Positions 1 through 64,000 of a DNA stretch of 64,000 nucleotides are shown piece by piece. Under the pieces are notes generated by a model. It was not told the DNA's origin. It saw only the letters and a list, made by a program, of their open reading frames with translations, and did no database searches. Origin of the DNA: Dimorphilus gyrociliatus (lineage: Eukaryota; Animalia; Annelida); contig CAJFCJ010000019.1 in the NCBI GenBank assembly GCA_904063045.1, positions 434,001 to 498,000 on the forward strand, read 5' to 3'. Numbering within the stretch: the stretch's first letter is position 1; each line of letters opens with the position of its first letter. Both the position numbers and the translations under genes were made by a program.

Positions 1-1323
1 AAGAGAGCATGACGGCGTCTCTTATTCAAAACTGAAACTTGAACAAACTATGCCAGGAGGATATTGAAAGGGGAAATTTTAATTATAGAAATTTTTATAG
101 ACGTCATCAGATAGGATTGATGATTTATAACGGTAAAAAAAAAAAGAAACGTTTTTTATGCGATCATACTAAAAGCGTAAATGTTTAGGCATAGAAACTC
201 TAGACGATTGAATTTGATTGAAGACTCACACCGTAACGTCATAATAAAAGAATAAACTTTCAAAAATGGACGGCACCTGCTTAATCTGTTTTTTAACCTA
301 ATATATATTATTCAGTGTTCAAGCCGCGAAGTCCAATGAGTTTTTCATATATAAAAAAGAAACGAGAATAATTATCGGCGTATCCATCTTACTTATTACA
401 CAATCGTTTGACAATCAAAGAAAAAAGCAGGTGGCATCCTCAACGACCGTATAGAGGCGATTTGAATGGTGAAAACATCTGCATTTCAGCGCGTGCTTAT
501 TGTCTGAGGGCAAATCGAGCTTGAACGAGAGCAGCTGAAAAGAGTGGCGACGCTTAATTAGATGATGTCTTAATTGTTGCTCTTTAACTGGCCATTTTAC
601 GGCTTTAATTGACAGGCAACGTTTTGTAAAAGAGGGAAATCGTTTGCACTTTCCTCAATAATAGTCGATCCGGCTACTTATCTTATCTCTCATGCGCGTA
701 TAATTGCCGCCTACTTGATTATATCAATCGTTCGCAATTATTTCTTGCCCGTATACAAACAAACATATTTGTGTATATACACACGCATAAAGTTTATACC
801 GGTACGCAAACAAAGACAGTAAATGTCAGAAAAGCTGAGCACAACACCTCTGAGACGTTGTCAAACCACAATTAGCCAGACAAGACAAAACTGTTCGAAA
901 TCGATACGGCCCGCCGCAATTCTTTTGCGGCAAAAGGGCAAGTATGGCAGCTATAGAATAGTTTGGCTGCACGTGATCAAGGTCAGGGTCGAACCTGAGC
1001 AAACGTCGTTTAAAAGATTTTAAGTGTTTGACATGTTTTTTATCTGAGGGCGCCGCGCAACTCTTCTTCCGCAAATCTTAGGCGACCTCAAGCGCATTCA
1101 TCCTTTAACAAAGGCTTGTATGCCAGTTATTGAAATAACGAATGCGGGCTCAATCTCTTTTTACTCGATGAAACGGGGCACAGTCGTAAAAATGGACAAG
1201 TCATAAAATCCCCTCTTTCGACATATGCGCCGGTCGTAAAAACAAATGCGATTCGTTGTGATTATCAGAGGCTTTTAAGCGATAAAATGAGCTGCCATCT
1301 ACCGAATAAGCTATTTGACTTAC

Positions 1324-3214
1324 CACAATAAGACATATGTTGCAATTTTCCGCCACTCAGTACTTTTCATAACAATATTATCGCTGGTCAAGCTGTTTTA
1401 ATTCAACAAAGAAGTTTTTTATTGAGAAGTATACCAAGAAGACTTTCAATTTTACGTACTTGAAGGTGTTGACCAACTGCCGGACGTCATCGGAAATGTC
1501 TCGAAAAGCTAATCGAAAATCCTCTAAGAGTGGTGTCATACTGCCGAAAAGAATGATATTGGATAATTTAATAAATTGGGCGAATGCGGAAACGTACGCT
1601 TTGGTCAATTTTTCCATTGTAATTCTCCTCCTGAAACGAATTTGAGTGTACTTGTCGACATCTGGCAAATCGACATCCGTCATAGTCCTCTCATTCTCCT
1701 TTTAAGTAAGAATAAACAAAAGAGTTATTACATAATAACACTTCATTAATGAGGACTTACTGGCTCTTCGAATCTCACTTTATTACAGATTTTCGGGTGG
1801 TAGAATTTCGAAACTTTATCATTTTGAATGTCGGCTTCATTCCGTAAACTATTCCATTTTTCTTTGTTTTTATCATCTTTAGTTTTTCCACCTGATCCAG
1901 TTATAAATTCTGCAGTTGCGTCGGTAAACCAATCTGTAAAATTTTCTTTCACCTTGTCTTCAAAACTTTTCTCGGTACCGACATAAGACGCCATCTGCTG
2001 GATATTAAGGTCATGACCACCAGCAGGAATCTCAGCCCTCTCCTTATCATCAGTGTCATCGCACGATTGCTCATCGTCGCTGTCAAATTCAACCTCCAAT
2101 ATTTTTACTTTCCGTAACCTCTTCGCAATTATGTCAGTGGGTTCGTTTTTCCTATCTATTTGTTCATCTTCATCGGAATCTTGATCGCCAACAGTATTTT
2201 TAGAATACTCTAAATAGGACAATGAATGGGCCTTTTGTGAATCTTCATCTAATTTCAAGCTCTAAATATTCCAAAGAAACTTTTACTGAAGATACAATAT
2301 TTAACATTGAATTATGAATACCTCCAATTTTGAGTCAATTTTCTCTAATTGTTCAAGTTCTTCTTTTATATCCTCCCCCAAGCGAAGGGTAACTTTAGCA
2401 CCGGGTTTTCCCATGGGACTAAATTTTCAAATCAGAATTAATTAGCTAGGTCACTTAATTAGCGTCTATTATGCAATTTGTTCAAATCATTTGCTTACTT
2501 TGTATCGGCAGATAAAAGTTCTATTTTCACATCTTCTCCTTCTCTCATCCAAACTGAGCTATTGGGTATTTGTTTTTCATAGTGTAACGATGCTTCATAA
2601 CAGAAGTCGCTGCAAAATCGCTATTGAAACAATAGTGTTTAATTAGGAAATAGTGTAGAGTTAAATATTTGGATATCTACCTTTCTACTTGTAATATCAA
2701 CAACAGTGTTGGTTCTTGTACAAATCTTATATTTTTGTTTTGGTATCTGCAAGGATAACTTTTTATTAAAATTTTAAATTTATAAAAGAGGAATTAGTCT
2801 ACATTTTTTAAAAAACTTTTGCAAATCGGATAACCACACAGCTTTGATATATATCTCTCTTCAATGATGTCCTCGTAATGATCAGGATGAATGTATTTTG
2901 CCTGTTTTGAATACAAATTAAAATTGTACATATACTTCCAAATAACTTTTAATACAATAAATACTGTTTTGTTAAATTTTCTGAATCATAATTTATCTTA
3001 ATAGTGTAATTACTTACAATTTCAATAAACATTTCTTCAGAAACCGGATTTTCTATTAGTCTCTCTACTGTTTCATGTGCTTTTCTCTCACAGTCAACTC
3101 GCTTTCGAATCCTTGCCTCTGTTTCCCTTTTCAGAAAATTATATATTTAGACCGATGGATTATATTTTAATAGATTTTGCTTGATTACTTGCTGACTCGC
3201 TTTTTATCGCTCAT
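1324..3214 (-). CDS. RPAP2: RPAP2/Rtr1-like RNA polymerase II CTD phosphatase (multi-exon; last exon not resolved)
   Basis: Hand-spliced from ATG at 3214: MSDKKRVSKETEARIRKRVDCERKAHETVERLIENPVSEEMFIEI | AKYIHPDHYEDIIEERYISKLCGYPIC...QIPKQKYKICTRTNTVVDITSRK | RFCSDFCYEASLHYEKQIPNSSVWMRE. This matches the Rtr1/RPAP2 zinc motif (ER..KLCGYP.C...KYKI...FCS..CY.AS). C-terminal exon reads NTFNLTSDNIVMKSTEWRKIATYVLL with a donor at 1323; the terminal exon lies further left and is uncertain. Confidence 0.85.
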
Positions 3215-3658
3215 TGTTGAATGCTGCTATGTATTATTAAATGATATGAAGATATAAAATAGAGCACTACGCTCTAATTCGGTTTTACTAAAACTATAAT
3301 ATAATTTCTATAAAAGTAAGAAAACTTTAAAAGTGACGAAAAGATTAAAGATGAATTAATTTTCTTGCATTCGATTTCGAAATAGGCAAAATATATCTCA
3401 AGTACCAGTTTTCAATGCCTGGAACTTGACCTGATACGAAATATTCATCAGCAAAAAAGAAGTGTGAATGGAGCCATCTTAAGACCGTGTGCGCATGAGC
3501 CAAACGAACTCGATCAATCGCGGAGTACGCCAAATCGGTTGACTATAAACAGTTTGTGTTATTTAATCATCGGCTTTATAGACAAAAACAGGGAAGTACC
3601 TAAGGATTATGATGATTGTTCGGAATTTATCAAAGGTTTATGAGTAAAAAGGTACATT

Positions 3659-6524
3659 ATGGCGTCCGAGCATAAACGAACATTTTTGTCAAAATTACGA
3701 AAACGTTTTAAAAATCATTGGAAAGCGGACGATAATGTGACAAATAAAAGGACAGTTAAAATACAAACAAATCTACCCGAGAGGGTAGTCAGTACGTGTG
3801 TAAGCAGTCCATTTAAAACTGTAGATTGTGATCAGCGAAATCATAAAACTTGTTATTGCCGAGAAAATTATCGCACCTTTCCTACGTTGAGAAGTCAAAC
3901 AGTTGACGCTGGAAGGAATTGGAAGTCAATGAATTCGGGTAGAGCCCCATTGGCTAAACAAGAAGATCTTGAAGAGTACGAGAGACCTTTATCATGTGTA
4001 ACAACTGTTTTTAACATCGAAGATCCTGGTTACTCAACACTCGACGAATTGGAGCAGAAAAAAAGTGAAAAAACGACGAATGATAATACAGATGATAGTG
4101 GTTTGGAGAGTGATGGCTTATCACCGCACGGTTCTAAGGAATCTCCATTTACCTCAGACCGTGTGTGTTATGCAGAAGTTCCTATTAAAAGAAAGGACAG
4201 TGCAAAAAATAGAGATATACCTCCACCTATTCCTCCGAGAAATTATACGGAAGACGACAGGCGATATGCTCTATCTCGACGAGAGGAAAAAACACATATG
4301 TCAATGAAAGAAGTTTTCGAAGAAGCAAAATTGCTTGGTATAAAGTTAAAGGCTGCTAAGAATTTGGACGGTCATCACGTAGAACCACCGCCGAGAACGT
4401 CCTCATTAAATCGAAATTTTAACTCTCAAAACTCAAAGGAAGAAGCTAAAAATAAATCTAGTAAATGTCGTTGTCATTCAAAGGCAAAATGCGATAGCTA
4501 TACAAGTCCTAATATGCACGGAAGACGCTTACCAACAGTTCCGGTTAAAACAAAACCTACAGGTGAGGAAATTCTTATTTCAAAAGATCATATATTAGAA
4601 TATTATTTGTTCTATAAAAATAATTTTCATCTATAGCTTGTGTGAATATTTAATCGATATTAATTACAATATTGACTAATTAAGCAAAGCTAATATCATC
4701 AGTTTCGTTTCTGATTTTACCCTAGCTTTATTGATATTTTCTTTATAAAACACAAGGGTGATCGAATGGGACTAGAAGAAGCTTTTACGCAATCATAACC
4801 TTTGAAAAAATACTTTATGTATGGCACCGTGTAGTCAATTATGTCATAATGACTGGGCAAACAATACTCTTCTTTCAATGATGATTTATCCATTTTAATC
4901 AGCCTTTCAAGTGTAAGAATTGATCCGACGTCACTTTTAGCCTTTGTAATTGATTTTATAAAACATTATTGTTATGTTTTTTGCTGTGTATTGAACTATC
5001 TTTAGTGAAAGAATTTACAATCGTGTCCGTCCAATTTATTATTCATACTCTTTTAAATAATTACGCTTTCCAACCCTGGTGCTTTAATTTATCACGAGAG
5101 TAATTCATCTTCTTTCTTTAACGAAAAATAATTTCGTCGGTTTAAATACAGCTGCTGTAGTAGTTTTCAGAAGGTCCATAGAGATGTGAAAGCGTGACTG
5201 TTTTATTCTGGAAAGCGTTCACTTAACGAATTCGCTTATTTGTATTAAATTAAGTAATTTACAAACAGAAACAAGGCCGTCAGCCACTAAAGTTCAACCG
5301 GAGGCCAAAACGGGTATGCAATTATTTATGGAAAGTATGGCAAAATTAAGAGAAGTGAGTTGATATATTTTTTCTCTGATACTGATTTATTTGTTGCTAG
5401 GCAGTGTAGGAAACTATATTTATGTAAGTGACGTAACTAGAGCAGCAAATGTTCCCCGTAAGGGTTTGGGGTACACTTGAGTATACATTGAGAGTATCGA
5501 GATACGTGTATTTGTCGCTGAGCATTCTGCATAAGGCGCTTAAGGTCGGCTCTCATCATTTGTTTAACACGTGTGGCTTAAACTTGAAGCGGCTGCAACA
5601 CCGCAAATAGCCTATCAACGAGTTGGGAAAAGAGTCTGATTAGCGCACGTCTCGGCGTAAGTTTGCAGTAGAAAGCTGTTGCAGATGGGCTCACGCTATG
5701 CAAATGCGAGACTTTCTCAATTAAGGGAAACGGAGTTTGCATCTTACAGCCTGTATATCGGTTCGCGGCCGGAAATCGAATAGTTGAGTAATATCTCCGT
5801 CGTTTAACTTAATCAGACGAACAAGAAATCTATTTTTGCTTCAAGAGCCTTGTGCCCTCATCGGTCGGCAAATATGTACGATTGTTTACTAGATAACATG
5901 AGTTGTTGTTTTATAATACACTCTCTTATTTCTATATGTCCAACAGATGGGCTACTACTGGGGCCCGTTGTCTGCTCAGGTAAGGAATGCAACATTTGCC
6001 GTTATTTATCTTTTTTCAAAGAAACCTTTTGTCTCTAATAGGAAGCCGAATGCAAGCTCTCAGATTTATCTGACGGTTGTTTCTTAGTTCGAGATAGCAG
6101 TGACGAACGGCATCTTTTATCCATATCTTTCCGATCGAAAGGCGCTACGCACCACACAAGAATCGAACACAGTGGGGGCTTATTTCATTTTAAAGCACAG
6201 CCGAAATCTATGTCAGCGGCAACTATTGTAGAATTTATTGAAAATGCTATGGAATTTTCTCGAAATGAGCGCTTTCACTTTTTTGTTCGGGGACAATCGA
6301 CACGCCTTCAGCGAAATGATGACGACGAAGAAGAAAATCCAGTTCCTCCTGTTCTTGTTAAATTATTGATACCCGTGTCACGATTCTTTGTTGTTCAAAG
6401 TCTCAAGCATCTGACGCGGATGAAAATTAGCGATTTGGTGCGAAAAGACCGCATCGATCTACTTCCTCTTCCATTTGTTTTAAAGAGCTACCTACATGAA
6501 CATACTCTTTGCCCGGAGCGGTGA
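3659..6524 (+). CDS. SOCS7: SOCS6/SOCS7-class suppressor of cytokine signalling (long disordered N-terminus, SH2, SOCS box), about 501 aa
   Basis: Exons 3659-4562, 5269-5354, 5947-5979 and 6042-6524 join in frame at GT-AG sites. SH2: GYYWGPLSAQEAECKL..DGCFLVRDSSDERHLLSISFRSKGATHHTRIEH. SOCS box: VQSLKHLTRMKISDLVRKDRIDLLPLPFVLKSYL. THHTR and IVEFIENAM resemble SOCS7 more than SOCS6, but the paralogue call is tentative. Confidence 0.85.
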
Positions 6525-7294
6525 AATCCCCTTAGACTAGTCATTGAGACATTCCATATTTTTATCATGTTTAATACTACTTTATTGATATGTAAATATC
6601 TCTTTTATTTACGTGCCATTTTCCTAATTTTTTTTATACCTGAGTGACGGTGGCACGGGTGATTGTAGTTATATTCTGTTTAAATGCGAAATGATCTAGC
6701 CTGTGCTCTCACATCATTGAAATGCCCGATGTGAGCTGAAAAGATTCATATATAATTTGTTTCCGCTTACAAATACATATTGTATGTATTGACAGATTTT
6801 ATCGGTTACTTATTGAAAGATGGTATTATAACAAAGTATTGATTGGGCAGAAATATTGCCCAATTAAACAAATCCTAAGCCTAAAAAGTGGATTGATTTT
6901 AAGCTATTTATGAAACTAAAGAGCTAATTGCTTTTATTCAATATATTTTTATGCTTGTTTTTTATCGGGAAGATAAGGAAATGAGAGCAAAATGCTTCTT
7001 TCGAAGGTCAATAATAAAATATAAACCATAATTGCGCAACCAATATTCGAAATATTATTATCTCAATATTTTTTTTCTCAATTGGGAAGCCTATTTATAT
7101 GTTAAGTTATTTGATGAGATATATGGAAGAAATAATACTGCTCTTCGAACGTAACTTAGGGCTTGTCTATATTGGGATAAATCTATCAAAATAAGTCAGG
7201 ATACGATTTGTTGCGTGTTATTGAAAGGGATAGAGAGAATATTTTAGTTCAATTGTTCAGCTAGTCTCCGACTGATTATTCATAGTGATGTGTC

Positions 7295-7350
7295 ATTGTG
7301 CAATAAAGCTAGTAGCCAATCACAAAATATTTATATTGACTGACGCAATA
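7295..7350 (+). promoter_or_regulatory. C/EBP-type site + CCAAT box module upstream of RBR copy 1
   Basis: ATTGTGCAAT (7295-7304), 9-nt spacer, AGCCAATCA (7314-7322), then TGACGCAA (7341-7348); ATTGCGCAAC also at 7031-7040. Same arrangement upstream of copy 4. Confidence 0.6.
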
Positions 7351-7506
7351 TCTGTAACAAGTATATTAAAATAAATCAGCTTGTTTTTATTCTAATGAAG
7401 TATAATATGTTGAGTTGTGAGTTTGATTGGTGAAGTTCGATATTCGAATTTTGGACTTGACATTTTGCATTAGTGTTTTTGTGAAAACAAATACTGTTCT
7501 CATAAA

Positions 7507-10392
7507 ATGATGGACGAAATAATAGACAAACCCTCTAGGGTCTATCAGTTTAAGAAACTACCGTATGGTATTCGCACAGGCAACAGTTTGAAATTAAAGA
7601 GATTCAAATATTTTCATAAGAGACATCAGGAGCGTGTCTTTAAGTGGGTCTTCTACGATAAATATACAAAGAAGGAAGCGGAGAATATTTTAAACGATTG
7701 CGATAAGGTTCTTGCGGATGGACTGCATTCTTTTGCTCAGAAGAAAGTTGCGCGTTATGGTCCCATTTCGTCGCCGTTGGCTTACTCGCTTAACAAAAGA
7801 AAGCGATGGAATTTACCTTATCATATCCAAAATATCGCTAAGAAAGATTCTCTAAGCGAAGAAACTTATAAAGTTTGCTATCTTGAGAGATTTTCAAATG
7901 TAGCAACTCTTCCAGGATATTACGGTTGTGGATGCACACTCGACCAGATTGCGTCGGTAAGAACTTTTTACAATGAGAATGGTGAAATAAAAAGACCTGG
8001 GAAGAAGTATGGATTCGAACTTGACATGATAAATGGTAGTAACAATCGCCCTAAACTTCAAGACTTCGTATTAAGGCAAATTGATAATGAAGAAAGCTAT
8101 TTCCAAGTTATTTACGACATTTGTAAAATACGTCCTATGGATTCTCTAGCGAAAGGAAATTTCGGATTCTATCCAATGGCATATTATGATAAAAAGATGA
8201 ATGCTCAAAAGCATAAAACGCCTGCAGGAAAAAGATTCGATAAATGTTTAGATTCTAATTATTACTTGAGGCGCTATATTGACGAGGGAATTATACACTT
8301 CAATAGTCTGAGCAACAAGATGGAAACGGAGGAGGAGGAAGAAACAAACACAATTCATCATTCTTCTAACATAGTCCTAGGAGATTTTATAACGAAGAAA
8401 AATATACGAAAGCGTAAGCAAAAACTATCAAAGAAGAGAAGTTATGTTAATTTTAAAGAGGAATCAAAGTCCAAAATCATTTATTTAGATCAAAATAACA
8501 TAAATACTAACAGCATTAGCTCGATAAGCGATTTTGATATAAAAGAGCATACGGAAGAGATCGAAGAAAGTACAAAATTGATAAACACAGAGGCTATTTT
8601 CGAATTTTATTTGCCTCTGAAATCCTATAAATCGTTTCTATTGGTTTGCTCCCAAAATAATATTCCTGTTCTAGATGCAGAAAGCTCTCCTCCTTACTTT
8701 TTATTGGACTTTTCCAAAATAGTTGAAAATATCTGCGCTTCAACAAGGCATTATACGAACAAGATCAAGCTAATCAGAGCTTTAGGTTTGATGACACCCT
8801 ATAGCGAAAACGATAAAGCTGTTATAAGTATGACGTTTTATTCGAATATCGAAAGCAGTCGGGCGTTAAAAAGTCTAAAAACTGATGCTAAAAATGTAAA
8901 CGATATGATTAAGATGATTAATCATCATGTTTCCGGTTGGTTGAATTCATCGAGGGATTTTATTCGAATTATCGATTTAACGGGAAGCAAGAGAGATGGA
9001 AATATAAGAGATAAGCCACATAAAACCAGAATAATAAGCGGTTGGATTCTAAATAACTTTGGATTTAGTCAAACATCTGCAGAAAAATTTGACATATTCC
9101 TTTCCTATTTAAAATCCTATTGGAATAACAAAAAGCCTGATATTAGCAATTTCTCGGGTGAATTAGAAAAGAAGAATGATTGGCAGATCACTTGCAAAAT
9201 TTGTATGATAGAAAAAGATACCCATTCTGGTTTGGCTATGAAATGCGGTCATTGGTTCTGTTTTGCCTGTTGGAAAAATTATTTGTTATATAATCGATCC
9301 CGTAACTTAAATTGCCCTACTTCAAAATGCCAGCAACAAATTGAACATCCTATTTGGTTAGCCGCAACGACTTTAAAAATATTCCAACACATAGAAAGAC
9401 TCACAGTTAGAAAGCTTATAGAACAAGAGAAAGTATGGATCCATTGTTCCAACTCAGCTTGTAATTTGTTGACAAACGTCAATAATAGTATTAAAATTCC
9501 CATAGTTGAATGCTCTTGCTCTAATCAATGGTGCACAGAATGTTTGGATGTTTTTCATTGGCCTGCAACGTGTAATCAAATAAGATATTTCAACGAGGTA
9601 ATAGATGATTCTGGTATTGAAAAAGATCGATTTATGAATGAGTACTACATTACTGAAATTAGAATATGCCCACATTGTAAAGAGAAGGTTGAAAGAGAAT
9701 CAATTATGTGTAATGAAATGCAGTGTATATGCGGTGGAAGATTTTGTTGGAATTGTCTTAAAAAGTTATACGAATGGGAAACTCACGATTCTAACGATTG
9801 TTCTAATGAAAATCGCGAAATATTCACCTTTATAGATGATGGATTTCTAAAAACTGATAAATTCGAATTCCTTCAAACAGTTTATAAATCGTTTAACGAT
9901 TTTAATACTTTAGACGTTTACCCCCAATCTAGATCAACTTTTAATGGATGGAAACGCACAATAGAACGTCAGCTGCCAACTGGAAAGGCAAATATTCGTA
10001 AAGAAATTGAGAATGAATTTTTAAGCATTTTACAAGACTGTCATTACTTATGTCATATAAGTGATTATATTGTAATGAATACTCTCGTATTAATTTACTT
10101 CTCTGGAAATGAAATCGCATGGAAAATGGTTTCTATAGAATTTCTTGAGAAACGACTCATTCTCGAAAAACTTCTATTACGTTCTATTTTAGCAACAAAG
10201 AGATTGAGAGAAAAATTAAATGGTACTAATTTTTCATTGCCCGAAAATTGGATAGCTCAAATAACATCTTTAAAGAATCAACTCGAAAGGTCTTTAATTA
10301 ATATCATCAACAATAAATCTATTCCTTACATTAGATGTATGGCATCGAAAATAACTTTAGATCGTAATATATGGTCTATTCTACCTACATAA
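7507..10392 (+). CDS. RBR E3 ubiquitin ligase, copy 1 (961 aa, intronless; unassigned N-terminal region, RING1-IBR-Rcat, helical C-terminus)
   Basis: Single ORF. RING1 CKIC..KCGHWFCFACW..CPTSKC; IBR CSNSAC..CSCSNQWCTECLDVFHWPATC; Rcat CPHC..MCNEMQCICGGRFCWNC. Confidence 0.9.
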   Translation: MMDEIIDKPSRVYQFKKLPYGIRTGNSLKLKRFKYFHKRHQERVFKWVFYDKYTKKEAENILNDCDKVLADGLHSFAQKKVARYGPISSPLAYSLNKRKRWNLPYHIQNIAKKDSLSEETYKVCYLERFSNVATLPGYYGCGCTLDQIASVRTFYNENGEIKRPGKKYGFELDMINGSNNRPKLQDFVLRQIDNEESYFQVIYDICKIRPMDSLAKGNFGFYPMAYYDKKMNAQKHKTPAGKRFDKCLDSNYYLRRYIDEGIIHFNSLSNKMETEEEEETNTIHHSSNIVLGDFITKKNIRKRKQKLSKKRSYVNFKEESKSKIIYLDQNNINTNSISSISDFDIKEHTEEIEESTKLINTEAIFEFYLPLKSYKSFLLVCSQNNIPVLDAESSPPYFLLDFSKIVENICASTRHYTNKIKLIRALGLMTPYSENDKAVISMTFYSNIESSRALKSLKTDAKNVNDMIKMINHHVSGWLNSSRDFIRIIDLTGSKRDGNIRDKPHKTRIISGWILNNFGFSQTSAEKFDIFLSYLKSYWNNKKPDISNFSGELEKKNDWQITCKICMIEKDTHSGLAMKCGHWFCFACWKNYLLYNRSRNLNCPTSKCQQQIEHPIWLAATTLKIFQHIERLTVRKLIEQEKVWIHCSNSACNLLTNVNNSIKIPIVECSCSNQWCTECLDVFHWPATCNQIRYFNEVIDDSGIEKDRFMNEYYITEIRICPHCKEKVERESIMCNEMQCICGGRFCWNCLKKLYEWETHDSNDCSNENREIFTFIDDGFLKTDKFEFLQTVYKSFNDFNTLDVYPQSRSTFNGWKRTIERQLPTGKANIRKEIENEFLSILQDCHYLCHISDYIVMNTLVLIYFSGNEIAWKMVSIEFLEKRLILEKLLLRSILATKRLREKLNGTNFSLPENWIAQITSLKNQLERSLINIINNKSIPYIRCMASKITLDRNIWSILPT

Positions 10393-10835
10393 CTTGATTT
10401 CACCCTCCTCTCTCCTTCACCACCTATCCTCTAGTCCTCCTTCCTTCTTTCTTATGCATACAGTTTATTATTTATTTTATTGTTTCATTGTTTACAGTTA
10501 TCTTTTTACAAGTATAACAAAGATACTGAATACATTAATAATATTTGATATTATGTTTAAACTTTTTTTTATATATGTAAATGAGCCACCTGTCAGCCAT
10601 GTTTTTTTTATAACTATTGTTTTTTTTATATATACTATGTAATAGAATACAGTTTCGGTTATGAAATTTTTACGTGTTTATCACATTTTGATTATAATAA
10701 ATTATTGTTTATATTATTATTATTATTTTATCTTTATTATCTTATTTTTATAAGAAATATTCAGGATATAGAATATCTTTGCTTATATTTAAAATATTTG
10801 TCAACGACTCCATTTTGTTTTCTTAGTTGCAGTTG

Positions 10836-10881
10836 GTTGTGCAATGTTTTGTTATGACTACTTGCACTAAGCTTGCGCAAC
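10836..10881 (+). promoter_or_regulatory. C/EBP-type sites upstream of RBR copy 2
   Basis: GTTGTGCAAT at 10836-10845 and CTTGCGCAAC at 10872-10881, 130-175 bp before the ATG at 11010. Confidence 0.5.
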
Positions 10882-11009
10882 AATTTTATATATAAAAATG
10901 TTAAGTAGAATGATGATCATTTGTATACCGCTTTTACCTCTAGGATTATTTTAGTTCATCAATTCTCTTTCGAAATCTAGTTTAAACATTTATCGAATAT
11001 ATTGAAAAT

Positions 11010-13652
11010 ATGGAGTTTGATGAACCAGTAACCGTAAAAAATTCAGTTTTATATCCAAATCGACTTTATTACAAAGACTTTCGTACGGGAAATAGAATTA
11101 ACTATAAAATACTCCGCAAATTTCAAAATTTATCGGATCATTTTGTGCAAAAAGAATTTTTATACGACGAGAGTCTTAATTTAAAAGAGGCTAAGCAATT
11201 GTTCGATAATAGAATTAGGGAGCTGGATGACGGAGGATTAGAAGCTGATCCCGAAAATTACTATATACCTTTTCTATATTCGACTAATAAACGAGGCCGG
11301 TGGCAAATTCAAGAAGATATTAATGCGGTAGGTAAAGCGAAATGGTTGAAAGGAGAAGATTACTCAATCTCATATAATGAACGACACATGGGAAATTTGA
11401 CTAGACCAAATGTCAAGCTACGTTGTAACAGAGATGGTATCGTCAAGAAGTCAAAAACGCTATCACGCCAAAGAGATTTAATGGATACAAATAAGCCAGA
11501 ATTGGATGAAGAATGTCCTGTTTCTATACAGTATTCCTTTTTTGCACCTGGTGTTATAACATCAAACTCAAAAAGTGGGTGTTCAAATGAGCTAACCGAC
11601 AAAGTTACTCTAACTCGCATGAGAAAAAGGAGAAACTGTTTTATTGAGAGAGAGAATCTTTCTACTGATTCTATTAGGCATATTTTTAGTCCACCCGACG
11701 AGATTGACTGCAAGAACCTAACTGACGATAAAGATACAGCTAGTCCTTCTAATTACTCACTCACCTTAAATGATTTCATAGTTGATCAGCAAAAGAACGA
11801 AAGAATTAAAAAGGGAAAACGATGTAAGAAAGGAAGAAAGCTCTCTTGGAAGAGTTTAGAAAAAAGTAGGCTAAAAGAAGAAGAAAAAGAAGAGATTGAA
11901 GAACTTGAAACATTTTTGGAGAGTAATTTAAATAAAGATAGCAGAGAAGAGATTACTTTTAAATTTATACTCCCAGCGAAATGTTATAAATCGTTTTTGA
12001 TTGACTGTTCCGAGGAAAATATTTATGTTCTAGATGCTGAAACTAATTCGCAGATGTTCTTGCTAGATTTTACGTATAAAATAAGAAACACTTTCCTAGA
12101 GTATGGCATGGATGAGAACGCCGTAAAAATGTTTCGATTTTTAGCACTAACCACCTTTCTTTGTGATAATGACAACATCATAATGAAAATGGTTTTATAT
12201 ACGAATATCAACTGCAATTCGACTTTAGCAAGCTTCGAAAATTTTAGCGAAAGCTTTAGTAGTGCAATTAATGAGGTTAATTATCATATTTTTTCATGGT
12301 TGCAAAGTTATTTACCTTTGAGAGAATTTTATGAAAAGACTGAATCGAAGAATAAGCAAAAAGGTGAAAAGGAATTGTTAAAATTGGTTCACGAAAGTGT
12401 GTTTGGCAATCAAATGTCTACAAACTACGAAGACGTGTGGTTAGGTAGTTTGAAGAATTATTGGGAAGAAAATAGACCAAAGCTCGAAGATCTTGATATT
12501 ACTTTATTAGAAGTTGACGACTGGAATATTCAATGCGATATTTGCATGGAACAATATGATACCTCCGAAGGTCTATCCCTAAAATGTAAACATTGGTTTT
12601 GCATTCATTGTTGGAAAGAACATTTGTCTATATTCAATTTCAATTGTCCCACTTGCCCAATGGTCAATTGTAAAGTTCAGGCTAGCCTTCCAGTGTATTT
12701 GGCTATTCTGAACTTTGATAGATTTATTACAATGGAAAAGAGAATAATTGAGAAAACAATTAAAAATGAAGCTTGGGTCTACTGCAAAAAGCCAAAATGT
12801 CAAAAACTAACTAAAATGCAAGGCATACAAAGTTCAACCGTTTTTTGTTCATGCTCAGAAAAATGGTGCAAACTTTGCGGTTTGGATGAGCATTGGCCTT
12901 CGTCTTGCAATCAATATCAATATTTTTTACAATTTCAGCAAAAGATTAAAAACCCGAGAAATGCTAATTTTGATGAATTAATTTTGATTGTCTCTGTCAG
13001 AAAATGTCCATTCTGTGGAGTTCTGATTGAAAAATTTGACGGCTGTAATGAGATGCTTTGTCTTTGTAAAAATTCATTTTGTTGGAAATGTTTATCTCCG
13101 TGGAGGCAATGCGTAAAAGGATGTAAGCAAAAGGAAAAGGAAAGTCAAGATATAATATTCACAAATGAAAAGTGTATAAAAACACTTCAATATAGACAGG
13201 CAATAAGGGAGGAGAAAATGTATCCCAAATTGAAGATGATATATTCACAAGTCGAGAAATATACAAGGCAAATGAATATTCCATTAAACGATTTCACCGA
13301 GGAAAATGTAACAGAAACTCTTGTCAACTCGACTTTTTTGTGCAAGCTAACCTCTTCATTGTTAAAAAATTGCGCCATCTATACGGGAACCTTAATTAGA
13401 GAGGATCTTCCATCAGAAATCTTAAGAAAATTGTCTAATCTACAAGAGTTACTTAATCGAGCTGAAACGTTCGAAATGAAATTACATAATTTAATTGAAC
13501 TAAACAATAGAATGGTGTTTAGAAAGTCCCGGCTCGAAAATGTTATTAAGACCCGAGAATCTTTAGATAAATTAGTAAAAGAAATAGTCTTCTCTTCCCG
13601 AGAATTACAAGGAAAAATGCAAATTTATAAACAAGATACAGCTGTTATCTGA
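11010..13652 (+). CDS. RBR E3 ubiquitin ligase, copy 2 (880 aa, intronless)
   Basis: Single ORF. RING1 CDIC..KCKHWFCIHCW..CPMVNC; IBR CKKPKC..CSCSEKWCKLCGLDEHWPSSC; Rcat CPFC..DGCNEMLCLCKNSFCWKC. N-terminal blocks shared with copy 1 (RTGN, NKR.RW, F.F.LP, FLLDF). Confidence 0.9.
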   Translation: MEFDEPVTVKNSVLYPNRLYYKDFRTGNRINYKILRKFQNLSDHFVQKEFLYDESLNLKEAKQLFDNRIRELDDGGLEADPENYYIPFLYSTNKRGRWQIQEDINAVGKAKWLKGEDYSISYNERHMGNLTRPNVKLRCNRDGIVKKSKTLSRQRDLMDTNKPELDEECPVSIQYSFFAPGVITSNSKSGCSNELTDKVTLTRMRKRRNCFIERENLSTDSIRHIFSPPDEIDCKNLTDDKDTASPSNYSLTLNDFIVDQQKNERIKKGKRCKKGRKLSWKSLEKSRLKEEEKEEIEELETFLESNLNKDSREEITFKFILPAKCYKSFLIDCSEENIYVLDAETNSQMFLLDFTYKIRNTFLEYGMDENAVKMFRFLALTTFLCDNDNIIMKMVLYTNINCNSTLASFENFSESFSSAINEVNYHIFSWLQSYLPLREFYEKTESKNKQKGEKELLKLVHESVFGNQMSTNYEDVWLGSLKNYWEENRPKLEDLDITLLEVDDWNIQCDICMEQYDTSEGLSLKCKHWFCIHCWKEHLSIFNFNCPTCPMVNCKVQASLPVYLAILNFDRFITMEKRIIEKTIKNEAWVYCKKPKCQKLTKMQGIQSSTVFCSCSEKWCKLCGLDEHWPSSCNQYQYFLQFQQKIKNPRNANFDELILIVSVRKCPFCGVLIEKFDGCNEMLCLCKNSFCWKCLSPWRQCVKGCKQKEKESQDIIFTNEKCIKTLQYRQAIREEKMYPKLKMIYSQVEKYTRQMNIPLNDFTEENVTETLVNSTFLCKLTSSLLKNCAIYTGTLIREDLPSEILRKLSNLQELLNRAETFEMKLHNLIELNNRMVFRKSRLENVIKTRESLDKLVKEIVFSSRELQGKMQIYKQDTAVI

Positions 13653-14089
13653 TATTATTCATCAAGAAAAAAATATACAATATACTGTCTACACTATATC
13701 AAATTTTTCGTATGGAAATAATAACAGAAATATAGTATATTATTGATGTTATGCGTAAATAAAGTAGATTGTATAGTTAAAAGAAAAAACAAGAGAGGTT
13801 TAACGTAGCCTTTTTATTCTCTCTCTCTTTATTCTTCTCTTATAAATGAATGAAACGGGATAGAAAATTTAGAGAAATATTTATTTAACTGATGAGGGAA
13901 TGGACTAAAATAAACTATGATTTTCTTTTCCCCTTCAAAAGAGAAAAGAATGTTACTGTTATTTTTTTGCTATACAATATTAATCACTATTTTCTTTCTT
14001 TCTTTTTCTAAGTTATTAAAGCTAATCGGACTCTTCATCTTCAGCCTAGAAAAGAGATAATTGTATGCATAGATTAATCAAATAAGATA

Positions 14090-15109
14090 TTACATAATGT
14101 TTAGATGACTTACATTGACGATAAGAGGAGTTGTTTGTTGATTGAACCGTTCTAAATGAGGTATTATGGCTGTCCAAAGTTTATCCTCCCTAATTTTAAA
14201 CCCTTTCGGTGAACATCCTAAAGGACCAACAGTTTTTGAACACATAAGAATCGACAAAAGGATAAATGATATAAAATGATACATCAAGTTAAATTGTACA
14301 GAATTAGCATCCATTAAATGATAGCGAACTAGATTCCAACCACCATACCAGAACGTTAAAGTACAAATTGCACCTAACGAGGCTATTGATTGACGTAATA
14401 TGAATTGATAAACATTATTTGATCTTTCGTAAACGTTACAGAGTTTATATTGAATAAGATGTATAAATATGGCTAGAATATAGCCAAATAATGTAAATAG
14501 TCCATAAACAATTAGTTTATTTGACTTATTGAAGGTGTAATTTAGAATATTCCAAACTGAACGCCATATTTGAATTGCTGGTGTTGTGACTATAAACAAA
14601 GTAGCAAGAGAATCCAATGGAAATGTTAAATAATATTTTGACCAGGGTTGAGTATTAAATAAAGTATGAACTTGAAATACTGTTTGTAAATCATCAACTT
14701 CTATGAGTACTGGAGTGAAGTGAGATGCGTGAAGGCTTCGTAGGATAATTAGTAAGATAAATGATACTATCATCAAGATTATACTGGAAATTAGTCCTTT
14801 TCCAATAACTTCATCCCCAAACCACCAAATTCCTTTCCATAGTATTACAGTTGAACAGGCTGTGAAATATATTAGAAAACAACTGGCGATACGCCTACTA
14901 AATATGTTTGTCGGAAGTAAACCACTCTCAACTAACGGTGTTGCAATGTAACAACAAAACATAAAAGCATAACTCGCGTATAATAATAAATACGGTTTAA
15001 TATTGTAAAAACTACAAAATAATTCAACTAATCTAAATGATCCAGCCCAGAAGAATACACTTAAAATTGAAACAAGTGTCAGAGAAATTATTCTTAAAGA
15101 CCTTGACAT
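14090..15109 (-). CDS. Intronless polytopic membrane protein (~8 TM), Fuseless-family-like
   Basis: 339-aa ATG-started ORF made of four repeated hydrophobic units, each with a W-x-G/S-x-W/F motif (FWAGSF, LWKGIW, IWRSVW, FWYGGW). This is the pattern I recall for Drosophila Fuseless; the family call is from memory. Confidence 0.6.
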   Translation of the reverse strand: MSRSLRIISLTLVSILSVFFWAGSFRLVELFCSFYNIKPYLLLYASYAFMFCCYIATPLVESGLLPTNIFSRRIASCFLIYFTACSTVILWKGIWWFGDEVIGKGLISSIILMIVSFILLIILRSLHASHFTPVLIEVDDLQTVFQVHTLFNTQPWSKYYLTFPLDSLATLFIVTTPAIQIWRSVWNILNYTFNKSNKLIVYGLFTLFGYILAIFIHLIQYKLCNVYERSNNVYQFILRQSIASLGAICTLTFWYGGWNLVRYHLMDANSVQFNLMYHFISFILLSILMCSKTVGPLGCSPKGFKIREDKLWTAIIPHLERFNQQTTPLIVNVSHLNIM

Positions 15110-15690
15110 TTCTTTACTATCCTCCAGATGTCGTTAGCTCATCGTCGATAATTATGTATTCCCTGTACATTTTCTTAAATAAGATTAATCTCGATTTTAA
15201 AGATGATTTTAAAGAGACTTTTACTTTGATAATTTATTGTTCGTTGTAAATGGCTTACTTTCGTATAAATGCCATTAATTTTCATTCTAACCCAACTGGG
15301 AAAAAGAGAAAAGGGGTACAAAGGTCTTCAAAGGCAAAAAACAGAAGAGAGGGAGAGGTCGTCTTCTACTAATAAATTAAAGTAGGAAGAATTCAGTATT
15401 TCTTTATGAAAAAGATTTCTAAAGAATAAGTCGATAGACGGATATTCCTTTACATTAGTAAATCATTCTTAGATCGAAAAGCTTTTAGACAAGAAAACAA
15501 ATGAACATTTCAAGGAATACAGAATTTTAAAGATAAAATACTTTTTACTATATCCGTCTTTTTACGCTAAAAGCATTGATAAACACTTGGTTCACTTAAA
15601 AAATAGGGTAATGTTTAAACACATATTTAAAATTTTCAACTTATCCAGTTTTACCCGTTTTCGTTCTGAGCTTGAATATTTTCCTTTTTT

Positions 15691-15772
15691 GTTATGCAAT
15701 ATTCAAAAATAGAAATATATTGACCAATAAGAATCGTCAATAAATATCTATAACTTTACGGAGTTGTGCAAT
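15691..15772 (+). promoter_or_regulatory. C/EBP-type sites and CCAAT upstream of RBR copy 3
   Basis: GTTATGCAAT 15691-15700, CCAAT 15724-15728, GTTGTGCAAT 15763-15772. Confidence 0.5.
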
Positions 15773-15827
15773 CTATTAATATAAAATAGAAGTTCAATGT
15801 TATGTAAATATTTTTCATAATTTAAGA

Positions 15828-18302
15828 ATGAGCACAATGTTGTCCGATGAACGGCGGGAAGGAAATTCTTTAAATCTCACAACTACAGTTTTAACAGAAA
15901 CGAATTCAAATTGTCAGGAAGTTAATAATGAGGAAAATGATAAACATCTTATAAGATTGTGTATCTATTCATTGTATGCAATTTACGTATGGACTATCGT
16001 CGTAAGGTCTGTTCAATTAGGTTTAAGAGATGTTGAACAAAGATTATTTGTGAAAGTATCAAATAAAAGGTCTAAGAAACGACATTTGAATTTGCGTAAA
16101 ACAATTAAAGAGTATTCTCATGAAAATCAATTCAAAAATCGCTCAAACTTTCATATAAACTCGCAAGATTATTGTCAATTCAATGATAATAGCTATGATG
16201 ACATTTTTCATCAACCTCTTCCCGAGAAGTTTTCAAAGTTTCGTCAGAGGAAACGGGAGAAAAAATATTGCAAGAGAGACAGAGATGATCTTTCATATTC
16301 TACTGAACAACAAAGATCTTTAACTAAAGAACATAAACGAGCTATCTGTAAACAATCTTTTAAAGATCTAGACTCTTTTTTATATTATCTAGATGACCTT
16401 CTCACAATGTTGAAGTTAAAGAACAGGAAGAAAATGATGTCAACGATGACACTTCTGATCAAGTTCGTCATGTCAGCTATTTAAGTGATTTCATTCAAGA
16501 AAATCATACCAGAAAGAAATCATGTGATAAGTATCGAAAGAGAATTTCTATCCTACCTATTAAACCGATTCGATGGGTTATACACCTAGCAGAGAATCTA
16601 CCAACAGTTATAAAGAACACTGATGAAAAGCTATTAAACAATTACACTTCTATAAACTTTGAATTTTTTCTGCCGTTCAATTGTTCATTTTCCCTTGCCG
16701 ATTGCGACATAGAAGATATTCCTATCATTGATGGTCAGAGTACGCCTCCTCTCCATCTTCTAGACTTTTCATCTTATATACGTACTATTCTTCTAGCCAG
16801 AGGAGATCTCTCAAGACGCAAGGATCTGGCTAGAGCTCTTATTTTTATGAAATATCAAAGATGTGAAGAGGTAGTAAATATTAAAATGAATTTTGCCCCG
16901 AATATTGCCTCAAGCAATAGTCCATCTACTATAAAGCCTTTTCATGTAGTAAACTTTAAAGAACTCATCGATATAGTAAAGCAAACGATAAATGACTGGC
17001 TAAAGAAGGCAATCCTAATAAATGTATTAGATATTTGTGATTTACAAACAGGCTGCAACAGAGTTCAAGTAGAGATAAAGTTGGGTGATTTGGTTAATGA
17101 AAACTTAGGAATATCTCCTAATTTTGTTTTAAAAGAAAAGATATATTACTTAAGTATACTGGAATACTGGAATAGAAATAAAATAGACTTGAACGATGTA
17201 AATATAATGATGGTGTCGAAAAATAACCGTATTTGTAATAGTAGTAATATCAGAAGTGTTGTATGTAATATTTGCTACATGAAGAAAGATAACAATGAGA
17301 TTATAGCATTAAAATGTAATCATGAATTTTGCATAGCCTGCTGGAAGAGCCATCTGAGAATATCCAATTCTGATATGTGCCCAGAATATAATTGTGTGGA
17401 GTACGTTAGTCTACCTGTGTATTTTTCACTGATGGATCTCAAATTATCAATTAAACGTGAAAGAGAGGTTGTAAATAAAATCAGTAGCAAACTTTGGTAT
17501 TCTTGTTGGAAGGATAATTGCCAATATATGATAAAAAAGAATGAAATGATAAATTCTTTAATGATTGAATGTTTATGTTCGGATAATTGTTGTTTCGATT
17601 GCGGTAAATCATATCATTGGCCAGCTTCTTGTAATCAACAAACCATATTCGAATCATACATTTTTATCGATGTATTACGAAATTCAATTCAATCTCTAAG
17701 GCTTGTTTGTCAAGTTAAAACTTGTCCAAATTGTAAACGTATGTTTGAAAAGATGGGAGGCTGTGATTCAATGAGTTGTATCTGTGGAATAGCATTTTGT
17801 TGGAAATGGTCAAAGGAAATAAAAGGAAATCATCATAGAATTTGTTTATCTGTTGTTAAGCCTGAAGAATTTATCTTCGAAAAGATACGGCTTGTTTCGG
17901 AGTCCTATTACATTGCTGTTGCCTTGACAAAGTCTCTAAAAAATCTCACCTACAAATCTCAAGAATAGATTAAAACTTCGACAAAATGATCAAAGGCAAA
18001 TTTATGATGAAAAATTAAAAACTAGTATTAAGAAGGAATTACCGTATAGAGAGCTTATTTTAAGAAACATAGCAATTTTCCTAGGAATATGCAACTTGAA
18101 TATTAAGTTACCAAATGATATTTTAATTGATATTAATGACCTAAAAAAACAACTACAATTAACTTACAATTTATATCTGTCTTTGAAACGTGAACTATTC
18201 ATTCAAAGAGAAAAGATCTTCTATCAATCAATGAAAAGATTGAAATACTTTGAAGAAAAATTTAATATTGAATTTAAAAGGACAATTCAGTTATCTTCTT
18301 AA
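15828..18302 (+). pseudogene. RBR E3 ligase copy 3, broken by two frameshifts (or assembly indels)
   Basis: Frame changes near 16395-16405; the RBR-homologous frame is open from 16397 (..SYLSDFIQ..NFEFFLP..) through RING1-IBR-Rcat to TAG at 17966-17968. Homology to the copy 4 C-terminus (YRELILRNIAIFLG vs YKELFLIKNMAIFLG) resumes in another frame from ~17940-17965 to 18302. Rcat reads FCWKW rather than FCWxC. Confidence 0.75.
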
Positions 18303-18974
18303 TTAAAATATAATAAACAATTCGAATTTCAATTATAAAAAATTACTCTTTTTTCTATTTCAAGTATTAATAATCCAATAATTAATCCTATAAAGAATAG
18401 CGTAGGCTCAAATATTCAAATAGGCTGAGGTTATGTAATCATTCATTCGTTCGTTTGTTTAATTATATATGCTATAGGCCTATAAATTGGCGAATAATTC
18501 TGAGCAATAAATTCTTAAAAATCAGCATTATTTTTTAAAAATGCAAACTAAAATATATTTAATAATTCTGTTAATTGCTCTATAGACTAAGAATTCCCTT
18601 GGTATTTGATTCGTTTGTAGAGTTTAGATAGTTATCTCGCATTTGAAGAAAAACAAACAAAGTCATAAGCAAAGGACGTATTTAACAATGATAATTGTTT
18701 TTTTTTTTGTAACAATTAGCAGACTTTCAGCGTTATTGATAATATAAGTTTAACATATAACAAAAATGGAGGATCATTTCAAAAAAGAACAATTCCATAA
18801 TTTATTTCTATTATCGCTCTTTTTTTATTACTAGGAAAGTGTTTACAATATTCGAGATGGTAAACAAATATTAAAAAGAATTTCTTTAAGAACTTATTAC
18901 CTTTTGCTATTAAGTGGATTAAACTAATAAGTTTAATAAATTTAATAAAATGATATTGTTTATTATTAAGTTGA

Positions 18975-19042
18975 ATTGTGCAATAGCCGGTTCAGCCAAT
19001 CAGAAATATCTTAGGCTTACATTTTTCGCAAGCTTATGCAAT
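18975..19042 (+). promoter_or_regulatory. C/EBP-type site + CCAAT box module upstream of RBR copy 4
   Basis: ATTGTGCAAT (18975-18984), 9-nt spacer, AGCCAATCA (18994-19002); CTTATGCAAT at 19033-19042. Confidence 0.6.
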
Positions 19043-19143
19043 TCGTTTTGAAAGCCTTTCTCGACGTATATAACACGGCTAGAATAAACCAACTCATTTC
19101 ATTTCAATTAGAGTATCATAGGAAGAAGATAGATAGTATCATC

Positions 19144-21849
19144 ATGTTCGAAGATCAAATTGAAGAGAAACCATCGAAGAAATATAACAAAAAGTGCATT
19201 AGTAATAAGTATCTAACTGGGCACAGTGTTAAACATGGCAATATTAGTAAGAAGAATCGCGATCGTCTTTTCAGCTGGATTTCTGATAAAAATGGATTCA
19301 TTGATAAAGACATCAACTCTTTTATTGAATCAGATTGTATTCCTACAAACAATGTAGAAAAACAGACGCATGTAGCAAAGAGTCGTTTGCATTTTGTGAA
19401 AAATCAAGATGACCAGAAGCAATACGCTCTGGAACTTTCGTTAAACAAAAGGAATCGTTGGAATACAGTTCAACAAACTGAATACAGTGAATCTGCTGAA
19501 AGATTAGATTATATAAGCGAAAATAATTATTCTATACTTCTACTACGCCAGACTCAACAAAAATTAATAAAGAAGAATATTGCAGAAGGTCAAACTTTCT
19601 ACGATAAAAATGGAAAAGTTCGAAAGAATATAAACGGAAAGCGTATTCGTTCAAAAATCATATCTGAAAGTAAAGAAATCAAAAAGCCTAATAACGAATT
19701 AGATATTGATAATACCGAAATTATGTTTGAAGTTTATCGATGTAAATCGGCATGTTCAAGGAAACGAAGGCATGAAACTTTCAAGTTAAAAGAAAAAGTC
19801 GGAAATAGAGTTAAACTTGAAACTTATACTCAACACTTTAAAAATGAGGTCTTAAGTAAAGCTGATTTTCAATATTCTTATGATGATGATGATGATGATG
19901 AATTTGAAGAATACGATGATTGTGAATACTCAAATGAAGCTCCTGCAAAAATCTGTCTGGCTGATTTCTTTTCAAGACCACGTTTAAAAGAAAAATCGAG
20001 AAATTCATCACAAGCAAGCTTGGAATCTCAAAATACTGCTAGTTCTCGTAAAGGACAAACAGTTGTTCTCAATGAAAACTATACATATAATTATAAAAAT
20101 CAAAAATATGATAGTCTTCCCCCTGAAAACCCTATAACTGCAAACTTTGAATTTTCTCTACCTACTAGTTGTTCACTCTCCTTTGCTGATTGTGATCTAG
20201 AAGATATTCCTATCATTGAAAGTCAAAGTACACCTCCTCTCTTTCTTCTAGACGTTTCATCTCAGATACGAACTATTCTTCTAGCCAGGGGAGATCTTTC
20301 GAGGCGAAAGAATCTGGTTAGGGCTCTTATCCTTATGAAATATCAAAGAAATGAAGATGCACTAAATGTTACAATGACTTTTACTGCCAACATTACTACA
20401 AGCAATAGACTCCCTCCTACAAAGAGCTTTAGTGTATCCAATTTCAAGGATATCGTTTACAACTTAAAACAAACGATAAATGACTGGTTAAAGGATGCAA
20501 TTCTAATAGATATATTAGATCTTTGCAATTTATTCTCCACGAAGGAGATAAAAATGAACAAAAATGGAACGATAAGTGATTTAATTCACGAACATCTAGG
20601 AATGACTCATAAAATTCGATCAAGAGAAGATACGTTCTACCAAAATTTGGAGGAGTATTGGATTGAGAATAAAACAAACGTAGAAATGGCGCATTTAAAA
20701 ACTACAATGGACGATAACACAAACCTCGTTTGTAATATTTGCTTCATTGAAATTGATAAAGGAAATAGTTTAGCATTAAAATGTAACCATTACTTCTGCA
20801 TTCAGTGCTGGGAAAGTCACCTAAAGTTTAAATTTATTGCCACCTGTCCTCAGTTTCAGTGTGATGAACCAGTTAAACTGCCTGTATACTACGCTTTATT
20901 CGGTTATTTGTTAACTTATCGAGTAGAGTCTAAAAGGGTCTCTGAAAGGAATATGGGTCAATGGTTAGCTTGCAAGAATTTTCAATGTAACTTAATGCTA
21001 AAAATGGAAAATATGGACAAACTACCTATGTGTGAATGCTTATGCAGTAAACATTGGTGTTTAGATTGCGATGATAACTTTCACTGGCCATCTGCGTGTG
21101 AACAACAAAAATTATACGATCAATTACGCAACCCTGGTAAAGGATCATCAAATGCACTGGGACAAGTAGTTGTTCGTGTTAAATCATGTCCCTATTGCAG
21201 ACGCAAATTTGAAAAGAATGGAGGTTGTAATTCAATGATGTGCCACTGCGGAGCTAATTTTTGTTGGGCTTGCGCTAAGCCAATGAAAAATCATATCAAT
21301 TGTAAACTTTTGGAGGAAGAGAAGTTCGTATTACGAGATTACCAATATTTCAACATGAGGATGATCAATCTTGCCGAGACTTGTTCTAGTACTTTGGAAT
21401 CTCTCAGAAACTCTTCAGAAAATCATGAAAAGTTGTTTCTCTTCTATAAAGATCAATTCAGCTGGTTAAATGAGCGTGAAAATAAGCGTTTCTTTATTAA
21501 CTTAGTGCAAAAAGTCAAATTTCAATGCTATAAAGAACTATTTCTCATTAAGAATATGGCCATCTTTCTTGGAGCTTTTGATGCAAGGGTGAAAATACCA
21601 AAAGATTTATCTGAGAAATTAACCCAATCAAGAAAATTTCTTAGTTCAGTATATTACCGAATCAAACTGCTAAAAAATTCAGTAGTTGGCAGTAAACGCC
21701 ACAAACCTCAACTATCTTTAAAAAATATTGAAAAATTTTCAATGAGATCTAGTAAAGATATGAAGGAGCTCGTTAAAATATGCCACGAGATAAAAGAAGG
21801 GAACTTTCAAAAATATATCTTAGATTCATTACACCATTTAAACTTGTAA
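19144..21849 (+). CDS. RBR E3 ubiquitin ligase, copy 4 (~901 aa, intronless)
   Basis: ORF is open from 19036, but ATG 19144 (MFEDQIEEKPS) aligns with copy 1 MMDEIIDKPS and is the likelier start. RING1 CNIC..KCNHYFCIQCW..CPQFQC; IBR CKNFQC..CLCSKHWCLDCDDNFHWPSAC; Rcat CPYC..GGCNSMMCHCGANFCWAC. Confidence 0.9.
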   Translation: MFEDQIEEKPSKKYNKKCISNKYLTGHSVKHGNISKKNRDRLFSWISDKNGFIDKDINSFIESDCIPTNNVEKQTHVAKSRLHFVKNQDDQKQYALELSLNKRNRWNTVQQTEYSESAERLDYISENNYSILLLRQTQQKLIKKNIAEGQTFYDKNGKVRKNINGKRIRSKIISESKEIKKPNNELDIDNTEIMFEVYRCKSACSRKRRHETFKLKEKVGNRVKLETYTQHFKNEVLSKADFQYSYDDDDDDEFEEYDDCEYSNEAPAKICLADFFSRPRLKEKSRNSSQASLESQNTASSRKGQTVVLNENYTYNYKNQKYDSLPPENPITANFEFSLPTSCSLSFADCDLEDIPIIESQSTPPLFLLDVSSQIRTILLARGDLSRRKNLVRALILMKYQRNEDALNVTMTFTANITTSNRLPPTKSFSVSNFKDIVYNLKQTINDWLKDAILIDILDLCNLFSTKEIKMNKNGTISDLIHEHLGMTHKIRSREDTFYQNLEEYWIENKTNVEMAHLKTTMDDNTNLVCNICFIEIDKGNSLALKCNHYFCIQCWESHLKFKFIATCPQFQCDEPVKLPVYYALFGYLLTYRVESKRVSERNMGQWLACKNFQCNLMLKMENMDKLPMCECLCSKHWCLDCDDNFHWPSACEQQKLYDQLRNPGKGSSNALGQVVVRVKSCPYCRRKFEKNGGCNSMMCHCGANFCWACAKPMKNHINCKLLEEEKFVLRDYQYFNMRMINLAETCSSTLESLRNSSENHEKLFLFYKDQFSWLNERENKRFFINLVQKVKFQCYKELFLIKNMAIFLGAFDARVKIPKDLSEKLTQSRKFLSSVYYRIKLLKNSVVGSKRHKPQLSLKNIEKFSMRSSKDMKELVKICHEIKEGNFQKYILDSLHHLNL

Positions 21850-22621
21850 AAAACACTATTTGTGACTTTTATATTATTACAAAATTTTATTTTTTATTAA
21901 TCAATACATTTTAAAAAATGCATTGAAGATATAAAGTGTTAAAAAGTTAAATGACAAAAATAACTTCAAATCTATGTTTGAAAACGTCATTGCCTTGAGT
22001 AGAAAGTTGGTAGGCTTCATTCTAAATTAACCAAACTATATAGCTTTTAGAGTTGGTAAACTGCTAGTATTTTCTGAAGGTCATTTGAATGCTATAATCT
22101 TCCAGTTGTCTATAGATGTTTCAAACACTATATATCTTTCCCAAAATGACAAAAGTTATATAGTATTTATATAAAAAAAATACATTTTCATTATAATTTA
22201 TCAACATAAAATAGTAAGCTTTAGCAACAAAAAAACAAAAAGGTATAATTAAAAGGGAAAAGATTGTTATTTGTGTTGGTGAATTTTTTATGCAAATCCT
22301 TTTTTCAATTTTGTATTGAACAGATAGATAAAAAAAACTGTTTACCTGAAAAATTCGTGGTAGTTTGTTGGATGTTTTTTTTTTAAGTTGAGAGAAAGAT
22401 CTGAATTTTATTATTGTTTGTAGCCTATTTTCAAAAGAAGTATTTCTATTTATTTGGAAAATTGCATGAAATACTTCTTTAAAAGTAAACAGCATTTCAT
22501 TTTTAATTGAAATTAGTTATATACAGTAATTTCACGTATATGAGAATTTCACATATACATTAAGAATAAATTGAGGAACAACAATATCAGTCTTATTTTT
22601 TTAGAAAGCATTTCATAAATA

Positions 22622-24876
22622 TCAATCCACAGGTTCATTTTGTGGAAATTTTTTATCACTATTCTGTTGAGTCCTTTCAAATCTTTCTAACCTTCTCTTT
22701 CGTAATTCATTTTCCTGGGTATCCTCAGCTCTTGAGGAATCTGCAGTTACTTCTTCAGAAACAGCGGTATACCCAACAGCACCTTCTGTTTTCGAGGAAA
22801 AAAATTGAATTAGCTTGCATACGCTCTATAGTTTGCAATCAATTTCTACTAAAAGATCATACCTAGTTGTTCGTCGGTTGTTTTACTTTGTGAGGAGGGA
22901 GATGTAGCTGTTTCCCTATTCTCTTCCTTTGTAGTACTAGTTTCCGGTTGTGGGTCTTTATTGGTGTAGGCACTCCAGTCAATATTAGCAGTTATTGAAC
23001 TATATTGATGAAAATGAGTCATAGCAGCATCAAGAAGAGTTCGAATATTTCTCAAGCACATTATTCTTGCTTCTACAGCTCGTCTCTCATTTCCTTCCAA
23101 ACTTCTTAGCTGCTCCTCGGTCATTTGAGCCAGCTGCTCTGGCATTATAGGAGCAACGGGTGGTGGAGGAAACGACGGCATACCGAGTGTGAAAAAGGGC
23201 ATAAAAGATCCCGGAGGAGGTGGAGGAGGCGGGTTAACACCCATAGGTGGTAGAGTAAATGGTACTCTGGGAGCTGATGAAGTATTAACACTAGTTGTGG
23301 GTGTTGGGGTAGTTGAAGAACTATCGGTTGCTAGAATAGTGAGAAGACGACGTGAAGTAAAAAAGCTCCTTTTCTTTTAAAAAAAATTAAACTTACTAGT
23401 TGTTTGTGCTGATTGATTCGGTTGTCGTGGAACTTGTGGTGGTGGAATAGGCCAAAAATTGGGCATTTGAGCAGGTGCGGGAGCAGGCTGAGGTGCTGGT
23501 GCCGGCTGTGGGGGTGGAGGAACTCTATTTGCTTGAGACGTTTCAGACTGAAGCACATCTAATCGACAGATAGGACATGATTGTTGACGTTGGAACCAAG
23601 AGCGAAGACAAGATGTGTGAAAAATATGCCGACATGGTAGTTTTTTACAGGAGCCCACAGCCATATCTTCTCGGCAAATTATGCAAACATTATCGGTTGC
23701 CTGAAGTTCTTCAGCAGTCGCATTAGGATACAGAGTATTCATATTTCTAATTGCTCTTCGAGATTTAATCACGTCATTCAATGACTTTTTGAATGATCTC
23801 ATAGTTAAATACAAAGGCCTTATTGCAAAAAGAGGGAACGTTAGAACCTTAATCATGATACTAAAGAACAAAACGTAGAGAACGACTTTGATGAAGCCGA
23901 GAACAAGTTCACCATATAATAAGTAAACGGCTTTATTCTCCCATGGATTTTCCGATTGTAAATCAATAGCATGTAGGACGTATTTCATAAGGACAGTAGC
24001 AGTCACAGTTAACAAGATAGCATACTAAAAAAAAGATAATTGAAAATTCAATCTATGTCTATTGTTAATTTTAAGAAAAAAAATTTACTTCAAATCCGAA
24101 CACCAGTTGAACAGATGCTCCTTTTATTAATATGCTTTGGTAAGCATGATTGATCAAAAATAAATCCAAGCTGCTTAGTAGAACTATAAAAGCTATGTGA
24201 AAAATATAAAAGAAAATATATAATTTTTATAAATAATGTATAAATGATGTATCTTTTTTTATAAATTGATAAGTTACCTATAGCTCGTATATGAAATAAG
24301 ATTGATATCGCAGGACTCCTTTCCATCTGTAAAGTATGATTGGCGTTAAAACAAATAGTAATTTTTTATTAGGTCTACTTACATAGTCAATTCTATCTTC
24401 TGATAGCCAATGGAATCCTTTCAAAAATAGAAGGAGAGTGAACATTGCTACAAATTTTGGACTAAAGTCATCTCGGAATACTGTGAAGGCTAAGCAAGTT
24501 TCTGTCACGGCGTACCAAGATTTTTCAATAAGATGCTAGAATGTGAAAATATTAGTAAAAAAAATTTTTTTGAAATATATAAAATCAAACAAACTTCAAC
24601 TTCTGCTGCTCTTAATTGACCAAAAAATATCTTTTTTAAAAGCTTACCAAATAATACAACGAAAACAAAAGCTTGGGCGTATAATACCTGTAAAAAAGAA
24701 TTAGATCTGTAAATGAACCAGATTATCGCTCATATTTATAAACTTACCGCCATACTAGGGTTAGATTTTGTCAAATAGACTACAGAAGGGTAGAATTGAT
24801 TTTTCTGATAAAAAGCATTGAAAATAACTCCAGCCGTTAAGGCGAAACTACTCAATGTTACTAGTACTGCTTTCAT
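22622..24876 (-). CDS. SYVN1: Synoviolin / HRD1 ERAD E3 ubiquitin ligase (multi-exon)
   Basis: ATG 24876: MKAVLVTLSSFALTAGVIFNAFYQKNQFYPSVVYLTKSNPSMA; TETCLAFTVFRDDF; RING-H2 CIICREDM..CKKLPCRHIFHTSCLRSWFQRQQSCPICR; Pro-rich region; EQLRSLEGNERRAVEARIMCLRNI; final exon ELRKRRLERF..VD* with stop at 22624-22622. Confidence 0.95.
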
Positions 24877-24937
24877 TTTCTTTTTACTCTTACGTGGACT
24901 GCTAGTGGTTTGATCAATATGGCAGTGGAAAGTGCTA

Positions 24938-24947
24938 TGCGCATGCG
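24938..24947. promoter_or_regulatory. NRF1-like site upstream of HRD1
   Basis: TGCGCATGCG about 60 bp upstream of the HRD1 ATG. Motif match only. Confidence 0.35.
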
Positions 24948-25454
24948 TAACGACCCGCCAAAGGTCATCCGAAAAGAGATCAATAAGCTATTTATCGGAG
25001 CGACTTTCGATGGCGATTGATAGAATTAGTGGTAATAAGTTAACTATCCTAGCATTAGTAACTTTAATCGTTAAAAATAATCATCATATTAGAGATCTAT
25101 TCTAAGGATATCGCGCAGACTTTGAACAATATTTGAATTGTTTATATATCAAAAGATACGAGTTTAGTTGTCGTGTATGAATTTTATTGGTTAATTTTAC
25201 GAAATTTAAAGAAATGTATCGTGTAATATCTTAAATCACACAACGAAAGCAAACAACTTTTAATTAATGCAAGTAATTTCGCAATCTCAATTTTTCAAGA
25301 CACTTTCACAACAAATAATAATCTTCTATAATACTGATTATAAAGAGAATAACAGATTTAAATATTCAGTAAATGTAATATACTAATTCTGCGGAATCTA
25401 AATAAGATTGTAATTTAAAATTAAATATTGTATAGTTCTCGCTAACTAGAAATT

Positions 25455-28400
25455 CTATAAACAGCCGGAGTACGTGGAACTGCTTCCTTTTCTGGAATCG
25501 CACGGAATTCCTCTGAATTCGTTGATATCTGTGCTTTTTCTTCGCATATTCTCCGATAATCGGTTTATTCTTATTTGACTCGATCTTCTTGAGGATAGAA
25601 GGCAGGTGGCTGGAATGTTGTTAGAATTTCGACGGGAACCAACAGAGTTGCCCGATGTTGGTATATGACCGTGAGCTGTTGCTCGCACTCTCTGATAGCG
25701 ATCCTTACAAATTCCACATTTTGCTAATGTTGCCAACAAGTCTTTTTTAAATTGCGATGTTAACAATGCGTAAATGAGCGGATTAGCACAGGCGTTTAAA
25801 GGGAAAAAAGTCACTACAACGACTTTGCTCTGGCTAACATCTACGAGAGGATAGCCTGCGGCTGCAGTTAAACCCAGAAAGGCAACAGGAACAACGCATA
25901 CAAGATCCGTAAGGACCAGCGGTGCCATTCTCTTAGCAACTTTTGCATCTACCGGACTTCCACTTGCTTGTCCTCCTCTCGCACGACGAAATATATCAAT
26001 ATAAGCAGTAGCTGCGTAAAAAATGATACAAGAGAGATAATTATAATTTATAATACTTGTTTTTCAACAATAGACCCTTAATTAAGATATTTTTTACTAT
26101 ATACTTGTATATAGTATACTATAGTATACATAGTACATAAATGACTAATACTTTAACGTGTGGATAGCAATAAATATGTTGATATTGAGATTAGAATAAG
26201 AAGAAATAGTAATACCGATTATGATAAAACCAATAATTTGAAGAAGTAGGAGGATAAAGACGTAGATTTGCGCCTGCGAATTAGATACGTCCATTGGCAG
26301 ACAAACAGATGTCTTACCGTACGTGCTAACGCCTGACAAGGGTAGCGTTGCTATAGAGACGCTATATATCCAAGCCAATAGCATAGCGATAGCGGCTCTC
26401 TTTAATGAAATTCTTTTCGTTAATCTCACCGCGTAAGCAATAGTGTACCATCTCTCAATTGTAAGTAAAACCAGAGCTGAGGTTGAAACATTCGCCGCTA
26501 GAACGGCTAAAAATCCTGCAGCTTGACAACCTGGACCATCTTGCCATCTAATTGCATAATTGAAATAAACACCTCTAGTGCTATGGTCAATACTAGCTAA
26601 ACATAACAAATATATCCCTAAGCTTAAATCAGCAATTGATAGATGAGAGATGAGAAATTTGGAAACTCTTAAACCTGTTTTCAGTGTACAGATATTAACT
26701 ATCAGTACTACACTATTACCAATCACAGCTAACAGGATAGCAAACCAAACGACTACTCTTAACCACTCAGAACCAAGAACACCTTCACAGGGATTAAATG
26801 CATCTGGCGCCGGTGTACAAGAAACATTCTGTAGGAATTTAATGATTTCTCCCGAACCGCATATTGTTGATTGATTAATAATATGGGTACTCGGTAGAGG
26901 CATAACATCCCATCCACCTTTTGAAGTTTCTTTCTTTAAATTTGCTTCTACACATTTGTTATTAAATTCTCTATCAAATTTCGACCAATCCCAAAGTGGA
27001 TATTGTAATTTTGGCTTTTTAAATGCGCAGCAATGGTAGGAATAAGTAAGCTTTGTCACTTTCAATTTAGGAAATTTTCCAACGGGCGGAAATTTTTTTA
27101 AAGTTGATACATTTTCCAAATTCAAGTACTCAAGATGGCCTAAACCACTTGTTGGCAATTTTACAATTGATGTTGACGATAAATCCCTAACAAATGTTTT
27201 AAATAGCAAACAGTTAATACAACTAGTACTTTCTCCTATTAGATTAAGATACAGAATATATGTAATATATAATATCACGATAATTATTAATTTTACTTAC
27301 AATTTTATCAATCCTTTTACATTTTGAAATGCTAAATCATGTAAAAAATTCAATCTTGGATTACCATTAAGATTTCTGCCAAAAGAATACAAAGAATAGA
27401 ATTAAGATATACATAAATTTTAATATGACCTTGTTTAGTACCCCCTTTTTACTTTATATATAATATATACATAGTATGTTTTATACTGTTTGCACTGTAA
27501 ATTTTCTATTTAGCATCATTCAGAGTACTCTAATTAAATTGTTTTTATCACCTTGAACTTCCTTTATTTGTTATTTTTAAATAATCTAAAAACATTGTTT
27601 ATTGAAAAGATACAAAATAATAATGACTTACAGCTTGGATAATTCTATAGAAGAGAATGCATCTTTTTCAATTCTTTCTAACGACGATTTCGTAATGCAT
27701 CTATAATGAAGAGAGAAAGAAAGAAAGAGGGAGAGAGAGAGAGAGAGAGAGAGAGAAAAGATGTAATAACAATAAAATGTAATATAGTTTATTATGTTTC
27801 TCTTACAATTCTCCGATGACAGTAGTTTGGTTTAATGTTGATCTAAAACTATCTGATTTCAACACTCGTATCGGATTACCACTAAAGTCTCTATAAGAAA
27901 ACATAAAGGGGAAAAGATTAATAAATAAGGAAAAGAAAAAAGAAACAATTTCTTTTTACTTACAACTTTATTGGTGTTTTCGTAGAAAACGTAGAAAAAT
28001 CTGGTAGTTTAGTCAAATTACAATACTTTATTTTTCTATTAATCAAGAAAATTAAATTAAAAGTACATGTCCTTTTTCAGTTTTTCGTTTTTTTATCTAC
28101 ATTAAGTAGCCTTACAGTGTCGTTAGATTCCTTAGTGATGTCATTATATCTGAGCATTCTGTTAGCATTTTACTATTCTCGATAAGTCTTTGAAAACAAA
28201 AAAGTAAAGCAAAAAGTCATATTTAGTTTTTTGTTTTAAAAAAGAAGAAAACAATGGAAATAAGCAAACTTACATTGTTTTCAAAACGCTTACTTGACCC
28301 AAATTAAAAGATCCTTTATGAATTTTCTTTAACTTTTCATTGCGTGTCAAAACTCTGTTTGTTTGTAAATATATTTATAAAGAGAGAGAGAGAGAGAGCA

Positions 28401-30535
28401 AAAGAAACAAACTAAATATATGCATACATGCACCTATGCTGTATTCTCTTCCTTGTTATTCTTTCACAATAATTAGAGGATAAATATGATACATATACTA
28501 TATAAGTATTAATTAAAAAACAAACAGTTAATTGCTCTCTTTATCATACTTTCTTGTGGAAGGAATTCAGAGAAAATGCATGATTAGTCAATTAAAATAT
28601 AATAATTGCTTTCAATTTTTCTTGGAAACAGATTAGCTTTAGAAACATTTTCAAATATTTCCTTCCTCTTCTGCCTTTTTTTCTTCCTCTTTTAAGTCTA
28701 AAAGATGAGAGTACTCGCTAAAACTTATAATATAAAAATTCAATTAATTAAGGAGAATGCATCCGCTATTCTATATAGATTTATTAGTAATCTTTTTTCA
28801 ATTGTACAGGTGCGTCAATCCCTACGCATTGTATATGGCAACTAGGTATATTCTGTATATATATATATATATATATACTGTATATATTTGATAATAAATT
28901 CAGAGCTTTTAATTTAATCTTTCTTCAATCTTTCTTAATTTTGTTACTTATATACATGATACAGTATACAATAGTCGACAAAAGTAACCGGACACTACTA
29001 CAGGTTTGTTTTAAAAATCTTAACTCCTCCTACTTTACGATGTTGTTGTGAAAAATATAATATATAATTATATACAGTATAGTGTATATATTGCCTGTTA
29101 AGTTAGATATTCTATAAAAGGTATTTGGGAAGAATTTCACTTTACGGTAGGAGAATTCAGGTAGCCATTTAAAAGAGTTGTTTTGAAAGTCTGGAATAGA
29201 GATCATGGATTAGCTTGTCCATAGTTCAGATCTCAATATTTGCCGAATGCTCCAGAAGAAGATTTATGATGAAACATAGTTTTCTAAAAGATGATAATCT
29301 TTAGTAGAGAATTGAAGATGAGGCTAATAGACTGTTAAACAACCAACCAATAATTATCTTAAACTTCCATAGAGATATAGAGTGAGTAGGGTAGCGAAAG
29401 ATATAAAATAAATTATGTCCGATTATTTTTGGCGATTAATGTAAATAAACAGGACATTTATTTGCTTAAATAAGTTATATATAGAGTATCTTACATGTGT
29501 GTCAACCTAGAATAATTACGGAAGGGTGAAATCTTCCCAAAGGGCGATATTTCCTCAATAAGTGTATTCTTAACAAGTCTGAAAAAAGTTAGATTTTCCA
29601 TTTAATAGATAGATAATAGAAACAATGGATTATATCAAAATATGAAATAATTAGTAACTTTTCATCTTATTGGTTAATTTGTATATAGGAATGTTATATA
29701 CTGTATAAGTGACAGTATAAATACACTTTTATAGTTCTCTATTTTTTAATTGATAGTATTATATAATCCCCAATTAGCAACAGATATTCTCTCCTCTCCC
29801 GGGAGAAATGTCAAATTTTCCGAAAAAAGAATAAGACACCAATAACAAACAGGAAATAGAAGGGTAAAGAAATAGAGTGAAATGGCATTGATTTAATGAA
29901 GCTTTACCTTAATTCTGACAGGTAAATTATAAGAGATGATTCGGATTTTGGTAATTTGAAAGAATAATAATAAGATTTGTTTAAAACAGAACTGACCAGT
30001 GTAACAGAGAAACACAATAGTTGTAATTAGTAAAAACAGTGAGAAGTCGCATAAAGCTATTTTGCCGCTTCTAATAATTAAAAAAACGACATGCAATGAT
30101 TAAACGGAATTAATTTCTTGACTGATTGCAAGTTTATAGCGTTTCCTTGAAACGAAGGGGATTACAAGGTATCACATTTCAAGGGTACGTGATTACGAAG
30201 CACTAGAACATTGACAATTCATGATTGCTTCTCTCTTGCTAATTGTTTCTCTATAAACGGTCTTTTTCTTTCGAGAATCTTATAAAAAGGGTTTTTTTGT
30301 TATCTATTTTGTTTGTTGTTTTTACTTACAGTATATCAATTGTTGGAGGTAAGTTGGCAGGAATCTCCGTAATGTTTCTCCCTTGACACTTGGCTACTGA
30401 TTGATTATTGCCATTTTTACAACAGTTGCAAGGTCCGCAAGGTGTACAATTCGACCCATCTAGGTCCACTTTCCTCTGTATACTTTTAGTATACACTAAA
30501 AGCGTCTGGGCTAGTAGCAGCCGAAGGCAGCGCAT
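25455..30535 (-). CDS. Type A LRR-containing GPCR (glycoprotein hormone / GPA2-GPB5 receptor-like)
   Basis: Exon 1 (30535-30330) encodes a signal-like peptide and Cys-rich LRRNT. About seven ~70-80 nt LRR exons lie between ~27300 and ~29580, the one-LRR-per-exon layout of type A LGRs. Hinge LTYSYHCCAF..DAFNPCEGVLG; 7TM with ERW, SVCLPMD, DAKVAKRMA and NACANPLIY; intron 26215-26012 in TM5. Confidence 0.9.
27731..27755. repeat. (GA)n microsatellite
   Basis: About 12 uninterrupted GA units in an LGR intron. Confidence 0.95.
28381..28398. repeat. (AG)n microsatellite
   Basis: 9 AG units in an LGR intron. Confidence 0.9.
28856..28877. repeat. (TA)n microsatellite
   Basis: 11 TA units running into TACTGTA. 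Confidence 0.95.
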
Positions 30536-32138
30536 AGCTTTGACTGACCGCCTATTCGTCCACCACGTGATCGGTTAGCAACTTTTCCAGTAGCCAATCA
30601 AATTTAATAATAGACGTCACCTATACGTGTCTGCGTACTGCCGCTTCCGATACCAATTTCGTACGTTCCGTATATTCCATTTGCAAATAATTCATTAAGT
30701 AATCATTCGTTTTACAAACGCTGTGTGTCCTTAAAAAAACTTTGTTTAGCACTTTTCTTGAGCTTCTATCTTTATCGCAAATTCTCCAACTTTAACGCCT
30801 TGCCAATGTTAACATTTTTCGAAAAATAAATGGAAAGAAACAGGAAAGAAGAAGAAGAAGAAGATAAAGAAAAGAAACAGAAGAAGAGAGAGTATTATTT
30901 TTATTTTTAAAGAACCAAACAATTCATATCTCGTCTTTTATATCTATTTTGTCAACTTGATATTTGTAACAAATAATTAAAGTTTACATTAATATTTAAA
31001 TATCTTTAAACTAATAGTATGACTTTCTATAAATGTAACTTAATCTATTTATTCTGAATAATTTACATATTTATCATAGCTATAAAGGCTATTCAAAATT
31101 AAATGATCAATCTATTATTTACCGTTATTCTTTTATTTATCGATTATAGGTATTTTCAATCCTGATATTCTCTGAAAATATTAAGAGACAACTCCTATTA
31201 ATCCTCTCTCTCTTATCCAATCCTCCCTTCCCCCAATGGAAACATACGGAAAATTAATCTTAAAAAATGACATCTTTTAGTTTTTAATAAGATTATATTG
31301 AGATTTCTATCATGTCCCCGCATCATCTTTCGCGTTAAGATATCATTAGAACACGGCTCATGTTTACGTATATTTTTGTATTCAACAAAGGCTCATTTTA
31401 AATTTACTATTGTAGTTCTTTAAAACAGTTTATTGACATGTTTATCATCAGAGTAACTCAACCTACCCTATTGACTACATGTATATTATATACAGTATAT
31501 ACTTATATTTATATAAATGATGATAAAAAACGTACCATCACCAAAACTTATTAAGAATTAACAATCTATTTTAAAACTGAATTATCAGTTTTGCTATTAA
31601 TAATATTTATAAATTGAGTATAAAAAAAATTCAATTTTTATCATTTCATTCATAAAATCTCATTTAATTTTAATACAATAAAAAATCAAATTTATTAAAC
31701 GAATCACCGTTAATTCTAGAGATAAAAATGAAGAATTTACCATTATTATTTATTATTATCATTACTATATGAAAACAAGTAAAATCATTTGTTTTGTAGT
31801 AAGAATATCTTTGTGCTTCTCATAAAATAATTATTATTATCTATCTATCTTTTAATTTTATTCTCATTTTCATCATTTTACATCTTTTGATAATTTGAGA
31901 AGGTTTATTATTTTGTACAAGAAAACACAATTATTATTAATTAAATCTATTTTATACTATATAAATAAGTCAATTGTTGAATACTTTAATTTTATTAAGT
32001 TCCAGTTATTTACTCTTTTCTTTTTATAAAGAAACAACAAAAACTATAAATATACAGACCATTAGCTGATTTCTCGAGAGGAGTGAGAAAGAGATTGTAA
32101 GATAGGTAGAGAGATGAAAGAGAGATTGAGTGAAAGAA

Positions 32139-32290
32139 AGAGAGAGAGAGCGAGATATATATATATATATATATCTACAGTATGTACACAGACAAGTAAA
32201 AAGGGAAAGAGGCAGAAAATAGGAGCACAAAACATATATATATATGTCGTTTGCTATTTATACTGTATATACAATATATATATATATATA
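32139..32290. repeat. Compound (GA)n/(TA)n microsatellite cluster
   Basis: AGAGAGAGAG followed by (AT)10 at 32155-32174, with further TA runs at ~32234-32245 and ~32275-32290. Confidence 0.85.
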
Positions 32291-34355
32291 CACGAATTAT
32301 GTTTATTGAATATATACTGTATATCCGAATTATTGAGTTATAGAACCAATCATGTCAACTTGGTTTGTTACAGAGAGCAAATAAGATTAATTAAAATATA
32401 CATTAAGAGAAAGAAACATTTGTTTTTAGAAAGAAATACATTTAACTCAAACAAAATCGGAAATGAATCAGTAAAGAAAAGATAGAAACCTTATTTAGCA
32501 TAGAATATCCCTGAAATATACGTAAATTCCTATTTATAAGTGCTTTATAAACAGTATCTGTCTTATGTGTAGACTACATACAACTTCTTATTGTACCATG
32601 AGATTTTATAAATATATATAGTATACAGTATATACTGTATATATAGAAGAAGTAGCCAAATTATGGCATAAAATCTATAAGAGGATAGGTTTTTCTAACA
32701 TTCTAATTTAAAACAGCGGTTCTTTCAAGTTCAAAGAGGGTTAGGGAAAATTGATTGCTTTTAATATGAGGAAGCCAGGTGACTAAATGAATACAATGAA
32801 AAGAAAAGGAAATAAATTTATTAAAGAGTAATTTATACGGGGTTTTGCCTTCTTTACTAAAGCCATTGGTGCTATAATTAAAAAATACCCAAACAAATTT
32901 ATTTAATCCAGCAGACATCCTATATCCTTTTTAACATATAAAATTTTATTTTTCATATAATCAACTAACATGATTAGCTGTTGTTTCTTTTCAATATTTT
33001 ACAGTTTTGTATTGTCAAATAGACCACAAACATATATATACAGCATATATACATATATACTTGAATATATATATATATATGTATACTCATATGCTGTATT
33101 TACATTCTGATTAGCACAATATGGATACATATTCAGTTGATTATGGACAAATGAGTGACGTAATACAATTCTATTCAATTACTTGTTCGTAAAACGAGAA
33201 CAAGTCTAAGAATACAAGAATACTACAAAATAATGATACGGTCGTACGAATAATAATAATAAAAAGAAAACTAATAAGAATTATCGGTTGAATTTGCTGA
33301 GCACAATATATACTTTCATAGTTTTTTAACAGACAAGCAAAAAAAAACAACTGTACTATCGACGCCTTAAAAAAAACACAAGAACAAGTAATTTAACCAT
33401 TTTTTCTCTACTATTGCTAAAAAAAATAAATTTACCAACTTACCTAAGTACGGTAAATTCCCTGTTTTTTTAGATTGACAGTTTTTCTCCCTTATGGTTT
33501 TACACAAGGGATATTTACTTATTATTAAAAGTATTACACCTGTTACTATTTATGAATGGCATAGTTTATATAATATTGACATATACAGGTACTCAGACGA
33601 TTCCGATTTAGTATTTTTTTCCAAAGCAACAAAATATATATTCAAGGGTACGAAATTATTTACAGTTACATCACAAATCACTTAAACATAGCAATAGTAA
33701 TATATTTTACCAACAGCAAAGAGGCAGTAAAAGGCAAGTGTTATCAATTGAGTGAACATTTTTTTGAAGTAATATTTTTTTGATGACTTATTTTATGACA
33801 CAAGTTTAGCATTAAATTAAAACAACCTTCAAAGATAATCAATTTTTTTAATATTCATTTTTGACCCTTTTCATAGGATTTCGAGTCTGACAGGTATCAA
33901 GTTCACTTTGCCATCAAGAAAACAACTGCTGCTCATTGTCCAAATGTTTGGACGCAGTTCATACTCTATCACAAATCTAAGTAGGCTATCGATCCTTCAG
34001 CTCGACCCTAGAAAAGCTGTCATAGTTCTTTACATAAGATAAGCACTTTTTAGGGAAGCTTGTTAAAATTTCTTATGACATTAAATTATCTCATTTGAAA
34101 GCCATCACTTTCTAGTCTATTGCCATCTAGTGGCAAAATTGTTTTCCTATTAGCTGGTTTTTTTCATTATTTTTTACTGTTACTTAATTCACTCATATAC
34201 AATACCAACTGCTGTTGTTAATCTTATTACATCAATGTTATATATGTTATAGCAATACAACAGACCTACATTTTTACACTACTACCCTTAATAACAAAAT
34301 AGGAAATTCTCCTTGAATAATGTACATATTGTAACAAAATACCAATGAGTAAAAA

Positions 34356-37300
34356 TTATTTAAAGGCCTCTGGCGGAATTCTGCGTTGTTTCTAAAACAC
34401 ATAAATCAACCAATTAAGATCATATTTATCTTATTATAACAATTAATTTTACGTTTAATTCCTTGAATGCATCCCCGCTCCTTTCAGGCTGCCAGTTATG
34501 CTCACGTAGAAGCTTTTCTGCAAATTCCCTCTTCATGCCACTCCAAGTTGAAAATTGATCTATCATTGAATTCCTCATATCTGGTGTCTGTTCGAGTGGG
34601 ACTGACGGGACAGTTGGTGAAACATGAACAGGACTTGAGGATGGTGTAGGAGCTGATCTTCTTGATAAGCTAGCAATTTGGTCTCTTGTTGGAGAAGCGA
34701 TTGTCAATTGTTCATTCACAACGACAATTCTGCAAATTAATTTGGATTATAAATTCAATATTAACGAAATTTACAAAAAATTTTAAAAAACATACCCTCC
34801 ATTGTGTGGTATAGTAACAAAGGTTCTGCTAAAAAATCTGGCATATTTAGCGTCCCCTCGAGTTTCATCTATAGAAAATTACTGTAAAAATGAATTCATA
34901 TTTATCTATCTAATTACCAACCTCGTTCGGTAAATAAACCGTGGACTGTGAATGTTAAAATTAAAGGCTGAAAAAGTAAGAGATTTTAATAGACATAAAA
35001 ATCAAAACATAAATGAAATAATTACAGAAGAATGGGAAACATCCACTATAAATGACTGAGAATCGTGTTTAGTTGCAGGAAAAGAGTCATTAAGATAGGC
35101 AACAATTGATAGTTTTCCCTTTTTCAGCAGCGACTGTCTTTTACTATCATAAACTTTAAGTAAATTTCTGCTCTCTGATATATATCTTTTGGGTATAGAC
35201 GAATTATGATAACCAGAGTAACTGAAATAAAACAATTTATTAAAATAGACAAATATCCAATAATATCAAAAGAAATTTACTCGTTTTGTTGCAATTTAGC
35301 CAGATTAACGCTCATTGAAAACATAGCACTATCGTGATAGGCGTTAAACAGAAGATGCCTTGCATCACTATCGAATAATTTGTAATACCTGGAGAGAATA
35401 AACTGTTTAGTATTTATCATAAATAAAGTATATTTAACTTACTCTTCAAGAAATCGAACTACTATCACCTTGGTTTCATCGTTTCCAAAGTAACTTTCCT
35501 AAAAATTCAAAACCAATCAAAATATTATAACAAATAATAAATATAATTTCACCTTTATTGGTGGTAGAGAACAGTTGGATTCGATATCGAATTTTATGTT
35601 GGGTGGTAGTTTCTGGTTGTTCTGATTGTTACAATAATATTTAATAATTGGATATTTTTTTCAAAGTTAACAATATATGTTTACCAGCTTTTCCAGGTCT
35701 GGAACGCGTTTCCTTACAAGGCTGAAAGGTGTCAAGTCAACATTTATAGCTTCAACAAATCATGTTCTAAAGCCTCCATCTTGAGCTGCGCTAATTTACA
35801 AAAAATACCGACAAAGAACATAAACACAGGCTGAAGTTTAAACTTCAAGCAAGAACCACAGGCTCAAGTTGCTCAATATTACCAGTCATGTCTACATATA
35901 CTAACAAGATATAAACATATTTCTCCCCATACACGATATGTTGTATAACTTGTTGTAACACAATTTTCCAAAGAGACAAAAGCGGCAGCCAAAAGTGGGC
36001 AAGAACAATTATTGGGATTATATGGATGTTACCTGATTAAACTTGAATTATTTGATGAATTTGAGCATATTGGGTTCCCATCAATACACAGCTCTGTTAT
36101 TTTGAAGCCCTTTAGGCCATCAATATCTTGTTCGTATCGTACCTAAAGAAATTTTAAAGTAAATATAACAAAATTTGATGTTCTATTTTCAAACTTACTC
36201 CGTTATTAGATAGGTCTAAAACTGCTAATTCCGGCGCACTCTCTTTTAAATGTGACCATGTTCTTAGGTTTACTAAACGATTGTTACTCAGGTTCAAAGA
36301 TTTCAGCTGGAATGAATACTATTAATTTTTTTTTACACCTTATAATCTCTTTACCTCTGGAATATTTTCCTTGATTATCTTAAGAATGGCTTCCACATTT
36401 GATGCATCTGACATATTCAAGTATATTTGGTCTTTATTCAGCTCTATTTTAGTTAGGACATTTTGTAATGATTGCAAAAACTGATGGCAATATTTACCTT
36501 CATTTTTATAAAAGTTTGATAAGTCTAAACTTCTAGTTGCAGGTATGTATTTCTCGCTCATAGCCACCTACAAAATGCAAAGATTTATAAGATGATTCCA
36601 AACAGCATTTACTTCAACCAACTTTCAACTTGTCTACAGTGTCGGGATCCATAATTACTTTGTTTTTTCGTCCACCTCCCTGATTTTGATATGATTTTTT
36701 TGAGTAGTTATCTCTATCTCCACCACCTCCACTTCCTCCTCTATGTCCCCTTTGATTCCTTCGGCGATAGTTTGAACCTCCTATCCTATTTTGAATGTTG
36801 TTATCACCAGAATTTCTCCCTTGATAATTTCTTGACCGATTGTACGGGTTACTAATTGACAAAAGAAAAAAGATCAACCAAATTGATCCAATAGAGCTTT
36901 CAATATTTATACTGACTATCGATCAACTGAAGGTCCTTGAGCACCTCCTTCCATACTTTCATCTTCATTTAAAACAACCGAATGGGAGTTATTATAACCT
37001 CTGTTACCTCGACCACCTCTTCTTCCATAATTATTGTTATTGTATGATCCTCGAGATCCTCTTCTTCCCCTCCCTCTACCCCGCGAATTCCTGTCGTATT
37101 CACCGGAGCCTCGGTCATCATGTTCTGAATACATATCCTTATTAGAAAACAATAAAAATGTTTCTCGAAACTCAGCGCATGAACAAGTATCGAAAGATCA
37201 CTATGAATGCATCGATATCTATATAAAATTCATTTTGATCGAGATCGGAATCGAAATCGTTAGAACAACCCGATCTACCAATAGTGAATTGGGCAACCAT
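34356..37300 (-). CDS. NXF1: Nuclear RNA export factor 1 (TAP/NXF1), multi-exon
   Basis: RG/RS-rich N-terminus with EHDD; LRR LKSLNLSNNRL..VLDLSNNG | VRYEQDIDGLKGFKITELCIDGNPIC; NTF2-like exons; TAP-C MIDQFSTWSGMKREFAEKLLREHNWQPERSGDAFKELN | KQRRIPPEAFK* (stop 34358-34356). Start is either ATG 37300 (short exon MVAQFTI) or ATG 37134 (MYSEHDD). Confidence 0.92.
35722..36032 (-). other. NXF1 cassette (retainable) intron between a 110-nt and a 37-nt exon
   Basis: Counted exon sizes: 36142-36033 = 110 nt and 35721-35685 = 37 nt. The intron is 311 nt versus ~55-70 nt for most neighbours, and its first full codon is TAA. Confidence 0.8.
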
Positions 37301-37434
37301 TACCGGAAGTGTTAAAATATGCAATAAAATTCAGGTCTAGAAAAATCTTCGGTGTATTAATTAATATAAAGTTTACAATTAATGACTTTAAAAAATTTTC
37401 CAAAAAATATAATGGTGCCTTTTTATGCAATCTT

Positions 37435-37450
37435 GATGTCACGTGACATC
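37435..37450. promoter_or_regulatory. 16-bp perfect palindrome with E-box core in the NXF1/PSMC1 divergent promoter
   Basis: GATGTCACGTGACATC, containing GTCACGTGAC (USF/MiT-TFE-type E-box). Confidence 0.5.
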
Positions 37451-38469
37451 ACAGTTTTATAAATAAAAAAAAACCATAATAAAACTGTCGTGAACCTCAT
37501 GCTTTCTTTAAAATTAAGCCTAATTTCATAGGTTATATTAATTTTTTGACAAGGAAAAATTGTAAAAAAATATATCTTTTACTTTTTTAAACTTTTCTTC
37601 TACTACAAGAGAGCAATAAACTTGTTCAATAATTGTCAAGTTTGAATTTCAGTCTCCTTTGAAACAAATTAATAGCAAAAATATTATATATATGGCTATA
37701 AAAACTATGAGACATATAAGACTTAAAATTTAATAAGTTAGCTATAAGTTACTAAATTGTACGAGAACATGACTTCTTGTTTTAAGAAGACATGTGGTAA
37801 TTCACTAATTCTACCTTAAATCATAAACAAATTTTTGAGAGTAGGAAGTTGTTATTACTTTCCCTTCTTACTCTTACCTATGAACGTGCCCTGATGCTAA
37901 TTTCTCCGGAAGGAAATCTGACAATTTTCGATAACTTTTAATAACGACATACCTGATAATTCACGACCTCGCTCATTATTTATTGTCACTTTAATATTAC
38001 TCATAATTTTATTATTTTTAAAATCCTAAGATGATATAAAAATGGCGGACGAGTTTTGAAAGCCTATTCTTATAAACCAGTTTTGATTTTTATTATTAAA
38101 CTTAAGAAATGTACTGATAATTGGATTTATTTTTACGCATCAGATCATGCACTATATATATTTATTCTCGACATCTTTCTTATCTTAAGTTTCTTTTTAA
38201 ACTTTTCAATTATTGTCTTATTTAATTAATAGTTTTAGAGTAATTTTAAAGATAGTTTATTTTGCATTTGTAAAAGCAATTTTTTTAGTATTTTTACAAA
38301 ATAATCTCAAAAATTTCAAAAAGTATATAATTGAAAAAATTTGATTGCAATTAGAATTTTTTTATCAAAGGATTTCGCCTGTTTAGCTACTTCTAGTGCA
38401 ACAGAATCCATCTATATTCTAGTTATACCCAATTTTTAGCAGACAACTTTGGCAGTCTAGAAGCCGAAA

Positions 38470-40041
<1,572 letters not shown>

Positions 40042-40148
40042 TAGGGTTTTTCTTGTAATGCACTTTACATAATAAATACTATTCAAAAATATCTATTGCG
40101 TTCCTTTTTTTTACAAATTACACTGGCATGTCTTATACAAAGCAAGAG

Positions 40149-41431
40149 TTATTCGATCACTAGTTGATATTCGTCTAAGCTGTTAATTTCCTCGATTATT
40201 CTATCCTCTTGTTCCTTATATTTTTGAATCTATAAAGATAAAAAATCAGGATGGAAACAAAAAGATAAGTTTTTATAACTCACAACTTTGTTGTTAACTG
40301 GCTTTTTAGGTTTCTTAATTGATGGACTTTTATGCTCATCATCAGACCTAATTTCCATGCTATAAGGATCAGTCTCAGCTTTCGACGTATTTTGGAAAGA
40401 GTCTTCTGTAAACAAATTTTCGGAATCATTCTCAGTTTTCTTTCCTTCAGTCAATACTTGTTTCCTTTTCTTTATTCCAACGTACGAATTTCGTTTTCTT
40501 TTTTTCCTATTCCCTAAATTTTCATCAGCTTGAAGCACATTCGTTACTTGGGAATCGCAGATTTCTTCAAGTAATTCGCCTTGTCTCTAAAAAACATGTA
40601 TAAAAAAACGTTCTATTTCGAATATGGCACTTACCTTTGTGGCTTGAGCAGTAACTTCTTTATTTACTTCTTTTTCAGGAGGAAAGTGAATAGCATCGTG
40701 ACTGAACAAGTTGTCCGAGTTTTGTTCAATATCGCTTGTAGCATTATTTAAAATTGGCATTTCGTTTTGACTATTACTATTTTGATTGTTCGGATTCTTT
40801 TTTCGTTTTCCTGAGAATGATTTTCTTTTTTCGATTGACTGGCTGAAGCGATGGAATTCAGGAGATTTATTTTTCTTCGCTCTCTTTAACGGAGGTGACG
40901 CACTAGCCACTGGACTAACTTTTGGCAAGCTCATTTTTGTTTTATGTCCAACTAAAGATGGAGTTGAAGAAGCTATTCCTTTCTTAGGCTGATGAATCGA
41001 ATCTCCAAGACCACTATCAACCAGTGAATCATCAGAAAATTCATAAACTTCAAATGCTCTCTTCTTAGCTTTTTTCAAAAAGCTATTACTTAGGCGACTT
41101 GATTGCCTAGTCCCTTTCTGTTTGAAGTGTATTCTTCTTACACTCAAATTATGTTAGATAAAATAAGCGAACCTTTTTTTTTGTTACTTTTTCCTTATCA
41201 AGTTGCTTTTCTGACTTCTTTAAACCTTTACTCCCTTTTCTACTATCTCGAGTCATATCTTTTTTGGCTAGGAAAGAAATTCTAATTTATTTTTAAATAT
41301 TGGAATAAATAAACGTTCAATTGGCGCGAACCAGTTTGTTTTGATTCTCGGGTGGGTCGTTTTCGTGTTTCTCCTCTCTTTTTTGAATTTCCACTTGAAT
41401 CTTTTTCTGTATTATGTTTAATTCTTCCCAT
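40149..41431 (-). CDS. Basic, low-complexity ~350-aa nuclear protein; candidate sororin/Dalmatian-like cohesin regulator
   Basis: Five exons join in frame: ATG 41431; introns 41331-41268, 41172-41118, ~40635-40587 and 40283-40230; last exon 40229-40149 = IQKYKEQEDRIIEEINSLDEYQLVIE*. The gene model is well supported; the function call rests only on the C-terminal motif and an internal VYEF motif. Confidence 0.6.
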
Positions 41432-41515
41432 GATCACTCGATTTGTGTCGATTATTCGCAATATAATTAAAAAAACAGTTATTAAGACTGTTGAAAAAAT
41501 GGCGCTCAATCAGTA

Positions 41516-41567
41516 GTCACGTGATTGCTATGGACCACAAACCATACGACTGAAAAAGTCATGTGAC
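41516..41567. promoter_or_regulatory. CLEAR-like E-box and M-box in the bidirectional promoter of ATP6V1D
   Basis: GTCACGTGAT at 41516-41525 and GTCATGTGAC at 41558-41567, within 100 bp of the ATP6V1D ATG. Confidence 0.55.
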
Positions 41568-41614
41568 GGGTTGCCATTTAGATTGCAGAACATACATTGA
41601 TAATTTAAAGAAAC

Positions 41615-42364
41615 ATGTCGGGTAAAGACAGAATTAACATCTTCCCGTCTCGGATGGCTATGACTATAATGAAGGCACGACTCAAAGGTGCCCAAAAAGG
41701 TCATTCGCTGCTGAAAAAGAAAGCAGATGCCTTGACAATAAGATTTCGAATCATCTTAAAGAAAATTATTGAAACGAAGCAATTGATGGGCGATGTGATG
41801 AAAGAAGCCTCGTTTTCACTAGCTGAAGCTAAATTCGCCACCGGAGACTTTAGCCATTTGGTCTTACAAAATGTCAATAAAGCCCAAATTAAAGTTCGTT
41901 CGAAAAAGGATAATGTTGCTGGGGTAACATTACCAATTTTCGAATCCTATACTGATGGATCGGACAGCTATGAGTTGGCTGGTCTATCAAGAGGTGGTCA
42001 GCAAATTGACAAACTGAAAAAGAATTATGCTAAAGCTGTAGAATTGTTGGTTGACCTAGCCTCTTTGCAAACGTCTTTTGTCACTCTTGATGAAGTAATT
42101 AAAATTACTAATCGTCGTGTGAATGCCATTGAACATGTCATCATTCCTAAAATCGAGAGAACACTATCGTATATCACTACAGAATTAGATGAGCGAGAAA
42201 GAGAGGAATTCTTTCGTTTGAAAAAGATTCAAAACAAGAAGAAGAAAGATAAAAAAGTCAAAGAAGAAATGCAGAAGGAATTAGGAATCCAGGAGAGTGG
42301 AGCAGACGGACAACGTAACCTGTTAGAAGACGATCACGACGAAGATTTATTGTTTACTTCATAA
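41615..42364 (+). CDS. ATP6V1D: V-type proton ATPase subunit D (intronless)
   Basis: [83 protein letters not shown]. Confidence 0.98.
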
Positions 42365-42498
42365 CACTAAAACAGTAATATTCAGGTGTTCTAGATAGTC
42401 CAAAATGTATTCAATTTTTAGTATACATAGGCATTAATAAACAAAACTTAAATTAAATGAAAGGTTGATTAAACAAATCTACTGCAAATCTGCTACAA

Positions 42499-45400
42499 TT
42501 ACTTCTTATTATTTGATGAACTAAGCACTGTTCGTAGATTTTCCATTAAACCTTCAACTTCCTCGGTATTAATGACCTTGTCCATATGTTGTCGGACAGA
42601 GCACAGCACCTGAAATAGAAATAGATAAATGCAAACGGAAATAACCTTAAGTGCAAAATGTAAACCTTTTCCAAGTAAGTCAAACCGTTACTAAATTGAG
42701 ATTGTAAATCGTAGCAGTCAGCCTTTGAGCATATTTTCTGCAGCATCCTTGAGCATTGAGTAACAACGCCCATGATGGTTCTTTCAGGGGGTAGAACAGT
42801 ATATTGAAATTTAAAAGGTAGACCGGATGGATGAAGAGCTGTACGGTGAACTGTAACGCATCTAAACTCAGCGCTATAATTATAACTTTTTGGTCGATAG
42901 GGATTAGCTATGACGCCAAGGAAGGGACAACCTGTATCTTGAGCAAACCACTCTTGGTACTTTTGCTGAGTTTCGATATCAACTAAGCTTGGATTGGGCG
43001 CGAATGTAGGGTGTGAGTGGTACCAGCCAACCACGCTACAATCTTGGGATATAATTTTTTCACTAGCTTCCATTTGCGAAATAGGGTCCATTTCGCACTG
43101 CGTTCCTGTAGAAACTGATCGACAAGCTTCGGCTATACGAACTGTTAGGGATCCCTCTTCTTCGCTGTAGGTTCCTCCTAGGAGTCCGATAACCTCAGTC
43201 TTACAGACATGACTGTGCATATCTATCAAGACAAGAGCGTCCGCACAAATTCTTAGTGTGAAGGGTTCTTGCACGTGATGATCGAAGTTGTGACACATGA
43301 TAAGTTGAAACGGATCGTGGCTGATTTTCACCCTGGGTGCTCTGCGGGATCTCTTCAACGGCAGTTCTTCATTATTGTGTCGAATTGTTCGACCTTGAAT
43401 CTCATTGAATGAAACCCAATTACCTTCATCATTCCTTACTCGGGCCTGCCTCTTCGATCTTCGCGATAGGTCCGTATTTCGAGATTTGTTCGGTTGTCGC
43501 TTGGCTTTCAACGCGGAAGGTTTTCGGGATGGAGACGGGGGAGCGTAAACTAGGAATATAATTGAAAGGAGTAGAAGTTTACGTATATTTTAATACACCA
43601 ACCACTGTTAAAATTAATAGCACCAATCGCTTCTAAATAGCAGTGAATTCTGCCTATGGCATTTACATCTCCTAACTGAAGAGAATGTCGGACGGCACTC
43701 TTTGTCAAATGTTTTGGTTTAATTTTTGCCCAACAGTCAAGAATATGGTTTCTCAAGTGCAAGTAGCGTTGTGGTGTTTTCTTAGGGCGATTACCGAAAA
43801 ATTCGGGGTGAGATCGTTTTTCCTCTTCACTAATATGATCTCGAGCCAGTTCGATTTCATGGTCAGGCTTGGTTATTGTTATTTTTCGTCCCTCGCAAGT
43901 CTTAAAAATAAGCTCTGATGGCAAAATAATTATTCAATGTTTTTATTTTTATACAGTATATTAAATACAAACCATTTGTATTTTGTTCATCGTCCTCCGT
44001 ATTTTCCAATGGAACTGTCTCCTCTTCTTTTATACCGACTTCGTGCTGAACAAAATTAGCACTACTATAAGTATGATCTTCAACCGCTCGGTAATTTGCA
44101 ACAGTAATATTATCAGCATATGAGGAAGAAGTAACGATTTCTTCATATTCAGCAACGGGAATGGATCCTGTTCTAATTCGCTCTTCGTAACCCGCTTCAT
44201 TCTTTTCTAATTCTTCATCAGTTTCAGTTTCTGAATCGTCATCTTCTGGAGCAAATTTTACAGTTTTTTTGTTTTTAAAAGGTGAAGTTAAAGCGGGGGA
44301 AGCTTGTGCAAACGAAAGGATGGACGGTAAGGTATTTTGAGCTTTCGTTGGCACCTTATTTAGTTTGGACAAACTTATTCCTTCAGGTTTACTATCGCCT
44401 GATAGGGGGTCACTCGTATGAAACTTGTCGATTTTTAGTTTTGACTGATGTGTCAACTCTGATATACTAGGAAGTAAATCTGATGATTTCAAGTGCTTGC
44501 TTTCATTCCGTTTGGTTTCTAATCGGGAACGATTTTCAATCTGTTTACTATTGTCTTCCTCAGAGTCATGCTCAACATCTACGTCAACGTCGTCTGCGTG
44601 AGCTATTGTATAATTTACTTCCTTGTTAGATTTATCGGACGTATTTTTGGAAGGAGATTTCTTTACATCTTTCTTACTCTTTAATTGGCTTTTGAAATAA
44701 CTATGAGCAAAACTCTTTACTTGTGTTGGCGTTCGATTTTCTAAGAGTTTAGAAATTTCAGTCCATCTACGACCGTACTTGGCCTAAATTATAAAACAAT
44801 TAACATTTTTGTGAACAACTTAAGAAATAATTTACCAAAGCCTTAAAAAATACATTTTTTTCCTCAGCACTCCACCTTTTACTCTGATTTTCGTTAATTT
44901 TGTTTACGCTTGTTATATTGCTTTCTGGAAACGGCTCAGATTCAAACAATTTATCACCAAATACATCCTCGTCATAACTAAAACACAATAATAGTTTTTT
45001 TTACACATGTAGGCACTTTAAAAAACATCTTTATTACTTCTCATCTTTATACATATTACGTATAAAATCTTTGGTGTCATCATCTATTTCCTTATCCAAA
45101 GCCAATACCTAAAAAGTTATGTACTTTAATAACAACATTAACAAGAAAAACTATAAGTAACCTGTTCCATTTCTGCTGCAGAGGGCATGTAATCCGCGGC
45201 CGCCGCAATGTCCAAATATCCATCATCGAAGCTAAAAATCAAAACAATTAATTATAGAACGCCATTAAATAAATTTCAAATGTGTGGCGCAAAACTGGGC
45301 AAACAGACGCGAATTGATTACAATATATCTATTATCGCTCAATATTACTGATTTCTAAGATCTCTGTCTTTCCGAAATCTTTTTATTAGCAGTGATAGCG

Positions 45401-45507
45401 ATGATGAAAAGATCAAGACATATATATATTTGATCATGATAATTCACAGCTTATTACCGAAAATCAGAAGAATGTTCCGCTTCAACATCGACCGTTTCGT
45501 CATCCAT
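42499..45507 (-). CDS. MYSM1: MYSM1 histone H2A deubiquitinase (SANT/Myb, SWIRM, MPN+/JAMM)
   Basis: ATG 45507 [11 protein letters not shown]; [17 protein letters not shown] | [25 protein letters not shown]; [39 protein letters not shown]; [35 protein letters not shown] intact; final exon ends SSNNKK* at 42501-42499. Confidence 0.92.
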
Positions 45508-45886
45508 CTTGAATATATTATCGAAATCGTTTCGTTACGTTGGTGATACCGACGTCCAGGCCACCTGGTGGTTGAAAATGAACTAAAAATATCACTAAAT
45601 GCTATTATTTCATTGAATATGCGTTTATTTTAAAATTGACATATGTCAACTTGTTGTGTTAATTAAAAGTAAATGTAATAAACTCTTTGCGTTTATTTAC
45701 TTAATAATTTAACCAAAAATTTTTTGTCCTAAGTATATCACTTTAACTGAACAAAAACAATTATTTAAGAAAGTTATGTAGAAAGTGATAGTTTGAAATT
45801 CAGTTTAATCAACTATAGATACATAATATACAATGTAAAATATATCTGTACAGCTTCGTTGTAAAGATTCTAAAACTTCTCAAAAT

Positions 45887-46310
45887 CTAGACAGTCGATT
45901 GTTTATATCCTTTAGTATTAAGAACCTTCTTTCCACACATGCTACATATTCCCTTTGAGTAGGCGCAAGCTGAAAATAATTTCATAAATAATTAGTTCTT
46001 AAAAAAAACCTAAAAAATGTTTTAATTACATTGACAATAATGTGCTCCAACTTGATGAAGAACCTGTTTACATATCCTGCATTTGTCGAAACCTTTCTGG
46101 TATGGATTGAAGCGAGTTTTTTTACTCGTCAAAGCTTTATTCTCATTCACTAGTCTTCCACCGCTTTCTGTAGTATTTCGAGCTCCGGCCTTCCATACAT
46201 CTGGCGTAATTACTTTACCTAATTTTTTCTGACCTTAAAACAACATCTTATATATATATTTATCAATTTATTAAACAGACCGTATGATACTTACATTTTT
46301 CACAAACCAT
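45887..46310 (-). CDS. CRIPT: Cysteine-rich PDZ-binding protein CRIPT (3 exons; absent from the ORF track)
   Basis: MVCEK|C..KLGKVITPDVWKAGARNTTESGGRLVNENKALTSKKTRFNPY..CRICKQVLHQVGAHYCQ|.CAYSKGICSMCGKKVLNTKGYKQSTV*, ending in a class I PDZ-binding motif STV. Confidence 0.95.
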
Positions 46311-46979
46311 ACTGATACAATCTAAAATTTTCTAAGCTCAAATTGATTGAGAAAATCAGAAATTGTTTTTTATCCGTCTGAAATATCGTCTGTTTATTAT
46401 TAAATAACATCCGCTAATGCCACTTCCTGTTTTTATGAGTCTAAAAAGCGTCTTCGGATAGGTCCGAAAATCATGCATTTATTTAACTTTAATGTTAGTT
46501 TTGTAATAAAGATGGTAAAGATATTTTATTTTCAATAATATAATTTGTTTTTTTTTGTGTTAGTGATTTTTTTATATCTTCTATGTAATTATTTATTTTT
46601 AAAACTTTCTTGAGCTTCAAAAAAAAATTTCATTATAAGCTGATTAAAAAACAATTAGTTTCAATACTCGTTCAAAAAGTAACTTATTATTTCCCATTTT
46701 TGTGAAGAAGATGTTGTAACTTTTATAAGATTTTTTCTTTCAATCATTTTTATTGGCCTTATTTTCTTAAATCAAAGATTATCTTCTCCAGATATTGATT
46801 ATATTCACTAAACATATTATTCTACTATAATTAGTATTCAAATAAATCTACCTATTGGATATTTTGTATTTTGTAGTTGTATATACTTTTTCTAGTTGAA
46901 ATTTGCTAAGGAAGTCTGAGACATTGTATTATAAACGGAAATATATTCGTTAGTTGGATAGCATTGGAAAATTCATATA

Positions 46980-47968
46980 ATGTCACTCTTAAAAGGATTA
47001 TTTAGTCATAAGTTAAATGCACAAAAACTGATTGGAAATGTGATAAGCTCTTCTGTAGGTTTTAACAGTATTCTTGATCGTTGTTTACGATCATTATAGC
47101 CCTCATGCTTTATTGAGCGATAATACAACTTTTCTCTCTAAAGGTTATTGCTTCTAAATCCATTCGGGTTAGGCCATACTGTGCCGAAGCAGATCTTGAG
47201 GAAGGTGAGGAAAATACTGAAGCTACACAACCTAAAGGCAGGCCAGAGCATGATGTAGAAACAAGCATTAAATATCTTAATAGCGAAGGTAAGTGAAATC
47301 AGTGTATCTAAAATATCTTAACTATGTTGGTATGTTTTTAGCATACAAAACAACATATAGAGATGCTAAAGTCTGGGAACCGTATAGACGAAACCACAAA
47401 GGAGCATTTGCCCCTAGTAAAACCAGAAAAACTTGCGTGGTAAGTATTAATATCCGACAATTTCATCCTACTAAGCTGCCTTTTAATCAAATTATTTCTT
47501 TAACTTAATTAGAGAAAGGGGGTCATGGCTACGGGAAACCCATGTCCTATTTGCAGAGATGAATATTTGGTTTTGCATCCCAAGGTAAATTTAAACACTT
47601 GTATTTAATATTTAGAAATATAAGTTAGTAATTTTATTCATTCCAGAATGTTAAACTGCTAGACCAATTTATAAGTCCCTTTACTGGAGAAGTTCTATCA
47701 TATACCAAGACAGGTAAGCTGCGAAATTCTTAGTTATGGAGTGTATAAGATAGGAAATTTACAGGTGTTTGCCAAAAACAACATAAAAATCTATTGGTTG
47801 CTGTTGAACAGGCATGGGACTTAGGTTAGTTTCATATTTTATAATATAAAACATGACGCTAAATTACAAAACTTATTATTGCTGCATTTTGCTTTTTCAG
47901 GATACATTAAAATGCCATTACCTACTCGATTGTATGATTATTCATTATATAAAGATTCATCAAAATAA
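46980..47968 (+). CDS. MRPS18B: Mitochondrial ribosomal protein S18b (mS40), 7 exons
   Basis: Spliced protein contains SIKYLNSE..VWEPYRRNHKG..TRKTCV|RKGVMATGNPCPICRDEYL..K|NVKLLDQFISPFTGEVLSYTKT|GVCQKQHKNL, the S18 zinc-ribbon pattern of mS40. Confidence 0.9.
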
Positions 47969-48067
47969 AATATTCTTGTAACTAGGTACTATTTAATAAA
48001 TTTTCACACAAACTTAAGCTCTGAATTTTATTCGTGGTAATTTATCGAAAATAGAAAAATATTTTCA

Positions 48068-50289
48068 TTAGTCCATCTCACTTCCTAAATTAAGCTTAAA
48101 CACAACTGAGTTTGGTGTTGTCGAATCGGCAATTATTAATTGTTGCCCTGGAAGTAAGCCAAGCTCTAAAATACAAAAGTGATAATTATATGTTTATGTT
48201 CCAGAAAAGTTATTATTTAAATTACCGCAAAGTGATTTCTTTAAATTACCCTTAGTTCCCTCTTCTATTGATGGTATACCAGTCATATACAATGTCTTTT
48301 GTTTATCATTAATGTACGTTGTGATGCTTGGAGATTTGTACTGACTATATTTTCACAAATTAATATAACAAATGCATCAAAATTATGCAACTCACTATGA
48401 AGCATTTTCTTGTAAGTAATCAATTACATCCTGTAACTTGGCATCTTCCTTAAAGGATAGTACTTGAGGTATCTGTTAATAGAAAAAGAAGGATAATAAT
48501 GTATTCTTTCCTCTATTGTGTAAATTTACTTACTTGGCTGCAGCAAGGACACTTCTCATTTCTCTCAGCTTCAAATGTATAAGTATATATTCCCTCAGTA
48601 TCATTGAAGTTAACGTAATTATTTAAAGTATGGCAGCAGCTGTATTAAATAGCAAATATAGAAATTTAATCTTTTTTTAAAAAAAAGAAAAATTCAACAA
48701 ACTTTGTTGCCAGTTTGAATACTTCAGTTGCACAGGCGGCTTTTTTATACAACAAGAAAAACAGATTATATAATATTATAATATCTTAAATGTTACTCAC
48801 CGGCAATTACAGCATTAGTAGATGCCACGGCCGGAATGATTCTTTTGATTACTCCTGAAAGGTTCTATCATTTGAATTACTATTAATTGAAGAATGGGAC
48901 TACCTTGTGTCAGTCGGTATGTTACTCCTGTTATTTTATATTTTTGAGCACGTTCTTGGGACTTTTTAAAAATCCATTTCAGATGATCGGGATTATCTCC
49001 ATCAATTGACACGTCCTCTAATTATTCAGAAACGTAACTATCATAAAAGGATAACTAGAGATATTCTTGTAACATACCTCCAAAAGGCTTTTCTTGAGGC
49101 CACAGTAACACTTTAATGTATTCTATGCAGTGTTCTGGTAAACGAGGTGTATGGGCTATTGTGCAAAGAGGGAAGTTCACCTAAAAGGTTAAAGTATTTG
49201 ATAATTTTTATGCTGATAAGATGAAAGGCTACCTGTGGGGGATATAAATCTAAAGTACATTCTACGCAAGCAGTCAGTCCTGGCAAAATGACTCTAGCAT
49301 TTCCTTTAAATCCTTCCGTTCCTCCATCTACTAAAGGAATTATACTTGTTTGATCAAGTTTACCATCCTCATAGGTCAGCAAACTAACCTAGAAGATATT
49401 TAAAAATTAAATAAGACTAAAATTTAAAAAGAGTATTATTTACGAGCATTCCGTTAATCCATCGACGAGCTAAAATGGAATCTAATCCACAAACTACTAT
49501 ATGGAAGCCTAGAAATAAAAATATAATTGATAGCTAACAATGGTTTGAAAGTTCAGATAATGTCAATTTTCAGCTTACTTTGATAGAAAGATTCATCATA
49601 ATCTTGAATTTTTTTGAAGTGTCTATTCCAAAGAAAAATGGATAAATCACGAATAAAATTTATTAATTATATTTACTTACGGTGTAACTTTGCAAGCAGG
49701 AATTCTTGTGTTTATAAATTCCGCTGCCACATCTGCTTTCGGTTTGCCTATGTCCTTTTCACTGTTTAAAACTCCAATCAGTAAAACTGTTTAAATCACA
49801 GTTTTAATTTAGTTACCGAAAAAGAAACTGCCTATTGAGATTAGATAAGTCAATTGTATCCATATCAATAACATCGATATTTCGAAAACCCATAAGAGCC
49901 TGTGACAAACATTAGAACAGAGAAAATGAGTATTCAATTTGCAAATATTAACTTGATTCGGGTTTTAAAATAGTTACCAGATCTTTCAATAATTCGCATC
50001 CTAATCCTCCAGCGCCAACAACTAAAATTCGTAACATCTGCAATCCATCTAGATTCTGAAATAAAAGTATTCTCTGAATATATCTTACAAACATTTCCGG
50101 TAAATTACCTTAGTTGATGCTTCGAATTCTGGATGAGCTAGAGGACCACCTCTTTCTAGCATTTTTCTTATATGATTCCATCTATCTGGCCAAGATCCAT
50201 CCCTATTAGAGAAATTAATTAGTTAAGCTTATTAGTATTAAGCCTGAAAAATAATAATATGAACGATTTTAAAGAACTTACGACGACAT
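48068..50289 (-). CDS. UBA3: NEDD8-activating enzyme E1 catalytic subunit (multi-exon)
   Basis: [21 protein letters not shown]; [14 protein letters not shown]; [19 protein letters not shown]; [16 protein letters not shown]; active site [18 protein letters not shown]; stop 48070-48068. Confidence 0.95.
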
Positions 50290-50868
50290 TTTGAAGCAAA
50301 ATATACAATTCAACAACTACCAGTTATTTATGTATAACATCAATCTTGCGAAAATCTCTCATATATAGGTGAAGCTCTCTGAAAGTTCAAATCTTAATAG
50401 ATTCTCTAATATTATAGTCTAGGTTTTAATATAGACTTTAGTGTTGGTGATCAAACCGGAAATTTTATTTAAGTTTTACATAATTTCTTGAATTTTGTTC
50501 GAGAACAAGTTTCCTATGTTTCAATGTGAATATTTCAAGATATTTCTGTGACTGAAAACGTAAGTCTTTTAGCACTTAATGCAGCTTGGATTAATCTATT
50601 TACTGCTTTTTTCAATTGTTTTCTAAAAGATTGTTAATTAAATTTCTATTAAAACCTTGTTTGAAACAATTATTATTATTCATATTAAAATTATAAAATA
50701 ATCTTAGCTTTGTTCGTAAAGTTAAGATGTATATTATACATGAAAAACAACGCTTTCTCTTCCCTATATAAAAGATAAAAAAAATTGACTATCTGATGTT
50801 TTTGTAGTAAATCTGCTACGGACCAACCTAACAGTCTATCTGAACGAAAAACCTCAAATTGATTTAAG

Positions 50869-52672
50869 ATGAATGTTAATAAAAAGATTGAAGTGAATGC
50901 AAGTTCAGTAAGTACATATCATATATACAATTTTTATTTTAAATTTATTTAAAATACCATTTTTCGTACTATTCTTTTTTTTCACAAACCTTTTGTTTTA
51001 TAGTTGGTAGAATTAAAGGCAGAACTTATCCGCAAAAAGAAGGAATTTGATGAACAGACTCATCTAAATGAGCAGAAAACTCTGTCTAGACCGAAAAAGA
51101 TAGAAAAAAAGCCTAATATATGGAGCGTGAAAAACACTGGTGTTCAACAGAGAGCACTCAAAGATTTAGAAGACCGCAAAGAAGAAACTGATAAACTGTC
51201 AGCCTCAAGAAAGGCTTTAGAAGCTAAAGCAAAGATATATGAGCAACTCTCCGGGACGTCGACTAATATTCCAGGTAAAATTTTAAACTAATATACATAT
51301 TGCTAGTTAACTGAAAACTTTACAGAAAGTATTGATGTAACCGGCTATCTTGTGGATTTTGATGAGAAAAAATACAATCCAAAATTATCAAGAAGACAAG
51401 AAGAGTTTGAAGCAGAGAATGAAAGGAGAATATACGAAGAAGAACAGAGAAGGATTGAACGGGAAGATATTGAAGATGAGCGACGTCAAATGTCTCGGCC
51501 AATACCCTCTCCAAGGGATTCATCTGAAGAATGGTATTAGCTTTATTAATAATAATAACTTTCTCAACACAAACATTTTCAATAGGGTGGACTTTACAGA
51601 CTCTTTAGGAAGGTTACGAAGGTGTCTAAGAAGGGACTTACCAAAAATGATCAACATGTCAAATTCCTTAATACAGTAAGTTTACCTACAGTCTATTTGA
51701 AAAAACACTGAATATCTTTTGTTAAAAAATAGAAATGAATCAAAAAGCCACAAATCTTACGACGATGATGATGATGATCACGATGATCTACCACAAGATG
51801 ATGACATTATCAGTCTTCCTGTAAAAAAAGGACCTATTCATTATGAGGATCTTAGACAAAACGGTTCGTGACTATACAGTATGTAATTAATCAGTAATAA
51901 CTGTTCTCTTTCATTTGAAATTAGAGATTCGAACTCATGGTATTGGATATTTCAAATTTTCGAAAGATGAGGAGAAAAGACAAGAAGAAATGGAAAAATT
52001 GAACGAATTAAGGAAAACTGTAATAATACAAAATCAAAATGCTTATGTGGTATTCCTTTACTAATAACTTTTATGCTTTAGACGGAAACTAAAAAAGCTA
52101 TAAATGAGAGAATAAAAGCAATGAAGTTGAAACAACAAGAAGAAAGATTAGCTAAAGTTAGAAGACGTAAATGGATAAGGGAAGGTAAAACCGAAGAAGA
52201 AATGGCACTCTTAGAAATTAAATTGTTAGCTGAAAAGGAAGCTGAACGTATTGATAAAGAGGAAAGGGAGCATGTTGAACCTATCATTAGAGAGGAAGAA
52301 TGGAGAAAATATGCACCTAAAAGGGAATGGGACCGTGGAAAATCAATCGTTGGAGGTAAGACATTTCTCAAAGCAACCATTAACAAAATAATTAATTAAA
52401 TAACTCATATTTCATATGTAGATGTCAGAAAAGGAAAATCTGATGCACATCAAGAACGACTGCAAGAATTCGCTCCGCCCTCATGCTATGAGGAGAAGAG
52501 GATAAAGAAATTTAAAAAGTATTATCCGCGAAAGGACGAAGTACAAGAAGATTTTAGCGAAGTCCCACCACCTCCATCTCCAAAAATAGATCCTACAATA
52601 GCAACAAACAGCGCTTTTGATTTTATAGATGAAGAATTAACAAAAATTCGACAAGAACCTAGTAACTTGTAA
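50869..52672 (+). CDS. CCDC174: Coiled-coil domain-containing protein 174
   Basis: MNVNKKIEVNASS|LVELKAELIRKK..KKPNIWSVKNTGVQQRA..ALEAKAKIYEQL..YLVDF..EEW|VDFTDSLGRLRRCLRRDLP..GPIHYEDLR..RTHGIGYFKFSKDEE..KREWDRGK. Confidence 0.88.
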
Positions 52673-54469
52673 ACTTAATCTTCAGATATTTCATTATATA
52701 TATTTCATAATACCAATAAATATACATTTCATATTTGTTTTCCCTAAAACGTTCTTTAAATTAGATAATTTCGAAATTATAAGTTTAGTAAGCTATATTA
52801 CTAAAACTTAAGATTATTTTTGCGTATCAATGTTTTATCCCTTTAGAAAGGTAACTGAACAATTTCTATCTTAATTTCTAATTATGCTAAAAAGTAGCAT
52901 TTTGAATAATATTTATCATCAAAGAAATAAATATAGAATTTATATTGAACATAGAACATAAATCTCCTACAATATCGTTCAATGAACTCTTAAACTGGTT
53001 GGAAAAATTCTTTTGTAGCGTCCTCTACTTCCAGAATTAAACACGCGGTAAGTTTAAGCTAAAAACTTCGATTTCTGACGTACATCATTGATTTTTTAAA
53101 TACAAGTTCAAAATATTCAACCTATTATTGCGAATTCCTTAATCAATTTTTTCGATTCTTACTACGCTAATAAGTTATTTGAAGAAATAGGGTAAATTCT
53201 TAATCTCATCCGCCATTTTATGTCGACTTAGAGAAAAAGACACAACAGGAAAACAATAAATATTTACTATATATTTGACAGCCAAGTAGATTTTTAAATA
53301 TTTGTATTAAATTCTTTAATCTGTACATTGGAATATTTCTTTAATTTCCGTAATATTCTGCTTTTGATCATCAGTGAATACTCTAGATATTTATATAAAC
53401 AAATACCAACAGCAGATGTTTTGTCAGATAATTTGTGAAAGAAAATAGATTTTTAAACAAGACATACAAAATACTTAATTTTTAGGAAAAGTATCTAACT
53501 TTATGTTAAAAATTTATGCTTTACTGGATACATATTAGTATAAAGCTAATATTATCTTTTCAGGTTCAGAAGTACTAAACATCTGACTGGTAGCGCTACC
53601 ATATATAATAAGCCAATATTGTACAAACTCATGGTATGTTGGTTTTTACATTCTTCCTTCTAATTATCTCTTATCATAATTAATATTATTGCAGCCCTAA
53701 AAAAATTAGTCTACACGATGAGAAAATTTCAAAAGCAGTCGCGATAAAATGCAAGCTGCTTTGAAGCTTTGGCTAAGAATCCTAGTGCGCCATTGCCAAG
53801 AAATTACGTCAGCCGCATAGTACGACTTTTCTCCCACGATTACTCCTACGAAGTAAAGACAAGGAAATATGTATACATACGCACATGCATAAAAGTTTTG
53901 CAATTGCACTCAATCGTTGCATTATATTTATCTTATTTTTTTGTATGTCCTCAATATTTAGTAATAAGTGTTGAATCAGTGGCATTAGATATCCGGTTCG
54001 CCATTGACCGCTACTAAATGATAATGAAAATGTATTTGTGAAAGCGACTAATTTTGGTCAGGAGCATCACTTTGTAAAGCTTCAGTGTCGTACGTTTTCT
54101 TCCTTATTTGAAAAAGAAACTAATTTTGATTGTAAGACAAGTATCCTCTGTTAAACTATGTGAAAGTGAAAAGATGTGAAGTGAACATAAAAGAATAAAA
54201 ACTTAAGAGAGTGTAAATTGTTTTTTTTTTTTAAAAAAAAGATCTTTAACAGGAGATTTATATTTATTAAAATCAGTGAAAAAATATTAAGTTCGAAGAC
54301 ACTGATCTGAAATAATCGACTCGCTAATTGATAATAATAAATCTAGTTAATGATAAGACTCTACTTCCATTGTTCAATCGCACAGATGTCGTTCAAACGC
54401 CCACTAATTGAAATTCTTAATAAGACTGCTTACGTATAATCTATTATTCAGTCGTATTTATGCTATCGG

Positions 54470-56719
54470 ATGATGAACTCGGAAGATCGTCCAAATACAA
54501 CAAATCAGCCTCCAAAGACGATTTTATCTTTCGTCCTAGACCATAGTGAAGAAGAAAAGGAGCAAAATGATGGAGGCCCCTTCGGAAAATGGCATTCAAT
54601 AATCAATCTGCTTGGAATACTTTATACAAAACTTATTATTCTAGCTGGGATAGCTCTACCAATAACCGAAGCTCTTAGAGCCCAGTGGTATGAAACCCAC
54701 TACGTCGCAGCCTTTTATGTCTACTTATACGGAGTTTCAATATTATTTCTAATTTGGCTATTATTCTCCCTTAGAAAAACCGACCATAAAGTGAAGTAAT
54801 ACATATTTAAAATAGCTTTGCTTGTTTTTTAACAGAATCTTTATGATTCAAAAACTAATTGTATCAATAATCTTTTGAAGTATCTCATATTCTTACAAAA
54901 TTTGTTTTAAGACAATCTCTTGAGTTTGATAACTTCCGTGCAATAGATAAGATTTGCATTGAATTGAATATGGAGATACGATTCTTTTATTTTTTTTTAT
55001 TTGCTTGTTACTTCAAAATATATGACTTGTGTTTTTTTATTTATTAATATATATTCTCTTTTAGACACCAGGTTCACGAAAATCGGGCTTTTTCCGGGAA
55101 TAGATCAACTAGTGAGCATTCGCTTAGTTCTCTTGAACATAAGAGTAGTAACTTGGTACTACAACGGGTTGATGATCCCTCCAGGAGAATAAGTCAGTAT
55201 AGTCTAAATGGGGGTGTCGTTTATAATCCAACGGCCTTGAGTTATGATGACTTTAGAGCGATACCTGAATTTGACACAATTTCTAACACTGTGGGAGAGA
55301 CTACTGAAGAGATAAAAGAGTACATATGCTATCATACAACGACGGCGACTATGAGTCATGAAGGTTCAAGTTTTTATCTTAGACTTGGAGCTATAATTTT
55401 TGCTTTAGCAAACTTAATCTATTTGGCTTTGGAAGTTGAACAAAAATATGGTGAACATCCGAAAAATTGCACAAGTAAACAAGTTATTTATCCAGTTTTT
55501 GTTCATATTGTATTCATTTTATTGCAAACTTTCTTTTTGTTTAAACACAACAAGGTAAAATGCAGAATAGGAGTAATATTTCACTTTTCCAAAATTATTA
55601 TTTTTACAGATTCATCCGGATCAAGGTAGTCCTATTGTTTTTGCAGGCCTTCTACACATTATAGGAACAAATTTTTGTGTATGGATGAGGTATCTGGTAA
55701 GAGAAGTGGAAGAAGGAGTACATATGGCGGATCATGCAAATGATAAAGCTGGTAACGGAAATAACTGTTCATCGCAGAATAGTCTTGTATCAAAAGCTTC
55801 TCCGTACCTCTTCCCTTTCGTTCTCGAGTACAGTCTTATAGCCGCAGCAACAATGATGGTTATGTCGTCAGAATTAACAGTTAGAGTAACAAGCGATTTA
55901 ATAGAAAAAGTTCGAAAGCAATTGAAGAAAAATCAACAATTACGAAAAAGGGCTTCAACTATAAGTAAACCATCCCAGCATATAGAGGAAGGTGTTGAGT
56001 TTCAAAAAGCTCATACGGGAATGTTCACTGGTATAGTTTTCTTGGCTGTATCTGTTATCGGTATGATACTCTTCTTAAACACTTACAACAAAAATAAGAC
56101 GGATAAAAAAGATCTAGCTATCAAAATTCACCATTGTTTCGACATTGGTCTCAATTTGATTATGGCAATAGCATCGATATTGAGTATGATAAGACTCATG
56201 TCAAAGTTATCATATAGCTATTCATCAAAGAATGGTGTAGATCAAGGCTTAATTATATTATCGTCTGGTGGTGGGATCTTACTGAATACATTTATGTTCA
56301 TTGCTGCTGTAACAGGTATTTTTCAAAATGATAACAGGCTAGTCATTCTGAAGTTGAGAAGTGCCCAATCATTTCTTGGTGTAATACAAACGTTGATCCA
56401 GACTACTATGATTATAGATGGATTGCAAAGATATTCTAAGACGCAATCGCAACAGCAGGAGAAACCCGGAAGAAACCATATAACATTCTTAATTGTCGCC
56501 AATTTAGGTATGTGGCTATTTAAAATGGTTCAACTAAAACAACTGGGGTTGGATAGGCAACGAGAATTCTTTGGAAAATTAGCTTGGGCTATTGTTCTAA
56601 ACGTTTGCTTACCATTGCAGTTGTTCTTCCATTTTCACTCAACTGTATGCCTAGCTGATATTTGGGTGAGCGCTTATGAACCAGACGCGGATCACAATGT
56701 TTATATTGTTGACACCTAA
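54470..56719 (+). CDS. Otopetrin-family proton channel (3 coding exons)
   Basis: SSFYLRLGAIIF, FILLQTFFLFKH, GLLHIIGTNFCVWMRYLVRE, PYLFPFVLEYSLIAA, IQTLIQT, ITFLIVANLGMWL and FFGKLAWAIVLNVCLPLQLFFHFHSTVCLADIW match the otopetrin domains and FYR box. Introns ~54796-55065 and 55555-55609. Confidence 0.9.
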
Positions 56720-56903
56720 TGTTATAGACTATATAAAAATAAAAAGTATTCAGTCATCGAGTTTAATAACAAAGAAACTCAGTGACCTATCAGTTAACTT
56801 GACACTTCTCAAGCTATACGAGCGTACGATGTACATTGCTCAATGATAAGGGTGTTTTATAGGCCTAGCCTGTGTGAACTGGCCAAAACCTAGTTAAGCT
56901 AAC

Positions 56904-56971
56904 ATATATTATATATATATATTATATAAATTTATATACATATATATATATATTATATATAAATATATATA
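56904..56971. repeat. Interrupted (TA)n / AT-only quasi-palindromic tract
   Basis: Almost purely A/T; includes the perfect palindrome TATATAAATTTATATA at 56923-56938. Confidence 0.85.
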
Positions 56972-57912
56972 CGCAATTTGTATTTACAATAATTAAAATA
57001 GATTTTAATTTTTACTGCCTTTTTCAAGACCAGTTAATAAACAAAGCTGTAATCCAGCAGCTTGAATAAAGAAGCACTTAAGGACAGTTTTTTTTCATTT
57101 TCCTTAACGAATTGTTTTTAGAGCGCTCAGACTTTTGCATAGAACAACATAATGCTCATTGTCTTGTCTTAATCTTTAGAGACTTATCGAGTTTACTCTG
57201 TTTAATAGAGAACGTCTTCGGTATTTTTGAACGCTCCTTAAAGTCTGATATTTCTATGTCTTCTTCCATTAAACGTTTTTCAACAGCTGATTTGCATATA
57301 TCAAAATAATTAATAGGTCCCGTTTCAATTATGTGATATAAATCACTTTGGCTTAATCTGTCGTAAAAAAAATGTTCAGAAGGGAAATTTCAACACACGT
57401 GACTTTCTTACCGTATCATTTTAGTAATAATACTGTCCATAATTGTAAGTGATAGTAGCTGAAAGTAAACTGTAATTAAACACCGCAATCTTTTATATGA
57501 GATAGTATTTTAGAAAATTACTTACTATCGTTTATTAATAAGAAAAAGTTTAATTATGCAATATCTGAAATTTCGAATGGCGCAAAATACTTCTGGTAAA
57601 AGATTTACCAGGTATACCAGTTTCTTCAAGCAATGTCCTAATGTGTGGGTCAATTGTAGGACAATTCTACTTGGAAAAAAAGTTGTAACTCATTTTTTTA
57701 AACGGAAATCATATAAACTTACCGTCGAAGGGTGAAATTGCAATAATAACTTTAAATATTTTTAATATGTATCGTACATTTGTTTAATACCCTCCTAAGC
57801 TGATGGGCTTAAAGAGAGTTTGTTACTTTAATACTGAATTTAAATTAAAACATTCTTTATCGGAAATTGAAATTAATGTATTGGTGAATTTCTAAGGAAA
57901 AAAAGGTCATAG

Positions 57913-59705
57913 TTACGAAGCTTTATGATTATATTTCTCGGCCCTTTTTCCCATATTTTTTCTATACAAAATTTCAGATAATATATTTGAACCTTGACAA
58001 ACTTTTATAGAATGCATTCTAGCAGTATGATAGTTTTTAAATTTTGTTTGGCACTTGGAGCAAGTATACGGCAGCTTGTCAGAATGAGTCCTAACATGGG
58101 CGGCAAGGCTGGTCCTAAGTTTAAATGTTTTCAAGCAGATTTTGCAGACAAAACTCCGGTCAGCTGTAAAGTTTATAAATTTAATTTTATAAGGTATAAA
58201 AAGTTGTATGTATAAGCTGTAAAATTTACATCTATGTATGAATAGGTGATCATTTAATTCGTGATTGGTGAAAAATCTCTTCAAACATATTTGACATGAG
58301 AATTTCGCTTGAGAAGCCGCTACTCCGCATCTTTTCTGATGAACTCTTAGACCTTCATCATTAGTAAATAATTTGTTACACCTGTTTTAAAATAACAATA
58401 TAATTTTGTTATTATTAAATAAATTGTATATTTTTTAGCTTTAAACTTACGTTGAACACTGTTTATCGAATGTTTTCTTTCTATGCCATTTCTTTTCATG
58501 ATACAATAACCTACTATAAGTCGCATAACAATTTTCGCAATCCTTTTCTTTGCAGACGAAAGGTTTAAGGTCATTATGAATAATTTTAGAGTGTTTTACC
58601 AATTTTTGAGCAGTATCAAATGACTTTGAACATCTCTTACAAGTAAATTTCTCACTTCCATGTCTTGTTCTAATATGAAGGGTTAATCTTGACTTGTTAC
58701 CAAACTCTTTATGGCAAATATTACATATTTCTTTAATTGTATGCTCAATGCTGCAATGTTTTCTTAATTCACTTTTTGTAAAGGTTGAAAAGTCACACAA
58801 ATCGCATTTTATTCTCTCATTCCAAATTCTTTTTCTATGCTGTAAGATATGTTCTGCTAATTCTTCTGCAGTGGGCAAGACGATGCTACAATCAGGGTTT
58901 GGACAAATCCAAGAATTATCGTGTTCATTTTCCGTATGTTTTTGAACATCTGAGAAAGTTTCTAAAACTTCAAGACAATTAAAACATATGTTTGAATCGG
59001 TAGAATGTTTATAAATCAAGTGGCATTTCAGAGCTCGATCGGAAACAAATTTCAATCCGCACATCTGACATTGAAGTCCAGATAACTGCAGGCAATGTTC
59101 TAATTGTCTATGAATCATGAGATCGAATACACTTTCAAATACTGCATCGCATTCTCGACAAACTTTGCTACAATCAGAATGTTGTTTAGACACGTGCTTA
59201 TTTAATTTTTTCAAATCGGGTTGTAAAACACCGCACATATCACAGACATGAAAACCTGATATTCGTTTTTTAACACGAGATAAAGTTTCTTCTTGAATCT
59301 CTACTTCTGGTGTAAATATATCATCAACCTCAATATGTAGATTATTTAATTCTGCTGTTTCGCTAATTTCAATATCTTTTTGTTTCATTTTAATAAAAGT
59401 TTGTGACATTTCTGTGAACCATTCTGTTGTTACTAATTGAGGGGACACTAAAAGATAAAATAGTGTATATAATCCATAATACCAATAAAGATAAATAAAT
59501 TTTCAGTACCTGCACTTTCCAATGTACCAGTTACAGAATTCCATCTGATCAAACACAAATCAATGGATGGTTCGATCTCCCAAATGCTTTCTATCTTAAA
59601 TCAAAATCAAGTTTTTATATATGTTATAGATATTTGCAAAAGTAGGCATACCTTCTTTATTATATCCAACCATAAAATTTCAACTTCATCGAACGAACTA
59701 CCCAT
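57913..59705 (-). CDS. Multi-zinc-finger protein, 13 fingers (11 C2H2 + 2 C2HC), 5 exons
   Basis: ATG 59705 MGSSFDEVEILWLDIIKK|IESIWEIEP..; fingers from CDMC..H..H to CKICLKTF..HVRTH; spliced junctions QCST|CNKL and IHR|SDRSF keep the frame; stop at 57913. Confidence 0.85.
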
Positions 59706-60274
59706 TACCCTGATAAATTATCAATTCAATTCGATTAATAGCATAAATACATTGAAAAGTGAAATTTGACGGTACCTATAAGATCCTGAAAAGTGTAACC
59801 GGTCTCAATTACCTAATTCACCGGTTTGGTCTAGTGGTTAAAATTTATTATATCCATCTCTCTACTATGTTTGCATAATCTCATCTTAAAAATTAATATC
59901 TTTTGCCTCATTTTTAGTATTACTAGACCTTTAAACTGCACAATATAGCAATGTTGTAAAAAGTTCAGAAACTTAAAGATTAAAGTTTTCAAAAACAGGG
60001 TGTACTAATTTAAAGAGGAGTAAGCAACCATATAAATACACAAAAACTGGTAATCTGAATATTTCTCCTTTTACTAAATTCACAGTTTTTCATCATATTT
60101 GAAAGTTAACCATACGAAATAACCCGTTAAAACATCGTTTTATGCAACGTAAAAATATCAAATGATTTCGAGTAAAATTTCTAACAATTGGTTTTTTAGT
60201 ATTTTTTCGAATTTATCTTGAGCGAAGCGTGTTGAAAATCAATAATAGGTCACGAAAATATTGTGTTGTTCAAC

Positions 60275-61996
60275 ATGAAAATACGAGTGCATTATAGAAA
60301 TCAACACTTTAAGCTGACTGTCGATGATGAGACGAATATCGAGAAGCTAAAATGTTTGATTAGAGATTTTATATTTACAAATCCCAAGTATTTTACTTTA
60401 GTTTGAACCTCTTAACCCTTAAAAAAGCTCTTGTTAGTAAATTATTTTTTCTCCAGGGACAAGAACAGACCATTCGATATTAGTTTAAATGGACAAGAGC
60501 CACTTAATGTATCTAATGAATGGAAAATTGGAGAAAATTTAGTCAATAGTGACCTGGTTGTTATCTTTCATCAGAAAGCAGAAGATTCTAAAGAATGTTC
60601 GCAATCCGACAACCCTAATAATTCTTCAAGGAAACAAGATAACTTCGTAAATAGGTAAAAAGCAGCATTAAGATTAATCTATTTAATAATTTAATTTTAA
60701 CACGCTATCGATTTACTGCATATTACTAAACAAAACAATATTTACTATTAAAGGTATATGAGGAATCCTTTTCTAATTCGGGAATCAAGGCATAATGACC
60801 TTCCAGATTCACTTGTGAATATGTTTATAAAAGAAAAGATTACTAACCATGAAGAAGCTCTGATAATAGTAATTCATTTATTAATGGTTGAATGTGGATT
60901 TTTAAGCATTGTTTGTATTAAATAAAAACACTTTCTTTTGTCTTAATATATTTAAAACATTGTTTTTTTTATTTATTAAAACAGCATTCCGAAGGCGAGA
61001 GTCCCTTGCCACCTGATTGGAAAAAGTCTGATTTAATCAAATTAGAATATACACATACTCATACACCAGAATTTCAATATTGTCTAACCTGCTTTACAGT
61101 AAGCTCTTCGCTTGTTGTAAACGGATATGCAGAAATATCCGGTTAGCTTTAAAATCCTTATATCAGTTAATGAAATGTTTATAATTATATAATAACTAAC
61201 AGGCAAGAAAATTTGTCGGACAAACTGTAAATTTAAGAAAAAGCTGTTTTTCTTTGGAAAAATTGCAGAAAATACTGATATCAGAAAGTCAATTGTTTAT
61301 AGGAATATGTCTGAGTTTTCTACAACTTTCAAAGATTCTATCTCCATTAAATTACTACTATTGGCAAAAAACTGTAAATATTATTAACATCAAACACTAT
61401 TTAATGTATTCTATATATATATGTAAAAACTATCTATAGTATTCTGAAGAGTAGGTCTGATAATACTGTGTGTTATATCTATATACTTATTTTTTTAAAG
61501 ATGTAGGAGAAGTACTAGAAAATAGCCTTCTCGGTTTAAATTTTGACGTTCAAGTAAGATAACTATTATCTAATTTATCTATTATAAATAATTGTTATTT
61601 TATTAGTTGGCAATTGCAAAATATTTGGATATAAAGTCATTAATAGCACTAAAGGAAACATGTAAAACTTTTAATGACATTTGTAAAGATAATTCTATTT
61701 GGAAGAGATGGTATACAGTAGACTTTGGAAGTTAGTTTCGATATTTTCAATATTAATTTCCTCATTAATATAACATTTATATTTATTTACAGACACTCCA
61801 TTAGTCAATTTAAACATAACTAATTGGTTCGATGTAAGTTAATTCTTAATGAAATTTACTTTAGTACCAATATATCATTTTTCAGATTTATCGGGAGAGA
61901 AGAGTGTCACGTTCGAATAGCGTTCAATTATTTATGCCTTTTCAGTACCAAGGAACTCGTTTCCAATATGTATTTCCTGGATTACCTCTTTTATGA
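60275..61996 (+). CDS. FBXO7: FBXO7/Nutcracker-like F-box protein (Ubl, FP/PI31-binding domain, F-box)
   Basis: MKIRVHY..FDISLNGQEPL..LVNSDLV (Ubl); PFLIRES..LPDSL..EEALIIVIHLLMVECGF, PPDWKKSDLIKLEY and FSTTFKDSIS (FP domain); LLGLNFDVQ|LAIAKYLDIKSLIALKETCKTFNDICKDNSIWKRWYTVDF (F-box); ..NWFD|IYRERR..PGLPLL* with stop 61994-61996. Confidence 0.85.
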
Positions 61997-63019
61997 GATT
62001 TTAAATATGTTTAAACAAATTTTCCCGCTTTTACGGGTATTTTGAATCAAGCTATGAAAATTCTTGCAACGAATGGGAACAACTTAACGGAGGTGAGAAG
62101 TGGAGGATGAATATGCAGAAAAAAAAATAACTTCTATTTGAATGATATAGAGATTTGTCGTAAGACTTTGTTAAATAAATTATAGTTCCATGTTTGTTTA
62201 TTACGACAATCTTATTGAGATTATTGATGGAGTCTCTGTTGATAATTCTTAATTCTTTATATAAACATAGGAGGAGTTTGATCGTATTTACAAACATTTT
62301 AATATATACTAATATATACACCAGAATATTTACATATATCTTTTGAAATACAAATGAAAAAGTATAGTTTCATTCGCTGGATTTTCATCTATTCAACATA
62401 GAAGAATGGAATATAATTATCAAATATCATTTTAACTACGTATTGTATATAAATTACTCTATACAGTAGCTAAGCTTAATTAAAATCTATAAATAGGTAT
62501 AAGACAATAAAAGATAAAGTTATTAAGAACATCATGTTTGGAATTCTGTACAATGTTTTTATTGATAATTCTTCTACATATTCCAAATGTAGTTGCCACA
62601 GTTACAATTTCTTTGATGCGAACATAATAATAGTACATTTTCAACGGACTATTGCGACATTGCATATATACATTTTTGATTCTTTTGTTTTAACCGCGAA
62701 CCTTTTAAACTTTTATAGAAAAATATTAAAGAATTATTAACTAAATAGAGAAATTCTTTATAAATATTGCTAAAACTTTTAGTGACAGTTATATTTTATT
62801 TTTTTTATATATATATATTTTTGGATTGGAATTTGAAACCATGCTTTTTTTGTCTATCAAAACTCCTTTAAACTACTTCCTTCCACCCCAATCTGTGTAT
62901 GCGAACCTCTTACGTTAAGACGAAACACTAATATCGTTTTATATTTTTTGAATGTTTGTAGAGTAAACTAGTAATAATTGTTTTTCTATATATATTTATA
63001 TACATTTGGAGGAGATGAT

Positions 63020-63670
63020 ATGGAGAATGAATATTATCTAGATGGAAAAAGGGACTTTAAGGACGATTCGTACCCTTACGTTGAAAAAGTTAACAATTTC
63101 TTTAGTGATGTCTGCCAAGCCGATATTGAAGTTAATGGTCTATTAGATTCCATTAACAACTTATCGTTATCATCCGATCGTAGGGAAAAGTTAACCTTAC
63201 CTCATAATTTATGCAATATTACAACCGAGTCAAGGGCTCCAATACCTACAGAGTTTGCTCATAAGCATGTATCGACTGAAGTAATTAATGAAGTATATGA
63301 AAAATTTTACAAGATGGATATAATGTATAAAAGGCTCCATAGGAAAGTCGAAGAGTTTATCCGTTTAACCCTACCACAGTATCTACAGCATCAAATTGAA
63401 AATTCGTTAAAACCTTTAGAACAAGAAAATTTACGTTTAAAAACTGAATTGTTAAGACATTTAAAACCAGAAGTTAAATCACAGTTTACTCAAACTAACA
63501 CTGAAAGTACCCAAATTTTATCAAAGACTAATATAAAGAATCAATTAAATGAAGATGAAGAGTATTTTAGAGAATTTCCAACTTTTCTACTACAAGAACC
63601 AACACGAACCCGTTTCTTTGGAAATTTTAAGAAAGTTAAATCTACTTTTAAGTTAACAAACGAAAGCTAA
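63020..63670 (+). CDS. Hypothetical intronless 216-aa protein with a central coiled-coil-like segment
   Basis: 650-nt open frame in very AT-rich DNA, starting at ATG 63020 (the track's 62978 start is TTG); helical heptad-like stretch IENSLKPLEQENLRLKTELLRHL. No family recognised. Confidence 0.6.
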   Translation: MENEYYLDGKRDFKDDSYPYVEKVNNFFSDVCQADIEVNGLLDSINNLSLSSDRREKLTLPHNLCNITTESRAPIPTEFAHKHVSTEVINEVYEKFYKMDIMYKRLHRKVEEFIRLTLPQYLQHQIENSLKPLEQENLRLKTELLRHLKPEVKSQFTQTNTESTQILSKTNIKNQLNEDEEYFREFPTFLLQEPTRTRFFGNFKKVKSTFKLTNES

Positions 63671-64000
63671 ATGAAACTATAACATGTGCTGTTTGTTTTG
63701 AATAGTAAAGGATAATTCTACATATAATATTAGTTTTTCTTCTCCAACTATGGATTATTTGATTAAGATGTAACTTATTTGTTTATTATATATAAAATAC
63801 ATTTAGTAAAATTGTATGCAATGTATAGTTAAAATAGGAAAAGATATTTTTAAATTTAAAAGTAACCAATCATCTGTGCAGTAAATTTAGAAAGGCTGAA
63901 AGCTACAATAAAGTAAACTCTCGTTTTATAGGCGAGTAAATCTCGCGAGATTTCATGCGAGGTAAAAGAATTTAGAAGTTTTGTTTATAGTCTCAAATTT

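Follow-up and report, generated by a model that had tools for sequence, protein, structure and literature searches.

A C/EBP-type site shared by the promoters of an RBR ubiquitin-ligase family in Dimorphilus gyrociliatus and distant relatives

The 9-mer TTGTGCAAT, found upstream of every gene in a four-copy array of RBR (RING-between-RING) ubiquitin ligases in Dimorphilus gyrociliatus, is probably a variant of a bZIP response element, with the consensus RTTRYGCAAY(A), that belongs to the promoter of the whole RBR family, under purifying selection since before the annelid, mollusc and hemichordate lineages split, with a putative C/EBP-family and NF-Y drive. Because the same site recurs in the array, in scattered paralogs and in mollusc and acorn worm relatives, the family has the look of a long-conserved target of a single bZIP factor. 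A family-specific C/EBP-type site, a CCAAT box and the encoded factors make shared regulation of the array the natural reading of these sequences.

The array and its promoter sites

The window, meaning the whole 64,000-nt stretch of DNA analysed, contains these genes:

7507..10392, + strand: RBR copy 1, intronless ORF of 961 aa, Pfam RING plus IBR
11010..13652, + strand: RBR copy 2, intronless ORF of 880 aa, Pfam matches
14090..15109, - strand: Fuseless-family membrane protein gene (PF15993, E = 4.8e-32), convergent with copy 2, a synteny anchor
15828..18300, + strand: RBR copy 3, frame disrupted at least twice (near 16484 and 17968)
19144..21849, + strand: RBR copy 4, 901 aa from the conserved N-terminus

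As judged from their translations, the genes downstream of the sites are predicted RBR E3 ligases, with RING1, IBR and RING2/Rcat in order. Pfam zf-C3HC4 plus IBR matches occur in all four array copies, the Cys and His columns are invariant in the family protein alignment, and ARIH1 and ARIH2 are the nearest solved structures to copy 1. The start of copy 4 was placed at ATG 19144 by alignment to the family N-terminus; the first ATG of its ORF, 19036, falls within the proximal site TTATGCAAT and is spurious as a start. The promoter features are as follows, with negative numbers giving distance from the start codon:

7031..7044, + strand: far-upstream ATTGCGCAAC (7031-7040), a match to the C/EBP core TTGCGCAA that overlaps a CCAAT pentamer, ~470 bp ahead of the copy 1 start codon
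7295..7304, + strand: copy 1 distal C/EBP-type site ATTGTGCAAT, -211
7314..7322, + strand: copy 1 CCAAT box AGCCAATCA, 9 nt past the distal site
7341..7349, + strand: copy 1 proximal site TGACGCAAT, a CRE/C-EBP hybrid
10836..10845, + strand: copy 2 distal site GTTGTGCAAT, -173
10873..10897, + strand: copy 2 proximal site TTGCGCAAC (10873-10881), TATA run 5 nt later; no CCAAT box in copy 2
15692..15700, + strand: copy 3 distal site TTATGCAAT, -136
15722..15730, + strand: copy 3 CCAAT box GACCAATAA
15764..15786, + strand: copy 3 proximal site TTGTGCAAT, -64, TATAAAA 7 nt downstream
18975..18984, + strand: copy 4 distal site ATTGTGCAAT, -168 from ATG 19144
18994..19002, + strand: copy 4 CCAAT box AGCCAATCA, 9 nt past the distal site
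19010..19020, + strand: third shared element, copy CTTAGGCTTAC, 7 nt past the copy 4 CCAAT box
19034..19042, + strand: copy 4 proximal site TTATGCAAT, 33 nt past the CCAAT pentamer
19067..19073, + strand: copy 4 TATA-like TATATAA
55466..55474, - strand: fifth TTGTGCAAT, antisense within a coding exon; taken as a chance copy outside the system

Exact copies of TTGTGCAAT occur in the window at 7296, 10837, 15764 and 18976 on the forward strand and at 55466 on the reverse strand. The forward copies all lie on the coding strand, 211, 173, 64 and 168 bp before the start codons of copies 1, 2, 3 and 4, which bears out the claim of the initial annotation that one 9-mer precedes all four genes. Its rough estimate of one chance copy per window also agrees with window shuffles, which predict 0.96; the copy at 55466, being antisense in a coding exon, is counted as that one. 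The further C/EBP-like sites that it had listed are likewise present, at 7031-7040, 7341-7349, 10873-10881, 15692-15700 and 19034-19042. Outside the motifs, the upstream regions of the four copies could not be aligned by global alignment.

The usual layout is a distal site, a forward CCAAT box, a proximal site and a TATA box, such that in most promoters two sites flank the CCAAT box and the TATA box follows the proximal site. A consensus CCAAT box adjoins the site in seven of the nine copies in this genome, and AGCCAATCA or a one-mismatch form of it is found in 7/12 promoters (0.21 in shuffles), in forward orientation throughout. These are candidate NF-Y boxes, matching RRCCAATSR in the proximal promoter of a genome that encodes an NF-Y subunit. 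Two promoters, those of copy 2 and its ortholog in a related species, have no CCAAT box. Scoring of the promoters registered the third element only in C99, C301/C120 and the related-species P0008; an exact TGTAGGCTTAA lies at the same offset in C99 and P0008.

Copies 1 and 4 share the 32-nt arrangement ATTGTGCAAT-N9-AGCCAATCA(C/G)AAA exactly, at 7295 and 18975 (0 expected), and their spacers differ as described at the outset, with 1/9 bases in common. The proposed C/EBP-N9-CCAAT module therefore stands for these two copies but not as a rule for the family, since the gaps from distal site to CCAAT pentamer elsewhere are 8, 11, 11, 15, 18, 23, 29, 29 and 32 nt; a spacing of 33-35 bp from CCAAT box to proximal site is more widespread than N9. 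This bears on the suggestion that C/EBP and NF-Y, acting through the exactly spaced composite, make the array a module inducible by stress, injury or infection. The exact N9 around an unconserved spacer in copies 1 and 4 speaks for it, the variable gaps and the two promoters lacking a CCAAT box speak against it, and we hold the suggestion to be possible, though doubtful. The NF-Y regulome papers contained no C/EBP-NF-Y spacing rule that we could find. A published match to the 9-mer, in a pig-pathogen study, is a cloning primer and irrelevant here.

The sole sequencing run found, X1, consists of contigs only, with rough 5' ends and no strand. Transcript-like contigs of depth 144-160 lie over copies 1 and 2, and these two genes are accordingly not silent without a known stimulus, a further point against an inducible module. 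One contig (7355-10439) spans copy 1, and both copy 1 sites are upstream of its 5' end at 7355, the proximal one immediately so. For copy 2 the 5' end of the contig is 10840, which falls within the distal site; in this gene the site could thus be at or after the start site.

Enrichment in the family and in the genome

The element is not special to the array, for it marks the RBR family as a whole, both in D. gyrociliatus and in a related species, and extends to other phyla. Outside the array, three of five paralogs carry the exact 9-mer at -150 to -159 and a fourth carries TTACGCAAT and TTGCGCAAT; no site was found in the promoter of the paralog C24. Altogether, the exact 9-mer is present on the coding strand of 7/9 paralogs no more than 250 bp from the ATG, where the chance per promoter is 1.8e-3. 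The degenerate site, in coding-strand orientation, occurs 20 times in 12 promoters versus 0.95 expected, and all 17 of the asymmetric sites among these have the same orientation. Their consensus is R-T-T-R-Y-G-C-A-A-Y-A, in which GCAA is the same in all 20 sites, and the variants in the family (TTGCGCAAY, TTAYGCAAY and TGACGCAAT) all preserve the GCAAY half-site. Variants of the C/EBP-type site are also the top words in a k-mer search of the promoters, above all shuffles.

With the site as anchor, flanking DNA shows 34-35% identity, compared with 28% for random sequence, while the 9-mer is 100% identical. Between the paralog proteins in D. gyrociliatus identity is 23-29%, the terminal branches of their tree measure ~1 substitution per site, and the site is present in both deep clades of the paralog tree; when related-species orthologs are included, RBR identities run from 23 to 41% overall. 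The motif has thus persisted while the proteins diverged, as had been noted from the array, and flanks at random identity beside such diverged proteins argue that the site has been kept by selection. The P values treat each promoter as an independent case, which common descent makes untrue, and the argument rests on the saturated flanks rather than on P values alone.

Two checks proposed at the start were an exact genome-wide count and enrichment upstream of family members; the latter is seen in the 7/9 promoters above. For the former, the genome contains 1143 copies of TTGTGCAAT in 77.9 Mb, against ~1170 scaled from the window shuffles. As the count equals expectation, the 9-mer does not rank as a word common to promoters. 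The composite of the 9-mer and CCAATCA has nine matches genome-wide, four of them in the RBR family (reversed control, 0); the other five were rejected as targets, two being within coding exons and none an obvious promoter. The two-site pattern has 20 matches, three in the RBR family (control, 5). Among the 17 outside it, only a tandem ARL-like GTPase pair looks like a promoter match, and no regulon was apparent.

A recurrence without function, whether by chance, as a relic of gene conversion or of a recent duplication, or as a genome-wide promoter word, could draw on the AT-richness of the genome and on the fact that the copies are paralogs, in which the site was inherited and not independently gained. 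Such an origin is already contradicted by the expected numbers (0.96 per window and 1.8e-3 per promoter), by flanks at random identity, by protein identities of 23-29%, by the genome-wide count, and by the same site in another species and other phyla, and we consider it extremely improbable.

Conservation in other species

Three orthologs were found in the related species, each with two sites and a TATA box. Their RBR proteins are 33-41% identical to those of D. gyrociliatus, versus 62% for the neighboring Fuseless. The RBR-Fuseless gene pair also occurs there, and the syntenic copy 2 ortholog has the copy 2 layout. A 13-mer, CCAATAAGAATCG, is common to the promoters of copy 3 and P0008.

Word-based protein searches, with copy 1 or the family profile, returned the query itself and one Saccoglossus protein only; the family relatives were recovered by exhaustive HMMER search. 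In molluscs and the acorn worm the family N-terminus reads MV.K..GVRSGN. Exact TTGCACAAC, the reverse-strand form, is on the coding strand in seven of nine distant members, namely those of Mercenaria, Haliotis, Bradybaena, Saccoglossus and three further assemblies, and the other two have near-matches only. It lies at -104 to -165 in six and at -302 in Saccoglossus, between a CCAAT and a TATA box in 4/7 carriers, with one box or neither in the other three; there is a single background copy in 80 kb. At L027-L029, no site occurs at the called ORF starts; it is found at the true first exon, which is separated from them by an intron and lies further upstream. The distant species keep the asymmetric ACAAC half and not the palindrome.

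In three distant loci, the site is directly adjoined by AANNGAAA, a core of IRF-like type.

Apart from housekeeping sets (histone, heat-shock and ER-chaperone genes, for example), few promoter words persist exactly from one phylum to another, and the word described here marks an RBR ligase family absent from the papers found. Anything that activates the bZIP would be expected to turn on the entire family at once, in D. gyrociliatus as in clams, abalone, land snails and acorn worms. For reporters, the element is defined as two sites, a CCAAT box and 33-bp spacing, and four bZIP genes can be named as possible regulators. A frozen control site before fast-changing proteins would suit effectors that share one control and are engaged in an arms race. 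Rapid evolution of this kind (33-41% identity beside 62% for Fuseless) combined with tandem amplification is frequent in immune and stress effectors, and to that extent lends weight to an inducible module, as do the IRF-like cores; against it, no paper found mentions the mollusc or Saccoglossus members of the family.

Candidate factors and known systems

The genome encodes plausible cognate factors of the C/EBP family. The basic regions of L012 and L013, two small C/EBP-gamma/Irbp18-like proteins, have the C/EBP signature NNIAVRKSR, and the best solved relative of L012 is C/EBP-beta (1.5e-15; ATF4, 1.8e-4), while that of the longer C/EBP-like protein L031 is C/EBP-alpha (1.6e-6). ATF6-like and XBP1-like bZIPs and NF-YA (C19:3502306-3502598) are also encoded. 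With these factors, the 20-site consensus agrees with the original designation of the sites as C/EBP-type. They fit the core TTGCGCAA / RTTGCGYAAY, including the in vivo variant in which TG replaces the central CG, although this TG/CA variant is reportedly bound more weakly by the C/EBP-beta homodimer than is the CG palindrome (10.1101/2020.06.11.146175). Given that the asymmetric form is strictly kept in distant species, the reader may differ or be heterodimeric.

A reader of another kind, for example a PAR/NFIL3-like dimer or L014, would owe its C/EBP resemblance only to the shared GCAAY half-site. The four best bZIP_2 matches in the genome are PAR/NFIL3-like, L014 (contig C22) is equally near NFIL3 and C/EBP and has ATTGCACAAC ~220 bp upstream of its own frame, TTAYGCAAY variants contain a PAR-like half-site, and it is the asymmetric ACAAC half that distant species retain. 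However, PAR and NFIL3 homodimers favour GTAAY halves, whereas 20/20 sites have GCAA; the palindromic TTGCGCAAY, a C/EBP core, is among the variants, and proteins with a true C/EBP signature are encoded. We judge a non-C/EBP reader unlikely.

A typical promoter here comprises a distal site, a forward CCAAT box (AGCCAATCA), a proximal site often 33-35 bp further on, a TATA-like box and a putative 5'UTR of ~50-150 nt. Under the preferred reading, that of a C/EBP-family element, C/EBP-family dimers would occupy both sites, with one monomer reading the invariant GCAAY half, and NF-Y would bind the CCAAT box between them. Candidate readers are the two small C/EBP-gamma/Irbp18-like proteins, the longer C/EBP-like protein, or a heterodimer with the bZIP intermediate between NFIL3 and C/EBP. 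The bound factors would then drive a TATA-type core promoter, which would place paralogs inside and outside the array under one common switch. The binding protein, its activating role and the physiological trigger we infer from the sites and the encoded factors.

A close resemblance in an invertebrate is to 'target 1' of Drosophila Xrp1/Irbp18, a tested activating element: repeats of ATTGCACAAC give up to 23-fold activation in Drosophila cells, dependent on Xrp1 and enhanced by Irbp18 (PMC8933008). This 10-mer is identical to the Mercenaria site and, in reverse complement, to the GTTGTGCAAT of copies 2 and 3, and D. gyrociliatus has its two Irbp18-like C/EBP proteins. In flies, however, the targets belong to stress and cell competition rather than to the RBR family. 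That C/EBP-gamma-type heterodimers are fly stress factors (PMC8933008) again favours inducibility. We tentatively raise a broader scenario, less probable than our main conclusion, in which the RBR family has been wired to the asymmetric site (ATTGCACAAC / GTTGTGCAAT) since before the lophotrochozoan-deuterostome split, the reader is a C/EBP-gamma/Irbp18-type heterodimer like Xrp1/Irbp18, the ligases serve as core, rapidly evolving effectors in a stress or immune programme of ancestral origin, and in bivalves an IRF may exert co-control through the adjoining AANNGAAA.

Vertebrate C/EBP-plus-NF-Y TATA promoters, with examples among liver and acute-phase genes, have the same site (TTGTGCAA is an in vivo form of the C/EBP motif), a forward RRCCAATCA box adjoining it, TATA downstream and the same encoded factor families. 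Here, by contrast, the module marks one RBR ligase family across phyla, two same-oriented sites flank the CCAAT box, and the arrangement is known from sequence. The ERSE (CCAAT-N9-CCACG), which is served by NF-Y plus the bZIPs ATF6/XBP1, also sets a bZIP site exactly 9 nt from a CCAAT box, as in copies 1 and 4. In the RBR promoters, however, the order is reversed, with the bZIP site 5' of CCAAT, the half-site is GCAAT rather than CCACG, and the spacing is not kept in the family; no CCACG lies 9 nt 3' of CCAAT in the promoter sequences, and identity with the ERSE was rejected. The ATF4-C/EBP composite (CARE, TGATGCAAT; a TGATG half plus GCAAT) was similarly rejected, with 0/20 sites, the nearest being TGACGCAAT of copy 1. 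In Caenorhabditis elegans, bZIP-driven induction of expanded ubiquitin-ligase components occurs in the ZIP-1/intracellular pathogen response and in ZIP-2/CEBP-2 surveillance. These systems likewise pair fast-evolving, amplified ubiquitin-ligase genes with bZIP-type control, although their ligases are cullin-RING parts where ours are RBR, with no sequence relation known.

The C/EBP-type word upstream of the RBR array

Five copies of the nine-nucleotide C/EBP-type word TTGTGCAAT are present in the window, where dinucleotide-preserving shuffles predict 0.96, in keeping with the initial annotation's hand estimate of about one chance copy. As that annotation had also observed, one exact copy lies upstream of each of the four tandem RBR ubiquitin-ligase genes (copies 1 to 4). 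Each of these genes encodes a protein with RING and IBR domains. The fifth is the expected chance copy.

Exact copies of TTGTGCAAT in the window
7296, forward strand: upstream of the copy 1 ORF
10837, forward strand: upstream of the copy 2 ORF
15764, forward strand: upstream of the copy 3 ORF
18976, forward strand: upstream of the copy 4 ORF
55466, reverse strand: antisense within a coding exon

The start codon of copy 4 is most likely ATG 19144, the position matched by the family N-terminus; the first ATG of the ORF, 19036, falls within a further site, TTATGCAAT. With this start, the word precedes the start codon by 211, 173, 64 and 168 bp in copies 1, 2, 3 and 4, respectively. The reading frame of copy 3 (15828-18300) is broken at least twice, by a stop at 16484 and by a frame change near 17968, past which the family's C-terminal helices run on to about 18300; either small introns interrupt this copy or it is a pseudogene. 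Even so, its promoter retains CCAAT and TATA boxes along with both C/EBP-type sites (distal and proximal).

The 32-nt pattern ATTGTGCAAT-N9-AGCCAATCA(C/G)AAA, for which the expected count is zero, is found at 7295 and 18975, and the two N9 spacers have only one of nine bases in common, so that copies 1 and 4 do share an exact C/EBP-N9-CCAAT module with differing spacers. Counted to the CCAAT pentamer, the distance is 11 nt in both (equal to N9 counted to AGCCAAT). As a fixed arrangement, however, the module does not extend to the other promoters, where the gap is 8, 15, 18, 23, 29, 29 or 32 nt, and the copy 2 promoter is without a CCAAT box; the exact N9 module is thus real but local. Some 470 bp upstream of copy 1, at 7031-7044, ATTGCGCAAC overlaps a CCAAT pentamer, an overlap that recurs as CCAATTGCGCAAT in the promoter of P0008, an ortholog in a related species.

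Promoter architecture in paralogs and a related species

A six-frame search with copy 1 found five more paralogs, named here by their contigs: C9, C301, C99, C120 and C24. The enrichment upstream of family members that the initial annotation had proposed as a check is evident among them, with exact TTGTGCAAT on the coding strand in three of the five (C301 at -158, C99 at -150, C120 at -159) against a per-promoter chance of 1.8e-3 for the word in this orientation within 250 bp; the near-duplicates C301 and C120 were counted once. C9 has TTACGCAAT and TTGCGCAAT on either side of AGCCAATCA, and no site was found in the C24 promoter.

An exhaustive profile search returned three proteins outside the window's genome, P0006, P0007 and P0008 (Logan contigs of runs SRR23372216, SRR23372228 and SRR23372229). 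P0006 is 41% identical to C9, P0007 33-35% to copy 2 and C301, and P0008 28% to copy 4. P0007 is convergent with a Fuseless gene, the exact counterpart of the copy 2 arrangement (window 11010-15109; locus L024), and is therefore the copy 2 ortholog. The Fuseless proteins of the two species are 62% identical, versus 33-35% for the neighboring ligase orthologs, which argues that the RBR ligases evolve much faster than this neighbor and that the family is unusually fast-evolving. All three promoters have two sites and a TATA box.

Promoters in the related species
P0006: ATTGCGCAAC, AGCCAATCA, TTATGCAAT
P0007: GTTGAGCAAT, then GTTGTGCAAT; without a CCAAT box, like copy 2
P0008: ATTGCGCAAT, CCAAT, GTTGTGCAAT

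Across 12 promoters, nine in the window's genome and three in the related species, 20 coding-strand matches to a degenerate site (TTNN or TGAY followed by GCAAY) were counted versus 0.95 expected, and the three reverse-strand matches are solely palindromic sites read backwards. The 20 sites give the consensus RTTRYGCAAY(A), with GCAA invariant, and an unbiased 8-mer search of the promoters places variants of the site at the top, above every shuffle. In most of them the order is distal site, forward CCAAT box, proximal site and TATA-like box. AGCCAATCA or a one-mismatch form is present in 7 of the 12 promoters, compared with 0.21 in shuffles. The distance from CCAAT to the proximal site is more widely kept than N9: it is 33-35 nt in copy 3, copy 4, C99, P0006 and P0008, and 33 nt in C301 and C120, where it is measured to a degenerate ATTGTGAAAC. 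A third shared element, (T/C)(G/T)TAGG(C/T)(T/C)TAA, follows the 9-nt CCAAT box at a distance of exactly 7 nt in four lineages, spanning both clades of the family tree and both species; its TGTAGGCTTAA form is exact in C99 and P0008.

Occurrences of the third element
19010-19020 of the window
L003 (C99)
L002 and L004 (C301 and C120)
L026 (related species)

The initial annotation's remark that the motif persists while the proteins have diverged strongly is borne out: the 9-mer is 100% identical between anchored promoters, and the paralog proteins are 23-29% identical. The regions upstream of copies 1 to 4 cannot be aligned with one another, and 30-nt flanks anchored on the 9-mer show 34-35% identity between promoters versus 28% at random. 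The tree has two deep clades, (copy 1, (copy 3, copy 4)) and (C9, (copy 2, (C99, (C301, C120)))), with terminal branches of about one change per site, and the C/EBP-type site is present in both. Saturated flanks, unalignable upstream regions and diverged proteins, together with occurrence in both clades, indicate that the site is kept by selection and is not leftover similarity.

Occurrence genome-wide and in other phyla

The exact genome-wide count, another check proposed in the initial annotation, finds the 9-mer 1143 times in 77.9 Mb (both strands), close to the roughly 1170 expected by scaling from the window shuffles. Only a small proportion of genes, at most, can therefore have it, and the concern that it is a common promoter word falls away. 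The combination of the 9-mer with CCAATCA within 5-30 nt has nine occurrences, whereas its reversed control has none; four belong to the RBR family, and none of the remaining five, genome-wide, is an evident promoter. Pairs of sites in the same orientation, separated by 25-55 nt, number 20 versus 5 for the control, and three of those 20 are in the RBR family. Outside the family, only a tandem pair of ARL-like GTPase genes has this module just before a start codon. Under the strict patterns used, the promoter architecture is largely a mark of the RBR family.

C9:270412-270478 (L056): tandem pair of genes for ARL-like small GTPases; 68 bp before its start codon, the first has a pair of C/EBP-type sites in the same orientation and a reversed CCAAT

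Many further profile-search matches have the common N-terminus MV.K..G(V/I)(R/H)(S/T)GN. Nine distant loci were read (Saccoglossus kowalevskii, Mercenaria mercenaria, Haliotis asinina, Potamilus streckersoni, Bradybaena similaris, and L027, L028, L029 and L065). For three of them the ORF start as called is wrong; an intron separates it from the real first exon upstream. Seven of the nine have exact TTGCACAAC (reverse complement of GTTGTGCAA) on the coding strand, at -104 to -165 in six and at -302 in Saccoglossus, where there looks to be an intron in the 5'UTR; the other two have near-matches, one change away. Outside the promoter windows of these loci, TTGCACAAC occurs once in 80 kb. Four of the seven have a CCAAT box 50-70 bp upstream of TTGCACAAC and a TATA box 18-40 bp downstream, and the other three have one of these boxes or neither. 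A k-mer search of the nine promoters again ranks the C/EBP-type site first. Its orientation is opposite to that in the window's genome, and both orientations are one transition from the palindrome ATTGCGCAAT, at the central CpG, one per strand. In L027, L029 and L064 (Mercenaria), TTGCACAAC is directly followed by an IRF-like core, AANNGAAA (e.g., ...CAACGAAACGAAAGT), and the two may form a bZIP-IRF composite.

Expression, candidate factors and known systems

The only public run covering the stretch (X1, 2017, contigs, library kind not given) was read over 7000-12999.

Coverage in X1
7089-7361: contig of low depth
7355-10439: contig of depth 144, copy 1, beginning just after the proximal site and ending 47 nt beyond the stop
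10440-10839: uncovered
from 10840: contig of depth 160, 7234 nt long, through copy 2

This coverage looks like RNA and points to expression of copies 1 and 2 in the absence of a known stimulus. Both copy 1 sites lie upstream of the contig's 5' end, and that of the copy 2 contig falls within the distal site. If collinear with the genome, the 7234-nt contig would extend across copies 2 and 3 and the Fuseless gene antisense to them, implying either that transcripts overlap or that the library is DNA-like. The array may be set among other ubiquitin-system genes: a SOCS-box ORF lies just upstream (6210-6524), and just downstream a reverse-strand ORF (23377-24015) has RING-type cysteine spacing (C-x2-C...C-x-H-x2-H), presumably reminiscent of HRD1/synoviolin.

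The window's genome encodes NF-YA and has 32 bZIP_2 matches. Two loci, L012 and L013, encode small proteins (~90-110 aa) with the C/EBP signature NNIAVRKSR, L012 matching C/EBP-beta at 1.5e-15 versus 1.8e-4 for ATF4. The longer C/EBP-like frame L031 best matches C/EBP-alpha and C/EBP-beta, and L014 (C22:200400-201900) is a bZIP intermediate between NFIL3 and C/EBP.

C7:1911461-1913124 (L012/L031): head-to-head small C/EBP-gamma-like and longer C/EBP-like genes

ATTGCGCAAC stands ~90 bp before the L012 start codon (between L012 and L031 only if the L031 frame ends before the site), and ATTGCACAAC ~220 bp upstream of L014, hinting at autoregulation.

We consider the prediction that a C/EBP-type element beside an NF-Y box co-regulates the RBR genes to be well supported by sequence and comparison. 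The fixed N9 spacing is confined to copies 1 and 4, and the inducibility first proposed is a hypothesis. A literature search found no paper on members of this RBR family. The kind of system is already known. The C/EBP core, TTGCGCAA, carries TG in place of its central CG in the motif seen in vivo, and the TG/CA form binds C/EBP-beta more weakly in vitro (10.1101/2020.06.11.146175). In Drosophila S2 cells, ATTGCACAAC repeats give up to 23-fold activation when Xrp1 is co-expressed with Irbp18, the C/EBP-gamma homolog, which alone is inactive on them (PMC8933008). What appears to be new is the link to an uncharacterised, fast-evolving RBR family and the survival of the site as an exact word across phyla.

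What the first reader, a model, noticed from the sequence alone, without database searches (positions are those of the whole stretch)
7507..21849. Tandem array of four intronless ~900-aa RBR E3 ligases with a shared unassigned N-terminal/central domain
Seen in sequence: four same-strand paralogues with RING1-IBR-Rcat and a helical tail, all intronless in an intron-rich neighbourhood. About 550 aa upstream of RING1 carry ordered conserved blocks: S.NKR.RW, Y.I/V, an acidic patch then L.DF(I/F), a basic patch, F.F.LP, I.(V/I).(D/E)...(PP).FLLD.S/T, (V/I)..WL and L..YW..N. Established: animal RBR families (Ariadne, Parkin, HOIP/HOIL, RNF14, RNF19, RNF144/217, RNF216, ANKIB1, CUL9) have other N-termini, and I recognise none of them here. 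Inference: a lineage-specific, rapidly diverging RBR family whose N-terminal domain may recognise substrates, for example in stress or pathogen defence. The F.LP...PP.F.L block loosely recalls an RWD fold, which is speculative.
Basis: partly seen in the sequence, partly recalled or inferred. Interest (0 to 1): 0.85.

Follow-up and report, generated by a model that had tools for sequence, protein, structure and literature searches.

The report
Ariadne-like ubiquitin ligase cluster, novel N-terminus
This stretch of the tiny annelid Dimorphilus gyrociliatus carries three intact genes and one decaying gene for fast-evolving Ariadne-type RBR ubiquitin ligases, whose long front half holds two folded modules that match no described domain and that also occur in scallops.

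Summary
Copies A (7507-10392), B (11010-13652) and D (19036/19144-21849) are uninterrupted ORFs of 880-961 aa, with complete RING1, IBR and Rcat zinc ligands and the catalytic cysteine. Copy C (15828-18302) is split over three reading frames and is decaying. A Fuseless gene on the opposite strand interrupts the array.

A family profile hits human ARIH1 at E 6.7e-47, then ARIH2 and CUL9, so the catalytic half is Ariadne-type. The conserved blocks before RING1 are real. A profile built from them alone found only proteins of this family among 1.84 billion representatives. These include other Dimorphilus loci, a related annelid (one gene is a syntenic orthologue of B), scallops and unnamed environmental eukaryotes. 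The family is therefore not lineage-specific.

No member has the histidine two residues after the catalytic cysteine. The genes evolve fast: B is 33% identical to its orthologue, against 62% for the neighbouring gene.

Verdict: a new variant of a known kind, of moderate interest.

The parts
7507..10392 (+). Copy A: intact 961-aa ORF. N1 motif SLNKRKRW at 7786-7809, LxDF at 8377-8391, basic patch at 8389-8442, FxFxLP (start of N2) at 8599-8616, RING1 from 9193, Rcat active site C-N-E-M-Q-C at 9709-9726, then a helical tail.
11010..13652 (+). Copy B: intact 880-aa ORF, used for the structure models. It has a syntenic orthologue next to Fuseless in a second annelid (P0005, locus L001).
11127..11549 (+). 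N1 module of copy B (aa 40-180). The predicted order is beta-alpha-alpha-beta-beta-beta-beta, with pLDDT about 77-93. It contains the invariant K94/R97/W98.
11952..12329 (+). N2 core of copy B (aa 315-440). An alpha/beta sandwich with pLDDT mostly 80-95. The FxFxLP and FLLD blocks are strands.
12528..13124 (+). RING1-IBR-Rcat of copy B (aa 507-705). The catalytic cysteine lies in C-N-E-M-L-C at 13044-13061.
13125..13652 (+). Helical C-terminal tail of copy B, in the position of the Ariadne domain. Homology to that domain is not shown by the tail alone.
14090..15109 (-). Fuseless-family gene (339-aa single ORF) that interrupts the array. It serves as a synteny anchor and a rate yardstick.
15828..18302 (+). 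Copy C: a decaying copy in three frames (15828-16484 frame 3, 16397-17968 frame 2, about 18003-18302 frame 3). The public model DgyrCDS11381 (587 aa) bridges the first break with a GT..AG interval of about 69 nt at 16347-16415. It also skips about 288 nt that encode the IBR. It stops at 17968, so it lacks the tail.
19036..21849 (+). Copy D: intact ORF of 937 aa from the first ATG. The annotated start at 19144 gives 901 aa and fits the family alignment better. Rcat active site C-N-S-M-M-C at 21226-21243.
16661..16930 (+). Probable gene-conversion tract between C and D (partner in D at 20149-20418). Nucleotide identity is 80-87% and third-position identity 67-80% here, against 27-60% third-position identity elsewhere in the pair.

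Best explanation
The locus is an old, compact cluster of genes from an uncharacterised, fast-evolving subfamily of Ariadne-type RBR E3 ubiquitin ligases. It holds three working members (A, B, D) and one decaying member (C).

Likely mechanism, inferred from the family chemistry:
1. RING1 docks a UBE2L3-type E2 carrying ubiquitin.
2. Ubiquitin passes to the Rcat cysteine as a thioester, and then to a target.
3. The helical tail probably covers Rcat, as the Ariadne domain does in ARIH1/ARIH2.

The family-specific front half is the targeting or regulatory part. It consists of module N1, a charged linker (acidic patch, L-x-D-F, basic patch), and module N2, followed by a UBA-like-region remnant before RING1.

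No member has the histidine two residues after the catalytic cysteine. I therefore predict a long-lived E3~ubiquitin intermediate, or discharge that needs a partner or a different acceptor.

Shown here: the architecture, the Ariadne-type core, the folded state of N1 and N2, the taxonomic spread, the rate of divergence and the decay of C. Inferred: catalysis, autoinhibition and the role of N1/N2.
For: - Intact ORFs with all eight RING1 ligands, all eight IBR ligands and the Rcat ligands plus the catalytic Cys.
- The family profile matches ARIH1 at 6.7e-47 over ARIH1 residues 126-500. GGCN-x-M aligns on the ARIH1 active site GGCNHM.
- The ESM Atlas finds Ariadne/ARIH2 clusters nearest, with structural TM 0.55-0.60 over B residues 500-870 to Ariadne-sized RBRs.
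- The pre-RING1 profile finds only family members, all with an RBR or fragments of such genes, in Dimorphilus, a second annelid, scallops and unnamed eukaryotes.
- AlphaFold models: N2 mean pLDDT 76 (core above 80), N1 core 77-93.
- N1, the N2 core and the RBR are the best-kept parts between orthologues.
- C/D dN/dS is 0.33-0.36 in the N2 core and RBR.
- The HHARI H359A mutant traps the E3~Ub intermediate (PMC5462532). The His is absent in all family rows.
Against: - Pfam Ariadne (PF19422) does not hit any tail, and a tail-only profile finds no ARIH chain. The autoinhibitory role of the tail therefore rests on position, on the long ARIH1 alignment, and on a low-confidence Atlas model.
- I obtained no RNA evidence.
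- No reference RBR phylogeny could be built, so placement relative to RNF14 and ANKIB1 is untested.
- N2 of annelids and scallops aligns only at noise level (12%).
Confidence: 0.72

Rival explanations
1. The genes are divergent members of the RNF14/ARA54-type (RWD plus RBR) lineage. N2 is an RWD domain that docks on a GCN1-like partner or on the ribosome.
Confidence: 0.15
2. The genes are ordinary ARIH1/ARIH2 co-orthologues that multiplied in this lineage, like the ARI-1 expansion in Caenorhabditis. Their long N-terminus is only a stretched, fast-drifting version of the acidic N-terminus and UBA-like domain.
For: ARIH1 is the best match, and the alignment begins inside the UBA-like region. Lineage-specific Ariadne expansion is documented in Caenorhabditis (PMC6288150).
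Against: N1 and N2 are confidently folded and are conserved between annelids (N1 also in scallops, with invariant K, R and W). They have no counterpart in the ARIH1 or ARIH2 chains in the PDB. Members lack the Cys+2 His that ARIH1 has.
Confidence: 0.1
3. The array is non-functional DNA: retrocopies or pseudogenes that happen to keep open frames.
For: All copies lack introns. Copy C is visibly decaying. No RNA run was found.
Against: Three ORFs of 2.6-2.9 kb in DNA of about 31% G+C cannot stay open by chance. Every zinc ligand and the catalytic Cys are kept. Orthologues in a second annelid are also intact ORFs. dN/dS is below 0.4 in the folded parts.
Confidence: 0.03

Closest known systems
ARIH1 / HHARI (Ariadne-1), with ARIH2 / TRIAD1
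   Same: RING1-IBR-Rcat with the same ligand pattern and the G-G-C-N-x-M active-site loop. It is the best profile match (E 6.7e-47 for ARIH1, 2.7e-37 for ARIH2). A helical region follows Rcat. The stretch before RING1 aligns to the end of the ARIH1 UBA-like region.
   Different: About 450 extra N-terminal residues hold two folded modules (N1, N2) and a charged linker. No His lies two residues after the catalytic Cys. Pfam Ariadne and a tail-only profile do not recognise the tail. Divergence is very fast.
RNF14 / ARA54 (RWD domain plus RBR)
   Same: A small alpha/beta module sits upstream of an RBR. N2 gives weak structural matches to RWD domains.
   Different: No sequence match to RWD. The structural match is not above noise. 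The RBR core is nearest to Ariadne. RNF14 has no N1 and no long helical tail (the last point is from my own knowledge).
FANCL (E2-like fold, double RWD, RING)
   Different: FANCL has a plain RING, not an RBR. There is no sequence similarity, and the match is weak.
Caenorhabditis ARI-1 family expansion (PMC6288150)
   Same: Lineage-level multiplication of Ariadne-type ligase genes.
   Different: According to that paper's abstract, the expansion is recent and within one genus. Here the three lineages in the array predate the split of two annelid species, and they carry new N-terminal domains.

Membership tests
RBR E3 ubiquitin ligases | RING1 with eight C3HC4 zinc ligands | tested here: met
   Invariant C563, C566, C580, H582, C585, C588, C603 and C608 (copy A numbering) across 11 family members. 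Pfam zf-C3HC4 hits.
RBR E3 ubiquitin ligases | IBR domain between the two RING-like domains | tested here: met
   Pfam IBR at E 1.5e-8 to 4e-8 in A, B and C. D has no Pfam hit on this stretch: its IBR-family hits (PF01485 4.3e-4, below cut-off, and IBR_1/IBR_2) fall on the Rcat at 713-756. Its IBR rests on the invariant ligands instead: C647, C652, C669, C671, C676, C679, H684 and C689 (A numbering).
RBR E3 ubiquitin ligases | Rcat (RING2) with a catalytic cysteine | tested here: met
   Met in A, B and D: C735, C679 and C731, aligned on ARIH1 C357. Copy C keeps this Cys but has lost a zinc ligand (FCWKW). The P0010/P0012 lineage lacks Rcat altogether.
RBR E3 ubiquitin ligases | Forms an E3~ubiquitin thioester | not testable with these tools
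   Needs a biochemical assay.
Ariadne subfamily (ARIH1, ARIH2, ANKIB1, CUL9) | RBR core closest to Ariadne proteins | tested here: met
   Among solved chains: ARIH1 6.7e-47, ARIH2 2.7e-37, CUL9 4e-24, parkin 4e-12. The nearest ESM Atlas clusters are Ariadne/ARIH2. RNF14 and ANKIB1 references were not available.
Ariadne subfamily (ARIH1, ARIH2, ANKIB1, CUL9) | C-terminal Ariadne domain (PF19422) packing on Rcat | tested here: inconclusive
   The long ARIH1 alignment runs to residue 500, and the Atlas TM is 0.55-0.60 over B residues 500-870. But PF19422 is not hit even at E 10, and a tail-only profile finds no ARIH chain.
Ariadne subfamily (ARIH1, ARIH2, ANKIB1, CUL9) | UBA-like domain before RING1 | tested here: inconclusive
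   The profile alignment starts at ARIH1 residue 126, inside the UBA-like region. The model shows three helices there at low to middling confidence.
Ariadne subfamily (ARIH1, ARIH2, ANKIB1, CUL9) | His two residues after the catalytic Cys (HHARI H359) | tested here: not met
   The residue is E in A and B, S in C and D, and D, N, Y, F, Q or S in other members. In HHARI, H359A traps the thioester (PMC5462532).
Ariadne subfamily (ARIH1, ARIH2, ANKIB1, CUL9) | Activation by neddylated cullin-RING ligases | not testable with these tools
   Needs biochemistry.
RNF14 / ARA54 subfamily | N-terminal RWD domain | tested here: inconclusive
RNF14 / ARA54 subfamily | RBR core groups with RNF14 | not tested
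   No RNF14 sequence was returned by any tool, and the last word-indexed search returned only the query.

The most novel reading that the evidence does not exclude
N1 and N2 are new protein folds, or new uses of old ones. They define a spiralian-wide RBR subfamily whose catalytic loop has dropped the general-base histidine. These ligases would then hold ubiquitin as a long-lived thioester and release it only on a partner or on a non-lysine acceptor chosen by N1/N2. This could happen in a fast-evolving conflict setting such as immunity or the germline.
Probability: 0.2. Interest if true: 0.65.

Novelty: new variant of a known kind. Interest (0 to 1): 0.45.

Why it matters
RBR ligases are few, and each subfamily is defined by what sits outside the RBR core. 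A subfamily with two unassigned folded modules and a changed active-site loop, present in annelids and bivalves, adds a new architecture to that list.

It also offers a natural experiment on the role of the Cys+2 histidine. The compact, intronless genes of a small-genome laboratory annelid are easy to clone and express.

It is not a new kind of enzyme. No function in stress or defence is shown.

Tried and rejected
- Word-indexed protein searches with copy D, with the scallop N-terminus and with the B RBR+tail returned only self, one paralogue or scallop relatives. They gave no named reference RBRs, so no subfamily phylogeny could be built.
- Pfam on the N-terminal regions of 19 members and the N2 regions of 17 members gave only scattered single-member chance hits.
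- PDB profile searches: N1+linker gave one chance hit (RavO, E 0.02) and N2 gave none.
- hhalign of N1 against N2 showed no relation, so they are not a duplicated domain.
- N1 model: Foldseek against the PDB and the viral library, the ESM Atlas shape search, and two VIA-align runs found nothing. In the VIA runs a long linker helix (model residues 270-316) filled the lists, so the N1 core was poorly tested. The Atlas feature search on N1 gave no usable hit.
- N2 model against the Atlas: TM 0.45 or less.
- Atlas search on A residues 340-560: only weak ferredoxin-like matches, from a poor model.
- RNA evidence: no run on record as RNA holds the locus.
- Paper searches for the run accessions and the gene ids found nothing relevant.
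- The species behind SRR23372216/28/29, DRR639838 and SRR13325274 could not be named.

Full report
**Source and layout.** The window comes from Dimorphilus gyrociliatus. One of the encoded proteins is the public entry DgyrCDS11381, on the same 3.79-Mb contig. On the plus strand there are three long ORFs: A at 7507-10392 (961 aa), B at 11010-13652 (880 aa) and D at 19036-21849 (937 aa). The annotated start of D, at 19144, gives 901 aa and fits the family alignment better.

tblastn with A, B and D finds a fourth copy, C, at about 15.8-18.3 kb and no other copy in the window. Between B and C, on the minus strand, lies a single-ORF Fuseless gene at 14090-15109 (PF15993, E 4.8e-32). The array is therefore interrupted. 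Downstream of D comes one exon of a synoviolin-like gene, whose ORF starts at position 179 of the 268-position Pfam model, and then a GPCR. The neighbourhood does contain split genes.

**Copy C is broken.**
- Its N-part reads in frame 3 (15828-16484), the N2-to-Rcat part in frame 2 (16397-17968) and the tail in frame 3 again (about 18003-18302).
- The public model (587 aa) bridges the first break with a GT..AG interval of about 69 nt at 16347-16415. That length is close to the species' median intron of 66 bp (PMC7854359).
- The same model skips about 288 in-frame nucleotides that encode the IBR, and it stops at 17968, leaving the tail out.
- I found no GT..AG interval that would rejoin the tail.
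- C has also lost the invariant Trp of the N1 motif and one zinc cysteine of Rcat (FCWKW).
- A contig from a 2017 run of another study covers 15850-18141 with no difference, so the breaks are not private assembly errors.
- C and D are sisters. Their dN/dS is 0.33-0.36 in the N2 core and RBR.
- A tract at C 16661-16930 / D 20149-20418 is 80-87% identical in DNA, with 67-80% identity at third positions. Third-position identity elsewhere is 27-60%. This looks like gene conversion.

**The catalytic half.** Pfam finds RING and IBR-type domains in all copies. All eight RING1 ligands, all eight IBR ligands, the Rcat ligands and the catalytic cysteine are invariant across the family.

A profile of eleven family members matches these solved chains:

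| Chain | E-value |
|---|---|
| ARIH1 | 6.7e-47 |
| ARIH2 | 2.7e-37 |
| CUL9 | 4e-24 |
| parkin | 4e-12 |

The ARIH1 alignment covers residues 126-500. That span runs from the end of the UBA-like region, through RING1, IBR and Rcat, into the Ariadne domain. The ESM Atlas places the B RBR+tail nearest to Ariadne/ARIH2 clusters. Its own (low-confidence) model superposes on Ariadne-sized RBRs with TM 0.55-0.60 over residues 500-870.

The tail alone is not recognised. Pfam Ariadne is absent even at E 10, and a tail-only profile finds no ARIH chain. I therefore call the core Ariadne-type and the tail Ariadne-like by position only.

One active-site difference is family-wide. The residue two after the catalytic Cys is His in ARIH1 (GGCNHM). 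Here it is E in A and B, S in C and D, and never His in any other member. In HHARI the H359A mutant lets the E3~Ub intermediate be trapped (PMC5462532). The natural prediction is slow or partner-dependent discharge.

**The front half.** A profile of the four pre-RING1 regions was searched against 1.84 billion representative proteins. It found 17 proteins, all from this family:
- the four window copies;
- three more Dimorphilus loci: P0007 (967 aa), P0008 with P0011, and P0010 (775 aa);
- five proteins from Logan assemblies;
- Pecten maximus XP_033746085 (979 aa, 'uncharacterized');
- short fragments carrying the motif E-Y-S-L-N-K-x-K-R-W.

A second search added four more scallop proteins. Two contigs of unnamed eukaryotes carry N1 followed by RBR pieces with gaps; in one, N1 and RING1 lie 7.4 kb apart, so introns exist elsewhere in the family.

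Across 19 sequences K94, R97 and W98 (B numbering) are invariant, and G27, Y90 and S91 nearly so. No Pfam family and no PDB sequence matches N1, the linker or N2.

**Structure models.**
- N2 (B aa 305-508) has mean pLDDT 76, and the core at model residues 10-135 is mostly 80-95. The order is strand, two short helices, two strands, an inserted helix, three strands and then long helices.
- Foldseek finds nothing better than E 0.03 for N2.
- N1 (model of B aa 1-316) has a confident core at aa 40-180 (pLDDT 77-93) with the order beta-alpha-alpha-beta-beta-beta-beta. The region between about 185 and 275 is low-confidence, and a long helix follows.
- No library gave a match for N1. In both VIA runs the long helix filled the lists, so the N1 core is not properly tested.
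- N1 and N2 are unrelated by hhalign.

**Evolution.** The annelid sequences fall into five well-supported lineages: A; P0007+P0009; P0010+P0012; B+P0005+P0008; and P0006+(C,D). The scallops and P0017 lie outside.

P0005 sits next to Fuseless in the second annelid, as B does here. Fuseless is 62% identical between the two species, but B and P0005 are only 33% identical. The C/D-lineage gene of that species lies in a different neighbourhood.

Between orthologues, N1 (35-44%), the N2 core (31-36%) and the RBR (37-58%) are usually the best kept. The exception is the Rcat-less P0010/P0012 pair, whose tail is its best-kept part (59%). The linker (23-27%), the pre-RING stretch (18-29%) and the tails of the other two orthologue pairs (22-38%) drift faster. 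N2 of annelids and scallops aligns only at noise level.

The cluster is therefore old, its members evolve fast under purifying selection on the folded parts, and the family is at least annelid-plus-bivalve wide. Lineage-level expansion of Ariadne ligases has a precedent in Caenorhabditis (PMC6288150).

**Reading.** These are Ariadne-type RBR ligases with a new N-terminal architecture, listed in public databases only as uncharacterised proteins. The mechanism I commit to:
1. E2~Ub docks on RING1.
2. A thioester forms on the Rcat cysteine.
3. The tail masks Rcat.
4. N1 and N2 choose or sense the partner.
5. Discharge is altered because the Cys+2 histidine is missing.

A role in stress or pathogen defence is not supported by any result here. 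No RNA run holding the locus was found, so expression is untested.

Noticed in passing
window 16661-16930 and 20149-20418: This block between copies C and D is 80-87% identical in DNA, with high third-position identity, inside an otherwise 40-60% identical pair. It is a probable gene-conversion tract covering the N2 core.
   Followed up: partly
window 14090-15109 (-): An intronless Fuseless-family gene sits between copies B and C. It keeps the same position and orientation next to the B orthologue in a second annelid (L001 10602-11618).
   Followed up: partly
P0010 (DgyrCDS13222, another Dimorphilus contig) and P0012 (Logan): This sister lineage of the family keeps N1, N2, RING1, IBR and the tail but has lost the whole Rcat domain. 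It is conserved as an orthologue pair at 36% identity. It may be a catalytically dead paralogue.
   Followed up: no
window 17408-17695: The public gene model for copy C splices out about 288 in-frame nucleotides that encode the IBR, using GT..AG-like ends. Whether transcripts support this is unknown.
   Followed up: no
window 19036-19143: The first 36 codons of the longest D ORF have no counterpart in other family members. The annotated start at 19144 is the likelier one.
   Followed up: partly
window 22849-24015 (-) and 26145-27278 (-): Downstream neighbours are a synoviolin/HRD1-like RING ligase exon (TPR_SYVN1_N plus RING-H2) and a rhodopsin-family GPCR.
   Followed up: no
P0008 and P0011 (78-kb Dimorphilus contig): Two adjacent public gene models (152 aa with N1; 542 aa with N2, RING1 and IBR) look like one family member split by annotation. 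The 542-aa model lacks Rcat.
   Followed up: no
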